DNA of 64,000 nucleotides, taken from the NCBI GenBank assembly GCA_964530225.1, contig CAZHBA010000104.1, positions 15,178 to 79,177 of the forward strand. Reading direction: 5' to 3'. Of the stretch, positions 1 to 64,000 are shown piece by piece; the first letter of the stretch is position 1, and every line of letters begins with the position of its first letter. The position numbers and the translations under genes are program-made. The notes under the pieces were generated by a model. It had not been told where the DNA came from. It was given only the letters and a program-made list of their open reading frames with translations, and did no database searches. The stretch is from an uncultured Rhodospirillaceae bacterium (GTDB lineage Bacteria > Pseudomonadota > Alphaproteobacteria > UBA6615).

Positions 1-1
1 C

Positions 2-436
2 TCGGTGGGGTGCTGCCGCTATCTCGAGGAAGCCTACCCCGAGCCGCCGCTGATGGGCCGCAATGCGGTTGAGAGGGCCATCGTTGCCGACATGGAATGG
101 CGCATGGAAATCGACGGCTTCATGGCGGCGGGCGAGGCCTTGCGCAATCATGCCAAACGCCTGGAAAATCGGGCGATGGTCGGCCCTGACAACTATGCGC
201 AAATTCCCGAGCTCGCCGAGCGCGGCCGTCAGCGGGTGGCGCGTTTCCTGGAGAGGCTCGACACCATCCTGGCAACACGCAAATTTGTCGCCGGCGAGGC
301 GTTTTCCATCGCCGACATCACCGCCTACTGCACCACCGACTTCGCCAAGTGGGCGAAAGTGGAAATGCCCGAAGATGCGCCTAACCTGCAGCGCTGGTTC
401 GCCGCCATCGATGAGCGTCCAAGCGCCACGGTATAG
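2..436 (+). CDS. Glutathione S-transferase, C-terminal domain; 5'-partial, continues upstream of the window
   Basis: Open frame from the window edge (first in-frame codon GTG at 5). Alpha-helical GST C-terminal-domain-like sequence (…FVAGEAFSIADITAYCTTDFAKWAKVEM…). The N-terminal thioredoxin-like half is missing because the ORF runs off the window. Confidence 0.55.
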   Translation, partial: SVGCCRYLEEAYPEPPLMGRNAVERAIVADMEWRMEIDGFMAAGEALRNHAKRLENRAMVGPDNYAQIPELAERGRQRVARFLERLDTILATRKFVAGEAFSIADITAYCTTDFAKWAKVEMPEDAPNLQRWFAAIDERPSATV

Positions 437-698
437 GAAGCGCTGTGCGAGGCCATTCCAATCCATACCGATCCCCTGAAACTAGTGGTATCCGAACCCA
501 TAAAGGGCGACGGCGGTACACAGGACACTGACCTATTGGATGGTCTGCAAAAAGTTTTGCCGGTCCACGGTGCCAGCACCTCCTAACGCCCGAGACCTGC
601 AACACGGCATACGGCTCTACCGCCTTGCATTGGGGTAGCGAACTCGGCAAACTTCCCCGGCGCTCGCTGACGAGCGCCTTAATTTTGAGGGAAGTTAC

Positions 699-1160
699 AT
701 GACTTATCTGACAAAACTATTAGCGGGCCTTGCCGTGGTTACGATTCTGGCGCTGAACGGAGTCGCTGCGACGGCGCACGTCGCTACGACGGCGCACAAC
801 CACAAAACAGCAACAATAACCAAGAAGGTACTCGGCCAGCACTTGAAGGTGTTCGTCGAGGGTAACGTCGCCGCCATCATGGCCAATTACGCCGCCGATG
901 CAGTGTTCATCACGCAGGCCGGCGTACTGCGCGGCCGCGATCAGATCCGCCCCATTTTCGAGGGACTAGTTGCCGAGTTTGGCAAGCCGGGTACATCGTT
1001 CGAGATGATCCAGCAGGTCATCGATGGCAACCTCGCCTACATCGTCTGGAAAGCCGAGACCGCCGATAACGTTTACGAAATTGGCACCGATACTTTCGTG
1101 GTACGCAACGGCAAAATCGTTCAGCAGACCCTCGCCGCTAAAATTACACCAAAGTTGTAA
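699..1160 (+). CDS. Secreted SnoaL/NTF2-like (DUF4440-like) protein
   Basis: 153-aa ORF with a GAGGGA RBS 8 nt upstream. N-terminal hydrophobic signal peptide (LLAGLAVVTILALNGVAA). The mature part has an NTF2/SnoaL-like pattern (…VAAIMANYAADAVFI…GNLAYIVWKAE…). Confidence 0.6.
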   Translation: MTYLTKLLAGLAVVTILALNGVAATAHVATTAHNHKTATITKKVLGQHLKVFVEGNVAAIMANYAADAVFITQAGVLRGRDQIRPIFEGLVAEFGKPGTSFEMIQQVIDGNLAYIVWKAETADNVYEIGTDTFVVRNGKIVQQTLAAKITPKL

Positions 1161-1242
1161 GCGCCAGCGCTTCACGAAACCCCAAGGTTTCACCCCGAAC
1201 AGGTAGGCAGACTACTGCCGTCTGTTCGCGGTAAAGTGCCCC

Positions 1243-1821
1243 ATGCCCGATGGCCTTAAAATTTGCGCCGTGTCCCGCGTCGAATTCGACACGACGATTG
1301 AGTGGGCTACAAACGAGGGATGGAACCCGGGCCTAGACGGTGATGGCCTCAAGACTTGGCAGGTCAGCATGGCCCAACTCGGCGAGCGGGTCATCGGTCT
1401 CGACGGGGTTATCGACCAACAGGCCAATTATTGGAAATTGGGTTTCAAGCTCGCCCACCGCAATGTGCGCTATAGTGGCGACGTCGCTTGCGAGCCACCG
1501 ACCGATACGAAATTACGCCGCATCAACGGGCGTTAACAGACGCAATCCTGGACTATGACGCAGCGTTCTTTCCGGTACCCCGGTAAACTTTTCTGCGCCA
1601 GTGGATTACGCCGCAGGAAACCCGGTCGGGCTTTGCCCTGGTCAACGATGGCGCTCTCACCGACTATGGCATTATTCGCCAGTGCGGCGACGGCCGTAAG
1701 ATCGGCCCGCTTTTCGCCGACAACGAAAACGATGTCGATTTGCTGTTTCGCGCCCTGGCCAGCACCAATGGCGATCCACCCAGCCTACCGTCGGCGCAAA
1801 CCTTTGGCATCACCACGTTAG
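1243..1821 (+). pseudogene. Decayed GNAT-YitH family N-acetyltransferase gene (internal deletion, frame change and in-frame stop)
   Basis: Frame 1 (1243-1536) encodes MPDGLKICAVSRVEFDTTIEWATNEGWNPGL…IGLDGVIDQQANYWKLGFKLAHRNVRYSG, which are the ends of a GNAT core with roughly 50 aa of the core missing. The C-terminal YitH-like domain (LDYDAAFFPVPR / FLRQWITPQETRSGFALVNDGALTDYGIIRQCGDGRKIGPLFADNENDVDLLFRAL…) continues in frame 3 from about 1548. It is interrupted by a TAA at 1584-1586. Confidence 0.6.
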
Positions 1822-1847
1822 AACTCGGCTGACCCGGACGGCGTCGT

Positions 1848-2228
1848 TCAACCTTCGATGGGCGTATCACCGCGCGGCGGCAGGGGCGGGCTGTAGAGCA
1901 CCAACAGTTTCAGCGGCGCCTCGCCGCTATTGACAATCAAGTGATCAACTCGGGGCGGAATTTCCACCACCGCACCGGGCCCACATGTCACCGGCGCGTC
2001 ATCACCAAAGGTTACCGCCATCTCACCCTCGAGCACGTAGCAGACCTGGCTCTCGACCTCGTGGCGGTGGTACTCGGCTCTGCCGCCCGGCTCGAGGGTG
2101 CCGTGCACCAGCTCGAAGGTCCCGCAGAAATCCTTGTCAACCAGACGCCGGTTGACGGTGCCACTATGGCCGGGCGGCCCGTAGCAGCCGAAGTCGACGA
2201 GGTTTCGGATTGATGCGGCTCTGGTCAT
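1848..2228 (-). CDS. Cupin domain protein
   Basis: C-terminal 127 aa of the 249-aa minus ORF, starting at ATG 2228 (MTRAASIRN…). Cupin motifs G(X)5HXH…E (RAEYHRHEVESQVCYVLEGE) and a second His (PPRVDH). The upstream 120 aa of the ORF are low-complexity and probably not translated. Confidence 0.6.
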   Translation of the reverse strand: MTRAASIRNLVDFGCYGPPGHSGTVNRRLVDKDFCGTFELVHGTLEPGGRAEYHRHEVESQVCYVLEGEMAVTFGDDAPVTCGPGAVVEIPPRVDHLIVNSGEAPLKLLVLYSPPLPPRGDTPIEG

Positions 2229-2387
2229 TGCCTTGAAATCCTTTCGCGGAACGTCGTCTACAGGGCGCAAATTTTTGTTCCGCTTCTGCCCCGCCGATTG
2301 ATCCAGGTCAAGACTTAGCGACCCCAGGTACGACAATGTTTCTGCTGAGGCTGACAATGTGTTTGCCGGAGTCTGTGGCCCCGACAA

Positions 2388-3017
2388 TTGAGGGCAGATG
2401 TGATTAATTTTACTGCCATTGCTGGGGCAGAGGTGGCACGTGAGCCGTTTCAGTTTTTTGCCGCGCCCGACGTGCTGAATGAAGCAGACCTGGCTGCGGT
2501 CAGAGCAGATTTTCCCGATATCCGTAAGCCCGGTATCTTTCCGCTCTCGGTGCTTGCCTACGGGCCGGCCTTCGCCCAGCTGGTCGAAGACATCCAAAGC
2601 CAGGAAATGGCAGACGTCATGGCGCGGAAATATGGCTCCGACCTTTCAGACAAACCGTTAATGATTACAGTGCGCGGCCAGGCGCGAAAAAGGGATGGCC
2701 GCATCCATACCGATACAGAGACCAAAATCGTCACCTGCCTGCTTTATCTCAACGACACTTGGGATGATGGCGATGGCCGTCTGCGCATGCTGCGGGACCC
2801 TAACGACCTCGATGATTTTGCCGCGGAGATTCCACCGCACGGCGGCACCCTGGCCTCGTTCCTGCGCTCCGAGAATTCCTGGCATGGACACGAGCCCTTT
2901 AAGGGCGAACGGCGCTACGTGATGTTCAATTGGATGGCCTCGGTCGCCGCCCTGAAGCGTGAACTCGGCCGCCACCGCTTCTCGGCAAGGGTCAAACAGT
3001 TCAATCCATTTACCTAG
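2388..3017 (+). CDS. 2OG-Fe(II) oxygenase superfamily protein (start uncertain: TTG 2388 or GTG 2400)
   Basis: HxD…H iron-binding triad (RIHTDTE … SWHGHEPF). Paralog of the next gene, sharing the HTD / (S/T)WHG pattern and overall length. Confidence 0.6.
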   Translation: MRADVINFTAIAGAEVAREPFQFFAAPDVLNEADLAAVRADFPDIRKPGIFPLSVLAYGPAFAQLVEDIQSQEMADVMARKYGSDLSDKPLMITVRGQARKRDGRIHTDTETKIVTCLLYLNDTWDDGDGRLRMLRDPNDLDDFAAEIPPHGGTLASFLRSENSWHGHEPFKGERRYVMFNWMASVAALKRELGRHRFSARVKQFNPFT

Positions 3018-3055
3018 GAGCCGGTTGCGTAAATGCGCACACGAAGGAGACAAAT

Positions 3056-3730
3056 ATGGGTCAGTCCTTAAAGGCCGCCCCGGTTAAGCCAACATCATCG
3101 GAGCCAGTGGCCAAGTCATTCTTATCCTGCCTGCAACGCGCGCAGCACGAGACATGGCCGTTCGACTATTGGCTCTTGGACAAACCACTCCCCGTTGGCA
3201 CCTGCGACGACATTGTCGCGCTTCCTTTCCCACCGCCGGAGGGGGCGCTGTTCAATGGCAAGCGCGAAACTAACAATGCCATGCGGGTTTATTTCACGCC
3301 CGAGAACCAGGAAAAGTTCCCGGTTTGCCGCCGCGTGGTCGAAGGCTTCCAAGATCAGGTCGTAAAAAAGACTATTGAAGAAGTCACCGGCACGGACCTC
3401 TCCGACGGCCACCTGAGAATCGAATACTGCCAGGACACAGAAGGGTTCTGGCTGGAGCCCCACACCGATATTTTCGTGAAGAAATTCACTATGCTGGTTT
3501 ACCTGACCGATGATGCCAACCTGACAAAAGCTGGCACTAACATCCTGGAAGGACCGCCGGAGCACAGATATGTCGGCTCGGCGCCTTACGCAAAAAACAA
3601 GGGTGTGATCTTCATCCCCGGCGAAAACACGTGGCACGGCGTCGGCCACCATCCGGTCGAAGGTACCCGCAGGTCGATCATCATCAACTATGTGACGCCG
3701 GATTGGCGAGATAAATGGGAACTGGCTTAA
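3056..3730 (+). CDS. 2OG-Fe(II) oxygenase superfamily protein (tandem paralog)
   Basis: 224-aa ORF with an AAGGAG RBS. HTD…H triad (EPHTDIFVKK … NTWHGVGHHP). Architecture matches the upstream gene. Confidence 0.6.
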   Translation: MGQSLKAAPVKPTSSEPVAKSFLSCLQRAQHETWPFDYWLLDKPLPVGTCDDIVALPFPPPEGALFNGKRETNNAMRVYFTPENQEKFPVCRRVVEGFQDQVVKKTIEEVTGTDLSDGHLRIEYCQDTEGFWLEPHTDIFVKKFTMLVYLTDDANLTKAGTNILEGPPEHRYVGSAPYAKNKGVIFIPGENTWHGVGHHPVEGTRRSIIINYVTPDWRDKWELA

Positions 3731-3785
3731 ATCGCTGCAGGCCGGGGAACGCGACCAACATAATTCAGCTCAAGAGTGAAATACC

Positions 3786-4991
3786 GTGCACACATTATCA
3801 CCGGGAAAAGATTATGACGTGACCATCGTCGGGGCCGGACCCGCTGGTTTGAGTTTTGCCCGATCACTGGCGACGACAGGATTGCAGATTGCGGTCGTTG
3901 AACAGTTGCCGCAGAATGTTCTTGCAGATCCGCCGGTAGACGGTCGCGAGATCGCGCTTACCCACCTGTCCGTTGAGATATTGAAGAAACTGGGCGCTTG
4001 GCCGCGCATCCCTGTCGATGCAGTTTCCAAAATCAGGGAAGCCAGGGTGGTGAACGGTAGGTCTTCTTATTTCCTGCACTTCGAGCCTGGCGGTAACCGC
4101 AAAGAAGCGCTGGGCTACATAGTACCGAACCATCTCATTCGGAAGGCCGTCTACGAGACGCTGGATGGTTTCACTAACGTGAGCCTTATGACCGCTGTCG
4201 AGGTACAGTCGGTCAGCACTGACCGCCACGGTGCCTCTGCACACCTATCGGATGGCCAAACACTACGAAGCGCATTGCTGGTCGCCGCCGATAGCCGGTT
4301 TTCCAAGACACGCCGAGATTTAGGGATCTCCGCAGACATGCACGATTTTGGTAGAACGGCAGTCGTGTGCCGGATGGCGCACGATAAACCACACACCGAT
4401 ATCGCATATGAGTGCTTCCACTATGCCCAAACATTGGCCGTGCTACCGCTTGTCGGGGACCTCTCGTCCATCGTGATCACACTATCTACGGATATGGCCG
4501 ATATTGTGATGAACATGGGCGAAGATGCCTTCAACAGCGACGTTGAACAACGTTTCGAAAGCCGTCTAGGTAGAATGAAATTGGTCGGTAGCCGCTATGC
4601 TTATCCTCTGGTGGCAGTGCATGCGAACAGATTTACCGCCCATCGATTTGCGCTAATCGGCGATGCTGCCGTAGGCATGCATCCGGTCACGGCACATGGA
4701 TTCAATCTCGGTCTGCGGGGACAGGACACCCTGGCTAACGAAATCGCCACAACTCTGAGCAGACATGGCGACATTGCCTCACCAACAGTGTTGCAGCGTT
4801 ACCATGCCAAACATCGGCGTGTGACCAGACCCCTATATCTCGCAACCAACAGCATCGTGCAGCTCTACACGCGCGATGATTTGCCGGCCCGGATCGTAAG
4901 GGGCGCGGTGCTGAGACTGGGCAATCGTATACGGCCAGTAAAACACGTAATCGTAGAGCAGCTGATGGAAACCAGGGCGCTACCGAATTGA
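3786..4991 (+). CDS. FAD-dependent monooxygenase, UbiH/UbiF/COQ6 family
   Basis: GTG start. N-terminal dinucleotide-binding fingerprint DVTIVGAGPAGLSFARSL. Internal GD motif FALIGDAAVGMHPVTAHGFNLGLRG, typical of ubiquinone-pathway-type flavin hydroxylases. 401 aa. Confidence 0.75.
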   Translation: MHTLSPGKDYDVTIVGAGPAGLSFARSLATTGLQIAVVEQLPQNVLADPPVDGREIALTHLSVEILKKLGAWPRIPVDAVSKIREARVVNGRSSYFLHFEPGGNRKEALGYIVPNHLIRKAVYETLDGFTNVSLMTAVEVQSVSTDRHGASAHLSDGQTLRSALLVAADSRFSKTRRDLGISADMHDFGRTAVVCRMAHDKPHTDIAYECFHYAQTLAVLPLVGDLSSIVITLSTDMADIVMNMGEDAFNSDVEQRFESRLGRMKLVGSRYAYPLVAVHANRFTAHRFALIGDAAVGMHPVTAHGFNLGLRGQDTLANEIATTLSRHGDIASPTVLQRYHAKHRRVTRPLYLATNSIVQLYTRDDLPARIVRGAVLRLGNRIRPVKHVIVEQLMETRALPN

Positions 4992-5099
4992 TCCAGGTCA
5001 AAATATTGCGAATCTAGGTGTCGCAATCTTTCTGCCTAAACTGACAGCATGTCCGCTGGAGACCGTGACGCGACTCTTTGGGCTTTGGCTGTTGGAACA

Positions 5100-5438
5100 A
5101 TGCGGAGGAAGCTAACATTGCCCAAGGTCACGTTCGTCACGGCTGACGGTGCGCGCAACGAGGTCGTAGCCAAGAACGGGGAGACCCTGCTCAAAGCAGC
5201 CCACCACGCAAAAGTGAATGTCGAGGGCGCATGTGACGGCTCGCTGGCGTGCTCGACCTGCCACGTGCTCGTCGACGACACCCATTTCGGCACCTTGCCC
5301 GAACTACGGGAGGACGAAGCCGACATGCTTGACCTCGCCTTCGGTCGCGGTCCAACCTCGCGGCTGGCCTGCCAGATCGTGATCACCGACAAACTCGACG
5401 GCATGGCCGCCGTCGTTCCGAAGCCGTTCGATATCTGA
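5100..5438 (+). CDS. 2Fe-2S ferredoxin, adrenodoxin/FdxB type
   Basis: Cys ligand pattern CDGSLACSTCH…(35 aa)…C (CxxxxxCxxC…C) and PKVTFV…NGETLL. ATG 5100 (MRRKLTLPKVTFV) preferred over the upstream ATG 5049, giving the usual ~112 aa. Confidence 0.75.
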   Translation: MRRKLTLPKVTFVTADGARNEVVAKNGETLLKAAHHAKVNVEGACDGSLACSTCHVLVDDTHFGTLPELREDEADMLDLAFGRGPTSRLACQIVITDKLDGMAAVVPKPFDI

Positions 5439-5477
5439 CTGCCGCATCGGAGAGCAGACAAGAGGGAGGAAAAGAAC

Positions 5478-6314
5478 ATGCCACATTGGACCGACTTCGG
5501 CGTCTGGCAGGCAGAAGATATCCATTGGGACCGCTTCGATTCGTCGCGCGTCGACCTCGACCTCGTCAAGTTGGTCAAGGCGGCGAGCCTGGTCGAGCAC
5601 AACGCGCCGGTCTACGCCAAATACATGTGCAACGTATTCCACGATGATCCGGGTTTTGCCAAACTGGCCAGGGACTGGGCGGACGAGGAGGTCAAACACG
5701 GCAAGACGCTGGCCCGTTATGCCAAGCTCGCAGATCCCGAATTCGACTTCGACACTGCCTTCAAACGCTATACCGACGGTTTTCAGGTGCCGGTCGAAGT
5801 AAGCGAATCGGTGCGCGGTTCGCTGACTGGTGAAATCCTGGCGCGTTGCGTCGTGGAGACCGGCACCAGTTCCCACTACACGGCGATCCGACGGGTAACC
5901 AACGAGCCGGTCCTCGAGGAGCTATGCCGCAACCTGGCGGCCGACGAATTGCGCCACTACAAGACCTTCTGGGAGTTCTCCAAACTGCTCCGCGAGAAGG
6001 AGGGCATCGGCCTCGTGAAGCGCGCCCAGGTTGTCATTAACCGGGTTGCCGAAGCCCAGGACGAGGAGCTCGCTTACGCCTTCCATACGGCCAACGAGAA
6101 GTCCGGCGGCTTCAATCACAAACGCTCCAACGAGGCCTATGCGGGGCACCTCTACAAGCTCTATCCGCCCTATCTGGTGGAGCGCTTCGTCGCCATGCTG
6201 TTGAACGTGATCGGCCTCAAGCCACACGGTTGGCTGAGCCAGCGAATCAGCCGGTTAGTGTACCGAAAAATGCAAAAGCGCGCGCGCCGTTTCGCCGCTG
6301 GACAACCAGCGTAG
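5478..6314 (+). CDS. Ferritin-like diiron-carboxylate protein (acyl-ACP-desaturase-like / diiron oxygenase-like)
   Basis: 278 aa with two E-x-x-H motifs ~95 aa apart (WADEEVKHGKT and AADELRHYKTF), as in diiron oxygenases and soluble desaturases. A ferredoxin gene is immediately upstream, and AGGGAGGAAAAG precedes the ATG. Confidence 0.55.
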   Translation: MPHWTDFGVWQAEDIHWDRFDSSRVDLDLVKLVKAASLVEHNAPVYAKYMCNVFHDDPGFAKLARDWADEEVKHGKTLARYAKLADPEFDFDTAFKRYTDGFQVPVEVSESVRGSLTGEILARCVVETGTSSHYTAIRRVTNEPVLEELCRNLAADELRHYKTFWEFSKLLREKEGIGLVKRAQVVINRVAEAQDEELAYAFHTANEKSGGFNHKRSNEAYAGHLYKLYPPYLVERFVAMLLNVIGLKPHGWLSQRISRLVYRKMQKRARRFAAGQPA

Positions 6315-6393
6315 CCGGTTCGGACGAGGTTACTTATAAGCCGGCTATCACCAACTATGTGACATCGGACTGGCGATCGATATTTGCACAAAA

Positions 6394-6429
6394 ATGGTGC
6401 CGCCTGTTGGACTCGAACCTACGATCCTG
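6394..6429 (-). repeat. Partial copy of the tRNA-Thr 3' end (T-arm + acceptor 3' strand); imperfect direct repeat of 9957-9992 and candidate att site
   Basis: ATGGTGCCGCCTGTTGGACTCGAACC is 26/26 identical to 9957-9982, extending to 34/36 with 2 mismatches. It lacks the 5' half of a tRNA, so it cannot fold into a cloverleaf. Confidence 0.7.
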
Positions 6430-6879
6430 TTCCTACCAAAAATCACATCCGGACATAGGCATGATGTAATCCGCCGAGTTCCGGCGACGATGGTGTGAAT
6501 GTAAAGATTTTCATTGCCACCAGCCACATGCTGTCGCCGTACTTCACGCTTTCCTGCTCGATCGCCACCCGATCCAACTTATCGGGTGACGCCATTGCAA
6601 TCCATTTGTTGGTCGATTCGACCAAAAGATCGAAAAAACCAAAAAAACAGTCACGTTCTGTGGCCAATCCTTCTGACATGTCAGTTCCCGCCCATTTTAT
6701 AATTCCCGTGAATTATTTTCTTAATGCAGCGGGTCGTTCGCGTTCAGTACCAACTTCGATTTTGATGTCAGGCGCAGCAGCGATGGTTTCTTGGATGTGG
6801 CACCAATTAACGACGCTCCGAGCAATACGTCGCATGTTTTCAGTAATCGCATCGCTTAACGGCCGCGTTACCAGCGGTA

Positions 6880-7680
6880 TTATCTACCAACAAAGTTGGG
6901 TCTTCGCTTTTCGATGAAGGCCTGTTGAGCCTCTTTCGCATCTTCCGTTCGGGAGATTGCCGCTGTCATATCCTGCTCGTAGCGGTAACCATCGCGCAGT
7001 GTCATGTCCTCGATAGCGTTGAGCGTTTGCTTAGCCAACTTTACGGCCAACGGGCTCTTGGACGCAATGCTCAACGCAAGCTCCATTGCGTTCGCCATCA
7101 ACCTGTCGGGTACGACGCAGTCCTCGATTATCCCCAGACGATACAACTCGCGGGCCGGCACACGGTAGCCCGTCAGCACCATCCGGCGGAGTAGCGAATG
7201 CGAGAACAGACGTTTTGCGTGGCTTGCACCGCCCATGAGGCCAACATCGATCTCCGGTAAACCCAAGCTTGCAGACTCCGAAGCAACAATGACGTCGCAC
7301 GAAGCCACTATTGCCAGTCCCGCGCCCAATGCGTGGCCGTTGACCGCGGCTACGACGGGCTTGGTACATTCGCGGATCGCGTGAAAGCATTCCCGGGTAC
7401 GCCGCGAGTGGGCGGGCAAATCGCCCGGACCCTTGATAACGTCTTTGCGACCCTTAAGATCGGCACCAGCGCAGAACACCTTGCCCGCGCCAGTCAACAC
7501 GACCGAGCGCATCGCCTCGGTCTCGGAGATCACGTCGAGTGTCCGCGTGAGTTCTTCTGATAATGTCCGACTGAGTGCATTCACCGGCGGGAAATTCATC
7601 TCCAGCAGTGCAATGCCCTCCTCGCTGACCGTCACGTTTAGTTGGGTCAAGTTCTTCAATTGGCACATGGACAGAGACAT
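6880..7680 (-). CDS. Enoyl-CoA hydratase/isomerase (crotonase) family protein
   Basis: 266 aa with the crotonase signature (VVLTGAGKVFCAGADLKG … ALGAGLAIVASCDVIVASE). Oxyanion-hole region conserved. Confidence 0.75.
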   Translation of the reverse strand: MSLSMCQLKNLTQLNVTVSEEGIALLEMNFPPVNALSRTLSEELTRTLDVISETEAMRSVVLTGAGKVFCAGADLKGRKDVIKGPGDLPAHSRRTRECFHAIRECTKPVVAAVNGHALGAGLAIVASCDVIVASESASLGLPEIDVGLMGGASHAKRLFSHSLLRRMVLTGYRVPARELYRLGIIEDCVVPDRLMANAMELALSIASKSPLAVKLAKQTLNAIEDMTLRDGYRYEQDMTAAISRTEDAKEAQQAFIEKRRPNFVGR

Positions 7681-7708
7681 CGATTCTACTCCTTAGTAAA
7701 AATACGAT

Positions 7709-8572
7709 TCATACAACGCCGCACTCACGCAGCTGCGCCACTTCGCTGTTCCCGGTGCCGAATTCGGCAAGCACTTCACCGGTATGCTGACTCAATTCGG
7801 GTAGAGGTCGACTGGCGTTACCGTCGCTTTCGCCAAATCGGAATGGGCTCACTACCAGGGGAACTGAGCCGGCGGCCAGAAACTCGTAATTGCGCACCAT
7901 CTCTCGTTGACGCACCTGTGGATCGTTGAGCGCTTTCGGTATCGTATTAATCGGACCGGCCGGAACACCCGCTTCGATCAAGCCTACCAAACACTCAGAA
8001 CGATTTCTGGTTAGTAAGGAGTGCTCAAGTATCGACTGAGGTACCTCCTGATTCCGTACGCGCGCTCCATTTGTACGAAATCGCTCGTCTGACGACAGAT
8101 AGGGCATCTCAGGCACCTTACACAAGCTTGCGAATTGCTGATCGTTGCCGACTATGAGGATAATATCGCCACCACGGCACGAGTATACTTTCTGTGGTTG
8201 AATGTTCGGGTGCGCGTTACCGGTGCGTCGTGGTGCTTTGCCGGTTAACAGCAAATTCATCGCCTGGTTGGAGAGTAAGCTGACGCCCACGTCGAACATC
8301 GCCATGTCAATATACTTGCCTTTGCCAGTGACTACTCGTGCGGCAAGAGCGGCGACAACGGCTGTGGTCGCGTATATACCAGTGACCAGATCGACAATGG
8401 GTATCCCCACCTTCATCGGACCAGCGCTAGGCTGGTCATCTCGTACGCCCGTCACACTCATGAGCCCGCACATCGCTTGAGTTAGGAAGTCGTAGGCGGG
8501 CTGCAGCGCTCGCGGGCCTACCAGGACACGACTGAGATCAAGAACCCTAATGTGCGAAAGTGGCCCTGCCAT
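7709..8572 (-). CDS. Family III (CaiB/BaiF) CoA-transferase, apparently carrying an in-frame internal deletion of ~100-130 aa (possible pseudogene)
   Basis: From ATG 8572 (MAGPLSHIRVLDLSRVLVGPRA) the family N-terminal motif RVLDLSRVLAGPYA runs directly into LQPAYDFLTQAMCGLMSVTG. That sequence (GYDxxxQAxGGLMSxTG) normally lies ~130 residues further in. The rest of the protein is family-like. The upstream in-frame extension to 8818 has no family resemblance. Confidence 0.5.
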   Translation of the reverse strand: MAGPLSHIRVLDLSRVLVGPRALQPAYDFLTQAMCGLMSVTGVRDDQPSAGPMKVGIPIVDLVTGIYATTAVVAALAARVVTGKGKYIDMAMFDVGVSLLSNQAMNLLLTGKAPRRTGNAHPNIQPQKVYSCRGGDIILIVGNDQQFASLCKVPEMPYLSSDERFRTNGARVRNQEVPQSILEHSLLTRNRSECLVGLIEAGVPAGPINTIPKALNDPQVRQREMVRNYEFLAAGSVPLVVSPFRFGESDGNASRPLPELSQHTGEVLAEFGTGNSEVAQLRECGVV

Positions 8573-8855
8573 TCCCAACGCTCCCTCGGGCTGGATACCA
8601 TCCAGCTTGTTTTTCTTTATCGTCCGGCAGTGGGTGAGAATATGTGCAGCAAACGGATTTGCTCCGTTAAGCGCACAGCAAATAATGTGGTCACACAGCA
8701 TCATGATTCTCACTGTCACATCGCCAAACAGCCTCCGTCGACCGACGGCACGGCGCCCGTCACATAACTCAACAGGTACGAGTACCGCAGAACGACCGAA
8801 CCCGCCGGCGTGAGCCAAACTGTAGCCCCGCTATTCGATCTCGAATCACAAACCT

Positions 8856-9776
8856 TCAGCTGCGCTCCACCAGATGCTGGCGTACAAACTTAGCATTGCG
8901 CTTAGCAGCTTGGGTCTTGAAATCGTCAGATGAATACAGCCCGATATGAGTTACCTTCTTCATCACCGAAAGTTCCTTGTTGACAGACGGTATTCGATTA
9001 AATGCTTCAACTTGCAGATCCCAAGGAGTGTGTTCGTCGCCTTCTACAATGAGCATTTGGGTCGGTGTGTTGAGGTTCCGTTTGAGATGGCTCATTACCG
9101 AATACTGCATCAGATTTTCGGCCGATTCGACCGTACTCATCCGATTGTAATTAGGAGCGTAAGACTCGCGCGCCGACGAGAAAAATTTCATCGACGGCTG
9201 GAATGGCCAGACACAAAGCTCTTTGTCGGGGTCTTCTACATTGTGCGGAATATGGCCTTCCGGCTCGCCCCGGGAACGGCGTTCCCGGTCTTCCATGATT
9301 GCCGCTTCCAGCTTCGCGAAGCGGCCCTTTCCGTAACCATGGACAAGCCGCATCGATTCATAGCCATCAATAACCGGTATCACCGACACCGCACAACGCA
9401 CGCGCGGGTCTATGCCTGCGAGAATGAGCGCGTGACCGCCCGCAAAAGATATGCCCCAAACGCCAAGACGCTCAGCGTCCACCTCCGGCAGGGTGGCTGC
9501 AAAGCTGAGTGCGTTGCGGTAGTCTTCGATCTGCATCCAAGGGTCAATATGCTGACGCTGAACGCCGTCACTATCTCCGAAGCCCCTATAATCGAAACGC
9601 AGCGTCGCACAACCCACGGCAGCCAACTCAGCCGCGTAGGTAGGCATCACGATCTCTTTGACGTAGCACCAGCCCCCCGCAACCACCAGAAGCGGGTGAG
9701 GCCCGTCGCCCTCTGGCATATTTAGAACACCAACTAACTTGATGCCCTTGCTCATAAATTCTACGTTCTTTTCCAT
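8856..9776 (-). CDS. Alpha/beta-hydrolase fold protein
   Basis: 306 aa with the nucleophile-elbow GxSxG context (LGVWGISFAGGHA), a downstream Asp/His, and [10 protein letters not shown] near the N-terminus. Confidence 0.65.
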   Translation of the reverse strand: MEKNVEFMSKGIKLVGVLNMPEGDGPHPLLVVAGGWCYVKEIVMPTYAAELAAVGCATLRFDYRGFGDSDGVQRQHIDPWMQIEDYRNALSFAATLPEVDAERLGVWGISFAGGHALILAGIDPRVRCAVSVIPVIDGYESMRLVHGYGKGRFAKLEAAIMEDRERRSRGEPEGHIPHNVEDPDKELCVWPFQPSMKFFSSARESYAPNYNRMSTVESAENLMQYSVMSHLKRNLNTPTQMLIVEGDEHTPWDLQVEAFNRIPSVNKELSVMKKVTHIGLYSSDDFKTQAAKRNAKFVRQHLVERS

Positions 9777-9957
9777 TGCAGTCTCCAGCCTGAGCGCGTT
9801 AGTGGCTCTATATTATCCTTCGACAATTAGGCATTCTGGATTTCGAGTCGCCAATAAATCACGGTTCAGAGATCATCGGTAAGCCCTTAAAAAGCCGTAC
9901 TTATGTTACCCCAAAAGAAAAAAGAGCCAGCAGGTTTTCGCTAACTCTTTGAAATTA

Positions 9958-10033
9958 TGGTGCCGCCTGTTGGACTCGAACCAACGACCCCCGCATTACG
10001 AATGCGATGCTCTACCAACTGAGCTAAGGCGGC
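9958..10033 (-). tRNA. tRNA-Thr (anticodon CGU)
   Basis: Reverse complement GCCGCCTTAGCTCAGTTGGTAGAGCATCGCATTCGTAATGCGGGGGTCGTTGGTTCGAGTCCAACAGGCGGCACCA folds as a cloverleaf. It has a 7-bp acceptor stem, D-arm GCTC/GAGC, anticodon loop TTCGTAA (anticodon CGT), T-loop TTCGAGT and a 3' CCA. Confidence 0.85.
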
Positions 10034-10100
10034 GCCTAGGCTAGTATGTTCGCCCACTTAGGACCGGACGCGCTGCCGGTCAAGCCTTTTACGTCACCCC

Positions 10101-11155
10101 TTAAGAGGCTTGCGCGAATTGGCCCGCTGCGGCGCCGGCGATTTTGCCGAACACTGCGCCCGAGGTCAGACCGGTGCCGCCGGGATAATTGAAATAGAAG
10201 ATGCCGCCAACCAGCTCCCCGGCCGCATAAAGGCCGGGGATCGGCCGTGAGCCCAGGTCGAGCACGTTAGCCGCGTGGTCGATGCGCAGGCCGCCGAAGG
10301 TGAAGGTGAGCCCACAGATCACCGCGTAGGCCTCAAACGGCGACCCGTCGATGGTATTGGCCCAGTTGGTCTTGTCGACTGCCAGGCCGGTGGTGCCCCG
10401 CCCGTCCTTGACGTTGGGATCGAACGGGACAGCGGTCTGCACCGCCGTGTTGTAGACCTTGATTTCGGCCAGCGCGGCGGCGGTGTCAACACCGTCGAGC
10501 TTAGCGATCAATTCCTCCAACGTGTCGGCGCTCACCTTGGTCACCCGGCGAATGCGGTACTCGTCGCGCAACAGGTGGCTTACCTTGGCGTCGAAAATTT
10601 TCCAGGCGAACTGTCCCGGTTGCTCGAGGATCACCTTTCCGTATTTAGCGTAGGTGTAGTTGCGAAAGTCGGCCCCCTCGTCGACGAAGCGCCGGCCGGT
10701 GGAGTTGACCATGATGCCCCAGGGATAGGAGTGCTTCTGGAAATTATCGCCGACCGTGAGGTCGCCGAACTCGGGCGCATTGCGGTCCCAACCAACGGCG
10801 TGGCGCCCGACCAGTTGCCGTAGGGCTGGGCGCCGATATCGAGCGCCATGCGGATGCCGTCGCCCATGTTGAAGCGCGAGCCGCGCACCTTGGCGAGGTC
10901 CCAGCCAGGACCAAGATAGCGCGTGCGCCACTCAGTGTTGGCTTCGAAACCGCTGCTAGCTAGCACCACCGCCTTGGCACCGATGGTGATGGTGCTATCC
11001 AGTTGGCGCACGTGGCCGCCGTGCACCCCGGCGGCGTCGTGGACCAGGGAAACCGCACGGCTGTCGTAGAGTATGTCGATACCGCACGTCCGCGCCGACG
11101 CGATCAGGGCGTCGACTACAGGACATAAGGACTTGAAGATGTTGAAACGATACAC
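10101..11155 (-). pseudogene. FAD-dependent oxidoreductase (TcuA / fumarate-reductase-flavoprotein-like) remnant, frameshifted and 5'-truncated
   Basis: Two overlapping minus ORFs (10631-11155 and 10101-10931) carry consecutive parts of one flavoprotein (…ASSGFEANTEWRTRYLGPGWD…QPYGNWSG | HAVGWDRNAPEFGDLTVGDNFQKHSYPWGIMVN…GLYAAGE). They are joined by a -1 frameshift near 10805-10815. The N-terminal FAD-binding GxGxxG region is missing. The ORF stops being protein-like exactly at the AT-rich boundary at ~11156. Confidence 0.6.
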
Positions 11156-11409
11156 CTATCTCAAGGCTGAAGATCTGGCTCTTAAACTGGGGTGATAATA
11201 ATATACACCACTATCATTACTGATGAGTTTTTAGCATTTAATTAAACACCCGCTAGAATAGCCTGTATGGACTCAGGAGACTCATATCTGATGGGTATGG
11301 TGTGGGTTATGGTGTGTCCTGTTTGAGCCTCAGTGACTCCGTATGGGTCTCTATGACCCCTTTAGCTATGGTATTAACAATCGCCATGAAATGTGTCAGA
11401 CTTTTTGTT

Positions 11410-11784
11410 ATGAAAAAACTGACCACCACACTCTGCCTGACTGTTGCCCTGCTATTTGGATGTACGGGGGTGTGTATGAGCGCCGATCCAGCAAAAGGTT
11501 TGCTTGATTTAAAGTCTAGTTTGGTTGCTTATTCTTGTGATGATTATAAGGGTCCCATACCCCAAAATGCCAATCCCAACAATCGGGGCCCCTATTATTT
11601 TGAAATTGATTTTGATCAAAAAAAGGTCAGTGAAAAATCCGTATTAGATGGTTATTGGAGCCATTGGTATCAAGCCGCTATTACCAACGAAAAAATCGTC
11701 TGGTCTAATCACCACAAATGTAAAATTGCTTTCGATAAAGAAAATGAAGAAATAGAAATTACGTTTCCCGATAAGGTCGACTAA
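11410..11784 (+). CDS. Hypothetical lipoprotein (orphan, in AT-rich insert)
   Basis: ATG 11410 gives MKKLTTTLCLTVALLFGCTG, a signal peptide with lipobox-like LFGC. 124 aa in a region of ~40% GC. No family recognised. Confidence 0.45.
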   Translation: MKKLTTTLCLTVALLFGCTGVCMSADPAKGLLDLKSSLVAYSCDDYKGPIPQNANPNNRGPYYFEIDFDQKKVSEKSVLDGYWSHWYQAAITNEKIVWSNHHKCKIAFDKENEEIEITFPDKVD

Positions 11785-12642
11785 GGAATTTGGTCAGGAT
11801 GCTACAAGGTTGAGCCTCGAAAAAACTCCAAATGATTTGGGTCCATCAACCTCAGTTAGTAAGGACGATTCTTTTAATGAAGCAAAGATGACGACCTCTG
11901 ATGAGATCATCATCATTGGGTCTCCATACATAAAATATAAATAGAGAAGCGTGATATATCATTATACGACTGTTTTTTTAGGACGATAGACCCACAGTTC
12001 TAGCTGAGTAACTCCAGAAGCTATTATTACATTATTTATGCAGGGTGTATTTCTTTGGGTGGTCTTCCTTTCTTGCTCCAATTTTGCGCCAATGAAACCC
12101 GGATGGGACCCATAATAATTTTGTAGGATTCACATAAGTTCTTATTAATGCTACAATATTTTTCAGGATTAAAAGCTTGAGATGTCTACCCCCGCATTAC
12201 GCGTGTATTTACCGTTGACATCCTCCAGCTAATCGTAGGTTCGCCAAAAGTTGTTGGCCAAAAAGCGGGCATTGTTGGTGCAACCAGCACCATCAGGCTC
12301 GGCGCAAAGGCGGGCTCCACCAGCAACAGGTCCGCGGCCATCACCGTCGTTCGTGGTGACTGAAATCGAGGCCGTTGACTTCGTCGCCGGCATCGATATC
12401 GATGGCGATACCAGCATCGTCTAAAACCAGTTTTGTCAGTTTTGTTTCAGGGTCGCGCACCATCTCCGCAACGGGCGAATAGGCTGACGGGAAAAATAGC
12501 CGGTTTTTGTCGTGCAGGGTTGATTCGGCCATGTGCGAACAACGCTGTTGTAGCGGCGCGCCGATGGCGAGCCTTTCGGTGCCGCTCATTCAATACCCAT
12601 ATAATTAATGTAAGGTTAAAATGGACCGGAATGGCCTAGAAT

Positions 12643-14064
12643 TTAGCCAGTTTGAACCGCTTCGCCCGCATCCGCCTCTGCAGCACCCTCGTTCGGCACA
12701 GCGGAGTTCGGTTCCGGCCCGGATTCGTTCACTGTTTCCGGTGAAACGGTGGGTGCAATGACCGCCCGGTGCACACGTGGCGGCTGCTTCCACGATAGCG
12801 TTGCGAAAGAACTGCAATGGCCGCATACCGCCGACCAATCGTCGGCCACAGTCCCACAACTGGCGCACACCCACGCCTTATCGGCCTCGGCATCAACGGC
12901 TCTATCGATCCAGCGCCGCGCTCCCACATCGTTCTGCGTTTCAGCTTCTTCCAATTGCGCCCACAAACGGAACACCCGGGCAGTCGGCGCTAGCGTTTCT
13001 AGCGTTTCCAGTTGTTGTTTGGCTTCGCCCCACAACTTCGCCACCACCGCGACTTCGGCAATGGCGAATTGGCTTTCCGGATGGTCTCGATTATCCTTGG
13101 TCAACTGGGCAATAGCGCGATAGCGGTCGAGCGGCACCGCGTCGCCAGCAATATCCAGATAGACGGCGGCCAACCCCGGATGGGGTGCGTCGCGCCAGGT
13201 CCGCTCCAACACCTTGCGCGCCCGACGCACACGGCCGTCGTCCGCCACCAAGCGCGCCAAGAGTTCGGCAGCGGGTGGCAGTGCAGGATCGAGGTCGTGG
13301 GCTCGGCGAACCTGTTCGAAGGCATCGGACAAGGCGCCACGATCTAGCGCAGCGCGGGCCCGCTCGGTCAGCAATGCGGCTTGCTGGTGGCGGCCTACTT
13401 CGGCAGGCAGCCGTTTGCGACGCTGTGCTTCTTCCACAAGTTTTTGCGCCGCCCGCCAGCGACCAGCCTTACTGTGCAACGACACTAACGTATCGAGCAG
13501 CCACGGCGCTGAGGGCTGCAACGGATAGGCGCGCTGCGCATATTCCAACGCGCGCTCGTCATCGTTGTCGCGTAAGGCCTGTAGGATAAGGCCGCGAAGC
13601 CCCAGAAACTCTGTCTCCGGGCGCCCCAGCATTTGCTCGAAACAGCGCCGCGCGGTCGCCTCGTCACCGTCGAGTTGCGCGGCTTGCGCTGACAGCAGCA
13701 GCGTCAGGGGTGGCGCCTTCAACAGCGAGTCGGCGCGGCGCGCCAGCTTACGGGCGGCCATCGCGTCGCCCGCCGCGACCGCCGCCAGACCGTCGGTCAG
13801 CGCGCGATACCCGCCTGCTTCGCGGCGATGACGGCGTGCGACCATATACTCGCGCGGCCACCACCGCAACCAGCGCCATACGGCGTACAACATCGCCACC
13901 GCCACCACGACAGCGAATACGATCAGTGCCAACATTCCAACCGTCGTCTCTAACCGCCAACCCTGCCAGTCAATTGCCACAACGCCCGGTCGGTCAGCTA
14001 ACCAGACCGCAAGCGCCACAACAAATGTGACCTCAACAAAAAAGATTAACGCCCGGCGCATCAT
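12643..14064 (-). CDS. hemY: HemY-like heme-biosynthesis-associated TPR membrane protein
   Basis: N-terminal HemY_N pattern (two TM helices, WPREYMVARRHRREAGG), TPR-like helical body and a C-terminal Cys-rich zinc-ribbon (CASCG…CGHC). ATGA overlap with the upstream hemX-like gene. Confidence 0.75.
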   Translation of the reverse strand: MMRRALIFFVEVTFVVALAVWLADRPGVVAIDWQGWRLETTVGMLALIVFAVVVAVAMLYAVWRWLRWWPREYMVARRHRREAGGYRALTDGLAAVAAGDAMAARKLARRADSLLKAPPLTLLLSAQAAQLDGDEATARRCFEQMLGRPETEFLGLRGLILQALRDNDDERALEYAQRAYPLQPSAPWLLDTLVSLHSKAGRWRAAQKLVEEAQRRKRLPAEVGRHQQAALLTERARAALDRGALSDAFEQVRRAHDLDPALPPAAELLARLVADDGRVRRARKVLERTWRDAPHPGLAAVYLDIAGDAVPLDRYRAIAQLTKDNRDHPESQFAIAEVAVVAKLWGEAKQQLETLETLAPTARVFRLWAQLEEAETQNDVGARRWIDRAVDAEADKAWVCASCGTVADDWSAVCGHCSSFATLSWKQPPRVHRAVIAPTVSPETVNESGPEPNSAVPNEGAAEADAGEAVQTG

Positions 14065-15344
14065 GAGCCGCCGCTGTCCGCTTGCAAGCGCGCAATCGCC
14101 AGCGCTTCAAGCTCACCGACCGCGACCTCAACATCACGCCGCGACTGCGCATCAACCAGCCAGGTTGCCGCAGTCGTCGCCGCCGCGCCGGTCAAACCAT
14201 CCAATTCGGCTACCGCACCGCCCAAATCGCCAACGTTTAGTTTTGCCTCAGCGCGGGCGACCTGCGCGCCTGGCGTATCACCCGGCACATCTGCACCGAT
14301 ACGTCGGATCGACACGGTGTTGCGTATGCGGTGCCAGGTTCGTTCTGTCCAACCCCTAGCTGCCTCGGTATCGGCGGTGGCGACGATATTGCGTGCAATA
14401 CCCGGAAACGACTGCAGCAACGCGTCGCGGGTTGGAGCGCCGGTTGTGGCGCGCACAGCCAGCCGGTCGAGGATCATGCTAACAGTGTCATCGCCCACGG
14501 ACAAAGCGCGCAGGCTTACCAGCACATTTTCGTAAGCGCTGCCGTTGTCCAACGCGCGTTGCAATCTGCCGACGGCCAGAGCCATGCCAATGGAACCCGC
14601 AATACTTCGGCCTGGGTCTGATCTGGTTTCGCCAAGCGTGGAAAGTTGTTCGCGCAAATTAGCAATTTCACTCTGCGCCGCCGCAACCGCGGCCTTTGTG
14701 GACTTTGCTTCACGTGCAGCCTTGGCTTGGATCCAATCAATCTCCGTTTCCGTTTCTTCAAAGCGGTCAATGATTCGACCGATATCTTCGTTGGGCCCAG
14801 CGAATTCCACTTGCTTCTTGGCAATCCGATCAAGCGCTGTGCGCAATTTCGCGAGATCGTCGGCGAATTGCTGCTGGAATTTTCCCGTATCGCCAGTTCT
14901 CGGCTCCGTTTCCAATAACGTCAGCCGTTCAGCAATTTCGGTGAAATCGACGCCTTGGCGATCACTGAGCACCGACCAGCCACCGGCAGCAATGGCGGCG
15001 ATTAAAGCGATGACGGCGATGAAAAATGCACCACGGTCGCTTTGCTTCCAAGCACTGACGCCGGTTTGTGGTTGTGACCGCGAATTTACCGGTGATTCGG
15101 TAGCGAGCTCTTGTTGCACTCCAACGGGCTCGTGGGTCCCTGTGATATCGGTGAGATCGACATTGTGAGTTTTGGCAGCGGCAAATATGTTGGCGACGCG
15201 GTTTGCCGGGATAGCGTTGCGTTGTTTCCACCCTTGTACAGTGCTCACCGGCACGCCGAGCTTATGGGCCATTGGCCGAATGCCGCCAAATGCTGCGATA
15301 ACCGCAGCACATTCTTGCAGATTAGTATCTATGTGATCGTTCAT
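14061..15344 (-). CDS. HemX-like / mitofilin-type membrane protein of the hemCDXY cluster
   Basis: N-terminal HTH-like segment (MAHKLGVPVSTVQGWKQRNAIPANR), a single TM helix (FFIAVIALIAAIAAGGW) and a coiled-coil rich periplasmic part. Sits between hemD and hemY. Confidence 0.6.
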   Translation of the reverse strand: MNDHIDTNLQECAAVIAAFGGIRPMAHKLGVPVSTVQGWKQRNAIPANRVANIFAAAKTHNVDLTDITGTHEPVGVQQELATESPVNSRSQPQTGVSAWKQSDRGAFFIAVIALIAAIAAGGWSVLSDRQGVDFTEIAERLTLLETEPRTGDTGKFQQQFADDLAKLRTALDRIAKKQVEFAGPNEDIGRIIDRFEETETEIDWIQAKAAREAKSTKAAVAAAQSEIANLREQLSTLGETRSDPGRSIAGSIGMALAVGRLQRALDNGSAYENVLVSLRALSVGDDTVSMILDRLAVRATTGAPTRDALLQSFPGIARNIVATADTEAARGWTERTWHRIRNTVSIRRIGADVPGDTPGAQVARAEAKLNVGDLGGAVAELDGLTGAAATTAATWLVDAQSRRDVEVAVGELEALAIARLQADSGGS

Positions 15345-15452
15345 CCGAATTTAAGCTCCGTTTATGCGTACGTATGTACGTGTACGCTCTAAATATCAGA
15401 ACAACTATAGCAGAGTTGTCGTAAAACGTAAGCGTTTACACACGTACATACA

Positions 15453-16181
15453 TTAAATGTTGCCAATTAATTCGGCGAATAAACAGTCTTGATTGGGAGC
15501 CTCGGCAATGCGGATTTCGGCGAAGGTCAACGCTCTCAGGGCCTCGGCAACCGTCACGCTAAGGCAACAGGCGACAATCTGCCGGCAGTTCAGTTCCAAA
15601 CCAGCCACGGCAACCAATTTTACGAAATAGGCTGCAGTGCGGGGCGAATAAAACAGCACCGAGTCAATAGTCCCTTCAACAAGCGCGCTATGCGCGGTCT
15701 CCGGCAGTGTATCGACCGTTTGCGCCCGATAGAGCTGGCAACGGCGGACGACATATTGAAAACTGGCCAACTCTGTACCCAAATCACCAGCGACGGTGCT
15801 ACCGGTGACATGCACTAGCGCGCCCGCTAACGGATCGAGCTCCGTACACACAATCGCCGCCAACGCCCCGACATCACCCCCTGCGCTTGTCACATCGGTA
15901 AAACCGCATTCGGCTGCCGTCCGGGCGCTAGCATCGCCGACGGTGTAGACTGGCACGTCACGCTCTTGCATTGCCCGCGACAACGCACGCACGCCATTAG
16001 CACTGGTTACCAAGATCGCCTGCACGGCCGCCAGGTCGACGGTCGCGCCGGGGACATAGCTGATGTTGATCAGCGGCGCGATAACCGCCTCGATACCTTG
16101 AACCGTGAGCAGCCGCGCCGACTCTTCGGCGTCAGCGCGCGGCCGGGTCAGCAACACACGCATGGAAACTCCGCCAGTCAC
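15453..16181 (-). CDS. hemD: Uroporphyrinogen-III synthase
   Basis: 242 aa with a HemD-like N-terminus (RVLLTRPRADAEESARLL). 4-nt start/stop overlap with hemC. Confidence 0.7.
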   Translation of the reverse strand: MTGGVSMRVLLTRPRADAEESARLLTVQGIEAVIAPLINISYVPGATVDLAAVQAILVTSANGVRALSRAMQERDVPVYTVGDASARTAAECGFTDVTSAGGDVGALAAIVCTELDPLAGALVHVTGSTVAGDLGTELASFQYVVRRCQLYRAQTVDTLPETAHSALVEGTIDSVLFYSPRTAAYFVKLVAVAGLELNCRQIVACCLSVTVAEALRALTFAEIRIAEAPNQDCLFAELIGNI

Positions 16182-17098
16182 ACCAGTTCTTCGAAAAATT
16201 TGGGACCGGCGCGCCGGCGTAACTCCTCGCCAACAACAGTACCGATAGCGACGGCATCGACACTGTCGCCCGTCTGGGAAAAACGCTCCAACCCGCTACC
16301 GTTAGGCCATACCAGCAATCCGTCAAGCGAGAGCTGGTTGCCATCGAGAGTAGCAAGACCGCCAATAGGCGTGCGGCAAGTGCCGTCGAGTGCCGCTAGC
16401 ATCGCCCGTTCAGCGGTGACGCATAGCGCCGTTGGCCCATCGTTGAGTGGTGCCAGCAGCAACGCGGTTTGAGCATCGTCGGCACAGCGTTCGATGGCGA
16501 CTACGCCCTGAGCAATGGCGGGCAGAAACTCAGCCGGTTCGAGCACCGCGCCGATGGCGTCGGCCCGGCCGAGCCGCTTGAGACCGGCGACGGCGAGCAA
16601 GGTCGCATCTACTTCGCCAGCTGCGAGCTTGTCAAGGCGGGTACCGACATTGCCGCGCATCAGGGTGATCGTCAGATCGGGCCGTACTGCCAGCAGCTGC
16701 GCGCTACGGCGCAACGAGGCGGTGCCCACCCGCGCACCGCCGGGCAATGCGCCAATCGACGCCGCACCCAACAATGTGTCGCGGGGATCTTCGCGCGGTA
16801 TAAAGCAATCGACGGCCAACCAGTCGGGCAACCAGGTCTCGACATCCTTCATAGAATGCACGGCGATATCGATGGCGCCGTCGAGCAAGGCCTGCTCGAT
16901 TTCCTTGGTAAACAGTCCCTTGCCGCCAAGATCCGCCAGTGGCCGGTCGGTAATCTGGTCGCCGGTGGTCTTTATGACGTGCAGTTCGGGCTTGGGATTA
17001 TTGGGATACGCGGCAACCAACATGTCGCGCACCTGGTTGGATTGGGCCAACGCCAGCGGGCTGCCACGGGTACCGATGCGAAGGGGTTGCGGTGTCAT
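16178..17098 (-). CDS. hemC: Hydroxymethylbilane synthase (porphobilinogen deaminase)
   Basis: LRIGTRGSPLALAQSNQV…IAVHSMKDV…GSCRTPIGG-type motifs, 306 aa. Confidence 0.85.
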   Translation of the reverse strand: MTPQPLRIGTRGSPLALAQSNQVRDMLVAAYPNNPKPELHVIKTTGDQITDRPLADLGGKGLFTKEIEQALLDGAIDIAVHSMKDVETWLPDWLAVDCFIPREDPRDTLLGAASIGALPGGARVGTASLRRSAQLLAVRPDLTITLMRGNVGTRLDKLAAGEVDATLLAVAGLKRLGRADAIGAVLEPAEFLPAIAQGVVAIERCADDAQTALLLAPLNDGPTALCVTAERAMLAALDGTCRTPIGGLATLDGNQLSLDGLLVWPNGSGLERFSQTGDSVDAVAIGTVVGEELRRRAGPKFFEELV

Positions 17099-17181
17099 GG
17101 TTTGGTCATAGCCCTAGACACGCCGGATGAAAAGAAGTGCTTTCGCTAGTCCAGCGGCTCCTAAGGCGCTATATGCCACCC

Positions 17182-18225
17182 ATGTACGTCCTTGGCATCG
17201 AAACAAGCTGCGACGAGACGGCGGCAGCGGTGGTTGCGGACGACCGCCGGATTTTGTCGAACGTTGTGCTCAGCCAGCTCGACGAGCACCGGCCCTATGG
17301 CGGCGTCGTGCCCGAGATTGCCGCACGGGCCCATCTCGACCATCTCGATGGAATTATCAGTCAGGCCATGGATGAGGCCGAGATCGGCTTCGACGCGCTG
17401 GATGGCATCGCAGCGACCGGTGGGCCGGGCCTGATCGGCGGCGTCATGGTCGGGGTGATGACAGCCAAGGCAATCGCCGCCGTGCACGGCCTACCCTTTC
17501 TAGCAATCAACCACTTGGAGGGCCATGCCTTAAGCGCGCGTCTTACCGACGCGCCGGGCTTTCCCTATCTGCTGCTGCTGGTATCGGGTGGCCACTGCCA
17601 GCTGCTGGCGGTCGAGGGTGTTGGCGATTATGTCCGGCTCGGCGGCACCATCGACGATGCCATTGGCGAAGCGTTCGACAAAACCGCCAAGCTGCTCGGC
17701 CTCGGTTATCCTGGCGGACCGGCGCTTGAAACCGCGGCAGTGTCCGGCGACCCCAACCGGTTCGCCCTGCCGCGACCCCTGGCACACCGGCCCGGTTGCG
17801 ACTTTTCCTTTTCCGGCCTCAAGACCGCGGTGCGCCATGCCGCCGCAAAACTTCCCGGCAAAACTCTTTCGCCCGGCGATGCCATCGACCTCGCCGCATC
17901 ATTCCAGGCCACCGTCGGTGATATTCTGGTCGACCGTTGTCGAAACGCTTTGGAAAGTTACGTTCAGGCTTATCCCGATGCCGCGCCTCTGCTGGTGGTC
18001 GCTGGTGGCGTCGCAGCGAACCAACATTTGCGCAACTGTCTCAGCGAACTTTGCGAACGCCGCCAAACCCGTCTGATCGTACCGCCACCCGAGCTGTGTA
18101 CCGACAACGCGGCAATGATCGCCTGGGCCGGCATCGAGCATCTGCACAACGGCACATCTGACGGCCTCGATTTCGCGCCACGGCCTCGCTGGCCACTCGA
18201 TGAAAGCAGGGGTGCCACCGCCTGA
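17182..18225 (+). CDS. tsaD: tRNA N6-adenosine threonylcarbamoyltransferase TsaD (Kae1/Gcp family)
   Basis: [18 protein letters not shown]…[15 protein letters not shown]…[14 protein letters not shown], with metal-binding His pair and family length. Divergent from hemC as in many alphaproteobacteria. Start could instead be ATG 17137 or 17173. Confidence 0.85.
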
Positions 18226-18294
18226 CAGTGGCTTGCACCGGCTAGGCCGGTATGGCCATAAAGGGGCCATCCGAACGGGAAGGGCATTCGAAAG

Positions 18295-18936
18295 ATGGCC
18301 GAGACATCCAAACCAAGCGCCAAGATCGAGCTGCACACACTGTTCTCCACACCGGTTGCCGTCGCTATCCTACCCGACACCGGGCCGCTTAATAGAGCGC
18401 TGCACGCGACGATCCTGACGCAGGAAAAATCGTACCCTTCGACCAAACATTCGAACCTGGGCGGCTGGCAACCGACGGGGGATATCGACGAGTGGGGCGG
18501 TGAGAAAATACGTAATATCCTCACCTTCACGCGTCAATTCGCCGACAAGCTGACAGTCAATCGGCAGGGTCAGCCGGCGCTGCAAAATTGGCTGATGAAC
18601 GCTTGGGCCAACGTCAGCCAGCTAGGCCACGGTAACGAGTTCCACACCCACCCCAGCCGCGTTTTGTCGGCCTGCTATTATGTAGGGGATGGCGGCATCA
18701 CCGACGATCTCTCGGTAGGCGGTCAATTCAAGATACAAGATCCGCGCGGTGTCGCACCAGCGATATTCCAGCCCAATCTGGCGCCCAACGTTCCCAACAA
18801 CGCCGCGTTTGGCGCCAGAGAAATAATCAGCCCAACCGCCGGCACCATACTGACGTTCCCCTCCTGGCTGTCCCATGCGGCGCGGCCCTACACCGGCGGC
18901 GACGTGCGCATCTCCGCCGCCATGAATTTGAGCTGA
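18295..18936 (+). CDS. Conserved hypothetical protein, TIGR02466-like (PhyH/2OG-oxygenase-like fold)
   Basis: 213 aa with …GGWQPTGDI…NAWANVSQLGHGNEFHTHP…FPSWLSHAA. This pattern belongs to a widely conserved proteobacterial family of unknown function. Confidence 0.5.
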   Translation: MAETSKPSAKIELHTLFSTPVAVAILPDTGPLNRALHATILTQEKSYPSTKHSNLGGWQPTGDIDEWGGEKIRNILTFTRQFADKLTVNRQGQPALQNWLMNAWANVSQLGHGNEFHTHPSRVLSACYYVGDGGITDDLSVGGQFKIQDPRGVAPAIFQPNLAPNVPNNAAFGAREIISPTAGTILTFPSWLSHAARPYTGGDVRISAAMNLS

Positions 18937-18943
18937 GAGCGCG

Positions 18944-19933
18944 ATGCAGCGTATCGGCATCATCGGCGCAGGCGCCTGGGGGACGGCTCTGGCGACAGTG
19001 GCTCGGCGAGCTGGCCGCAACGTAGTTATTTGCGCCCATGAGCCCGAAGTCGTCGAAACGATTAACACTAAGCACATGAATCCTAATTTTTTACCCGGCA
19101 TTGCCTTGGACCCCGGCATCCATGCGGTTGGTGATCTCGCTGAAACGGTGGGCGCCGACGCCGTGTTGCTGGCGACACCAGCGCAGTTCACCCGAGCCAC
19201 GGTCGAGGCCATCGCGCCGCACATGACCAAACTCGTGCCTCTGGTCATCTGCTCCAAAGGCATCGAACAGGCGACCGGCAAATTACTCAGCGAAGTGGTC
19301 TCCGAGACCGCGCCTATACTCACCACTGCGGTTCTGTCCGGTCCGACCTTCGCCGACGAGGTAGCGCGCGGCCTACCAACCGCGGTAACGCTGGCTTGCA
19401 AAAACCCAGATATGGCAAACGCGCTGGTCGAGGCGCTCGGCACCGCAACCTTCCGCCCCTATGCATCGGGCGACGTGGTGGGCGCGCAGATCGGCGGTGC
19501 GGTGAAAAACGTTATCGCCATCGCCTGCGGCATCGTCGACGGACGCGGGTTCGGGCAAAACGCCCGCGCCGCCATCATCGCGCGGGGGCTGGCGGAGATA
19601 ACGCGCTTCGCCGAAGCGCTCAGTGTCGATCCGCGCACGCTGATGGGTCTCTCGGGGCTGGGTGATCTGACACTCACTTGCACTTCGGTCGCGTCGCGTA
19701 ACTACAGCGTGGGCAAGGCGCTGGGCGAGGGCGCGACGCCCGATGACGTTATGGGCGATCGGCGCACGATCGCCGAGGGTGTGTTTACGGCACCCGCCGT
19801 GCTCACCCGCGCAACGGCGCTCGGTGTCGAATTGCCAATTTGCGCCGCGATTAAATCGATCCTGCACGATGAAGCCAACATCGACGCTACCGTCGCCGAC
19901 GTACTTGCGCGCCCCTTCCGGCCGGAAATCTAG
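18944..19933 (+). CDS. gpsA: NAD(P)H-dependent glycerol-3-phosphate dehydrogenase
   Basis: MQRIGIIGAGAWGTALA Rossmann N-terminus and GpsA-specific central and C-terminal motifs (…NPNFLPGI…GAVKNVIAIACGI…), 329 aa. Confidence 0.85.
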   Translation: MQRIGIIGAGAWGTALATVARRAGRNVVICAHEPEVVETINTKHMNPNFLPGIALDPGIHAVGDLAETVGADAVLLATPAQFTRATVEAIAPHMTKLVPLVICSKGIEQATGKLLSEVVSETAPILTTAVLSGPTFADEVARGLPTAVTLACKNPDMANALVEALGTATFRPYASGDVVGAQIGGAVKNVIAIACGIVDGRGFGQNARAAIIARGLAEITRFAEALSVDPRTLMGLSGLGDLTLTCTSVASRNYSVGKALGEGATPDDVMGDRRTIAEGVFTAPAVLTRATALGVELPICAAIKSILHDEANIDATVADVLARPFRPEI

Positions 19934-19969
19934 CCGCACCCCTGTTTACCACCCAGCAAATCTGAGCAC

Positions 19970-20362
19970 ATGGCAGCACCAAAAAACTCAGATGAAAAGC
20001 CCGAGATGCGCGGCAATTTTCGCGTTATTTGCCACATCGATGATATCGGCGAAGCCGGTAAGGGTATTGTCTTGACACGTATCAGTAGGGGTGATCCCAA
20101 CCGCACACTGGATCTATTCCTGGTAACCAACGGCGGTGACGTACACGGCTATTTCAACATTTGCCCGCATCAGGGCACGTCGCTTGACCTCAAACCCGAC
20201 GTATTCCTCGATATCGAGCGCAAATATATCCAGTGCACAACCCACAGTGCCAAATTCCAAAAGCATGATGGGCTTTGTGTCGGTGGCCCGTGCACCGGCT
20301 CGAAATTAATGAAGCTGCCGATCACGGTAGATGACGACGGTGCCGTATTATTGGGCAGTTGA
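19970..20362 (+). CDS. Rieske [2Fe-2S] domain protein
   Basis: CPHQG…(18 aa)…CTTHSAKF matches the CxH…CxxH Rieske ligand pattern. ~130 aa; start could be ATG 20006. Confidence 0.7.
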   Translation: MAAPKNSDEKPEMRGNFRVICHIDDIGEAGKGIVLTRISRGDPNRTLDLFLVTNGGDVHGYFNICPHQGTSLDLKPDVFLDIERKYIQCTTHSAKFQKHDGLCVGGPCTGSKLMKLPITVDDDGAVLLGS

Positions 20363-20425
20363 GCCACCACTCCAATTTCCCGATAATAGGCACCAAGAAG
20401 TGGAAAAAAAGGGAGAGCACACCCG

Positions 20426-22369
20426 ATGTTTCGCGAAAAATTTCCGGTGTCCGACGAATGGGCTAACCGCGCCTGGGCCGACGAAGCCAAATACCAGGAG
20501 ATATACCAGGACTCGATCAGCGACCCAGAAAGGTTCTGGGGCAAGCAAGGTAAGCGGCTCAACTGGATCAAGCCTTACACCAAGGTCAAGGACACCTCGT
20601 TCGACGCCGGCGATCTGCACGTCAAATGGTATTACGACGGCGTTTTGAACGCCTCGGCCAACTGCCTCGATCGGCATTTGGATACGCGCAGCGATCAGGT
20701 GGCGATCATCTGGGAAGGCGACGACCCAGCCGAGGACGACAAGCTCACCTACCGCGACCTGCACGAGCGCGTGTGCCGCCTCGCCAACGGGCTCAAATCG
20801 CTAGGCGTCAAGAAGGGCGACCGCGTTACTATCTATCTGCCGATGATTCCCGAAATCGCCGTCGCCATGCTGGCCTGCGCGCGCATCGGCGCTATCCACT
20901 CAGTAGTGTTCGGCGGTTTCTCGCCGGAATCGATCGCCGGACGCATTCACGACTGCGAATCGTCGATGGTCATTACCTCCGACGAGGGATTGCGCGGCGG
21001 CCGCACCATTCCGCTGAAAGACAATGTTGATCAGGCGATAGAGCGCCTGACCGTCGAACACATCGACAAGGTCGTGGTAGTGAACCGCACCGGCGCCGAC
21101 ATCAACTGGGTCGAGGGCCGCGACGTCTGGTACCACGAGCTTGTCGAAGTGCAATCGGCCGATTGCCCGCCCGAGCCAATGGACGCCGAGGACCCGCTGT
21201 TCATCCTTTACACTTCGGGCTCGACCGGAAAGCCGAAAGGCGTGCTGCATACGACCGGCGGCTACATGGTCTACGTTTCGATGACACACCAATACGTCTT
21301 CGACTATCACGACGGCGATATCTACTGGTGCACGGCGGACTGCGGTTGGGTCACCGGCCACAGCTATATCGTCTACGGGCCGCTGGCCAACGGTGCGACG
21401 ACGACCATCTTCGAAGGCCTACCCAACTACCCCGACGCCTCGCGCCACTGGCAGGTTTGCGACAAGCACGGCGTCAATATCTATTACACCGCACCAACGG
21501 CGATCCGCGCGCTGATGCGCGAAGGCGACGAGCCAGTGAAAAAAACCTCGCGCCGGTCAATCCGCCTGCTCGGCACGGTAGGCGAGCCGATCAACCCCGA
21601 GGCCTGGCACTGGTATCATCAGGTGGTTGGCGACGATCGCTGCCCCATCGTCGATACGTGGTGGCAGACCGAGACCGGCGGCATTCTACTAACGCCGCTA
21701 CCCGGCGCGACAATGTTGAAACCGGGCTCGGCGGCCAAGCCATTTTTCGGCATCCAGCCGCTTATCGTCGACAATGACGGCAACGTGCTGGAAGGAGCCT
21801 GTGAGGGCGTTTTGTGCATAGACGGCAGCTGGCCCGGCCAGATGCGCACGGTCTATGGCGACCATCAGCGCTTCGTCGATACCTATTTCAAAGCCTACCC
21901 CGGCCTGTTCTTTACCGGCGACGGCTGCCGCCGCGACGAGGACGGCTATTATTGGATTACCGGACGGGTCGACGACGTCATCAACGTGTCGGGTCACCGC
22001 ATGGGCACGGCGGAAGTCGAAAGCGCGCTGGTCGAGCATAGCGATGTGGCGGAAGCCGCCGTGGTTGGCTACCCGCACGACATCAAGGGGCAGGGCATCT
22101 ATGCCTATGTCACCTTGAGGGCGGGCGTCGACCAAAGCGATGCATTGCACAACGAGCTAATCAAGTTCGTACGCAAGGAAATCGGCCCCATTGCCACGCC
22201 GGATCTGCTGCAATGGGCACCGGCGTTGCCAAAGACGCGCTCGGGCAAGATCATGCGCCGCATTTTACGCAAGATCGCCGCCAACGAGCACGATCAGTTG
22301 GGCGACACCTCGACCCTGGCTGACCCAACCGTGGTCGACGATCTGGTGGACAACCGGCAGAACCGGTAA
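20426..22369 (+). CDS. acs: Acetyl-CoA synthetase (AMP-forming)
   Basis: 647 aa with AMP-binding motif [12 protein letters not shown], characteristic N-terminus (…[19 protein letters not shown]…) and C-terminal …[18 protein letters not shown]. Confidence 0.9.
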
Positions 22370-22390
22370 GAGATGTAAAAAAAACATAAA

Positions 22391-22425
22391 AGCGAACGGG
22401 GAATAACTCCGCCCGTTTTTGGAGT
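22391..22425 (+). terminator. Probable rho-independent terminator downstream of acs
   Basis: GC-rich imperfect hairpin (AACGGGG…CCGCCCGTT) immediately followed by TTTTT, 22 nt after the acs stop. Confidence 0.45.
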
Positions 22426-22803
22426 CACTCCGATGGCGAGGATTACTGCGCCGTCGGCGAAGCGGGCGAAGTCGGTGAGCGACACCTCGAGCGTCACACC
22501 GCGTGCACCCAGCGCCACGTTGTCAATGCCGGTTAGTTGGATGAAATAACCAGAGAGCTCGGGATTGACGATCAGCCACACAAGCATATCGAGGGCATCA
22601 CGCTTAGCGAAGCCATCGCCGGCGTCAAAGCGAACCGCACCGATCTGAACTCCTTCGCAGTGCTCGTAACGACCACATCCTCGTACGGCCACGCGTATGC
22701 TGCCCCGGAATAAGTCGAATTTTCTCCACGCTTAAAGCTCAGGATATGGCTCCCTATATTCTGTGTGGCGAGAAACCGCATAAACAGTAGCGGGTGCAAA
22801 TGG

Positions 22804-23055
22804 TCAAAAGTCGACGCAACGACCGTCGCGCTCCCAATCGCCGTAGCGTGTTGGCTCAGGCCCCTTTGGGCCGCCGATCTCTTTGGGTTGCTTTTTGTCT
22901 GTTGCCGCCAGCGTCGCGTAAGGTTTCGAAATTGCCGTAATTTTGGCGGATTTAGCTGTTGGGCTTGCCGATGATGTTTCAGGTGATGGCCGCGCGCGGT
23001 GTTCGGTAAACCTAGGTCGCGGTGACGAAGTCTTCTTAGGACCAGCTTTTTTCAT
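22804..23055 (-). CDS. DUF1674-family small protein (SDHAF4-like)
   Basis: 83 aa ending …GGPKGPEPTRYGDWERDGRCVDF, the conserved C-terminal signature of DUF1674 proteins. Lys/Pro-rich N-terminus. Confidence 0.7.
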   Translation of the reverse strand: MKKAGPKKTSSPRPRFTEHRARPSPETSSASPTAKSAKITAISKPYATLAATDKKQPKEIGGPKGPEPTRYGDWERDGRCVDF

Positions 23056-23325
23056 AGGCCTGATATGGCCAAGGTTGGCGCATTTGCCAAGAGCAATCTG
23101 ACGGCGGAAAGGACGGAGGCCAAAACCGCAAAATTGGCGAACAGGAACTCAAGGAGCCCCAAAATGTGGATAGTCTATCAACAGATATTTCCACATATTG
23201 TAGTCGACACAGCATATTGTGTGCTTGTCCTGGATTGCCACATGATCTAGGCTTTGATTGGAAAAGAGGTGGAATCTGATGTTTTTCCGAATTGGCGACC
23301 ATTCGTAGACAGAAGGTGGACGAAA

Positions 23326-23802
23326 ATGGCATGGACGGACGATCGTGTTGCGATGCTTCGAGAGCTTTGGACGAAGGGACTGAGCGCAAGCCAAATTGCG
23401 GTGCAGTTAGGCGGTGTCAGTCGTAACGCCGTTATCGGCAAGGCACACCGCCTCGGCCTAGAAAGCCGGCCGTCGCCAATTCGCGGCGGGGGCGGGGGGT
23501 CGCGTAGCCGCCGTAACCGGGCTATCAGTAGAGCGATCGAAGCTCGCGCCTTGCGCGGGACCATGGCCAACGAGGAATTAGGCAGCGATACAGAGGCACC
23601 GGAGAACGGTGAAAAGGTTATGGAGCGGCCCCTTGCGCCGCCCGCCCGGCCGATCAGCGACGTCAAGGATTGCCTGTGGCCGATAGGTGATCCCGGCGAA
23701 GACGAGTTCGGTTTCTGCGGTGAGGAGACCTCGCCCGGCCGCCCCTATTGCGCCACACACTGCGCGGTAGCATATATCCGCAAAGACCGGACAGCAGCCT
23801 GA
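23326..23802 (+). CDS. gcrA: Cell-cycle transcriptional regulator GcrA
   Basis: MAWTDDRVAMLRELWTKGLSASQIAVQLGGVSRNAVIGKAHRLGL N-terminal GcrA domain and conserved C-terminal region (…CLWPIGDPGE…FCG…PYCATHC…). ATG 23326 preferred over the upstream in-frame ATG 23254. Confidence 0.85.
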   Translation: MAWTDDRVAMLRELWTKGLSASQIAVQLGGVSRNAVIGKAHRLGLESRPSPIRGGGGGSRSRRNRAISRAIEARALRGTMANEELGSDTEAPENGEKVMERPLAPPARPISDVKDCLWPIGDPGEDEFGFCGEETSPGRPYCATHCAVAYIRKDRTAA

Positions 23803-23857
23803 CGTCACGCGGTAACTTCACTAGCAGCAGGCTAGAAGTGGCCCTATAACGGGGCCG

Positions 23858-25189
23858 ATGAACTTGGCTAAACCCAAAGGCGGACGGGCGCCCGACGCCC
23901 GTTCTACCGCCCTCGATTTACTGGCTACGGTGCTCGATCGCGCTGTGCCGCTCGATGCTGCGCTCGCCCAGTCTGCCGCATTGGCTAAACTGTCGCCGCG
24001 CGACCGCGCCTTTGCCCGGCACCTTGTAGCAACGGTGATGCGCCGGCGCGGCCAGATCGACGCGGCCATCGACGAAAAACTCTCGCGCCCGCTGGCAAAG
24101 CGCCAAATCCAGGTGCGCAACGCATTGCGCCTGGGGGTCGCGCAATTGGCCTTTCTCGAAACGCCGCCACACGCGGCCGTCGATGGCAGCGTCAATCTGG
24201 TGCGTCACAGCGGTCGCGCCGGCATGGCCGATCTGGTCAATGCGATCTTGCGGAGGATCGACCGCGACGGGGCCGACGCGCTGGCAACAACCAAAGAGGC
24301 CGCACGGCGCAACACACCCGATTGGTTGCGGGCTAGCTGGATCACCGCCTATGGCGACGATACCGCTGACGCCATCATGGCGGCCCACCGCGCCGAGCCG
24401 CCGTTGGACTTTACTCTCGCCCAAGAAGAGCAGGCCGAAGCGTGGGCACCGCGGCTAAACGCCGAAATTCTGCCAACCAGGTCCTTGCGCCGACGCGCCG
24501 GCGGCCTGGTGGGCGAACTGGACGGCTATGCAGAGGGTGCCTGGTGGGTCCAAGACGCCGCCGCCGCCCTGCCTGCCCGGCTAATTGGCGATCTTGCCGG
24601 GCGCTCGGCGATCGATTTATGCGCCGCCCCCGGTGGTAAGACAGCGCAACTCGCCACGGCGGGCGCAACGGTCACTGCTGTAGACATTTCAGCCGAGCGC
24701 TTGCGGCTGGTGACAGAAAATATGGAGCGCCTGGGCCTCACCGCAGAAACCGTGTGTGCCAATGCCACCGAATTCACGCCAGCGGCACCGACCGACGCTG
24801 TTTTGCTCGATGCGCCATGTTCGTCGACCGGCGCGATCCGCCGCCACCCCGACATCGCCTGGCTGAAAACACCAGACGACGTGGCAGCAACAGCCGCGCT
24901 GCAAGCACGCTTACTAAACGCAGCGGTTTCGATGCTGGTCCCCGGCGGAACCTTGGTCTACGCCGTGTGCTCGCTGCAGCCCGAAGAAGGGCCAGTGCAA
25001 ATCGACACCCTGTTGGCCGGCGTGGCGGATATCGTGCGGGTACCGGTGGCCAGCGACGAGTTACCCGGCCTCGATGGTCTATCACCCACGGCGATTACCC
25101 CGGACGGCGACGTGCGTACGTTGCCCTGCCACCTTGCCGCGGCAGGTGGCATGGATGGATTTTACATCGCCAGGCTGCAACGGCTGTGA
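23858..25189 (+). CDS. rsmB: 16S rRNA (cytosine967-C5)-methyltransferase RsmB/Sun family
   Basis: N-terminal NusB-like RNA-binding domain and C-terminal SAM MTase with …DLCAAPGGKT…LLDAPCSSTGAIRRHPDI…VYAVCSL… motifs. 443 aa. Confidence 0.8.
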   Translation: MNLAKPKGGRAPDARSTALDLLATVLDRAVPLDAALAQSAALAKLSPRDRAFARHLVATVMRRRGQIDAAIDEKLSRPLAKRQIQVRNALRLGVAQLAFLETPPHAAVDGSVNLVRHSGRAGMADLVNAILRRIDRDGADALATTKEAARRNTPDWLRASWITAYGDDTADAIMAAHRAEPPLDFTLAQEEQAEAWAPRLNAEILPTRSLRRRAGGLVGELDGYAEGAWWVQDAAAALPARLIGDLAGRSAIDLCAAPGGKTAQLATAGATVTAVDISAERLRLVTENMERLGLTAETVCANATEFTPAAPTDAVLLDAPCSSTGAIRRHPDIAWLKTPDDVAATAALQARLLNAAVSMLVPGGTLVYAVCSLQPEEGPVQIDTLLAGVADIVRVPVASDELPGLDGLSPTAITPDGDVRTLPCHLAAAGGMDGFYIARLQRL

Positions 25190-25243
25190 CGAGACTCCTC
25201 TCTGACCTTGCGGCGCAGAGTTTAAATCGGGTACCAAAGCTTC

Positions 25244-25936
25244 ATGGCTGATTTGCCGGTTCTACGCATCGCTCCATCGATTCTGGCCGCCGATTTTGCG
25301 AAGCTCGGCGAAGAAATTCGCGCTGTCGAGGCGGCCGGCGCGGACTGGATTCATATCGATGTGATGGACGGCCACTTCGTACCTAATCTCACCATTGGGC
25401 CAGCGGTAGTAAAGGCGCTAAGGCCGCACACCAGTCTGCCGTTCGACGTTCATCTGATGATCGCACCCGCCGATCCGCTGATCGAAGCGTTTGCCGACGC
25501 TGGCGCCGACACCATCTCGGTGCATCCCGAATCCGGACCTCACCTGCACCGCACCCTGCAAACCATCCGCAGCCTCGGCAAACGTGCCGGCGTGGTGCTG
25601 AATCCGGCAACGCCAGTCGACGAGATCGACCATGTTATGGATATGATCGACCTTATTCTGATGATGACCGTCAACCCCGGCTTCGGCGGCCAGAAGTTTC
25701 TCACCAGCCAGTTGGATAAGATCAAGACCTTACGCCAGAGCATCGATAAGCACGTTACCGGCGGCGGCGCTTCGATCGATCTGGAAGTGGATGGTGGGAT
25801 CGACACCAACACCATACCGCTGGCGGCAGGTGCCGGCGCAGATGTATTCGTCGCCGGCACGGCAACCTTTCGCGGCGGACCCAGCGCCTACGCCGATAAT
25901 ATAAGCGCCCTGCGCAGTGCCGCCGAGGTCAATTAA
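25244..25936 (+). CDS. rpe: Ribulose-phosphate 3-epimerase
   Basis: [17 protein letters not shown]…[14 protein letters not shown]…GGI, 230 aa. TAATG overlap with the next gene. Confidence 0.9.
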
Positions 25937-27597
25937 TGAGCGCGGCCCTGCTATACGACTGGCACTACAATGTCAGCAAGCTGCTCTACGCGACCCCAGT
26001 TTACCGTTACACCCTGTTAAGCCGGGTACCGCGCGATTTGATCCTGGTGCCGCCCGATGCCTGGCCGGGTAGTGCCGATGCTGGCGCAGCAATCGTCAGC
26101 GGCGAATTCAGTTTCTTCGGCGAAACCGTACGCGGCGACCTGCGGGCTTGGCGGCCGGGCGGCATGAGCGATGCCTGGTTGGCCGAACTACATGGCTTCG
26201 ACTGGCTGCGCGATCTTCGCACACTTGGCGGTGACGGCGCCCGGCGGCAGGCGCGCGAGTTGGTTGGCGATTGGCTGGTTCGACAATCGAACTGGCATGA
26301 GATCGCCTGGCGCCCCGATGTGCTGGGCAACCGCTTGTTTGCCTGGCTCGGCCAGCACGATTTCTTTTGCGCCTCCGCCGATGATGATTACCGCCGGGAT
26401 TATCTGGCGAGCCTGACGCGTCAAGCCAAACACCTATCGCGGGTGCTGCCGCGCGGCGCTCACGGCGCCAGACTCATCCTCGCCACAAAGGGCTTGATCA
26501 CCGCCGGTTTGTCGCTGCCCGGACACAATAACTGGATCAGCCAAGGGCTAAAATTGCTGGAACGCGCCTGCGCTCAGCAGATTCTCGCCGATGGCGGTCA
26601 CATTTCGCGCAGCCCAGCGGTGCAAACCCAAGTTCTACGTCATCTGGTTGATATCCGCAGCGCATTACTCGCCACGCAAAAGGAAGTGCCCGCTTTTTTA
26701 ATGGTGGCGATCGACCGCGCCGTACCGTTTTTACGCATGCTCCGCCACAACGATGGCGGACTTGCCTTGTTCAACGGCAGCAACGAGGGACGCGGCCGGT
26801 TGATCGATATGCTACTGGCGCAGGCCGACTCCCGTGGCCGCCCACTTACCTCGGCGCCCCATTCGGGGTTTGAACGTATCGTCGCCAACCGCACCATCAT
26901 TTTAATGGATACCGGCGGGCCGGCAGCTGGAGCGGCGGACACCGACACCCACGCCGGCACTCTGTCGATGGAAATTTCAATCGGGCGCGAACGGATAATC
27001 GTCAACTGCGGCACCCGTTCCGGTGCACGTGAGCCCTGGTCACAAGTTCAACGGTCGACCGCCGCCCACTCGACGATGATTGTCGACGATACCAATTCGT
27101 CCGCTTTACTGGCAGCCGGCAAGATTGGCCGGCGGCCCGGCGATGTTGCAGTCGACCGCAACGACGAGAACGGCAACGTCTGGATAACCACGAGCCACGA
27201 CGGCTACGGCCCCTTGTACGGCATCACCCATCAGAGACGGCTCTATGTGGATACCAGCGGCAACGATATTCGTGGCGAAGATTCGATGGTGCAGGAAAGC
27301 GAGGGCAAACACCCGTCGCGCGGCTATGCCCTGCGGTTCCATCTGCCCCCCAGCGTGCAAGCTTCGCTGGTGCAAAACGGCAGCGCGGTACTATTGCGGC
27401 CGCCGAGCGGCGTGGGCTGGCAGCTGAGGGCCGATGGCGGCACTGTTTCACTCGCTGAAAGCGTCTATTTAGGCGGCAATGACGAGATCAGACGCAGCGA
27501 ACAGGTCGTCGTTTCGGGCATCTTCGACCCGCCGGATGCTAACGGCACCATCGCCTGCGTTAAATGGGCGCTAAAAAAGGTGCCCAAGAAGGGTTAG
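25936..27597 (+). CDS. Heparinase II/III-like family protein
   Basis: 553 aa, alpha/alpha-toroid plus beta-sandwich type sequence. The position immediately downstream of rpe is conserved for this family in many alphaproteobacteria. Family assignment is from overall resemblance only. Confidence 0.5.
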   Translation: MSAALLYDWHYNVSKLLYATPVYRYTLLSRVPRDLILVPPDAWPGSADAGAAIVSGEFSFFGETVRGDLRAWRPGGMSDAWLAELHGFDWLRDLRTLGGDGARRQARELVGDWLVRQSNWHEIAWRPDVLGNRLFAWLGQHDFFCASADDDYRRDYLASLTRQAKHLSRVLPRGAHGARLILATKGLITAGLSLPGHNNWISQGLKLLERACAQQILADGGHISRSPAVQTQVLRHLVDIRSALLATQKEVPAFLMVAIDRAVPFLRMLRHNDGGLALFNGSNEGRGRLIDMLLAQADSRGRPLTSAPHSGFERIVANRTIILMDTGGPAAGAADTDTHAGTLSMEISIGRERIIVNCGTRSGAREPWSQVQRSTAAHSTMIVDDTNSSALLAAGKIGRRPGDVAVDRNDENGNVWITTSHDGYGPLYGITHQRRLYVDTSGNDIRGEDSMVQESEGKHPSRGYALRFHLPPSVQASLVQNGSAVLLRPPSGVGWQLRADGGTVSLAESVYLGGNDEIRRSEQVVVSGIFDPPDANGTIACVKWALKKVPKKG

Positions 27598-27696
27598 GGT
27601 GGTTTTCCCCCATTCGTTACCAGTCCTTAACTATAACCGGCTACGACACTCCCCAATCGCACACATCAAGATCGGGGAATAAAACGCGTGCTGGGA

Positions 27697-28971
27697 TTAC
27701 AGCTGCCAGCGCCGTAAGCCATCGGGCAGTGTCAGGCCACGCCACATGCCCTTGATGTCAGCGACGACCCCGTCGACCACCGCCAACCGAACCAGGTCGG
27801 CGGCATCGAATTTTCTGTATACATCATGTTGGACGGCACCGATTACCGCATCGTAGCCTTCGGCCCCGTCGAGCCCTGGCAGTAGCTCTAGGTCGTACAG
27901 GGACTTTGCTTCCGCAGCGTCGGCGTGGGGATCGTGAACGTCAACCCGGTGGCCCCGGTCACGCAGAGCACCAATGATATCGATAACCTTGGTGTTGCGC
28001 AGGTCGGGCACGTTTTCCTTAAAGGTTAAGCCGAGCACCAAAACGCGGCCGTTTTCCCGGCCCATTGCGGTATCTATATTGGCGGCAGCAAATGCGCCAA
28101 CACCGTCATTGATGCGCCGACCAGCGAGAATGATCTCAGGATCATGTCCGGCCTGCTTGGCAGCATAGGCCAAATAGTAGGGATCAACCCCGATACAGTG
28201 GCCGCCAACAAGGCCGGGCCGGAAGGATAGGAAATTCCACTTGGTGCTAGCGGCATCGAGAACGTTCTGTACGTCAATACCTAGCCGGCCGAGGATCATC
28301 GCGACTTCGTTGACGAAGGCGATGTTTATATCACGCTGGGCGTTTTCTATAACTTTTGCCGCTTCGGCGGTGCGAATATCGCGGGCCTGATGGATGTCAC
28401 CACCATTGATCGCGCCATAGATGCCCGCCAGTCGTTCGGCGACTTCCGGCGTCTGTCCGGCCACGACTTTCGTAATTTGCTCGACGGTATGTTCGCGGTC
28501 GCCGGGATTGATGCGCTCTGGCGAGTAGCCGAGAAAGAAGTCTTTGCCGCAGGTCAACCCTGACGCGGCCTCCAATGCCGGGCCGCAGATACCTTCCGTG
28601 ACACCCGGATAGACCGTGGATTCATATACGACGATGGCGCCTGGTTTAAGCACCCGGCCCACCGCATCAGTCGCTGCGAGAACCGCGGACAGATCGGGCC
28701 GGTTATCTGCTCCAACCGGCGTAGGAACGGTGATTATTAAGACGCCGCTGCCATCGATTTCGGCCGGGTCGTCGGTAAAACCAAGCGCGCTGGACGCCAA
28801 GGCATCAGACGATATTTCTGCCGTTCGATCGTACCCACCCTTTAGTTCGGTAATTCGTTCGCCGCTTATATCAAACCCAAGCACAGCGCTATGCTTCGCC
28901 AAGGCTATCGCCACCGGCAAACCGACATATCCAAGACCGACAACTACGATTGGCCCCTTGTCGTTCATCAT
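27697..28971 (-). CDS. UDP-N-acetyl-D-glucosamine/galactosamine (or mannosaminuronic) dehydrogenase, nucleotide-sugar dehydrogenase family (WbpA/TviB/VipA-like)
   Basis: N-terminal Rossmann VVVGLGYVGLPVAIALA, catalytic Cys region GGHCIGVDPYYL, C-terminal UDP-binding domain. 424 aa. Confidence 0.8.
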   Translation of the reverse strand: MMNDKGPIVVVGLGYVGLPVAIALAKHSAVLGFDISGERITELKGGYDRTAEISSDALASSALGFTDDPAEIDGSGVLIITVPTPVGADNRPDLSAVLAATDAVGRVLKPGAIVVYESTVYPGVTEGICGPALEAASGLTCGKDFFLGYSPERINPGDREHTVEQITKVVAGQTPEVAERLAGIYGAINGGDIHQARDIRTAEAAKVIENAQRDINIAFVNEVAMILGRLGIDVQNVLDAASTKWNFLSFRPGLVGGHCIGVDPYYLAYAAKQAGHDPEIILAGRRINDGVGAFAAANIDTAMGRENGRVLVLGLTFKENVPDLRNTKVIDIIGALRDRGHRVDVHDPHADAAEAKSLYDLELLPGLDGAEGYDAVIGAVQHDVYRKFDAADLVRLAVVDGVVADIKGMWRGLTLPDGLRRWQL

Positions 28972-29328
28972 TACCTCAACTCGTTTTCAGTACGGCTCTT
29001 AACCGAGGAAGGGTTGCAAGAAAACCACATATGCGCGTATACGCGATAAAATTTGGTGCCGCCATCGACGAGTCGCACGTAAACAGATATTTCACCTGTG
29101 GCAGGGCACATAGCGATCTTTGTAATTGTCAACTAATGCAAGACGACCGGACCCTATGAACCGTCTCGATCGACTGGAAGCCCTCAGTGTCAACATACCG
29201 TGCAAAGCCTATAAACAGGCCCGGCCATTGGCCATGCTATGGTCGAACGGCATGGACTCCAATCTTCCGCCGATGACGCGTGCGGCTACAAGTAAGAACG
29301 CCGGGCTGCGCTCTTCGGGTTATAGGTC

Positions 29329-31125
29329 ATGAACAAAGCCACTAAACCAGCCGCTTCCGCATCAGATCAGCCGGCGGCGACAGAGCAGTTGCGCGTCGTC
29401 ATCGTCGGTCATGGCAAGTCGACCCTGGTTGGGCGCTTGCTCCACGACACCAACATGCTACCCAAAGGTAAGCTCGAAGCTATCGAGGAGATTGAGTTTC
29501 GCCACGCCGAGCGCGAATACGTTTTAATCGACGCGCCGAGCCACCGTGAAATTATCCGTAATATGGTGACCGGCACTTCCAGCGCCGATGCAGTGCTGCT
29601 GCTAATCGATGCCAACCAGGGGACGCGTGGCCAATTGTCCCGCCATGGCTATCTGCTGCAGTTGCTCGGATTCCACCAGGTCGCAGTCATGGTCAACAAG
29701 ATGGACCTAATCGGTTATAGCGAAGCGCGTTTCCGGGAAATTGAGCGCGAATACAGCAGTCACCTCGAAGGCATCGGCGTTACGCCGACCTGCGTTATCC
29801 CAATTTCAGCGCGCAACGGCGACAATGTCGCAACGGCTTCGAAAAATTTAGGCTGGCAGAATGGGTCCACGGTCCTCGATGCGCTGGCCGAGTTTACCCC
29901 GCCGGAGAGCCACGAAGATGCACCGCTACGCTTGCCGCTTCAGGCCGTCGACAAATCCGACGACCGCTGGGTTTTTGTCGGCCGCATCAAAAGCGGTCGG
30001 CTCAGCGTCGGTGACGAACTGTTGTTTTCACCCAATAACCTCACCGCTAAAGTCGCTAGTATCGAAGTTCGGAGCACCAAAGAACCCGTCGCCCAGGCAA
30101 ATGCTGGCTTATCGGTTGGCTTCACTCTGGACGAACAAATATTCGTCGAGCGCGGTGAGATCGCTAGCCATGTCGAGAATCCGCCCATTGAAACCGATGT
30201 ATTTCACGTGCGGTTATATTGGCTGTCTGAGCACGCACTGGCAGCCGGCGATACGGTTACCCTCAAGATCGGTCCCACGTCGGTGCGTGCGACGATCGAT
30301 CAGATCGAACAAGTCATCAACGTCGATGCGCTAACCGACCGGACGGCCGACAAGGTGGTGCGTGACGAGATTGCCGACGTTGTCGTACGCACCGCGCACC
30401 TTGTCGCTATCGACCCCCATCAAACCTTACTGCGCACCAGCTGTGTCGTGTTCACCGACAAGCACAAAACCTTGGGTGGCGGCGTTGTCTCGATGGGCCA
30501 TTACCCAGACCAGCGGAAACTGGTCACGGTGCGCGCAACCAATGTCGTCGCCGAGGCCCATCGGGTAACGACGCCACAACGTATCGATCGTAATCGTCAC
30601 GAGCCTGGCGTTTTGTGGTTCACCGGGCTGTCCGGGTCTGGCAAATCAACCTTGGCGATGACGCTGGAACAACGCCTGTTCGACCAAGGTTATCAGGTCT
30701 ACGTACTCGACGGCGACAATGTGCGCGGCGGCCTCAACGCCAACCTTGGGTTTTCACCTGAAGACCGGGCCGAGAACATTCGCCGGGTCAGTGAGGTGGC
30801 GGCCCTGTTGACCGACGCCGGCGTCATCGTCATTACCGCCTTTATCTCGCCCTACCTCGCCGACCGCGAACGCGCGCGCGCTGTCGCAGGTGATAATTTC
30901 CACGAAATTTATATTGAGGCCGACCTGGAAACTTGTGAGGCGCGCGACCCCAAGGGTCTGTATAAACGCGCGCGCAACGGTGAAATCGGCGAATTCACAG
31001 GTATTTCTGCTCCCTACGAGACGCCCAGTCATCCCAACCTAGTGATCAACACGGCAATAAACGATATCAATACCTGTATCAATCAGCTGGAGGCCTATAT
31101 CACTAAAAATTTCCAGCGGGGTTAA
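29329..31125 (+). CDS. CysN-like (degenerate GTPase) / CysC adenylylsulfate-kinase fusion protein
   Basis: C-terminal APS kinase with P-loop GLSGSGKSTLA and …ITAFISPY…. N-terminal EF-Tu/CysN-like domain with NKMD and SAR motifs. Its P-loop is shortened (VGHGKST), switch I is deleted (~35 aa missing vs CysN) and DxxG is replaced by DAPSH. No cysD partner in the window. Confidence 0.7.
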   Translation: MNKATKPAASASDQPAATEQLRVVIVGHGKSTLVGRLLHDTNMLPKGKLEAIEEIEFRHAEREYVLIDAPSHREIIRNMVTGTSSADAVLLLIDANQGTRGQLSRHGYLLQLLGFHQVAVMVNKMDLIGYSEARFREIEREYSSHLEGIGVTPTCVIPISARNGDNVATASKNLGWQNGSTVLDALAEFTPPESHEDAPLRLPLQAVDKSDDRWVFVGRIKSGRLSVGDELLFSPNNLTAKVASIEVRSTKEPVAQANAGLSVGFTLDEQIFVERGEIASHVENPPIETDVFHVRLYWLSEHALAAGDTVTLKIGPTSVRATIDQIEQVINVDALTDRTADKVVRDEIADVVVRTAHLVAIDPHQTLLRTSCVVFTDKHKTLGGGVVSMGHYPDQRKLVTVRATNVVAEAHRVTTPQRIDRNRHEPGVLWFTGLSGSGKSTLAMTLEQRLFDQGYQVYVLDGDNVRGGLNANLGFSPEDRAENIRRVSEVAALLTDAGVIVITAFISPYLADRERARAVAGDNFHEIYIEADLETCEARDPKGLYKRARNGEIGEFTGISAPYETPSHPNLVINTAINDINTCINQLEAYITKNFQRG

Positions 31126-31128
31126 TCA

Positions 31129-31983
31129 TTGCCGGTTCTAGAAACCTTACGCCGTCTGCGCCACGGTCCGCTTTCGCGCTTCGATCGCATCTGGGTTTCG
31201 CTTGGCCGTCTGGCGCGGTTCGTAATTGCCGCCCTGCCGCGCTCGACAGTGAAACAGCGTATCGGTCCATTCGGACCCTTCCGGCTGGATGCGTACTTCG
31301 CCTTTAGTAATTTCTCCGCCTGGGGCCAGGGCCACAACAACGGCTTCCTGGCAACGGTCGAGGCTTGCCGCGGTAAAAATTGCATATTCGATATCGGCGG
31401 CCATATCGGGCTGGTCACCTTGCCGATGAGCCGAGTCGTTTCGCCGGCCGGCCGTGTCTTTAGCTTCGAACCTGGTAAAGCCAACCTCGAATTCCTGCGG
31501 TTTCACCTGGCACGCAACAACGCCACCAATGTCGAGGTCGTAGACACGCTGGTGGGGGATAGCGACGGCTGGATGGACTTCTTCGAACAAAGCGGCGCCG
31601 CCGGACAGAACTCAGTGGTGTTGAAGAAGAACCAAGAAGCCTATCAACGTGTCCGTCGGCGTCAGGTTACGCTAGACCGATTCTGTGCGGACAGCGAATT
31701 GCGGCCTGAAGTTATCAAGGTTGATGTCGAGGGAGCCGAACTAGCGGTTCTGCGCGGCGCACGCGAAACCCTCCGACGCAACCGCCCAACCCTTTTCCTC
31801 AGCGTCCATCCAACCGAACTTCGCTTGCTAGGCGAATCCGTCGACAGCCTGATGCACGAAATCGAAGATTTGGGGTATGTCTGTCTTGAGATTGGCGGGG
31901 AACCAGTCGCCGCATTTCGCCTGGCAGAGTATTTAATGTTACCGAAGGAACAAGCCAGTGGGCCTGCTAAACAGCGCGATTGA
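31129..31983 (+). CDS. FkbM-family SAM-dependent methyltransferase
   Basis: FDIGGHIGLVT (motif I) and IKVDVEGAELAVLRGA (FkbM hallmark). 284 aa. Confidence 0.7.
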   Translation: MPVLETLRRLRHGPLSRFDRIWVSLGRLARFVIAALPRSTVKQRIGPFGPFRLDAYFAFSNFSAWGQGHNNGFLATVEACRGKNCIFDIGGHIGLVTLPMSRVVSPAGRVFSFEPGKANLEFLRFHLARNNATNVEVVDTLVGDSDGWMDFFEQSGAAGQNSVVLKKNQEAYQRVRRRQVTLDRFCADSELRPEVIKVDVEGAELAVLRGARETLRRNRPTLFLSVHPTELRLLGESVDSLMHEIEDLGYVCLEIGGEPVAAFRLAEYLMLPKEQASGPAKQRD

Positions 31984-32908
31984 AACCCTGCGGGACCGGG
32001 GAGTAGCAGCCCTTTCCAAGGCTTGCTGGGGCGTGGCCCGCACTGCCGTCCTTAAGCTACTTGGCCGGCGCTTCGCGTTGTGCCGTGTCTATGACTACAA
32101 ACTCTGGGTCGACCTGGAGGACAGAGGTATTTCGCGTACTCTAATGTTGTTCGGCGAACGCGAACTGGAACACAAGATTATGCTCGAGCGTGTCGTGCAA
32201 CCTGGTATGAGAATTTTCGATATCGGCGCTAATATCGGCTACTACGCCGTCATGGAAAGCCAACTTACCGGCCCGTCGGGCCAAGTTGTAGCGATCGAAC
32301 CGTCGCCTGAGAACGTCGCGCTGTTGCGGCGCAACCTGGAGCAAAACGCGGTCGACAATGTGGTCGTGCGCGAGGGTGCGGTGTCCAACAGCACCGGCGA
32401 CCGTGAGCTCCATCTGTCCGCCCAAAGCAATCTCAACACCTTCCACGACGTGGGTAGCGGTGCCGTGCATTTGGCGGGAAAGACGGTCTCCGTTCAACTG
32501 AAAACAGTTCCTGCCCTGGCCGAAGAATTTGGCCAGCCGGACATTCTGCGTATGGATGTGGAGGGGCACGAAGTGGAGGTTATCGGCGGCCTGCTAGAGG
32601 CGGCGGAATCCGGAAAGACGCGGCCGATGATCATTTTCGAGACGCATTTGTCGCGCTATACAGACGATCACAGCTTCGAGCCCGTACTGCAGCGTCTGTT
32701 CGCGGCCGGGTACCGAGTCAGCCTCGCGGCTTCCTCATGGAAGCGGGGAACGACGCTGGTGCAGAGCTTCGGCTATCGCGGTGGGGAAACCGTGCGCAGC
32801 GACGGGGTGACGCGCACCTTGTTCGAGGATATCGCACCTGGTGATGCTGTGGACTTAATCTGCCACCGTGGCGGCCTGCGTACCGTGTTGCTGGTGCCAA
32901 CTCCTTAG
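31958..32908 (+). CDS. FkbM-family SAM-dependent methyltransferase (second copy)
   Basis: FDIGANIGYYAV and LRMDVEGHEVEVIGG. 316 aa; overlaps the upstream gene by 26 nt. Confidence 0.7.
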   Translation: MGLLNSAIETLRDRGVAALSKACWGVARTAVLKLLGRRFALCRVYDYKLWVDLEDRGISRTLMLFGERELEHKIMLERVVQPGMRIFDIGANIGYYAVMESQLTGPSGQVVAIEPSPENVALLRRNLEQNAVDNVVVREGAVSNSTGDRELHLSAQSNLNTFHDVGSGAVHLAGKTVSVQLKTVPALAEEFGQPDILRMDVEGHEVEVIGGLLEAAESGKTRPMIIFETHLSRYTDDHSFEPVLQRLFAAGYRVSLAASSWKRGTTLVQSFGYRGGETVRSDGVTRTLFEDIAPGDAVDLICHRGGLRTVLLVPTP

Positions 32909-32922
32909 AAGCGGTCATCCTG

Positions 32923-34020
32923 TTAGTGCGCCACCTCTTCGCAGATGGCAAGCCATGCACGCGCGATCTTCTGGGGTTCCAGTGCCTCGACTTGGCGGCG
33001 GGCCTGTGTACCGAATTTGCAGGCCAGCTCTTCGTCTGCCGCCAACTCCGACATAGCCTCAGCCAATGCCTGCGGATCCTCCGGTGGAACGGCGCGCGTT
33101 CCGGTACCGCCACGCACAGGGTCCAGCGCGCCGGTTATGGTGCCTGCCGTGGCAACCGTCGGACAGCCATGCCCCATCGCCTCTAAAAGGGCGTTGGGCA
33201 TGCCCTCAAAGCGCGACGGCAGCACAAACATCCGACAACGTTGATAGTAGAAGGCCGGGTCCACAAAACCTTCCAAACGCACCCGGTTGGCTAAACCTAG
33301 GCTATCCACCCGCCGTGTCAGAGCTTCACGTTCCGGCCCCTCGCCTAGGATCACGAGGCGCCAATCCTTGTGTCGCGGGGCGAACAGGGCAAACGCATCC
33401 AACAGTACATCGAATCCCTTCTGGCGATTCAGCCTCCCAACCGCCAGCACGAAGGGATTTTCAGCATCGGGTGCCCAGGGATCCAAGTGCGGCGGCAGCA
33501 AATTTGGAATATGTCGAAGCTTCGCTACCGGCACATAACTCTGCATGGCAACGACCGCGCCGGTAGAGTTGGCGGTCACGAGCGCGGCTTTGCGGTAGAG
33601 CATCCGGCGCAGCACGTCCCATATACGCCCAAGTGATTGCCGGGCCGGATCGTTGCGTTCGGAAATTATCACCGGCACGCCCAATCCGATGCAAGCGAGA
33701 ATGGTGAGAATGTTCGTGGTGCCGACGAAAGCGATCACAATATCCGGCTGGGTGCGACGCACCATGGAACGCAGGCCCGCGATCCGCCGGGCATTGCCCA
33801 ACAGAGCACTTAACGCATGGCGCGACGCCCCCCCCAGGCGGGCGGACAGACGTTCCACCCGCGGATCCAAAACAACGGCGTCCGGCCCATTATCGGCATA
33901 GGTAACCACACTGACCTGCTGGTCGAGATCGCAAAGCTCCGTTGCCAACAACGACAAAACACGCTGCGCACCGCCACCACCCAGACTCTCAATGACGAAT
34001 GTCAGATGCAAGTTCGCCAT
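32923..34020 (-). CDS. Glycosyltransferase family 4 (GT-B, 'group 1')
   Basis: N-terminal GGGAQR-type sugar-donor loop and C-terminal EGMPNALLEAMGHGCPTV (E-x7-E region). 365 aa. Confidence 0.75.
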   Translation of the reverse strand: MANLHLTFVIESLGGGGAQRVLSLLATELCDLDQQVSVVTYADNGPDAVVLDPRVERLSARLGGASRHALSALLGNARRIAGLRSMVRRTQPDIVIAFVGTTNILTILACIGLGVPVIISERNDPARQSLGRIWDVLRRMLYRKAALVTANSTGAVVAMQSYVPVAKLRHIPNLLPPHLDPWAPDAENPFVLAVGRLNRQKGFDVLLDAFALFAPRHKDWRLVILGEGPEREALTRRVDSLGLANRVRLEGFVDPAFYYQRCRMFVLPSRFEGMPNALLEAMGHGCPTVATAGTITGALDPVRGGTGTRAVPPEDPQALAEAMSELAADEELACKFGTQARRQVEALEPQKIARAWLAICEEVAH

Positions 34021-35161
34021 AGATATCGGCTAGGATTGCAGCGTGCCGGTGGGCATCGTAACGCTGGTGAGTGGCTGTCCTACCAGCTTCCGCAAGCTTC
34101 GTGCGGAGTTCCCGGTCACCGAGCAGCATCGACAACTGGTCGGCAAAATCACCGGCATCGTCCGGCCCAGCCAGAAGACCAGTTTTCCTGTGCGCGACGA
34201 TATCGTGATGGCCGCCATCATCGGCCGCGATAACCGCGGTGGACAGCAGCATCGCCTCAATTACCGTGCGGCCCAACCCTTCACCGACGCCCGGCGCCAC
34301 CAAAACATCGAAGCCGGCCATATAAGGCAGGATTGGAAAACACGGACCCGGCAGGTGCACCCGGCCTGCCAAATTTTCTCGCTGCAGTTCGGCTTGGCGC
34401 TCAATCGTCAAAAAGCCCCGCGTGTCACCAATCATTACGAAATGGCAATTGTTACCGGCTCTTTGCGTGTGCAATGCGGCAATTTTCAAAAACAGCTCGG
34501 GACGCTTCTGCGCCTCCATATTGCCAACAAAGCCGACAATCGCCGCGTCCGGCGGAATAGAGAGTTCTTGTACCAGGCGGTGGCGGTGCCCAGCCCTGAC
34601 GTCGTTCGACATCTCGGGCAGGTCGAATGGTTCATCAACCACGCGCGCCCGCGCCGCCATCGCCGCGGGCAAACCGCTGCGGCAAAATTCCGAAATCGTG
34701 AGTACACGGGCGGGAAACCAGCTGTACAATCCCAGCCGTCGCGACGGGTTTATTGTGCGCTGGTGCCAAACATGGGCGCAACCGGCGCGCCGGGCCGCCA
34801 GCGTCCAGGTCATATGCATGCGCGCATCATTGGTGTGAATAAAGCGCCAAGAGCGGTTCCGCAGCATCGGCGCCAAGCGAACGGACGCCCGCTGCATGAA
34901 GTACAATTCAATAGGCAGCGGGCCGCCGATAACAACATCATCTGGCGGAAGTGTTTCGAAAGGCGTGCCACGACTCTCGAGATGCGCCGCCAGCAGGCCA
35001 TCGGTCTGGTGCAACCCGACGACCGGTTGAATACCTAAGGCGGGCAGGGCGTCGATTAGCGTCAAGGCCGAGACATGACTACCGCCAAGGCTGTCACCGA
35101 CGAATGGGAACAAAACACTGCCTATGGTGGCTTCCGCCTCCGGCATGTAGCGACCGTTCAT
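33989..35161 (-). CDS. Glycosyltransferase family 4
   Basis: C-terminal …PGVGEGLGRTVIEAMLLSTAVIAADDGG… GT4 signature and N-terminal GGSHVSAL. 390 aa. ATGA overlap with the upstream gene. Confidence 0.75.
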   Translation of the reverse strand: MNGRYMPEAEATIGSVLFPFVGDSLGGSHVSALTLIDALPALGIQPVVGLHQTDGLLAAHLESRGTPFETLPPDDVVIGGPLPIELYFMQRASVRLAPMLRNRSWRFIHTNDARMHMTWTLAARRAGCAHVWHQRTINPSRRLGLYSWFPARVLTISEFCRSGLPAAMAARARVVDEPFDLPEMSNDVRAGHRHRLVQELSIPPDAAIVGFVGNMEAQKRPELFLKIAALHTQRAGNNCHFVMIGDTRGFLTIERQAELQRENLAGRVHLPGPCFPILPYMAGFDVLVAPGVGEGLGRTVIEAMLLSTAVIAADDGGHHDIVAHRKTGLLAGPDDAGDFADQLSMLLGDRELRTKLAEAGRTATHQRYDAHRHAAILADIYGELASDIRH

Positions 35162-36252
35162 GCCCGGGCCGCTTCCGCCGAACGGCTAGTGACGACGGCC
35201 TGTAATTGCTCGATAAACAATGGCGCTGCGTCAGAGCTTATCAGGTGGCAAGCGTATCGCGCCTGGCCCTCTGTGGCGATCTGTAGCCAGTTCGGATAGT
35301 CGGCCAAGATCGCATCCAGTCTCTCCTCGAAATCACTCAGGTCCCAGCGATGAGCGACGTATGTCTGGCCATCGACAAACAAATTTGGCCACGTCTCGAT
35401 GCCGGACATATCGGGCTTGAATAAAAGCCCGCCAGTGAGAAAAACTTCAAAGTCCTTGAGGGTGATTTCGCCCCACCCGAAGGGCGAGACGATAACCTTA
35501 CTACGGCGCAACTCAGCGAGGTAACGCCGACGTGACAGTTTGCCGGTCGGCATGCGCGCTGCCATTCGCTCTCTTATGAGCCATCGCTGCGCCGCCACCG
35601 AGGCACGGGAATAGGTGGTGCCAAAGCGGCAGGAAATAGGTTGTTGGCGGGAATCGGAAGGAGGCGTGAAGCGGGTTGGTGCGCGCAGCAAGGGCGCCAG
35701 CGGTAGGCGGTTATAAAGCGCCATACGGTAGGGCCCGAATGCGGAATAGTTGGCGAGCCCAGAGTGCCAGGAGATTCGTAATTTGCCCAGAAGCGCCGCC
35801 TTCGGTACCGGTCGCGACCAGGCCGGCTCGAAATCCACGATGCCCAGAGTGCGGTGATAGTAGTCGGCGAAGGCGCGGTAAGCGTATTGTGGCTTTAAAT
35901 ATGCGCTGCGATCGCGCATCAACTGGCCCTTGGCGTAGATGTCCACGATGGGTAGGAGCTTGCTAATGAGCCATCCTGCGGAATCGGAAGTGTCGCAAAA
36001 CACCGTAGTCGTCCGCTGCGACCATTCCGCAAAATCCGCCAAGATTTCCGCTTCTTGGGACGGCCACAGCGGCTCATGAAATTTGCGGTCGACCAACAGG
36101 CAATCGCAATCGGTAAGTGCGGGTGCGGCCGTATCGAACAGCCGAATGCAGATTCCCGCCTGCGCCAGCGCACGGCGGTGCACGATCAGAGGGAACAGGA
36201 AGGCCCGTCCGTTCGGTGTCGTGAAGCCTGGTGTTAGGATATGAAGCAGCAT
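35158..36252 (-). CDS. Glycosyltransferase-like protein (CgeB / Glyco_trans_1_2-like C-terminal domain)
   Basis: C-terminal …RRSKVIVSPFGWGEITLKDFEVFLTGGLLFKP… resembles the GT1-like domain found in CgeB/YkvP-type proteins. 364 aa. Confidence 0.5.
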   Translation of the reverse strand: MLLHILTPGFTTPNGRAFLFPLIVHRRALAQAGICIRLFDTAAPALTDCDCLLVDRKFHEPLWPSQEAEILADFAEWSQRTTTVFCDTSDSAGWLISKLLPIVDIYAKGQLMRDRSAYLKPQYAYRAFADYYHRTLGIVDFEPAWSRPVPKAALLGKLRISWHSGLANYSAFGPYRMALYNRLPLAPLLRAPTRFTPPSDSRQQPISCRFGTTYSRASVAAQRWLIRERMAARMPTGKLSRRRYLAELRRSKVIVSPFGWGEITLKDFEVFLTGGLLFKPDMSGIETWPNLFVDGQTYVAHRWDLSDFEERLDAILADYPNWLQIATEGQARYACHLISSDAAPLFIEQLQAVVTSRSAEAARA

Positions 36253-36271
36253 CTGCGTGAGATACCCTGGA

Positions 36272-36535
36272 TCAGGTCCATGCCTCGGCCATTAAGGTGC
36301 CGGAAGTTTCGACGCGTTCGTGAGCCTCGCGGTAATACTCCTCTGGCTGTTCATAGCGTTCGAACGCGAGAAAACCGGTCTCCCGGTCGCGATGCACGGC
36401 AATGGACTTATCTCTTGTGCGGGTATGAAACAATTCCATACGCGATGGGTCGGCGGCGCCAATAGAAACTAGGTTCCGGAAGGCGGGATTTTCAATTTTG
36501 GACATACGGAAGTTCATTCTTGACGTGCGCGGCAT
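36272..36535 (-). CDS. Small hypothetical protein (77-87 aa)
   Basis: ORF in the 350-bp gap between two coupled glycosyltransferase genes on the same strand. No recognisable motif. Confidence 0.3.
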   Translation of the reverse strand: MPRTSRMNFRMSKIENPAFRNLVSIGAADPSRMELFHTRTRDKSIAVHRDRETGFLAFERYEQPEEYYREAHERVETSGTLMAEAWT

Positions 36536-36602
36536 ACCGTCCCAAATACACTCGGGTGATCAGCATCCACAGCACCATTAGGGCTTATATACCAGTTGGT
36601 TC

Positions 36603-37805
36603 CTAACAATTTGGCGGCACGTCAGGGGGCATGAAATCGGCGGAAACGCCGTAGCCCTGAAGCAAAGATCGGTACAAGCGCGCATAGGCTTGCATACTCG
36701 CGTCCTGGCCGAATAGGCTTATCGCACGGTCGCGTCCAGCAGCGCCGAGACGGTGGCATAACTCCTTATCAATAATTAGTTTCTCCAAGGCTTCGGCAAG
36801 GTCTCGCGGTTGCTTAGGGGGAACGAGCAGACCTGTTCCCCTATCGACAACAGCCTCAATATTACCGCCTACCGCAGTCGCAACAACGGGTAGCGCGCGC
36901 TCCATATATTCCAAAAGCGCGTTGGAGAAACCTTCCTCATGGGAGCACAGAACGCCAATATCACAGCCATCCAGTACACGGCCCACATCCGCTGTTTCGC
37001 CAAGAAAGCGAGTCCGATCAGCGATACCCAAGACCTCCGCACACCGCTCTAGCACGATGCGGTAACCAATAGCGTCTGCGCCGAGGACGAGCACGTTCCA
37101 ATCACGGTCCACCGTCAGCAGAGCCAACGCCTCCAACAAATCGATATGGCCCTTGTAGGGAATTAGATTGGCCACAATTACTAGAGCAACACTGGAGGGC
37201 TCAATCAGAAGCTCAGTTCGAATTTGCGCCCGCCGCCCATCGGTGGGAAGCTCGCTAACCGTAACACCGTTGCGCAGCAGGATGAGCTTATCTCTAGGCA
37301 CCCCCTCATCGGAGAAAAGTTCCATGATAATCCGTTCGGAGTTTCCCGAGATTACTGTCATGCGTTGGTGCAGCCATCTTTCCAATCGCGCAAAGATCGG
37401 TGGTTTCAAGGCGTGATATGCGTTTTGGCTTCGTCGGCTCATAAGCTTTGTGCGAATGCCCAACAGCACGGCTATCGGCCCGGCCAGGCAATAGCTTTCC
37501 GGCAGATAAAAATGAACGATTGACGAACGCAGCCACAAAAGCCGCCAGATCAATTCGGGAACCAGCCCTGCCAACAAGAAGAATCGCCCGAAGCTGCTCC
37601 TATTAGCGGACAGGAACCGAGTAATGGCGGGCGTCACGACGGGAACACCGGTCTCACGCATAGAATCGATTAATACACCCCGGCCGGAAAGAACGAATAT
37701 CTCGACCGCAAGTCCTCTGGCACGCAGACCCGGTAAGGTCCGCAGTAGATGCATTTCTGTACCGCCCCTTTCAAGGCTGCCAATAAATATTACGATGCGA
37801 GACAT
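36603..37805 (-). CDS. Glycosyltransferase family 4
   Basis: GSLERGGTEMHLL N-terminus (WbuB/RfaG-like) and C-terminal …SHEEGFSNALLEYMERALPVVATAVGGN… signature. 400 aa. Confidence 0.75.
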   Translation of the reverse strand: MSRIVIFIGSLERGGTEMHLLRTLPGLRARGLAVEIFVLSGRGVLIDSMRETGVPVVTPAITRFLSANRSSFGRFFLLAGLVPELIWRLLWLRSSIVHFYLPESYCLAGPIAVLLGIRTKLMSRRSQNAYHALKPPIFARLERWLHQRMTVISGNSERIIMELFSDEGVPRDKLILLRNGVTVSELPTDGRRAQIRTELLIEPSSVALVIVANLIPYKGHIDLLEALALLTVDRDWNVLVLGADAIGYRIVLERCAEVLGIADRTRFLGETADVGRVLDGCDIGVLCSHEEGFSNALLEYMERALPVVATAVGGNIEAVVDRGTGLLVPPKQPRDLAEALEKLIIDKELCHRLGAAGRDRAISLFGQDASMQAYARLYRSLLQGYGVSADFMPPDVPPNC

Positions 37806-37921
37806 GTTGTCGTGTGCGGACCTCTTGAAAGTAATCGCAAGCTGTGCTCCAGCACCTTATCGCTGGATAGTATATCGAGATATCAAAACTCCGTCGGTGG
37901 CTACTAATTGACTGAACGTGC

Positions 37922-39421
37922 CTACGTCCTGGCACCGGTGTTGCCTAATGCAGCAGCCTCCACCCGATCCTCTGTCGCCAGCTGAAATCCCGCCCGAAGA
38001 AAACTGCTCCGGGATGCTTGGTTTTCCGGGTGGATGTCGGCCCACATCGCTTCCTCCCTCAGCAGGCGCCGCAAAGCGCGCAGCACCGCCGTACCCGTTC
38101 CTTGCCCCTGCTCGGAACCAGAGACGAGGATGGAAACCTCCCTAGGCGCCTCCCCTGACAGCGGGTCATTCCGGTCGACGCGCACCAGTCCAATGGGGAG
38201 TCCATTGGCCTCTATGATCTCACAAATGCCGAAGGGGTCGGCCAGGCGCGCTTCGCACCAGGCACGATGTGCTACGGGATCGGGCGCTGCCGGATTGCGG
38301 AAGAACCGCCGTATCCTCGGCTCTCTTTGCCAAGACAACAACGCCTCAGCATCCTCCACCCGGAAGCGCCGTAGTGTCACCGCTCTTCCTGCGCGGTCCT
38401 TTTCCGGCCGCGCTGCAAGAACAACTCTACGCGCGCCCAGCCCATCCACCAATGCGGCCCCCCGCCGCCACATGGAGTCACGCGCCGTCACATCTTCGAG
38501 CAACTCATCAAGAGCCTGCCGGGTGGCCTCAAAAATTTCTTCCGGCCCGTGCGAACGGGCATCGATTGGCAGAACACAGCCCTGCGCCGCCAGCCCCTCG
38601 ACCGTCCCACACTGGTTGTCGGCGACAACGGCGGCCAGCGATGGCAGGCCGAGACAGAGCTTTTCCTGTAGTGTAATCCCCCCGGGACCAACCGAACAAT
38701 CCGCGTCACCGAACAACTGGTCGATGTCCAGCATGTCGCGGTGACAGCGGATTCGGTCCGGTACCGAGACTGCAAGGTCCTCGACCGCTTGCCAGGATGC
38801 GGCTTGCCCGCCGAGCACCAATTCAATATTGCAATTCTCCGCCTCCCGAGATGCGAGAACCGCCCTCAAAAAGATCGGAGCAAGCCCACGGCCGTCGAGC
38901 CCCCCGGCTGTCACCAACATAGTTTTCGCGCGCGCACCGCGCCTTTCCCTGTTACGTAGCACCGCCGGGCGACGCTGGCGTATAGCTGCGCGCAGCGGCG
39001 CAAAGGTCGGGCCGAGCAAAAGCCGCGCGCTGGATGCCACAGCCTCTGAATAGGATTCCGGGCGCGCGTTGGGGGCTACATTGACGACAAGGCCACCAGC
39101 GAACTCGCAATCACCCAAATCGTCTAACACAACGGTAACGCGCGCGCCTTGCCCAATCGCCTGTATTTGGTCGCAGTCGGCAGCGTAGCTGTCGATGACG
39201 GCGACATCGCAACTGCCTTGCGCATCAGCAGACGATGGTGAAATTGGATACCGGCCTGGCGCCATCCAGCCTAACGCCTCCTGCCCCGCCTGCCCGGTCA
39301 CGAAAACCGGCCGCAGCCCGTCCTCCTCAAACGCTTCCGCCAGGGCAAGGCAGCGCGCAACATGGCCCAACCCGACACCCGGTCCCGCTTCGCAGAAAAG
39401 TCTCGCCTCGTCAGCGCTCAT
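37922..39421 (-). CDS. PseG-like UDP-2,4-diacetamido-2,4,6-trideoxy-beta-L-altropyranose hydrolase fused to a C-terminal GNAT N-acetyltransferase domain
   Basis: N-terminal ~330 aa MurG-like GT-B fold beginning …EAGPGVGLGHVARCLALAEAF (PseG glycine-rich start). C-terminal ~160 aa GNAT fold (…VRVDRND…EVSILVSGSEQGQGTGTAVLRAL…). 499 aa. Confidence 0.65.
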   Translation of the reverse strand: MSADEARLFCEAGPGVGLGHVARCLALAEAFEEDGLRPVFVTGQAGQEALGWMAPGRYPISPSSADAQGSCDVAVIDSYAADCDQIQAIGQGARVTVVLDDLGDCEFAGGLVVNVAPNARPESYSEAVASSARLLLGPTFAPLRAAIRQRRPAVLRNRERRGARAKTMLVTAGGLDGRGLAPIFLRAVLASREAENCNIELVLGGQAASWQAVEDLAVSVPDRIRCHRDMLDIDQLFGDADCSVGPGGITLQEKLCLGLPSLAAVVADNQCGTVEGLAAQGCVLPIDARSHGPEEIFEATRQALDELLEDVTARDSMWRRGAALVDGLGARRVVLAARPEKDRAGRAVTLRRFRVEDAEALLSWQREPRIRRFFRNPAAPDPVAHRAWCEARLADPFGICEIIEANGLPIGLVRVDRNDPLSGEAPREVSILVSGSEQGQGTGTAVLRALRRLLREEAMWADIHPENQASRSSFLRAGFQLATEDRVEAAALGNTGART

Positions 39422-39953
39422 CGTTTTGTAATAATCCCATGAATATACCGTCCACCCACACGCCGTCGCAGAAAAAATGCGAAGGACGGATCGCCTCCTC
39501 GGTAAAGCCGGCGCGCAGAAAAGCTTTCAGGGAGGCAAAGTTCGGCGCGTAGCAGCCAGCGGTCACTTTGGCGAGGCCGAGCGTGCCGAAACCATAGCGG
39601 CATATGGTGCAGATGGCCGAGGTGCCGATCCCAAGGTCTCGCAGGGTGCTATCGCCGACGAGGATGCCGATGTCGCCGCGGTTATGATGGGGATCGACCT
39701 GCAGCTTTATATTGCCGACATGGCGACCACCCTCCAGCAGGCGAATCGCAAACAGATGCTGGTTGGGCGACCGGTCGCAGGCGTCGACGAAGGATCGTAG
39801 ACCTTCGTGCGTCCAATCGGAAAACCTAGCCTCCAAATAACGCAACACCTCGGGGTCCTGCATCCAGTCAAAATAGGGGCCGTCGCAGATCTCGACCGTA
39901 GCCGGATCGAGCCAGATCTTGCCGTCAGATAACGCACTACGTGTCAATTGCAT
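39411..39953 (-). CDS. GNAT-family N-acetyltransferase (PseH/RimL-like)
   Basis: 180 aa with acetyl-CoA-binding motif A (…IGILVGDSTLRDLGIGTSAI…) and …HVGNIKLQ… beta-strands. Immediately upstream of the PseG-GNAT fusion. Confidence 0.65.
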   Translation of the reverse strand: MQLTRSALSDGKIWLDPATVEICDGPYFDWMQDPEVLRYLEARFSDWTHEGLRSFVDACDRSPNQHLFAIRLLEGGRHVGNIKLQVDPHHNRGDIGILVGDSTLRDLGIGTSAICTICRYGFGTLGLAKVTAGCYAPNFASLKAFLRAGFTEEAIRPSHFFCDGVWVDGIFMGLLQNDER

Positions 39954-40033
39954 GTCTCGGTTTCGTCGCGTCCAAAAACTTTCCAGAAGCGATCCACGGC
40001 TGCTCCGTGAACCGCGATATCGGCACTTCGGAT

Positions 40034-41917
40034 TTAGCCCGGCTCGGTCGCCGCAACCCTTGGGCTTTCCTTTATGAGATTACTAATCAGGGCGGTCAGC
40101 GACCAACGGTGTGCATCTCCAAACACTGGAGCAAGGGCCGTTTCACGTTGCGCTTGGCGGCTCGCCCAGTCCGCCAAGATGGCTTCCCTAGGGCGCGATA
40201 GCCAAGTGCGCAGAGCGGCAAAATGATCCGGATCGGTCTGATCAAAATAACTGGCGCACTCACGAAAAACAGGTACCAAGTCGGATCTGAGGCGCAAATT
40301 TGCGCAAGGGGGATCTAGATAAGCAAAGGGTCTACCGCTCCAGTAGACCCAGCTCAAGGTGCTCGTTGCTCCAAGCGTAACCACCGCGAAGTAATCGGAC
40401 AACAAGAACCGCATGTCCCAGCCCATGGTGTCAATCGTTACATTCGGCAAAGACCGGCAGGCCGTCATGGCGGGATCTTCGTCCAAATAAGCCGACTCAG
40501 GATAGGGCTTGAACACGACCGGGTGCGGTAGCGCTTGAAAAACGTCCCGACACAAGCGCACCTCCGTAAGAGAGGCTTGCCGATCGTCGCGATAGCCTGC
40601 ACCTGAAAATATTCCTCCTACTCGGGTATGGCATTGCGGATAAAGGATCGCCCGAGCGCTATGCAGCAAGCTTCGACGTTCACAGGTTCGGCGGAGGTTG
40701 CGAAACGCGCGCGGCAGTCCAGCATGGATTGCGTGGCCGTCGGGGCGGCGAAAAGGCGAAGCGTTAGACAGCTCGGTTCCACGCTGTGTCAGGCACAGCA
40801 AAACAGGCGTGGTTGCGTTTTCATAGTTTACCTCGTTCTGCGGCTTCTCAACCAGTTCGCGTGTGATGGCATGCTGCACACCAACCAGCGGAATTTCCCG
40901 CTCTTGCAAGGTGTCGGCCAGAGCCAAAAAGGCCGCATCCTTTGGGTAGTTCGTCGTTACCAGTACCGGCCGGCGACCCCATCCCGCCAATTGGGGGGAA
41001 TGCAATAACTCACGGGTTTCCCGGTATAATCGCAGCTGATCGTCTATCAGGCGTAAAAGTTCGGCGCGCAAAGGTGCTAGCGCGAAGGCCGGAACGATTT
41101 CACCCAAGGCCTCACCATATCTGCTCCACACCTTAGCCATGATCGGTTCCGACAGAAGTTCGGTTTCATCTCCAGCGGGAAAGTCTGTAAATCTTGGAAG
41201 TTTGAGGCTCCGAGCCTTGTAAAGACGGAAGGCCAGCGCAACACCGATATCGTTCCCCAACTCCGTCCCATTGATGTTGATGTAGTCACCTCTGAAAAGC
41301 CAGTCTGGCAGACGATCGCCGACAATCTCATACAGGCGGCGCGCAAAATGCCCCACTCCCCGAACCTGCAGACGTTTTAGAAGCGGCTCGGTCTGCGAGC
41401 GTAAAGTCATATGTTCCGGGAGCTGCACCGGAATTTTCATGTGGACGGCCTGCGGATTATCTGCCATCAGCATCATCCAGGGATAACCGATGAAGGCCGC
41501 TAATCGGTCCGCTTCCAACGCGACATCGAGGATTAAACGCGGCTCTTCCCCGTCGCAGTCCTGCAAGAAAGCCGCGCACAGTGCCCGCCTCTGGAAGATC
41601 CAGATGGTTTGCAACGCAATCCGGGCGAACGGCGCCATTGCGCGGTCCGCCTCCAGCATCGCCAAACATGCGGACAGCGTTTCACTTGTGGAGGCGCTAA
41701 ATTTTTCCAAGTCCTCCGGTGTGGCCTTACCTCTCGTATCTAAATAGGAAACGGCGGAATTATCGCTAGCAAGCAATGCGGGAGAGCGGGTAAGGACCGT
41801 CACGTCCTTTGGCAACCCCAGACCGTAGGCTTTCTCCAAGGCCGCTTTGCTTGAACAAAAGACAGCCCCTGTCTTGTCCGAGCATAACCTGGCGAAGGAA
41901 TCGGTCGCTGTGGTCAA
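40034..41917 (-). CDS. Large hypothetical protein with TagF / capsule-synthesis (KpsC/KpsS-like) GT-B-type C-terminal region
   Basis: 627 aa. The C-terminal region (…PHPVVFKPYPESAYL…NVTIDT…DMRFLLSDYFAVVTLGATSTLSWVYWSGRPFAYLDPP) resembles the KPHP / SS…F…P part of the CDP-glycerol glycerophosphotransferase and Capsule_synth families. Assignment is tentative. Confidence 0.4.
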   Translation of the reverse strand: MTTATDSFARLCSDKTGAVFCSSKAALEKAYGLGLPKDVTVLTRSPALLASDNSAVSYLDTRGKATPEDLEKFSASTSETLSACLAMLEADRAMAPFARIALQTIWIFQRRALCAAFLQDCDGEEPRLILDVALEADRLAAFIGYPWMMLMADNPQAVHMKIPVQLPEHMTLRSQTEPLLKRLQVRGVGHFARRLYEIVGDRLPDWLFRGDYININGTELGNDIGVALAFRLYKARSLKLPRFTDFPAGDETELLSEPIMAKVWSRYGEALGEIVPAFALAPLRAELLRLIDDQLRLYRETRELLHSPQLAGWGRRPVLVTTNYPKDAAFLALADTLQEREIPLVGVQHAITRELVEKPQNEVNYENATTPVLLCLTQRGTELSNASPFRRPDGHAIHAGLPRAFRNLRRTCERRSLLHSARAILYPQCHTRVGGIFSGAGYRDDRQASLTEVRLCRDVFQALPHPVVFKPYPESAYLDEDPAMTACRSLPNVTIDTMGWDMRFLLSDYFAVVTLGATSTLSWVYWSGRPFAYLDPPCANLRLRSDLVPVFRECASYFDQTDPDHFAALRTWLSRPREAILADWASRQAQRETALAPVFGDAHRWSLTALISNLIKESPRVAATEPG

Positions 41918-42028
41918 GTTCGTAATTCGAAAGTTTGCATTAAGCGGATCATGCGTCAGGCGGCCGATCGTCAGCCATTACAAACAAGTTGACACGCCGG
42001 CATACAGCTTCATCCTCGAGCGTCACGA

Positions 42029-43069
42029 TCAGACCCGCAACAGCGTCTTGTAGGGAAGTACGGTATGGCCCGCGACGGGCGATGCCGCGCTTGTGGTATT
42101 GCCCTTGGCAAGCGCTATCATATTCTCAAACAACGGGACTCCCGCGGCGACCGTCACCGCGGCACTGCCACTGGGCCGCGGATTAATCTCGAGAATACGA
42201 GGATGACCGGCTTGATCGTACATAATGTCGCAATCGTAGAGCCACGACAGGGAAAAGGCGCGGACCAGGTTGGTCCCCAGCTCCTGCAATTCGGGCTCAT
42301 CGACGAAGATATGGCCCTCGTTTGGCAACTGCGAATTTGCCCGCCGTCGTGGCACGACATGCACGGGCTCTCCCTGCCACGCCAGCATGTCGATGTCGAA
42401 TACCGGCTCTGATAGACGCTCCATCGCAATCAGCGGGAACGCGAACTCTGTTTGGCCGGCGCATAACTCCTTGAAGGCCATCTCGCTCAAATGAGTTTCG
42501 CGTCCATTGTATTCATCAGGCAATGAGGCCGTACCTTCCGTGTTGCCGATGACGAACACATCCCGTCCACCGCGGCCGGTCGCGGGCTTTACGACGCAGG
42601 CACCTGCCAACGCCATTACTTCACCAACCGCCGAGACTAAAGCCTGGAGATTCTCTACCTTGCGCCAGAGGGGTACAGGGATACCCTTCTCCGCCAAAAC
42701 CTCATAACAACGCGTCTTGTCGGAAAAAACGTCGAGGGTTGCGTGATCCACACACGCCAGCGTGCAGCCGGCATCGGCGATATCCTCGCGCCTGGCGCTG
42801 AGGCTCAACGCTTCTTCATCCGAACAAGGCACCAACAAATCTACCTTCGTCTGCCTCAGGATGGCCAGAACGGCGTCCGCGTAGCCCGGATCTTTGCCAT
42901 GAGGTATCGTCCAGAATCCATCCGCCAGATAGCGCGAGATATTTCCGTCGCCGGCATCAATCGCCAAAACTCGGGGCGCATGGTTTGGCGATGCCTTTAG
43001 CTGGGTTATGAGGAAGGGAATCATCTCCCCACCCGCCGACGTAAGCATGATCGTGAAGGCCACCGTCAA
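42029..43069 (-). CDS. ATP-grasp domain ligase
   Basis: CPSase-L-chain-like ATP-grasp pattern (…ACVVKPATGRGGRDVFVI…EFAFPLIAMERL…LEINPRPSGSAAV…). 346 aa. Confidence 0.65.
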   Translation of the reverse strand: MTVAFTIMLTSAGGEMIPFLITQLKASPNHAPRVLAIDAGDGNISRYLADGFWTIPHGKDPGYADAVLAILRQTKVDLLVPCSDEEALSLSARREDIADAGCTLACVDHATLDVFSDKTRCYEVLAEKGIPVPLWRKVENLQALVSAVGEVMALAGACVVKPATGRGGRDVFVIGNTEGTASLPDEYNGRETHLSEMAFKELCAGQTEFAFPLIAMERLSEPVFDIDMLAWQGEPVHVVPRRRANSQLPNEGHIFVDEPELQELGTNLVRAFSLSWLYDCDIMYDQAGHPRILEINPRPSGSAAVTVAAGVPLFENMIALAKGNTTSAASPVAGHTVLPYKTLLRV

Positions 43070-44058
43070 TCCTCAATGCTCGACGGCGTTATCGGCTCAT
43101 CGGCTTCAATGTCGACAAGCGCACGCCGTCCGAGAACCGCTTTATACTGATCTGCGGCTATTCCACGGCGATCCGGAAGAGGCCGCTTCACGGCCATGTT
43201 TTCGACGCTCAGTGGCGTTCCAGCAGGAATCGGCTCGTTCGCCACGACGCAACGCAGATAGCGCTCTCGCGCCTGACGCAAATCACCTGTCAGTGGTTTA
43301 CCTGCTACGCCCAATATCAGCTGCGTGCGGCGAATCGAATCGACCATTTGCGCAAACTGTTGCGGGCCCAGCGATATAGGGTGATCGAATCCGGCGCGCG
43401 ACGGGTCCAGTGTGAGGTGCTTTTCGATACACATCGCACCAGCAGCCACGGCCATCGACGCTACATCCGTACCCAGAGAATGGTCGGAAAATCCGCACGG
43501 CACGCCGAACCGTTCCGCCATCCAACCAATGGCCCGCAGGTTTATGCTGTCTTCCGGCACGGGATAGATCGAGGTGCATTGCAGCAGGATAGCGGGGGCC
43601 TGTCCGGCAACGGCTACCAAGGCCGCACCGATCTCGGTTCCATCGGACATGCCCGTGGACAAAATGATCGGGCGACCCGTCGCAGCGGCCTGCTGGATAA
43701 GCGCCGTATGGGTCAGCAGCCCAGAGCTTATCTTATGCGCTACGGGCTCCAACCGGTTGATCCATTCTAGCGTCTCAAAATCGCCAACCGTCGTAAAACA
43801 TGCTATGCCGCACGTGCGCGCATAGGCAAAGACTTCAGCAGTCTGTTCCTGGTTCAGACAGGCTTGCGAAAAGATGGCGTGGCTCTCTGTTCCACGCACA
43901 TAATTCTTGTCGGGATCGATCGTCTGCAGCTTCACTGCATCCGCGCCCGCCGCCATGGCGACATCGATCATACGCACGCAGGTCTCGACGCTACCTTCAT
44001 GGTTGATGCCGATTTCGGCGATAACGAACACCTCCCCAGCAGGCGGCGGAAAAATCAT
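43066..44058 (-). CDS. NeuB-family nonulosonic acid synthase (PseI-like pseudaminic acid synthase)
   Basis: VIAEIGINHEGS motif, …ILSTGMSD…, …LLQCTSIYP…, …GFSDHSLG… and a C-terminal SAF/antifreeze-like domain. 330 aa; ATGA overlap with the ATP-grasp gene. Confidence 0.8.
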   Translation of the reverse strand: MIFPPPAGEVFVIAEIGINHEGSVETCVRMIDVAMAAGADAVKLQTIDPDKNYVRGTESHAIFSQACLNQEQTAEVFAYARTCGIACFTTVGDFETLEWINRLEPVAHKISSGLLTHTALIQQAAATGRPIILSTGMSDGTEIGAALVAVAGQAPAILLQCTSIYPVPEDSINLRAIGWMAERFGVPCGFSDHSLGTDVASMAVAAGAMCIEKHLTLDPSRAGFDHPISLGPQQFAQMVDSIRRTQLILGVAGKPLTGDLRQARERYLRCVVANEPIPAGTPLSVENMAVKRPLPDRRGIAADQYKAVLGRRALVDIEADEPITPSSIED

Positions 44059-44094
44059 GTTGGGTTCCTTGGCAATGACAGCTTACCGGTAATG

Positions 44095-44823
44095 TCAGGC
44101 CAGTGAGGCCCGTACGAGCGAGAAAGCCTCGCCATGGCGAAAGCCATGCGTGGCACCGCGTAACTGCGCCAGGGAAAGCACATTTGCTTGGGAGCGCGGG
44201 TGCGGCGGCGCCCGTAATTCTTTTTCATAAACGCTCAGCGCAGCGACCTTGCGATCAATCTGTGCGTCGATATCGATTACGATGTTGAAGGGAGTGTCGC
44301 TGTCAGAATCGAACCCCCACTCGGTACTGGAGGGGACCTCGAAAGCAAGGATTGCAGCAACGCTCTGGCCCGGCAACGGACGAGCGGCCGTTCGAACTAC
44401 CCGTGCCGCGATCCGGTGATCGACATTGAGGTCGGCAAGACTATGCGTATAGATCAAATTATACTTTTTGGATCCAAGTGCGGTCTCAACAGATTGAACA
44501 ACATCAAGCAAAGGTACGCTGTCCATACGATTGTCCGGGAAGTTCAGGAAGTGCGGTGGCTGGGCCCCCAAAATTTCTGCCGCAACGATGGCGGCTTGCG
44601 ATCTCTCTTCTATATCCGAGGATTTGGTTGCACCGCGAGAAGACAAACCATCGGCCAGGAACAAAATATCGACAGTAGCGCCCGCGTCCGCGTGACGTGC
44701 TATCGTACCGCCGCACCCCAAGACCTCGTCGTCGGGATGGGCGGCCACGACTAGCACCGAGGCTGCATTCAGTAGCATGGCACTCTCCACGTTCGGGCAA
44801 TGACCAGCGGGGGCCGTCGCCAA
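44095..44823 (-). CDS. PIG-L/LmbE-family N-deacetylase
   Basis: VLVVAAHPDDEVLGCGGT zinc-binding signature and downstream HxxH (HSLADLNVDH). 242 aa. Confidence 0.75.
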   Translation of the reverse strand: MATAPAGHCPNVESAMLLNAASVLVVAAHPDDEVLGCGGTIARHADAGATVDILFLADGLSSRGATKSSDIEERSQAAIVAAEILGAQPPHFLNFPDNRMDSVPLLDVVQSVETALGSKKYNLIYTHSLADLNVDHRIAARVVRTAARPLPGQSVAAILAFEVPSSTEWGFDSDSDTPFNIVIDIDAQIDRKVAALSVYEKELRAPPHPRSQANVLSLAQLRGATHGFRHGEAFSLVRASLA

Positions 44824-44833
44824 ATAAACTTCA

Positions 44834-46912
44834 TTATGGCCGAACCTGGAATACCGGGCTGACCAGTTTGCAGTTTAGCCGTTCGCGCAGCGTTCCCGTC
44901 CGCATCGCATCTTTGAGTTCAGGAAGGACGCGCGCATAGGCCGCTTCGATCAGTGCAAGCGCCCCGGCGTCATGGGCATAGCTCATATTGTGACTAGCCG
45001 TCAGAAGTACGCCAAGGTTCATCATCTCTTTCAGGAAAAAAGTCTTGATCTCAGCGGCGCTGAAGCCGTCCTGCCCGGTAAACGAAACTAAGACCCAAGG
45101 ATCGATGCCGTTTAGCTGGATTACCTCTTGTAAATTGTTGTCGCGCACCAGGATATTCACACGATTACGCAGTTTAGCGCCTTGGCTCCACAGATGCTCA
45201 ATCACCGGCTCGTCGCGCATCTTTTTCAAAGTTGCCAACCCCGCCGCCAAAGACAAAGTCTCACCGCCAAACGTCGCCGAAAGAAACACCTCGCGCGCTT
45301 CGGCCATGACATCAGCACGCCCAGCGAGGCAGGACAAAGGATGCCCATTAGCCATGCCCTTGCCGAGGACCGTTAGATCCGGCTGGACGCCGTAATAGGT
45401 TTGCGCGCCGCCTAACGCGGTCCGAAATCCGGTGATCGTTTCGTCGAACACCAAAAGACACCCGTGCTTATCGGCTAGTTGGCGCAAATCAGTAAGGTAG
45501 CGATTTCCGGTGTCATAGTCCGGAACCACCGGCTCCAGCATGACGCACGCCACTTTGCCATCTAGCGTCTTTAGGATGTCCTCGATTTCGCAAAGATCGC
45601 CGGAGGCGACCATGTGGGTCAACTCATGGCTTTGCGGAGGAACGCCACGATTGCGCACCGTCGTTCCAATGTACCAGTCCTGCCAACCGTGATAGCCGGT
45701 GACCAGGACATGATCGCCGCCGGTAAAGGCGCGCGCCACGCGCACCGCCCCCGAGGTTGCGTCCGTGCCGTTTTTTCCAAACCTGACACTCTGCGCCGAG
45801 GGGACGAGCTCGGCGATAAGCTCGGCCAATTCGCACTCCAGTTCGCTAGCCAAACTCAGACTAACGCCAGCCTTCATCTGCTGACGCACCGCCGCGTCAA
45901 CATCCGAATCGCAATAGCCGAGGCTAACGGCAAGGAGCGACATCATCAGATCGACATATTCGTTCCCGTCGATGTCCCAGGCCCGGCACCCCATGCCATG
46001 CGACAGAAACAGCGGCGAACGCCCTTCCGGCAGCACCAGGCGTGACTTACTAAAAGTCTGGCTGGCCAGCGGCACTCTTTGGTCGACCTTGCCTATCGCC
46101 ATGTTCGAGCGATCATAGTTACGTTGTGTTTTAGCCCGAGCCTCCAAATCCTCCAGCAAGGCGGCTGGTATTGCATTTCGCGTCCGACCGATTTTATGCG
46201 TTACACCGGCATCGGACAGCCGGTCCTCTTGCGCGGCCACTTCGAGAAAACTCGGCACGTGGTCGGCTAGGAAACATTCAGCAAGCCGGTCGAGAAACTC
46301 GAGATCCTCTGGCGTATCCAGGGTCCAATGTCTGCCGGCGAGCCCCGGCAAGGGACATTCCAGCGTGCGAATTGAAAAGCGGCTTCGGTTCGCCCGTATC
46401 CACCGGGTCACATGTTCGCGGTGCGACGGCAGATCTGCCTCCGTATCTGCCTGGCGCAAAGTTTCGACCCAGAACGCCTCCACATCCAGCCCATCGGGCC
46501 ACGTCCAAGGAGACGTGTTACAGGCATAATCACAGCCCGCGTTAATCAACAACCAGGCGACCTGATCGATCACGGCCGGATCGAGAAAGGGACAGTCGGC
46601 GGTTAGACGGACAATGACATCGGCGTCCTGTGCCTCCGCCGCACCCAACATCCGATGAAGCACGTCGCTCTCCGAACCGCGATAGCAAGAAATCCCAGCC
46701 TGCTCGCACCAATCGGTGATTGCCCTATCACCATCCTGGATCGACGTCGCAACAACCACATCATCACACAGCCGAGATCTTCGCGCTGCCTGGACCACCC
46801 TTGCCAGCACAGGCTGGCCGCTGATCGGCCGAAGCGCTTTTCCCGGCAGCCGACTAGAGCCCATACGGGCCTGAATTACCGCAATCGTTCGATTTCTCGG
46901 CTGCTGGCTCAT
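44834..46912 (-). CDS. Bifunctional protein: N-terminal SpsF/NeuA-like cytidylyltransferase fused to a class-III (GSA-aminomutase-like) PLP aminotransferase
   Basis: N-terminus IAVIQARMGSSRLPGKAL…VVVATS…VIVRLTADCPF (CTP_transf_3). C-terminal half has an aminotransferase class-III pattern (…GTDATSGAVRVARAFTG…LVFDETITGFR…TVLGKGMANGHPLSCL…, Lys in GKGMA). ATG 46912 chosen: ATGA overlap with the upstream Gfo/Idh/MocA gene, while the ORF-track start 46924 is TTG. Confidence 0.65.
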   Translation of the reverse strand: MSQQPRNRTIAVIQARMGSSRLPGKALRPISGQPVLARVVQAARRSRLCDDVVVATSIQDGDRAITDWCEQAGISCYRGSESDVLHRMLGAAEAQDADVIVRLTADCPFLDPAVIDQVAWLLINAGCDYACNTSPWTWPDGLDVEAFWVETLRQADTEADLPSHREHVTRWIRANRSRFSIRTLECPLPGLAGRHWTLDTPEDLEFLDRLAECFLADHVPSFLEVAAQEDRLSDAGVTHKIGRTRNAIPAALLEDLEARAKTQRNYDRSNMAIGKVDQRVPLASQTFSKSRLVLPEGRSPLFLSHGMGCRAWDIDGNEYVDLMMSLLAVSLGYCDSDVDAAVRQQMKAGVSLSLASELECELAELIAELVPSAQSVRFGKNGTDATSGAVRVARAFTGGDHVLVTGYHGWQDWYIGTTVRNRGVPPQSHELTHMVASGDLCEIEDILKTLDGKVACVMLEPVVPDYDTGNRYLTDLRQLADKHGCLLVFDETITGFRTALGGAQTYYGVQPDLTVLGKGMANGHPLSCLAGRADVMAEAREVFLSATFGGETLSLAAGLATLKKMRDEPVIEHLWSQGAKLRNRVNILVRDNNLQEVIQLNGIDPWVLVSFTGQDGFSAAEIKTFFLKEMMNLGVLLTASHNMSYAHDAGALALIEAAYARVLPELKDAMRTGTLRERLNCKLVSPVFQVRP

Positions 46913-47895
46913 CCACTCACCCAAAACCCGCTCAGCGCACGCGCATCTGTAGCCTGGCGCAGCGCGTTGAGGGCTTCCCTGCCGTCACAGGGTGGATTAT
47001 CGCCACCCCGAACGGCGTCGACGAACTGCGTCAGCACGGCCTGGTATTCCTTGTTCGGTTCGAAGGCGTAGCGAGTCTCGGACTGCGGACTTCCAGTCGC
47101 ATCGAAACGCTGGAGATATCCTTGCCGTAGATCCGCAACGATAGCCCCAACCTCGCCAGACACCTCCAGGTATCGACGGCGAACGCGCGACCCAAAATCC
47201 AGATGCAGCGATGAAATACACCCGGCCGCATGCTGTAGAATAACTTCCGCCATGTCTTCTGTTTGAAGCTCCATCACGCCAGTCTTACGCAACACCGCGG
47301 ACACGGCCTCGGCGGGCCCAAGCAAATGGTTGGCAAGATCAATCTCGTGAATCACATCGAGAACCACACCTCCGCCGACGACGTCGTTGGCGTATCCTGT
47401 CCGGTAGTCGCGATCCGCACGCCAATCCGGGAGCCAAGATGCGCTGACAAAACGCGCCCAACGGGGTGGTCCGAGTGCTGCTATCTCGGCGGGCAGCGCC
47501 GCGACAATTTCGCGTTGGCGCAAATTGAAGACGCCGCCAACCTGTAAATGTTGTTTGGTGGCCTGATCCAGAAGGGCCCCCACCGCACCGGGGTCGTGGC
47601 CAATGGGTTTCTCGACCAAGGTCGGAACATCGGCCGACAGACTCAAAGCGAGATCGGCCTGATGCTGGCCGGTGGGTGAAGCCACCAGCGCGATGTCGGC
47701 ATTCTCCAACGCGTCCTGCGCCGTGTTAGCCAATGCCAAGCCCAGACCAGCGGCCTGCTCTCGCGCTACATCGCCCGGGTCATAGCCGACAACAGAAAGA
47801 TCCAGAGCATTAGCGTTTTTGGCATGACGCGACCCTATCGAACCCAAGCCGAGAATGGCGATGCGTTCGACCTTTCTCGGCGGAAACTCGCTCAC
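46909..47895 (-). CDS. Gfo/Idh/MocA-family NAD(P)-dependent oxidoreductase
   Basis: N-terminal Rossmann IAILGLGSIGSRHAKN and …LVEKPIG… motif. 328 aa. Confidence 0.7.
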   Translation of the reverse strand: MSEFPPRKVERIAILGLGSIGSRHAKNANALDLSVVGYDPGDVAREQAAGLGLALANTAQDALENADIALVASPTGQHQADLALSLSADVPTLVEKPIGHDPGAVGALLDQATKQHLQVGGVFNLRQREIVAALPAEIAALGPPRWARFVSASWLPDWRADRDYRTGYANDVVGGGVVLDVIHEIDLANHLLGPAEAVSAVLRKTGVMELQTEDMAEVILQHAAGCISSLHLDFGSRVRRRYLEVSGEVGAIVADLRQGYLQRFDATGSPQSETRYAFEPNKEYQAVLTQFVDAVRGGDNPPCDGREALNALRQATDARALSGFWVSG

Positions 47896-49133
47896 GCGGC
47901 CGTCTCACCAAGTACTTGGACGAGGGCGGCGATCACCCGCTCGATGTCCTCGGCCTGCATGTCCACGAATATCGGCAGCGACAGGACGCGGCAGAAATAG
48001 CTATCGCCACCAGGCAAGTCGGACAGGCCATATCGCTCAACATAATAAGGTTGCCGGTGGACTGGAATATAATGGACCTGGGTGCCAATCCCAGCGTCCC
48101 GCAATGCCGTCATGATCTGTCCCCGTATGGGCGCGAACTCCGGCGTCAGCAGGATCGGATAAAGATGGTAAGAGGGACGGCAGTCGTCGCTCCAACTTAT
48201 CGGCTGAGCGTAAGATTCCAGCGCGCCCATATGCGCGTCATAGGAAGCAGCAAGTGCTCTTCGCTGCTCGATAAATTGGTCCAACCGAGCTAGCTGGCTC
48301 GTGCCCAGCGCACATTGCAGGTCGGTCAGGCGATAGTTGAAACCGATCTCCGACATTTGATAGGCGCCAGCATAGCCTGCACCCAGCCCCAGACCAGCGA
48401 GAAAATCGGGCGCCGACGCACCTTCCTCCCGAACCAAACCATGGTTTCGCAGCCGACGAATGCGTTTCGCAAGGAAACTATCGCGGAGCGCGACCGCCCC
48501 GCCCTCGCCTGTGGCGATCGACTTGACGGGATGAAAAGAAAAACACGCCGCGAGGCTTTCCGTACAGGCTCCGACGGTGACCCAGTCTGACAGCTCAGCG
48601 GCGTAATACTCCGCACCCAACGCGTGGCAGGCGTCTTCGACGATCGTCATTTCAGCCGCACGCGCCACCGGCGCCACGGTGGTCAAATCGACGGTTTGCC
48701 CGTTGAGGTGCACCGGCAGAACCACCGTCGGCCGCAAACCTGGGAAGCGTCGAGGGAGCGTCTCGATACAGGCGGCGAGGTCTTGCTCGCGCATCAGACC
48801 CGTTTTGGGGTCCACATCGCAGAATGCTACCTCGGCGCCGGTCATGCGAACGGCGTTCGCCGTCGCCACAAAGGTCATGGCCGGCACGATCGCCACAGTT
48901 TCTGGACCCAGACCCGCCGCCATAGTGGCCAGATGGAGCGCTGCGGTCCCCGAACCGCAGACGATTATTTCGGCGCCCCCCAACCGCTCGGAAAGCGCCG
49001 CCTCGAAAGCCTCGACCCTAGGGCCTTGGGTCAACCAGTCGGATCGCAGGCAATCTGTAACCGCAGCGATGTCCTCTTCGCTAATCTGTTGGCGGCCGTA
49101 TGAAAGAAACGGTGGTTTTCCGGAGTCCGACAT
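47892..49133 (-). CDS. pseC: DegT/DnrJ/EryC1-family PLP aminotransferase (PseC-like UDP-4-amino-4,6-dideoxy-N-acetyl-beta-L-altrosamine transaminase)
   Basis: …SGTAALHLA…, …FSFHPVKSIATGEGGAVAL… (PLP Lys in HPVKS) and …DWLTQGPRV…. 413 aa, immediately downstream of pseB. Confidence 0.8.
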   Translation of the reverse strand: MSDSGKPPFLSYGRQQISEEDIAAVTDCLRSDWLTQGPRVEAFEAALSERLGGAEIIVCGSGTAALHLATMAAGLGPETVAIVPAMTFVATANAVRMTGAEVAFCDVDPKTGLMREQDLAACIETLPRRFPGLRPTVVLPVHLNGQTVDLTTVAPVARAAEMTIVEDACHALGAEYYAAELSDWVTVGACTESLAACFSFHPVKSIATGEGGAVALRDSFLAKRIRRLRNHGLVREEGASAPDFLAGLGLGAGYAGAYQMSEIGFNYRLTDLQCALGTSQLARLDQFIEQRRALAASYDAHMGALESYAQPISWSDDCRPSYHLYPILLTPEFAPIRGQIMTALRDAGIGTQVHYIPVHRQPYYVERYGLSDLPGGDSYFCRVLSLPIFVDMQAEDIERVIAALVQVLGETAA

Positions 49134-49191
49134 TAATTCGTTAGCCAGCTATTCGGCGCCGATGGGCAGGCGTGCGCAAACTGCGCTGCTG

Positions 49192-50193
49192 TTAGCCAAT
49201 CTCTGACAGTAGTTCGGAGATTTCTTGTTCGTTCAGAAACTGGCTATTGCGGTCACTCGAATAGGTAAAATCCTCCCCAACGGGTGTTGCGTCCGGCAGA
49301 GGATCGCGCGTACGTGACCAGAATACGAAGGAGGGTTCGATGATGTAGCGGTCGTCAAGCTCGACCGTGTTGCGCGCATCATCGCGCGTGATCATGATTT
49401 CGTGCAGCTTCTCGCCGGGGCGAATTCCCACCACGCGCTGCTCCAGATCGGGCGCGATGGCGCGGGCAAGGTCGGGAATATGCACGCTCGGGATTTTTGG
49501 CACGAAAATTTCGCCGCCTCGCATCATGTCAAGAGAGGCCAGTACGAACTGCACACTCTGGTCGAGCGTAATCAAAAAGCGCGTCATGTTCGGATCGGTG
49601 ATCGGCAGATGGTCGTTGCCGTCCTTGACGAGCTTGCAGAAGAAAGGAACGACGCTACCCCGCGAATTTACGACATTACCATAACGCACCACGGAAAACC
49701 GTGTACCGTCGGTTCCGGCGACATTGTTGGCGGCAATAAAGATTTTGTCCGACGCGAGCTTACTTGCGCCATACAGGTTCACCGGGTTTGCGGCCTTATC
49801 CGTCGACAACGCTACGACCTTCTTCACCCCCGCCCTAATCGCGGCCTGCGCCACATTTTCGGCCCCGATCACATTGGTCTGGATACATTCAAAGGGGTTG
49901 TATTCCGCCAGCGGCACATGCTTTAGCGCGGCAGCATGGATGACATAGTCAATCCCGTGCATCGCGGTCACCAGCCGCTCGCGGTCGCGCACATCGCCAA
50001 TGAAAAGCCGGACCTTGCTTCGTGCCGCTGGATTGAGGCCGAGCTCCAACTCATGGTGCTTGTGTTCGTCGCGGCTGAAAACGACCACTCTGGCCGGGTT
50101 GTGCGTTGCCAGTACCTTTTTCAGAAAATTACTCCCGAAAGAGCCCGTGCCACCGGTGATGAGGACAGACGAATTCTGCAAATTCATCGCCAA
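49192..50193 (-). CDS. pseB: UDP-N-acetylglucosamine 4,6-dehydratase (inverting), PseB/FlaA1 family
   Basis: VLITGGTGSFG, …VRDRERL…IHAAALKHVPLAEYNPFECIQTNVIGAENV…ALSTDKAANPVNLYGASKLASDKIF…TRFSVVRYGNVVNSRGSVVPFF…, near-identical in motif order to Campylobacter/Helicobacter PseB. 333 aa. Confidence 0.85.
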   Translation of the reverse strand: MAMNLQNSSVLITGGTGSFGSNFLKKVLATHNPARVVVFSRDEHKHHELELGLNPAARSKVRLFIGDVRDRERLVTAMHGIDYVIHAAALKHVPLAEYNPFECIQTNVIGAENVAQAAIRAGVKKVVALSTDKAANPVNLYGASKLASDKIFIAANNVAGTDGTRFSVVRYGNVVNSRGSVVPFFCKLVKDGNDHLPITDPNMTRFLITLDQSVQFVLASLDMMRGGEIFVPKIPSVHIPDLARAIAPDLEQRVVGIRPGEKLHEIMITRDDARNTVELDDRYIIEPSFVFWSRTRDPLPDATPVGEDFTYSSDRNSQFLNEQEISELLSEIG

Positions 50194-50746
50194 AAGAACC
50201 CTCTAAAATTCTAGAAAACAGCGTCAGGTCGAAGGTGGAAGCCTTCGCCATCGCCTATTCCGGGCCAAGTAATCTTGGGCCGGGGTGTATCTTAGATAGA
50301 AATTGAAAGACCTGGAGGCGAGACACATCCCCCGTTCGTAAAGCTACCGCACTCCCGCTCCTCTGAACCGAGGGGGAGTGCTTCCGCCGAAAAGGATTGG
50401 TACCACGGGCAAAATCGCACGGCAACTGTGTAGGTGCCACCATGACATATCATAGGTCGTATTTTGAAAGGTGGTCGCACGATTCACCGCTAACGGCGAT
50501 ACACGACGAAACGGATATTCGAGCGCCCTCGCAGCAACGTCCGTCTCTCCCTTGTCAACGGAAAGTCGTTCACGCATGTGTTGCTTGGAATGTTAAAATA
50601 GGAATCCGAGACTATCGCTGTTCGCTTCGTAGAGAGTACCACCGACAGCGCCTTGTTCGCGACCGTCCTGTCATGCTTACCTAAGGCCCACCTTCACGCG
50701 CCACACCCCAAGTAAATGCGGCCAATATCAGCGCCACCAAATCGAG

Positions 50747-51658
50747 TCAGCCCAACGCACAATCAACTAGCCTGTTGTAAACGCCATCCATTTTTTGCTT
50801 TAGGGATGGATCGGCCTTCCCCCAATCAAGCGTGCGATCTTTTTTCGGCTCCCGAATATCGCCCAGAAGGGAATCGGTTTTGGGCCCGAAATTCATACCA
50901 AAAAAATCGCAAATTTTACCGAGATCTGATTTAGCGTCCTGAACAAAGCGATCATAGTCAATTATCAAGTTGAATGTGGCCGCGTCTACCTTGTCATATT
51001 GATGAATGTAAGCAAGGCAGCAACGGTCGATAGGCGTCATAGTTTTCCAGTCGGATTCATATTTCGGCTCCAACCAGAAAGGAAAGTTGAATTTCCTGTC
51101 AGACTTTAGGGGCCATTTTAGCGAGGGGCCAGTGAGCGTGCTGTCGTCAAACCAGCCTTTTATCAAGATCGAGGCCACAACGCTCTCGGGCTGTCGAACA
51201 GTTGCCAGCATTTTCATTTGCGGATAATAGCCGGATAGAGTTCCTGCAAGATGAGTCATTTCAGGAATCTTGAAGGCAATTCGTGACTGTAACGAAGCCT
51301 CCACCAAGTCCCGATGTTTATGAGGTGTACGTTGACGTGCTTCGACGTCCGAAGGCTCTTTCATCGTCAAAATGTGAGTCAAATCCGCTTTATTGAGATT
51401 GAGATTTCTCCCTGCGAGGGCGGGAAGCAAGCAGTCCTCGTACAACGCCGCTTCGAACAGCAATTGCCATTGTTCGCGGGGAAGATCTTCGATCAGGGGA
51501 AGCAATACGTAACACAAAGGGGGTTCGATAAAGATTTCCGTACCGGCGAATGAACCCACAAGCCGGGCCATCATGGTCGTCCCGGTTCTCATCGCACCTG
51601 TCAAAAAAATGGCCTGCGACACCGCTGTGCTCGCTTCGGGAAGAAGGCGAAGTGTCAT
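50747..51658 (-). CDS. Sulfotransferase-family protein
   Basis: 5'-PSB-like PAPS-binding loop IFLTGAMRTGTTMM near the N-terminus. Later …RQPESVVASI… region (3'-PB-like). 303 aa; lower GC than the flanks. Confidence 0.6.
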   Translation of the reverse strand: MTLRLLPEASTAVSQAIFLTGAMRTGTTMMARLVGSFAGTEIFIEPPLCYVLLPLIEDLPREQWQLLFEAALYEDCLLPALAGRNLNLNKADLTHILTMKEPSDVEARQRTPHKHRDLVEASLQSRIAFKIPEMTHLAGTLSGYYPQMKMLATVRQPESVVASILIKGWFDDSTLTGPSLKWPLKSDRKFNFPFWLEPKYESDWKTMTPIDRCCLAYIHQYDKVDAATFNLIIDYDRFVQDAKSDLGKICDFFGMNFGPKTDSLLGDIREPKKDRTLDWGKADPSLKQKMDGVYNRLVDCALG

Positions 51659-51688
51659 GAAATCCGGTGTTCTTCGGTATGGCTAATT

Positions 51689-52876
51689 TCAAACATCACT
51701 GAGTGGCGTATCCTGGAAAAATTTTTGACGTGGCAAATCCCACATCTTGGATTGGGAAAGAATGTCTGTAAACCGCCGGCCGGAATCACCGTCACCAAAT
51801 TCGATGGCGGCGTCGACGCGGTCAGGCAGGGACTGGATGGCCACAAGAATTTCTTCCTTTTTTGCCTCTACGTGAGCAATTGAAGGGCAGAAACTACGAT
51901 TTCTCTGTCGGGTTCCTATGTTGATGCTGGGTACACCAAACACCGGAGCTTCGCGGACACCAGAACTGGAATTTCCAATAATGAAGCGTGCATTTTTCAT
52001 CAGGGTGAGAAAATATTTGAAACGGATAGAGGGATAAAGAACGACATTATCTTTTGCCGCAAATCGCTCGAGTGTTTCAACGAGGGTTTCTGCACCGATA
52101 TCATTGTTAGGCCGTATGGCAATAACATTGCCGCCATGTTCGTCTAGTGCCGATAGGACCTCCTCGAACTGCTGCCCAATATTTCCGGTCTCGGTCGTAA
52201 CCGGATGGAACAACAGAATAGAATAATTCGTGAAGGACAAATCGTAGTGTTGTTGAACCTCCGAAAGCGAGGGCAGGTTTTCACTTTTCATCAGATCGAC
52301 TTCGGGAGAACCAATCACGAAAATGGTTTGTTCTGCTTCACCCAGCTGCAAAATTCTCGTCCGGGAATCCCGATTGGCTACAAAATGAATGTGGGAAAAT
52401 TTGGTCACCGCATGTCGAATTGACTCGTCGATGGTTCCGGAGACTTCGCCACCTTCGATATGCGCCACCCGCGTATTATTCATAGCGCCGGCAATAGCTC
52501 CCGCCAGGGTTTCGACCCGGTCTCCATGAACTACAAGCATGTCCGGTTTCCGCTCATTCAGGTAATGGCTCATGGGGACAATGGTGTTGGCCAGAACGAC
52601 ATCCATTTTTGACGACGTCGATGATTCCTGATTGAAAATCGGGAAGACCACCTTGTGCCCCGATTTATGAATTTCATTTATAGTATAACCGTGGCTCTCC
52701 AGCATGTGCATACCGGTGGCGATAATCTCGATTTCAAAGCTTTCAGTCGCCTCAAGGCTCTCAATCAAGGTTTGCATCTTGCCGTAGTCGGCACGGGTTC
52801 CCGTAAGGAACGCCACTCTCTTTACACGGTCTGGCTGCTCACTAGTCACTGACACAATTCCAGGATAATTGTTCAT
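51689..52876 (-). CDS. neuC: UDP-N-acetylglucosamine 2-epimerase (hydrolysing), NeuC/LegG family (start uncertain: ATG 52942/52876 or GTG 52816)
   Basis: …VAFLTGTRADYGKM…, …VHGDRVETLAGAIAGAMNNTRVAHIEGGEVSG… and …HPVTTE…, the hallmark NeuC (epimerase_2, hydrolysing) motifs. Confidence 0.75.
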   Translation of the reverse strand: MNNYPGIVSVTSEQPDRVKRVAFLTGTRADYGKMQTLIESLEATESFEIEIIATGMHMLESHGYTINEIHKSGHKVVFPIFNQESSTSSKMDVVLANTIVPMSHYLNERKPDMLVVHGDRVETLAGAIAGAMNNTRVAHIEGGEVSGTIDESIRHAVTKFSHIHFVANRDSRTRILQLGEAEQTIFVIGSPEVDLMKSENLPSLSEVQQHYDLSFTNYSILLFHPVTTETGNIGQQFEEVLSALDEHGGNVIAIRPNNDIGAETLVETLERFAAKDNVVLYPSIRFKYFLTLMKNARFIIGNSSSGVREAPVFGVPSINIGTRQRNRSFCPSIAHVEAKKEEILVAIQSLPDRVDAAIEFGDGDSGRRFTDILSQSKMWDLPRQKFFQDTPLSDV

Positions 52877-53891
52877 GTTCTTCAAGATCGCGCGTGGCGG
52901 TCTTTCCCACAACGGCCTCGTATTCATTTGCCAGAATTTCACCTGTCCCTGGACGCTTTACCCAGACGTTTTCACGCGTGAATTTATCGCCTTTGGTAAT
53001 TGCCCTTGTTGCGACGACACAGGCATAAGCGAACGCAATCGTCGGAGCTTCGTCTTCGAGAATATCCTTGGAGCCACCCCGCGCTTCAAATATCGCCCGG
53101 CTCCCCTTGACCAGGTCTGCAAGCTCAGGAGGCGACATTGAAATCGAAATGTCGGGGCCCGGCCATGACTTGTCTGAAGTGAAATGACGCTCAACAGCAA
53201 CGGCCCCCAAAGCCACGGCGGCCAGCGCAGCATAATTATCCAGAGTATGATCGCTTAACCCAATCATTTCAGTTTGAAACCGGTTCTTCATATCCTGCAT
53301 GGCGCCCAGCCTGACAGCCGAATAGGGCGTTGGATAAATGGACGTACAATGCAAAAGTAGAAGCGGTATATCGGCGGCGCGGATTATATCCACCGAGCGT
53401 TCAATGGAAGCGAGGTCGTTCATGCCGGTACTGAGAATAACCGGCCTTCCGAATGACGCTATATGTTCGACAAGGGGATAGTTATTGCATTCTCCAGAAC
53501 CGATCTTATACGCCCCGACATTCATTCCCCTGAGTTCATCGGCAGCCGCGCGGGAAAATGGCGTAGACAAATAGACCATACCCTTTTCTTCGGTATATCG
53601 CTTGAGCAAAATATCTTCGTCCAGGGTTAATGCGCAGCGCCCCATGATGTCCCAGATGCTTTCCTTGGCATTGCCTGGAATGACCTCGTTGGGGATCATT
53701 TCATCTTCAATAACATGGCGTTGAAATTTGACGCATTCACAGCCTGTAGCCGCCGCGTCATCGATCATCTGGTGAGCTTTCTCTATCGAACCCTCGTGAT
53801 TGATGCCGATCTCGGCAATGATCAACGGCAGCTGATTCGACCCAACCTCACGGTCGCCGAGAAAAAAGGGTTTATCTGTATTTACAGTCAT
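52842..53891 (-). CDS. neuB: NeuB-family N-acylneuraminate/legionaminate synthase
   Basis: From ATG 53891 (MTVNTDKPFFLGDREVGSNQLPLIIAEIGINHEGS). …VILSTGMND…, …LLHCTSIYPTP…, …GLSDHTLDN… and a C-terminal SAF domain. ATGA overlap with neuA upstream. Confidence 0.8.
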   Translation of the reverse strand: MTVNTDKPFFLGDREVGSNQLPLIIAEIGINHEGSIEKAHQMIDDAAATGCECVKFQRHVIEDEMIPNEVIPGNAKESIWDIMGRCALTLDEDILLKRYTEEKGMVYLSTPFSRAAADELRGMNVGAYKIGSGECNNYPLVEHIASFGRPVILSTGMNDLASIERSVDIIRAADIPLLLLHCTSIYPTPYSAVRLGAMQDMKNRFQTEMIGLSDHTLDNYAALAAVALGAVAVERHFTSDKSWPGPDISISMSPPELADLVKGSRAIFEARGGSKDILEDEAPTIAFAYACVVATRAITKGDKFTRENVWVKRPGTGEILANEYEAVVGKTATRDLEEHEQLSWNCVSD

Positions 53892-54628
53892 GGGTTCTTG
53901 TCCAGAAACGGAAGTTTTACGTATCCCCCGATCAGCAAGAATTCTCCCAGAGGAAATTCTAGCGGGCCATCGGCATCGAATCCCCAAATGGTGTCAACTA
54001 GAATTGGCAGGGACGGGTTTGCAAATACGAAGTCCTGTTCGAGGCAAGGTAGGGCGCGCAATACGATTACGTTTCCAAAAAGAAAGTGCTTTTGCTTTTT
54101 CTGTTTATTGTAGTTTTCGCGGATCAACTCCGGTTCCGAAAAACGCACATACCCTTCTTCTATCACCCGTTGGTTCATTGCGTGGAGTTGATGCGGGCAA
54201 TCGGTCACAGTCTGCGACGACCCCGCCTGAGAGTCTTTCTTCAAGACCGCAATGCAGTCGGTTATATGCTGCGGCAGTATGAACGGCGACGTCGGCTGAA
54301 GAAAGGCGATGTATTCCGGGATCACCCCCTCGCGGTCCTGTACCGTTTCCAGAAAATCGCGAAACACATCCATGACAGGGGTCATGTCACCGCCCAAGGC
54401 GTCCGGACGACCAATTGTTTCGATTTGCAGTTTCTCGCAATTTTCTCTGATTTCCCTGGAGTCGGTGCTACAAATTATTCGTGTGACGTCAGAACATGCC
54501 TTCGCTGCCAGTACACAGTAATCCATCAACGGCCGGCCAGCGAAAGGATGGATGTTTTTCAACGGGATGCTCTTGGAGCCGCCACGGGCGGGGACAAACC
54601 CCCAACACTCGCCTTTTTTGACATTCAT
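53888..54628 (-). CDS. neuA: N-acylneuraminate cytidylyltransferase (CMP-nonulosonic acid synthetase)
   Basis: GFVPARGGSKSIPLKN… and …IAFLQPTSPF… (CTP_transf_3). 246 aa. Confidence 0.75.
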   Translation of the reverse strand: MNVKKGECWGFVPARGGSKSIPLKNIHPFAGRPLMDYCVLAAKACSDVTRIICSTDSREIRENCEKLQIETIGRPDALGGDMTPVMDVFRDFLETVQDREGVIPEYIAFLQPTSPFILPQHITDCIAVLKKDSQAGSSQTVTDCPHQLHAMNQRVIEEGYVRFSEPELIRENYNKQKKQKHFLFGNVIVLRALPCLEQDFVFANPSLPILVDTIWGFDADGPLEFPLGEFLLIGGYVKLPFLDKNP

Positions 54629-54668
54629 AAGATCGCGCCCGCTTTAACTGAAAAAATTCGTCTGAGCA

Positions 54669-56033
54669 TCATGGTCTTGCTTCCTGAACAAGATGCTCAA
54701 TCCGGTCACAATAGGTACCGGTTGCTGAACTGGTAATACTGGAAACGTATTTTTCGAAAATCGCTCGTCTTTGCAACCCAACTTCATCAGGCACGACAGG
54801 GTTCCTCAAACAATCAAGATAAAGATTTTTCAGCGCGACCCTGTCTTCCGCGATATCGAAAAGATCAAACTCATCCTCCAGCATAATATTGCCTTTATAT
54901 GCCGGCGCCCTCATCTCTTTCGTAAACGGGATAATGACGCGTTTGTTCGCAATGGCGGCCTCAAGGAGCACGGTTGAGCCATAGCCACAAACAACTGTGG
55001 ACTGAAGAATAAGTCTTTGTGAATCGGCATCGGGTTCGATCGTCAAGTTTGGCAACTCGTCAAGATCAAAATTGGCTAAGGTCAGGGTCTCGACAATTCT
55101 AGTTTTCCAAGACCCTCCCCATTTTGGCTTAATAACAAACCGCACCTCCGGATTTTCAGAAGCCAGCTCGGCAACGACCACGTGACACATGTCGAATGTC
55201 TCAAAAAAGCCGATCTCCCTTGATGCGGGAAACGGTTGGGGACCACCAAAAAGAAGACCAAGCCCAACACCGGGAGCGAAAGAAAAAAACGTCACCAGGG
55301 GCGGGACTTCCCGATCAACGATGTGGTTTTCGATTGAGTCGATGTAGTCATCCATCCTCATGCAACCGAGGGCCTCGACATTTGCGGGAGCTACGTATCC
55401 GGATGCGCAGAATGCCCGCTGAACCAATGGATTATGGACAATGAGGTGCGTCCCGTGAAATTTGCCAAGCGAGGAGGACCAATCCACAAATCTCTTCTGC
55501 AATGCACTGCTAACGACCAAGTTTTCCTTATGCAATGTCACCGCCGGTGTGCCAATCTCATGAGAAATTGCGGCCCAATCGTAATCCTGCGGATAATCAA
55601 CGCAGGCATTAACAACGCAATCAACACGTAACGCCTTAAACAGATTCGGCAGGAAATTTCGGAGGAAATTTCGGTACTGCTTCTGGCCATGTTCAAAGCG
55701 TTCGTCTTCATAAGGACGAAATACCGTCCTGCGTTCGACACCCCTTGGATAGAACTGACTGTACATAATACCCAGCCATTTGAATCTAAGGGCCAGGACC
55801 CTGAATCTGCCAGTACTAGACAGCAGTTCCAGGTCTTGTCTGAAGCGGTCGCTAGTCAGAGCTAGAATTGTTATCTGTGGGTCGCCAGGAGACTTAATCT
55901 CTTCAATAATTCGGCGGAAAAGCAAAACCACTGGCCAGGAAACGCCAAGGCGTACCAACACACGGAATAGCAGCTTCAGCGGCAAACGGAAAAAACCAAC
56001 GTCGGTCGCTAAAGAAATCAGTCGGTCTCGCAT
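54669..56033 (-). CDS. Membrane-anchored TagF/Capsule_synth-like GT-B protein (paralog A); candidate nonulosonic-acid/polymer transferase
   Basis: N-terminal TM helix (VLVRLGVSWPVVLLF). C-terminal …RFVIKPKWGG… / …LILQSTVVCGYGSTVLLEAAIANKRVIIP… resembles the KPHP…TDYSS motifs of the TagF/KpsS-type fold. Shares ILAL(T/S)…DLE(L/A)L, GCMRMD and RA(I/V)FEKYV blocks with the 56848-58197 gene. Confidence 0.45.
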   Translation of the reverse strand: MRDRLISLATDVGFFRLPLKLLFRVLVRLGVSWPVVLLFRRIIEEIKSPGDPQITILALTSDRFRQDLELLSSTGRFRVLALRFKWLGIMYSQFYPRGVERRTVFRPYEDERFEHGQKQYRNFLRNFLPNLFKALRVDCVVNACVDYPQDYDWAAISHEIGTPAVTLHKENLVVSSALQKRFVDWSSSLGKFHGTHLIVHNPLVQRAFCASGYVAPANVEALGCMRMDDYIDSIENHIVDREVPPLVTFFSFAPGVGLGLLFGGPQPFPASREIGFFETFDMCHVVVAELASENPEVRFVIKPKWGGSWKTRIVETLTLANFDLDELPNLTIEPDADSQRLILQSTVVCGYGSTVLLEAAIANKRVIIPFTKEMRAPAYKGNIMLEDEFDLFDIAEDRVALKNLYLDCLRNPVVPDEVGLQRRAIFEKYVSSITSSATGTYCDRIEHLVQEARP

Positions 56034-56061
56034 AACGTCCAGTTTTGTAGATCACTCAAGA

Positions 56062-56796
56062 TTAGTGGCCCCGCTCGACAATATCTGACAGTTTCCACAA
56101 CCCTAGACACTTTCCTTTGTGCCGTTCGTGGCTATTGTCCAGCTCTTCATCGATAATTTTTAGCGGCTCCGGGAAATTGAATGGTGGCAAAGTCATGTTC
56201 AATGGCCGCCACATGCCCGTAACAATGTCTTCATTCTTCTCGATCGGTGGGAATGTTGTTGCCAGCAAATAGGTGGAATCACTGCAGACAAAATTTTTAA
56301 TTGCCGCCTTGATGTCCCTGTTCGACAAATGAACCAGTGCATCCCTACACAGCAGGAGGTCTCCGGTTGGCGGCACTGTTTGGCAGAAGTCCATTACCAG
56401 AAATTCTCGATTATTGTTCCCGAACTTCTCGCGATTAGCTTCAATCAGGGGCTCAACAATATCGCATCCAATATAGCGACAATCCTGGATATCAATATCC
56501 TGCATCCAGAAAAAGTCGCCACAGGGCACATCGAGAAGGGTTTTAATATCGAGCTCTGCCAAGATTGCAGGCAAAGTTTCCCGTATAGCTCTTGGCCCAT
56601 TCAGACCAGACCCAGCACCAGAGCGTGAATGCGTGTTGCTCCATCGATTGGTGTGAAAATACTCCGAGAAAATTACCTGACGATCCATTGACGCCAGGCG
56701 ACGCCTTCTGAGCTTCCTCAGAAGGCGAGCCTTCAACATTGCAAGCCGGGAAATTGGTGGAAACGCCCAAACTAATTTCTGTCGGATAGTTGTCAT
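56062..56796 (-). CDS. Class I SAM-dependent methyltransferase
   Basis: Motif I LLDVPCGDFFWM and downstream acidic motif II (…YIGCDIVE…). 244 aa. Confidence 0.6.
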   Translation of the reverse strand: MTTIRQKLVWAFPPISRLAMLKARLLRKLRRRRLASMDRQVIFSEYFHTNRWSNTHSRSGAGSGLNGPRAIRETLPAILAELDIKTLLDVPCGDFFWMQDIDIQDCRYIGCDIVEPLIEANREKFGNNNREFLVMDFCQTVPPTGDLLLCRDALVHLSNRDIKAAIKNFVCSDSTYLLATTFPPIEKNEDIVTGMWRPLNMTLPPFNFPEPLKIIDEELDNSHERHKGKCLGLWKLSDIVERGH

Positions 56797-56847
56797 GCCG
56801 GTTCAATTCGGTTTTTCCATGGATTGGGCATCAACAAGCCCGTGAAC

Positions 56848-58197
56848 CTAAACGGAAACAGCCTCCACTCTGGCACCCTGCATTAAATCGATTGTTTGCT
56901 GCCTTTCTCGGGACAGCTTGCGGAAAAAGTCGACATAACGCCGTACGGCGTTGCCGTCCAAGGCAGTAACGTATTTTTCAAACACGGCACGCCGACCCGG
57001 CATCAACTCGTTATCCACCAACGGATTTTCCATACGCAGCGACAGCAATCTTTCGAGCGCCTGTCCGTCCTTGGCGACGTCAAAATACTGGTGGGCGTCG
57101 CGGAAGCGGACGGTCCCGCGGATCGATTGCTGGTCGAACACCGTGAAAACCGGCACGATAACCGGTTTCCCAGCGACACCGGCTTCCAGCAGCGTCGTCG
57201 TGTTCATGCCAAGAATGACATCACTGACCCGGATCGCTTCATGCGCGTCGAGCTGGGCGTTGAACTCCACATTCCCAACCTGCTCCAAATTCAGTCCGGA
57301 TCCGACCAGCGCCTTTTCGACTACGGCCCGCTCATAATTAAGCTGCTTTAGCTTGGGTTTAATGATGAGCCGGTAATTCGGATTGCGAGCGAAAAACCTG
57401 ATGAGTGAGCAGTAGAGTTCTTGAAAATAGGCGTCCGTCTCTTCGGGGCTGGCAACATGTTGAGCGGTCGTGAAGAAGGTCGCGGTCCCTCCATTCGGGG
57501 TTTGGTTAAATGCGCCGGCTTCGATTTCGCGCAAAAAACTATCCATCCGCATACACCCCATCGCCCATGTCTGATCATCGCGCGAATACCCCTCCGCAAC
57601 GCAAAAATCCCGTGCCGAGGTGGTGTGAACCAGGAAGTGGTCGCCCTGAAAACGGCCTAACCTTTCGAAGAAAATCCGCATTTGGCTCTTAATTTTATTC
57701 GATGAAGTTAACAAGCCCTCGCGGAAAATCGTACAATAGGGCACGTTCAGGGCCATCGTAGCGCGGCCTAAATCAATATCCGCCGGCGTGCGGATGTGAA
57801 ACGAGATCACGCTATCGCAGGGCCGTAATCGGAAATAACTTTGCAGCACCCGTCCGTAGAACTTTATTAGCCTCTGTTTGGCTTTCTCGAAGCGGCTACC
57901 GGGAGCGGGGTTCATCACGTCACGATTACGGAACCGGGATCCGTAGAAGGCAAGAACCAACGCGGTTTGCCACCAGACCGGAAACAGATAAACCTCTACC
58001 TCGCCACTGTCGGCAAGCGCCTCAAGATCGCCACGGAATCCAAAATGCGACAAGGCGAGAATCCGCAAAGGCTCCGGCGAACGCATGGGAACGGAACTGG
58101 GCTTACGTACAGTACGCCAAGCAAGAAAGCGCGCCCAAACCAGCGCGGGTAACAAAGTCACGGCGAGACGCAAGACAAATCGAAGAATTAATGTCAT
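56848..58197 (-). CDS. Membrane-anchored TagF/Capsule_synth-like GT-B protein (paralog B)
   Basis: ATG 58197 (MTLILRFVLRLAVTLLPALVW) gives an ATGA overlap with the upstream cytidylyltransferase stop. The longer ORF-track start 58341 would overlap that gene by 148 nt. Paralog of 54669-56033. Confidence 0.45.
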   Translation of the reverse strand: MTLILRFVLRLAVTLLPALVWARFLAWRTVRKPSSVPMRSPEPLRILALSHFGFRGDLEALADSGEVEVYLFPVWWQTALVLAFYGSRFRNRDVMNPAPGSRFEKAKQRLIKFYGRVLQSYFRLRPCDSVISFHIRTPADIDLGRATMALNVPYCTIFREGLLTSSNKIKSQMRIFFERLGRFQGDHFLVHTTSARDFCVAEGYSRDDQTWAMGCMRMDSFLREIEAGAFNQTPNGGTATFFTTAQHVASPEETDAYFQELYCSLIRFFARNPNYRLIIKPKLKQLNYERAVVEKALVGSGLNLEQVGNVEFNAQLDAHEAIRVSDVILGMNTTTLLEAGVAGKPVIVPVFTVFDQQSIRGTVRFRDAHQYFDVAKDGQALERLLSLRMENPLVDNELMPGRRAVFEKYVTALDGNAVRRYVDFFRKLSRERQQTIDLMQGARVEAVSV

Positions 58198-58916
58198 CGC
58201 GACGGGCCAGTTGATGTTTCTTGCGATAGAAAGAATTCGGCCAACAACAGATCGAACGCCGTATCGATATTGGCCTGCACGCCTTCCAGAATTACGGCCC
58301 CGGCCCGGTTCCCCAGAAGCGATCTCTGCTCGGCCAGGCATTCCCGAGTGAAAACATATGCTACGCCGTTACGATGATAGATCGGCACGAGCTGCTGACG
58401 GGCGATAATGGTTGCACCGTCAGGATCGTAGTAGCCGAGACCCGATTCCGAGACCACAAGCTGCTTGAGAGGGTGCGCTTTTGAATCCGTTTCAGAAACG
58501 GTCCAGACGGCGTCGAGCTCTTCCTCGACGAGCTTTCGTACGGCGGACGTTACGTCCTCGGCCTGCCGCAAGGGCGAGGTCGGCTGCAACATGACGACAA
58601 TGTCGTATCGTTTACCGTCAAGTTGCTCCATGCTTTGCAGGGCGTGCATAAGCACGTCGACGTCGCCGATCCGGTCGCCGGAAAGGAATTCTGGCCGGCG
58701 GAAGGGCGCGGCAATGCCGGCCGCCTCAGCGACCCGAGCAATCTCCTCGTGATCGGTGGAAACCACCGCGCAATCAACCCAGGAGAGCTCGCGTAGTACG
58801 TCGCCCACCCGGGCGACCAGCGGCTTGCCACCAATCTCCCGGAGATTTTTCAAGGGAATACCCTTGCTTCCGCCACGCGCCGGAACAACCACAAGACAAG
58901 TTTTGCCGGCAAACAT
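58194..58916 (-). CDS. Acylneuraminate cytidylyltransferase-family protein (PseF-like CMP-pseudaminic acid synthetase candidate)
   Basis: LVVVPARGGSKGIPLKNL…VVSTD…VMLQPTSPLR. 240 aa. This is the second free-standing CTP_transf_3 gene in the locus. Confidence 0.7.
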   Translation of the reverse strand: MFAGKTCLVVVPARGGSKGIPLKNLREIGGKPLVARVGDVLRELSWVDCAVVSTDHEEIARVAEAAGIAAPFRRPEFLSGDRIGDVDVLMHALQSMEQLDGKRYDIVVMLQPTSPLRQAEDVTSAVRKLVEEELDAVWTVSETDSKAHPLKQLVVSESGLGYYDPDGATIIARQQLVPIYHRNGVAYVFTRECLAEQRSLLGNRAGAVILEGVQANIDTAFDLLLAEFFLSQETSTGPSR

Positions 58917-58922
58917 TTCTCG

Positions 58923-60776
58923 TCAGTTTCCGGTCGTGCCGCTTAATGGTGAGGCCTTCCAGATTTCCGTGGACTCGGCGTTCACAAAAGCCTTCACCGC
59001 GCCGTCCTCGATATGGATCACAACATCGGCGATGTTTGCTAAAGCAGGCCTGTGCGTGATCGACACCACTGTAACTTGTGGCGTCAAAGAACGTACGGTC
59101 TGAGCGATTTCCTGCTCTGTTCGGCTGTCTAGAGCGCTGGTGGCTTCATCAAGAATAAGCAGTTGCGGCCGACGCACCAAGGCGCGGGCGATACAGATAC
59201 GCTGACGTTCTCCGCCGGAAAGAGTTACACCGCGTTCACCTACCTGGGCGTCCATCCCGCGGCTAAGCCTAGATATAAAATCTTCGGCTCCGGCGCGATA
59301 AGCAGCATCAGCGATTTCGTCATCCAAATAAATGTCATCGCCCATGGTTATGTTATCGCGGATAGTTCCATTGAACAGAAACACGTCTTGCGGAACATAG
59401 CCGATGGATCGGCGCCACGCGTGCAGCTTGAGCTCCTCGAGCGGCGTATCGTCGATCAGGATTTGGCCTTCCTGCGGCTGAACTAAACCGACTAGCAGAT
59501 CGGCAAGCGTCGTTTTGCCAGCACCAGAACCTCCCAGCAGACACACGAACTCGCCAGCGCAAATCCGCAGGTCCATATTCTTGATGATAGGAGCGGTTGG
59601 CGCCTCGGCCTCGGATGACTGAAAATATAGATCGCCAGCCTCTCCTCCGTCTGTGGAATAGGCGAAGCCAACACCCTCGAACCGAATATCACGATTGAAT
59701 TCGACACCAGAGATATCGCCCATATCTCGCTCCTCATTGGCGCAGACATAGTCGAGCAAACCCCTTACATGGCGGTACGGCATTTCCGTCTGGGAAACCG
59801 ACTGCCACTGCTTCTGAAAGCGCCCAACAGTCTCGAGCGACCGCAGAAACACAAATGCAATGGCTAGCAGAGCCTCAATCGAGGTGGGTTTAAACGTGGA
59901 AAAAACATAAATCACACCAATCAGTGCAACCGTTCGTATGACTTCCTGTGACGAACCAAGGGCCTTCTTAAGCAGCAATAACTTGATCATAACCTGGCGG
60001 AGCACCCGAATATCTTTGTGCAATATCGGCTGCAAGTGCGCCGCCATACCCATGGCCTTCAACGGTTTCATGCCCATCAAGCTGTCGATTAGACGCGTCG
60101 AAAAACTCGACATCAACATGGTCAAACGACGGCTGTTGCGCTGGGTGCTGCCAATAAAGCGGGCCAACAGAAGCAACATTAAAGCGCCGACCGCGATGGC
60201 GCCGAGGGTAACTTCCCAGGAAATGATTAGTGCCGAAATCAGATAGGCAATGGCCTGTAGGGTCGTTGCGACAATGTCGGCAAACTGCGAATAAAGCTGG
60301 CCATAACTTTGTGAGGCATTAGTAATCGCGTTGGAGAGTCGGCCAGTTGGCTGCCGCGTAAACACTTCCCAGCGTGCTTGGAGCAGGCCAGAAATTAAGT
60401 CGCGTCTTATTTCCTCGACCGCTTGCGATTGCGCCACGCTAACCTGAATCTGAGCGACCAAAGTGGCGCCCACTTTGAGAACGATCACAACCAGGATGAA
60501 TCCCAGAAGAGCCTCGAGCGTGAACGGTATCCCATACCTTTCGAAGGCGCTGACAAAGCCTTGAATGACCGGATGGGGTTCTGCCGCCATATCCGCACCC
60601 TCGAGAAACACCCCGATAGCCGGAAGCAACGCGAGGACTCCAATTCCATCCAGAATAGCGGAGATCAATAGAAAGGCGACCGATAGCGACATCTGCACCG
60701 GCCGCGTTCGAGCAACGCCAAATAATAGCGAGACACGGCCCGCCGTCGATATATTCTTGGAGCGTTTAACCGTCAT
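58923..60776 (-). CDS. ABC exporter, fused transmembrane + ATPase domains (MsbA/PglK-like lipid-linked-glycan or lipid flippase family)
   Basis: Six-helix N-terminal TMD. C-terminal NBD with Walker A LLGGSGAGKTT, signature LSGGERQR and Walker B LLILDEATSALD. 617 aa. Confidence 0.8.
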   Translation of the reverse strand: MTVKRSKNISTAGRVSLLFGVARTRPVQMSLSVAFLLISAILDGIGVLALLPAIGVFLEGADMAAEPHPVIQGFVSAFERYGIPFTLEALLGFILVVIVLKVGATLVAQIQVSVAQSQAVEEIRRDLISGLLQARWEVFTRQPTGRLSNAITNASQSYGQLYSQFADIVATTLQAIAYLISALIISWEVTLGAIAVGALMLLLLARFIGSTQRNSRRLTMLMSSFSTRLIDSLMGMKPLKAMGMAAHLQPILHKDIRVLRQVMIKLLLLKKALGSSQEVIRTVALIGVIYVFSTFKPTSIEALLAIAFVFLRSLETVGRFQKQWQSVSQTEMPYRHVRGLLDYVCANEERDMGDISGVEFNRDIRFEGVGFAYSTDGGEAGDLYFQSSEAEAPTAPIIKNMDLRICAGEFVCLLGGSGAGKTTLADLLVGLVQPQEGQILIDDTPLEELKLHAWRRSIGYVPQDVFLFNGTIRDNITMGDDIYLDDEIADAAYRAGAEDFISRLSRGMDAQVGERGVTLSGGERQRICIARALVRRPQLLILDEATSALDSRTEQEIAQTVRSLTPQVTVVSITHRPALANIADVVIHIEDGAVKAFVNAESTEIWKASPLSGTTGN

Positions 60777-60873
60777 GGTCGCCCTCGCGTTTGAGGCAAC
60801 CCACCAAGAAGGATCCCGCGCACTAGCGCAGAACTAGTGGCAATGGGCGAACGTACCGTTTTTTTAAGGTTGT

Positions 60874-61362
60874 TCATACGACTCTAATGTGACTGAGCGG
60901 TGTCGTGACCTTGACTTGACGACCCATCAGGTGAAGCAAGACCTCGGCACGCCGATGTCCAGGTAGGCGAATAATTACACCGAACTGCTGATCCAGCGGG
61001 CCATCGGCCAGAACGACTTTATCCCCGGCCCGCAGTGAGGGATCTTCTGGCTGAAGCATGATCAGCCCGTCCGCATTTTCACGGCTCATGATTTCCTCGA
61101 CAACACCGGCAGGCACAGCGCTTGGTTTGGGTCCAAACTGCACGAGATTGGCGACGCCAAAAGTACCGTTCACCGACCGCCAGCGCGCCGTTTCAAGATC
61201 CAGTTCCACAAAGAGGTAACGCGGAAATAGCGGGATACGGCGAACGTTCGCTCGGACACCAGCAATATAAGGGCAGTAGCTGCGAAAACCCTGCCGCTGC
61301 AGGTTGATTTCGGCCACCCGCTCTGAGCTTGGCTTCGTCCGGACGACAAACCAGCAGCTCAC
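60874..61362 (-). CDS. NusG-paralog transcription antiterminator (RfaH/UpxY/LoaP-like)
   Basis: GTG 61362 (GGAGA RBS 7 nt upstream) gives (M)SCWFVVRTKPSSERVAEINLQRQGF…, the NGN-domain start typical of NusG paralogs. C-terminal KOW-like segment (…GDKVVLADGPLDQQFGVII…). The 500 nt upstream within the same long ORF are low-complexity Gly/Arg/Cys-rich and not protein-like. GTGA overlap with the regulator gene upstream. Confidence 0.65.
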   Translation of the reverse strand: MSCWFVVRTKPSSERVAEINLQRQGFRSYCPYIAGVRANVRRIPLFPRYLFVELDLETARWRSVNGTFGVANLVQFGPKPSAVPAGVVEEIMSRENADGLIMLQPEDPSLRAGDKVVLADGPLDQQFGVIIRLPGHRRAEVLLHLMGRQVKVTTPLSHIRVV

Positions 61363-62030
61363 TTTAGGTCTCCACGATTTACCAGCCCAGCCCGAGAAAT
61401 CTTCAACAGCCCAGCAGCAAATACATTTTGCTTGCCGAGCCTCTCTGACCACAGGTCGTAACTCTTCTGGGGGGACCGCATATCGCTGATGATAACCGCC
61501 TCCACCGAGTCCAAGTCCACGAGATCGGCAACCACTGGCAGACCCGCAACCCGACCCCCGGCCGCCGAAGCATCTACAATGCCGGTAATTTCCAAGGTGC
61601 TGTCCAGTGCGGTCAGGGCCATAATCTCGGCCAAATCTCCGGCTCCAACCAAGGCAAGCCGTTTTTTTTGATGCTGCTCCGCTAACGCGCAAACTTCCTT
61701 GGCCTGTTCTCGCGCGAGCCGAAAAAATTCCAGCGATGTGGAAAGATACTCCCCCGTCAGCCTTGCTTTTTCCGTAAACCCTATTGGCGTTAAGTAATAG
61801 GCATACCGATTGGCAGGCACTTGCTGGACCTTTACCCAACCTTTCTTGATGCATCTTTTCAGATAAGCGTTGGCGAGGCCCAATGCGATTCCAAGCTCTT
61901 TTGCCAGACTGCGTTGGGAAAGAGTGCTGCTTTCTTCAATCGCGGACAGCATCCCGAGCGTAATCGTTACCTCGTTGGAGGTCTGTTCATCGGCTGTATC
62001 TAGCTCCAGCTTTCTCTTGTTATCGTTCAT
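61359..62030 (-). CDS. Winged-helix transcriptional regulator with C-terminal Rossmann-like domain
   Basis: N-terminal wHTH (…LSQRSLAKELGIALGLANAYLKRCIKKGWV…) and C-terminal …RLALVGAGDLAEIMALTAL…ITGIVD… domain. 223 aa. The start codon lies inside a GTTCA-N5-TGAAC palindrome. Confidence 0.55.
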   Translation of the reverse strand: MNDNKRKLELDTADEQTSNEVTITLGMLSAIEESSTLSQRSLAKELGIALGLANAYLKRCIKKGWVKVQQVPANRYAYYLTPIGFTEKARLTGEYLSTSLEFFRLAREQAKEVCALAEQHQKKRLALVGAGDLAEIMALTALDSTLEITGIVDASAAGGRVAGLPVVADLVDLDSVEAVIISDMRSPQKSYDLWSERLGKQNVFAAGLLKISRAGLVNRGDLK

Positions 62031-62061
62031 ACTATGAACATAGAGTGTTCACGCCATGAAC
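62025..62061. promoter_or_regulatory. Two tandem inverted repeats GTTCA-N5-TGAAC (62025-62039 and 62047-62061) in the divergent promoter region; candidate operator
   Basis: Perfect 5-5-5 palindromes GTTCATACTATGAAC and GTTCACGCCATGAAC spaced 22 bp centre to centre. The first contains the ATG of the minus-strand regulator. They lie between the divergently transcribed regulator/NusG operon and the 62326 gene. Confidence 0.5.
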
Positions 62062-62325
62062 GTCAAGCGTTGTGCCGTTGTGCGGACAGTCATAATCACC
62101 GCTGCCTTAACACTGTCTTAACTAAGATGTCAGCGAATCATGGTAAGGACCCGCAATGATCATGACTGCCCCAGTTTCATTCTTGGCGCATCGCGCCATG
62201 TTGATTGGTCTGGTAACAAGAGGCAGAGTGGCCCGGGGGATTTCACGCCGAGTAATTTCTATGCTTGAGGTTGACAGAAGCGGCGCGTTAACAAAACACC
62301 CCCTTTACGCACATAAGATAAATCC

Positions 62326-63411
62326 ATGACGAGTGTAAAAATCATCGGAGCCGGGTCGATTGGCAACCACCTGGCGCATGCCGCGCGTAGCAAAAGCTGG
62401 GACGTGACACTTTGTGATATCAACCCCGAGGCCCTGGAACGCACCAAAACATCGATTTATCCGTCACGTTATGACAGTTGGGATAATTCTATCCACCTAA
62501 CCACAATTGATGATGCACCACGCGGAGAATTTGACTGGATTTTCATCGGCACGCCACCGGACGTTCACATGACCCTTGCTCTAGACGCTCTGGAAGAGCA
62601 TCCGCGCGGAATTTTGATCGAAAAGCCACTTGCAACCCCGAACCTCGCCAATTGCCAGGATGTGATCGACAAGGCCACAGAACTCGGCGTCAGAGCATTT
62701 GTTGGCTACGACCACGTCGTTTCCAGTAGCGCCCAAAGGTTCTGCGAACATGCGCGCAATCTGAAGGGCGTCAAAACGCTCGACGTTTCTTTCCGGGAGC
62801 ACTGGCAAGGTATCTTTAACGCCCACCCTTGGCTGTCGGGCCCTTCGGATACTTATCTCGGATTCTGGAAACGCGGCGGTGGCGCTTGCGGAGAGCACTC
62901 GCATGCGCTCAACTTATGGCAGCATTTCGGCCATGTTCTGGGCGCGGGCCGGATTAATGTTGTCTCAGCTATGATGGATTACGTTGAGCGCGACGGGGCA
63001 AGCTATGATCAGCTTGCCTTGATAAACCTTGGGACTGAAACAGGCTTGATCGGACGCGTGGTCCAGGATGTGGTGACACATCCTCCGTTAAAGTGGGCCC
63101 GCCTACAAGGTGACGAGGCAGCGGTCGAATGGCAATGTATCCCCTCGCCTTATCAGGATATCGTGCGAACTAACGGCATCACACCCGACGAGGAAGTGTT
63201 CGCGAAAACACGGCCGCAGGACTTCATACAGGAACTTGACCATCTCGAGCATGTAGTAACCACAGGCGACCTATCGCCGATCGATCTGGAGCGCGGCCTG
63301 GATTCTATGCTGGTAATAGCCGCAGCGCATATTTCCGCCCAGCAGGGTTGTGCCGTTGAGATCAACTATGAAGTGGGATATTCCAGCGAGGCGTTACGGC
63401 CCACCCCGTAA
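62326..63411 (+). CDS. Gfo/Idh/MocA-family NAD-dependent oxidoreductase (sugar-nucleotide dehydrogenase-like)
   Basis: VKIIGAGSIGNHLAHAA Rossmann start and …ILIEKPLA… motif. 361 aa. Confidence 0.65.
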   Translation: MTSVKIIGAGSIGNHLAHAARSKSWDVTLCDINPEALERTKTSIYPSRYDSWDNSIHLTTIDDAPRGEFDWIFIGTPPDVHMTLALDALEEHPRGILIEKPLATPNLANCQDVIDKATELGVRAFVGYDHVVSSSAQRFCEHARNLKGVKTLDVSFREHWQGIFNAHPWLSGPSDTYLGFWKRGGGACGEHSHALNLWQHFGHVLGAGRINVVSAMMDYVERDGASYDQLALINLGTETGLIGRVVQDVVTHPPLKWARLQGDEAAVEWQCIPSPYQDIVRTNGITPDEEVFAKTRPQDFIQELDHLEHVVTTGDLSPIDLERGLDSMLVIAAAHISAQQGCAVEINYEVGYSSEALRPTP

Positions 63412-63430
63412 CGGTGAATCGGAGATTGAA

Positions 63431-64000
63431 ATGATAGCAGACGCGTTGCCATACGACTTCGGCGGCCTTGTCGTATTCGACCTCGCCAACAATCACCAGG
63501 GCGACGTCGATCATGGCTGCAATATTATCCGGACCATGGGCGATCTAGCGCGCAAGCATGGCGTGCGGGCGGCCATGAAGTTTCAATTCCGCCAACTGGA
63601 TAGCTTCATCCACAAGGCCCACCTAAGTGGTAGCGAGAACAAGCACGTCTCACGTTTCCTGTCGACACGGCTGGACCGGGCCGCCGTGCAAAGTCTTTTC
63701 GACGAAGTGAAAACAGCTGGCTTAATATCCATGTGCACGCCCTTCGACGAGGCTTCGGTCGACGTCATCCAGGAAATGGGCTTCGACATTCTAAAGATCG
63801 CCAGCTGTTCCGCGACTGACTGGCCGCTCCTGGAGAAGGCGACCAACTCCGGCCTCCCTATCGTGTGCTCCACCGGTGGCCTGGACCTGTCCCAGATCGA
63901 CGATCTCTATAGCTTCTTTACCCACCGTGGTGTTGACTTTGGCTTGATGCATTGCGTGTCTATCTATCCCACACCTCCAAACATGCTGGAATTAAACCAG
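63431..64000 (+). CDS. Third NeuB-family (sialic-acid-synthase-like) protein, 3'-partial at window edge
   Basis: Open frame from ATG 63431 (GGAG RBS 7 nt upstream) to the end of the window without a stop, so it is absent from the ORF track. …VVFDLANNHQGD… (variant of the EIGINHNG block), …LPIVCSTGG…, …GLMHCVSIYPTP… match NeuB-family block order. Confidence 0.6.
   Translation, partial: MIADALPYDFGGLVVFDLANNHQGDVDHGCNIIRTMGDLARKHGVRAAMKFQFRQLDSFIHKAHLSGSENKHVSRFLSTRLDRAAVQSLFDEVKTAGLISMCTPFDEASVDVIQEMGFDILKIASCSATDWPLLEKATNSGLPIVCSTGGLDLSQIDDLYSFFTHRGVDFGLMHCVSIYPTPPNMLELNQ

Follow-up and report, generated by a model that had tools for sequence, protein, structure and literature searches.

A regulator, an RfaH-like factor and a hairpin-ops element as a probable control module for a long polysaccharide cluster in Alphaproteobacteria

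A long polysaccharide cluster of an uncultured alphaproteobacterium is probably governed by a three-part control module whose parts are of known kinds: an autorepressor promoter, an RfaH-like factor, and an ops element preceded by a hairpin (hairpin-ops). The gene identities, the conserved gene pair, the conservation of the operators together with their position in the promoter, and the conservation of hairpin-ops rest on the analysis itself. Nearly all detailed work on RfaH comes from enteric bacteria, in which the factor is encoded by a solitary gene and acts in trans. Here, the factor, the ops signal, and a dedicated regulator would share one transcript, and the cis elements were mapped at base resolution from comparative data. 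What is new is the combination, which is widespread in marine bacteria and itself unstudied. The window means the whole 64-kb stretch of DNA that was analysed.

The gene pair and its polysaccharide cluster

61359..62030, minus strand: regulator gene, 223 aa (winged helix, long helix, Rossmann-like domain)
60874..61362, minus strand: gene for the RfaH-like NusG paralog, 162 aa, GTG start at 61362
32923..60776, minus strand: co-directional ORFs for polysaccharide/nonulosonic-acid biosynthesis and export, the presumed cargo

The initial annotation had described the first two genes as a winged-helix regulator and a NusG paralog coupled by a GTGA overlap. This description holds, as the ORF coordinates agree and the proteins match HTH_24 and NGN, respectively. 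The TGA stop codon of the regulator (61361-61359) overlaps the GTG start of the RfaH-like gene (61362-61360) in a 4-nt GTGA junction. For comparison, we used 80 loci drawn from 504 relatives in species-level genomes, mostly metagenome-assembled genomes of Rhodospirillales. In 78 of the 80 loci, the gene immediately behind the regulator, in the same orientation, is the RfaH-like one; 26 of 79 loci have a stop/start overlap of precisely 4 nt.

The regulator passes the cut-off of the generic winged-helix model HTH_24 of Pfam (E 2.5e-9; 37 vs 21.9) and stays below those of the MarR models (PF01047, 18.6 vs 24.6; PF12802, 23.5 vs 27) and of TIGR04176, the NCBIfam 'MarR family EPS-associated transcriptional regulator' (65.8 vs 88). 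Its winged helix-turn-helix (residues ~12-80) is followed by a long helix (82-119) and a Rossmann-like domain (124-205). The winged-helix fold and the palindromic operators at its own promoter are shared with the MarR/PadR-type autorepressors, whereas MarR proteins lack the C-terminal Rossmann-like domain of ~100 residues. This domain carries a GxGxxA motif and an acidic residue after the second strand. Since its best matches, to diaminopimelate dehydrogenase and the N-terminal domain of NeuD, are weak and none is specific to a family, ligand sensing by the regulator is a guess. The redox-sensing repressor Rex likewise combines an N-terminal winged helix with a C-terminal Rossmann-like NAD(H) sensor domain bearing a GxGxxA-type motif, and binds palindromic operators. 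However, the operator sequence of Rex is not that of the regulator, Rex-specific Pfam and NCBIfam models gave no match at E <= 0.01, and Rex is absent from the top 50-60 structural matches; we treat the resemblance as an analogy only. A predicted operator, a predicted promoter, and a candidate sensor domain are now available for the regulator family, which counts over 6000 members, none of them studied so far; in abundant marine Alphaproteobacteria, the making of surface polysaccharides is probably under its control.

For the RfaH-like protein, the initial annotation had named failure of the NGN assignment as grounds for rejecting its reading. The NGN domain is matched well above the cut-off (PF02357, E 4.1e-17, 62.9 bits vs 22.2). 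Of the NGN+KOW architecture first assigned, the KOW half found no Pfam match at E <= 0.01, yet the AlphaFold2 model (pLDDT 86.5) places a five-stranded beta-barrel (strands 115-118, 127-132, 138-145, 148-155 and 159-161) behind the NGN domain. In its autoinhibited form, the C-terminal domain of E. coli RfaH is instead an alpha-hairpin; the model was built from a 30-sequence alignment and a second state is possible. Among NCBIfam models, RfaH itself scores best (TIGR01955, residues 4-158), with 106.7 bits against a curated cut-off of 144.5, and NF006534 likewise falls short (79.6 vs 124); the top match among solved structures is E. coli RfaH (E 1e-16). The residues of E. coli RfaH that contact ops are reportedly K10, H20, R23, Q24, T72 and R73, as described in structural work of 2018. 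The window protein keeps K10, R23, Q24, and T72 but has N in place of H20 and F in place of R73. Across the clade (77 members), R23, Q24, and T72 are retained, and a hydrophobic or aromatic residue (I, V, F or Y) nearly always stands in place of R73, also in the 44 analysed members whose loci carry hairpin-ops. The HTTT motif of E. coli RfaH has given way to R-W-R-A/S.

Being encoded at the head of the long operon that it would serve, the paralog is reminiscent of UpxY in Bacteroides, LoaP in Firmicutes, and TaA in Myxococcus, whose operons make polysaccharides or secondary metabolites. It differs from UpxY and LoaP in that their models score far below that of RfaH and below their own cut-offs (NF033644, 63.1 vs 100; NF033641, 30.2 vs 125), and in having an ops-type DNA sequence as its cis element. 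Wang et al. 2020 (mBio, PMC7593976) mention an association of the RfaH cluster 'CL4' in one sentence, in terms of gene-function categories, and the paper describes neither an operator, a promoter or an ops element nor the architecture of the regulator. This association and the regulator/RfaH-like association are probably the same, and the window protein is a putative CL4 member. A literature search on the regulator family and on alphaproteobacterial ops found nothing beyond Wang et al. 2020.

That the pair heads a long polysaccharide cluster, as had been proposed, is borne out by the nonulosonic-acid polysaccharide genes downstream. The minus-strand run from 32923 to 62030 comprises ~25 co-directional ORFs, many of them joined by 4-nt overlaps or short gaps, and encodes an ABC exporter, two NeuB proteins, a 2-epimerase, a PseB-like dehydratase, aminotransferases, and glycosyltransferases, besides three genes with cytidylyltransferase domains. 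Between 50 and 58 kb, the G+C content falls from ~0.59 to ~0.50. A genuine non-coding gap of 553 bp (50194-50746) forms one of the junctions. Thus, of the 'one very long transcript' suggested earlier, the close packing of co-directional genes stands, but a single transcript is unproven, as this gap and the ops element within it interrupt the run. Scans of 32.5-60.9 kb for sigma-70 promoters and intrinsic terminators gave the same counts as shuffled sequence and are therefore uninformative on transcript boundaries; the extent of the transcripts given below is inferred.

Palindromes in the regulator promoter

62025..62039, unstranded: proximal putative operator GTTCATACTATGAAC, covering the last three -10 bases, the predicted start, and the ATG
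62047..62061, unstranded: distal putative operator GTTCACGCCATGAAC, sharing one base with the -35 and occupying 14 of the 18 spacer bases
62037..62066, minus strand: predicted sigma-70-type promoter of the regulator/RfaH operon (consensus scan and subclade conservation)
62262..62293, plus strand: TGCTTGAGG...CGCGTTAACA, a block ahead of the divergent gene 62326 that is conserved in the subclade (alignment A4) and has no palindrome

The two palindromes, with centres 22 bp apart, are the only exact copies of GTTCA-N5-TGAAC in the window, where ~0.06 would be expected by chance for ten specified bases according to our own arithmetic. Relaxing the motif to GTTCR-N5-TGAAC adds only one further site. 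In the family, 79 of the 80 loci carry the relaxed palindrome ahead of the regulator, in one to four copies 21-24 bp apart; a spacing of 23 bp is the commonest (48 cases), followed by 22 bp (18 cases). We counted 155 exact copies of GTTCR-N5-TGAAC in 26 kb of regulator-upstream sequence, as opposed to 14 in 568 kb from other parts of these loci, a ~240-fold enrichment. Hardly any variation is seen in the half-sites; the N5 spacer varies freely. A lack of conservation in orthologous promoters had been named as evidence against an operator, and the counts above show the opposite. In the window, the regulator ATG (62030-62028) falls inside the proximal palindrome; as a rule for the family this arrangement was rejected, being found in only 16 of the 80 loci.

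The palindromes are embedded in a promoter with the -35 hexamer TTGACG (62066-62061), an 18-nt spacer, and the -10 hexamer TATGTT (62042-62037). A consensus scan of the window picked the same hexamers as conservation did. TTGACG adjoins the distal palindrome in 53 of 70 loci, and the TAnnGT -10 element of the family takes its end from the first two bases of the proximal palindrome. In five loci of the window's subclade, TTGACG, TATGTT, and the half-sites of both palindromes are invariant, at a regulator identity of ~62 to 88% and with unalignable flanks. Because palindromes lying inside the promoter have the layout of a repressor site, autoregulation, which had been proposed from the window alone, is well supported: conserved half-sites with free 5-nt spacers sit within a conserved -35/-10 promoter and, as judged from sequence, constitute the autoregulatory operator of the regulator. 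We infer repression rather than activation, and the regulator is most likely the protein that binds. Transcription is predicted to start near 62030, the A of the ATG, and the regulator mRNA would therefore have little or no leader. In two of the loci (L063 and L004), extra palindromes are found just upstream of a displaced ops.

It had also been proposed that the palindromes control the divergent 62326/NeuB3 operon. Activation by the regulator, or a dual role in which it governs the 62326 operon as well through the same palindromes, seems improbable to us. MarR-type proteins can activate, a single intergenic region of 295 bp is common to both operons, and ops occurs in the divergent direction, upstream of the regulator, in four loci (L029, L046, L054 and L056). 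Operators that span the -35 edge, the spacer, the -10 element and the start site, however, have the geometry of a repressor, and our data do not support a palindrome-mediated control of 62326. This operon has its own block at 62262-62293, conserved within the window's subclade and a candidate for a separate promoter, which lies ~200 bp from the palindromes in the window and at greatly differing distances in relatives. A scan of the intergenic region found no palindrome belonging to the 62326 operon. Even more remote is the notion that another protein, for example a global regulator, binds the palindromes and that the winged-helix gene is a passenger. The identity of the binding protein does rest on sequence comparison, and the GTTC/GAAC half-sites recall the alphaproteobacterial LexA box, GTTC-N7-GTTC. 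But the LexA box is a direct repeat and the palindromes are inverted; moreover, they track the regulator gene in all but one of the loci, with the enrichment given above, and a global regulator would have just one further relaxed site in the window.

Hairpin-ops in the family and in the window

50340..50351, minus strand: ops-like element TGCGGTAGCTTT, the best weight-matrix match in the window, in a non-coding gap and on the operon strand
50349..50381, minus strand: hairpin GCACTCCCCCTC-GGTTCA-GAGG-AGC-GGGAGTGC, with its 3' arm ending at ops position C3
50194..50746, minus strand: non-coding gap of 553 bp inside the cluster, at the G+C step, which holds hairpin-ops

The comparison of related loci for a shared leader motif, suggested by the initial annotation, revealed a hairpin followed by TGCGGTAGCGTG in 46 of the 80 loci (extended ops element, TTCACCCGGACTGCGGTAGCGTGG), usually 50-90 nt after the stop codon of the RfaH-like gene and in non-coding sequence ahead of long polysaccharide operons. 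The family consensus TGCGGTAGCGTG is almost identical to the E. coli ops of the JUMPstart element, GGCGGTAGCGTG, and some loci carry the exact GGCGGTAGCGTG 12-mer. All 46 elements have the hairpin, which ends 0-3 nt before ops or overlaps its first three bases. A contiguous stem of at least 7 bp is present in 67% of the family elements as compared with 7% after shuffling of the 5' flank. Covariation is limited by the strong sequence conservation of the two arms, GGGTGAA and TTCACCC; even so, compensated arm changes are seen between L030 and L064, and the stem of L040 is fully different. A structural covariance model was dropped, as MAFFT placed end gaps instead of loop gaps and put the 5' arms out of register, and the support for the hairpin consists of register-optimised pair counts with the shuffle control, together with a weight matrix from the 46 family elements. 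The JUMPstart element of gamma-proteobacteria has a stem-loop as well (Weinberg et al. 2010, PMC2864571). Unlike the JUMPstart RNA motif RF01707, hairpin-ops is not matched by the Rfam library, which should include RF01707: there was no match in the window at the gathering score, in 50150-50800 at E <= 10, or in seven loci with canonical hairpin-ops at E <= 1.

The same annotation expected an ops-like site in the regulator leader. This expectation did not hold, as essentially no leader is predicted, the element usually follows the RfaH-like gene, and the sole credible copy in the window is located 11.7 kb downstream, at 50340-50351. It lies 10.5 kb downstream of the RfaH-like gene, in contrast to the 50-90 nt usual in relatives. 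The family weight matrix scores 15.2 bits at 50339-50355, and the next best site in the window 9.3; since 5 of 40 shuffled windows reach 15.2 bits somewhere, the window-wide significance of the site by sequence alone is modest. The 76-nt context of the hairpin has a minimum free energy of -31.7 kcal/mol (z = -2.3). Positions 10 and 12 of the element deviate from the family consensus, and the TTCACCC arm is missing. The 13-mer GGAGTGCGGTAGC is identical in the element of L012, and the same stem with the GCGGTAGCTTT variant recurs in an unrelated contig, L093, beside a divergent RfaH-like gene. A simple sigma-70 scan of the 553-bp gap found no promoter-like site. No canonical ops was found in the regulator upstream region, the gap between the RfaH-like gene and the ABC exporter, or the divergent leader. 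The window's subclade has no ops after the RfaH-like gene (window, L001, L002, L081 and L084), and L081 and L084, the closest relatives, have no credible ops within +/-10 kb. Two near-matches were rejected: CTGCGCTAGTGCG at ~60820, which scores below 8 bits and is not conserved in L001 or L084, and GGCGGTAGCGGA at 3485 (minus strand) of L081, the sole intergenic near-match there, which lacks the invariant T11.

These observations leave some room, albeit the smaller part, for an ops-independent factor in the subclade, i.e., a constitutively open paralog that would load onto the polymerase of its own operon during its translation, with the 50340 site as a relic or chance match. The predicted beta-barrel in place of the autoinhibited alpha-hairpin, the missing ops behind the gene and within 10 kb in L081 and L084, and the modest significance of the site would all fit, as would a 2026 preprint (PMC13015549) in which 'monomorphic' RfaH homologues, located in or beside long operons, are constitutively active. 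The 50340 site, however, has the hairpin-then-ops layout of the family on the right strand and in the only large non-coding gap, with 13 bases identical to L012 and its stem and GCGGTAGCTTT variant seen again near another RfaH-like gene, and the AlphaFold2 state depends on a 30-sequence alignment. Considerably less likely is a reading that concerns the family as a whole, in which the inverted repeat before ops is a protein-binding site in duplex DNA or a terminator rather than an RNA or single-strand hairpin working with ops. The strong conservation of both arms, which limits covariation, would be expected of such a site, and the core GTGAA...TTCAC resembles a Rex-type box. A dimer site would hardly tolerate a loop varying from ~2 to 7 nt or more and a pairing register varying over 10 positions; the stems that L040 and the window have at this position are wholly different, and the stem is not followed by a T-run. 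We therefore retain the hairpin working together with ops, and place RfaH loading in the window, as a prediction from sequence, at 50340-50351.

Proposed operation of the module

According to our model, a single sigma-70-type promoter (TTGACG, 18 nt, TATGTT) would drive the regulator gene and the GTGA-coupled RfaH-like gene. Winged-helix dimers of the regulator would occupy both GTTCA-N5-TGAAC operators on the same face of the helix, 22 bp apart, from the last -35 base to about +5. Binding there would exclude RNA polymerase, and the pair would thereby repress itself until the C-terminal Rossmann-like domain takes up a ligand, probably of nucleotide type, and the repressor is released. The RfaH-like protein would then join the elongating polymerase at ops on the non-template strand, as E. 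coli RfaH does, making it processive and resistant to premature termination. Since hairpin-ops in most relatives follows the RfaH-like gene by 50-90 nt on the same transcript, the factor would act on its own operon. The window has no ops at this usual position, and the RfaH effect would begin at 50340-50381 and extend over the distal 17 kb, from the PseB-like gene to 32923. With its sole good hairpin-ops there, loading would cover these 17 kb and not the whole 29 kb, splitting the cluster into a proximal part of 11.7 kb and the distal part, which is a further reason why a single transcript is unproven. The operon model of the window is redrawn accordingly: the action of RfaH should set in at 50.3 kb rather than at the regulator promoter.

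More tentatively, regulator, RfaH-like factor and hairpin-ops may together form a self-contained licensing unit, the ancestral, cis-acting form of RfaH control, in which a ligand-sensing winged-helix/Rossmann repressor gates the promoter and the non-autoinhibited paralog encoded by the resulting transcript loads at a hairpin-assisted ops pause a short way behind its own gene. If so, hundreds of marine alphaproteobacterial species would have acquired the unit along with polysaccharide loci, and expression of the capsule or O-antigen would be linked through the Rossmann domain to the pool of nucleotides or nucleotide sugars. For the evolution of RfaH target specificity and autoinhibition, the module offers a natural and widespread test case of the proposed cis-acting stage. 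Cultured carriers of the module exist, among them Hwanghaeella grinnelliae (L071).

Conservation of the regulator and RfaH-like gene pair

61359-62030 (-): regulator ORF, 223 aa
GTG 61362 to 60874 (-): RfaH-like ORF, 162 aa

The TGA stop codon of the regulator and the GTG start codon of the RfaH-like gene have four bases in common. Profile searches bore out the identities given in the initial annotation, a winged-helix regulator followed by a NusG paralog. The generic winged-helix model HTH_24 matches the regulator (E 2.5e-9), which stays under the cut-offs of MarR, MarR_2 and TIGR04176, the 'MarR family EPS-associated regulator' (65.8 vs 88 bits). The second protein contains the NusG NGN domain (E 4.1e-17), and its best full-length model is RfaH TIGR01955 (106.7 bits, cut-off 144.5), with far lower scores for UpxY (63.1) and LoaP (30.2); E. 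coli RfaH is the nearest solved structure (E 1e-16). Public databases already name the two proteins 'DNA-binding MarR family transcriptional regulator' and 'transcriptional antiterminator RfaH' or 'NusG family protein', respectively.

In the AlphaFold2 model (pLDDT 87.4), the regulator is built from a winged helix (residues 12-80) and a Rossmann-like alpha/beta domain (124-205), with a 38-residue helix between them. The family motif G-x-[GS]-[DE]-L-A-E-I is kept and an acidic residue after the second strand is usual; a nucleotide-type ligand for this domain is at best a reasonable guess. The RfaH-like protein retains K10, R23, Q24 and T72 of the set that contacts ops, the loading signal of E. 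coli RfaH, with N20 and F73 present. The position of R73 is nearly always hydrophobic or aromatic across the clade, including analysed members whose loci have a stem-loop directly before or overlapping ops (hairpin-ops). The C-terminal domain is predicted to be a beta-barrel.

More than 6000 regulator homologues have equal length and the two-domain layout. A one-genome-per-species scan gave 504 relatives, mostly from Rhodospirillales and other Alphaproteobacteria in marine and freshwater metagenome assemblies, with a few cultured or complete genomes (Hwanghaeella, Pacificispira), and the best 80 loci were analysed (numbered with the prefix L). The RfaH-like gene lies immediately 3' of the regulator on the same strand in 78 of these 80, and the exact 4-nt stop/start overlap recurs in 26 of 79. 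Judged by gene order, the pair is a conserved two-gene unit.

Predicted operators within the regulator promoter

62025-62039: proximal palindrome GTTCATACTATGAAC
62047-62061: distal palindrome GTTCACGCCATGAAC
62066-62061 and 62042-62037 (-): predicted regulator promoter, -35 TTGACG, 18 nt, -10 TATGTT

The two perfect palindromes that had been noticed over the regulator start were confirmed; no other exact GTTCA-N5-TGAAC match occurs in the 64 kb, and the regulator ATG (62030-62028) falls within the proximal one. At least one such site, with one mismatch at most, lies upstream of the regulator in 79 of the 80 loci; the exception, L001, has no upstream sequence. Most loci have two copies (49), the others three (20), one (10) or four (1), spaced by 23 bp (48 cases), 22 bp (18), 24 bp (9) or 21 bp (6). 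The exact family form GTTCR-N5-TGAAC occurs 155 times in the 26 kb upstream of regulators versus 14 times in the remaining 568 kb. Variation is almost absent from the half-sites and unconstrained at the five spacer bases.

Conservation of the flanks is asymmetric, a pattern better explained by promoter elements than by an extended operator. TTGACG adjoins the distal palindrome in 53 of 70 loci. The sequence between the palindromes finishes in GTAnt or TAt and, with the opening two bases of the proximal palindrome, forms a TAnnGT -10 hexamer. In the window, a blind consensus scan picked the same -35/-10 pair. Within the window subclade (regulator identity ~62-88%), the promoter/palindrome block is wholly invariant beside unalignable neighbouring sequence. 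With this overlap, the predicted operators begin at the final base of the -35 hexamer and reach about +5, a placement that is the usual repressor geometry. The earlier observation is correct and far beyond chance, and the autoregulation proposed with it is well supported, with predicted operators inside a conserved promoter.

The predicted transcription start, 7 nt past the -10 hexamer, is the A of the regulator ATG. No Shine-Dalgarno sequence precedes this ATG, no ATG, GTG or TTG codon was found on reading the sequence between M1 and M27, and residues 24-26 (T, L, G) do not vary among 30 homologues, which together suggest that the regulator mRNA is probably leaderless. A start codon inside the palindrome was rejected as a family rule, being found in only 16 of 80 loci, and is a subclade trait.

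Control of the divergent plus-strand operon by the same palindromes, also proposed initially, is not supported by the sequence comparison. A conserved, palindrome-free block (62262-62293) precedes its first gene (62326) in the window subclade, and the distance from such blocks to the palindromes varies widely between relatives.

Three further observations concern palindromes elsewhere. A third family-consensus site, GTTCGACAAATGAAC (GTTCR-N5-TGAAC), lies at 56320-56334 within a 244-aa ORF (56062-56796) without a Pfam match and may be there by chance, as we calculate a chance expectation of ~0.2 such sites in 64 kb. One subclade (L008, L011, L016, L027, L037, L043) has an exact GTTCR-N5-TGAAC within the regulator coding region, at about +244 to +304 counted from where the regulator match begins, which could be an extra operator or reflect shared ancestry of a coding motif; an ATTCAC-N3-ATGAAC-like site is also present in all of these but L043, 220-270 nt 5' of the anchor codon. 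At L055 (1734-1782), ~320-340 nt upstream of the regulator, the AT-rich palindromes GTTCATATAATGAAC and GTTCATTATATGAAC make one long perfect hairpin, which gave spurious microRNA matches in Rfam.

Hairpin-ops elements in the relatives

The ops-like site that the initial annotation expected in the leader does exist among the relatives, but mostly after the RfaH-like gene, and has a candidate in the window at 50340-50351. Searching for the ops core revealed an extended element, TTCACCCGGAC-TGCGGTAGCGTG-G, in 46 of the 80 loci, about 40 of them 50-90 nt past the RfaH-like stop codon on the same strand; in several loci the E. coli 12-mer GGCGGTAGCGTG is present unchanged. Four loci have the element reversed, upstream of the regulator in the divergent-operon leader. 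In L063 and L004 it lies farther downstream, behind one or two extra GTTCA-N5-TGAAC palindromes, an arrangement that hints at a second promoter under the regulator's control there.

A hairpin accompanies every one of the 46 elements, its 3' arm ending within a few bases of ops or taking in ops positions 1-3. The conserved arms could instead mark a protein site on duplex DNA, and the inner arms are conserved strongly enough in sequence to leave some doubt. A hairpin is nevertheless favoured by several features: contiguous stems of at least 7 bp occur at 67% of elements versus 7% with the 5' flank shuffled, the loops differ greatly in length and the arms in pairing register, some arm differences are compensated (GCAGTCCGGG/CCCGGACTGC in L030 versus GCACTTCGGG/CCCGAAGTGC in L064), and L040 has an unrelated stem in the same place. 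Gamma-proteobacterial JUMPstart elements likewise have a conserved stem-loop (Weinberg et al. 2010, PMC2864571). An Rfam search gave no match at the alphaproteobacterial hairpin-ops elements.

Each part belongs to a known kind: the antitermination system is of the RfaH/ops type and the autorepressor is a winged-helix protein. For their combination, we found no earlier notice in the searchable literature beyond one sentence in Wang et al. 2020 (PMC7593976), who put the alphaproteobacterial share of rfaH genes at 18%. As predicted from sequences and models, a self-repressed regulator with a Rossmann-like domain is co-transcribed with a probably non-autoinhibited RfaH paralog and a hairpin-ops on the same transcript, a combination that appears conserved over hundreds of alphaproteobacterial species.

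Several loci depart from this layout. The ops variant of L011, TGCGGGAGCGTG, ~70 nt past the RfaH-like stop codon, carries G where T is usual at position 6; the rest of its hairpin-ops is canonical. E. coli RfaH recognises T6 as a flipped-out base, so this natural variant could be informative. In L010, L024, L033, L050, L051, L059, L071, L073 and L077 no ops follows the RfaH-like gene; within the first 60 nt past its stop codon, G/CTATAA precedes the next gene, with the ATG 7-10 nt on, and looks like a -10 element for a leaderless mRNA. If so, the pair would be a stand-alone two-gene unit there, with ops targets elsewhere. A different lineage (L086-L096) has TTCACTCCCCAATTCACCCGGGAGTGCGGTAGCCTG, in L090 (651-989 and 1070-1100) directly past a short MarR-like gene with ~34% identity to the winged-helix part of the regulator; no RfaH-like gene was found on the examined sequence of the contigs bearing it. 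Winged-helix regulators outside the two-domain family may also be linked to ops. Between the divergent genes of the window, CCCGGGGGATTTCACGCCGAG (62228-62250, +) looks like the 5' portion of the family hairpin (CCGGGGGA...TTCACCCGGA) with no ops core after it, and may be a relic of a divergent-strand hairpin-ops as in L029, L046, L054 and L056.

The polysaccharide cluster and its candidate ops

The ~25 genes downstream on the same strand encode an ABC exporter, three cytidylyltransferase-domain proteins, two NeuB-type synthases, a UDP-GlcNAc 2-epimerase, a PseB-like dehydratase, aminotransferases, acetyltransferases and glycosyltransferases, and the cluster is a nonulosonic-acid polysaccharide locus. 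The single 29-kb transcript assumed initially needs correction: junctions are mostly overlaps or short gaps, and an 87-aa ORF fills an apparent 350-bp gap (36253-36602), but no credible ORF was found in a 553-bp gap (50194-50746), which coincides with a G+C step from ~0.50 to ~0.59, and the candidate ops lies 11.7 kb into the cluster.

50381-50349 (-): hairpin GCACTCCCCCTC-GGTTCA-GAGG-AGC-GGGAGTGC, preceding ops and ending at ops C3
50340-50351 (-, operon strand): ops candidate TGCGGTAGCTTT, the sole good candidate in the window

No ops follows the RfaH-like gene in the window, L001, L002, L081 or L084, nor was one found within 10 kb in L081 and L084. The RfaH-like factor of this subclade might load without ops; its predicted beta-barrel C-terminal domain agrees with the 'monomorphic' RfaH homologues that a 2026 preprint (PMC13015549) linked to operon-embedded genes. 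The candidate, which lies before the PseB-like gene within the 553-bp non-coding gap, ranked first in the window with a weight matrix from the 46 family elements (15.2 bits; runner-up 9.3). Since 5 of 40 shuffled windows reach this score somewhere, the match by itself is only suggestive. Further points strengthen it: the correct-strand intergenic search space is ~1.6 kb by our estimate, the candidate has the family hairpin layout, and it shares 13 identical bases, GGAGTGCGGTAGC, with the L012 element. A metagenome scan with stem and core also recovered this stem together with the GCGGTAGCTTT variant on the unrelated contig L093, beside a divergent RfaH-like gene, and a related version past a short MarR-like gene in another lineage. 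The candidate ops is probably functional, in which case RfaH action would start 11.7 kb into the cluster and cover the distal 17 kb.

The G+C content of 50000-58000 is ~0.50, versus 0.55-0.63 elsewhere. The segment contains NeuB, epimerase, cytidylyltransferase and sulfotransferase-like genes and three ORFs without a Pfam match, and ends downstream at the gap with the hairpin-ops. It may represent a serotype-specific cassette, acquired recently, that displaced ops from the RfaH-like gene. The sole Rfam match in the window at gathering score is a tRNA gene (9961-10033, -; RF00005, 71.4 bits).
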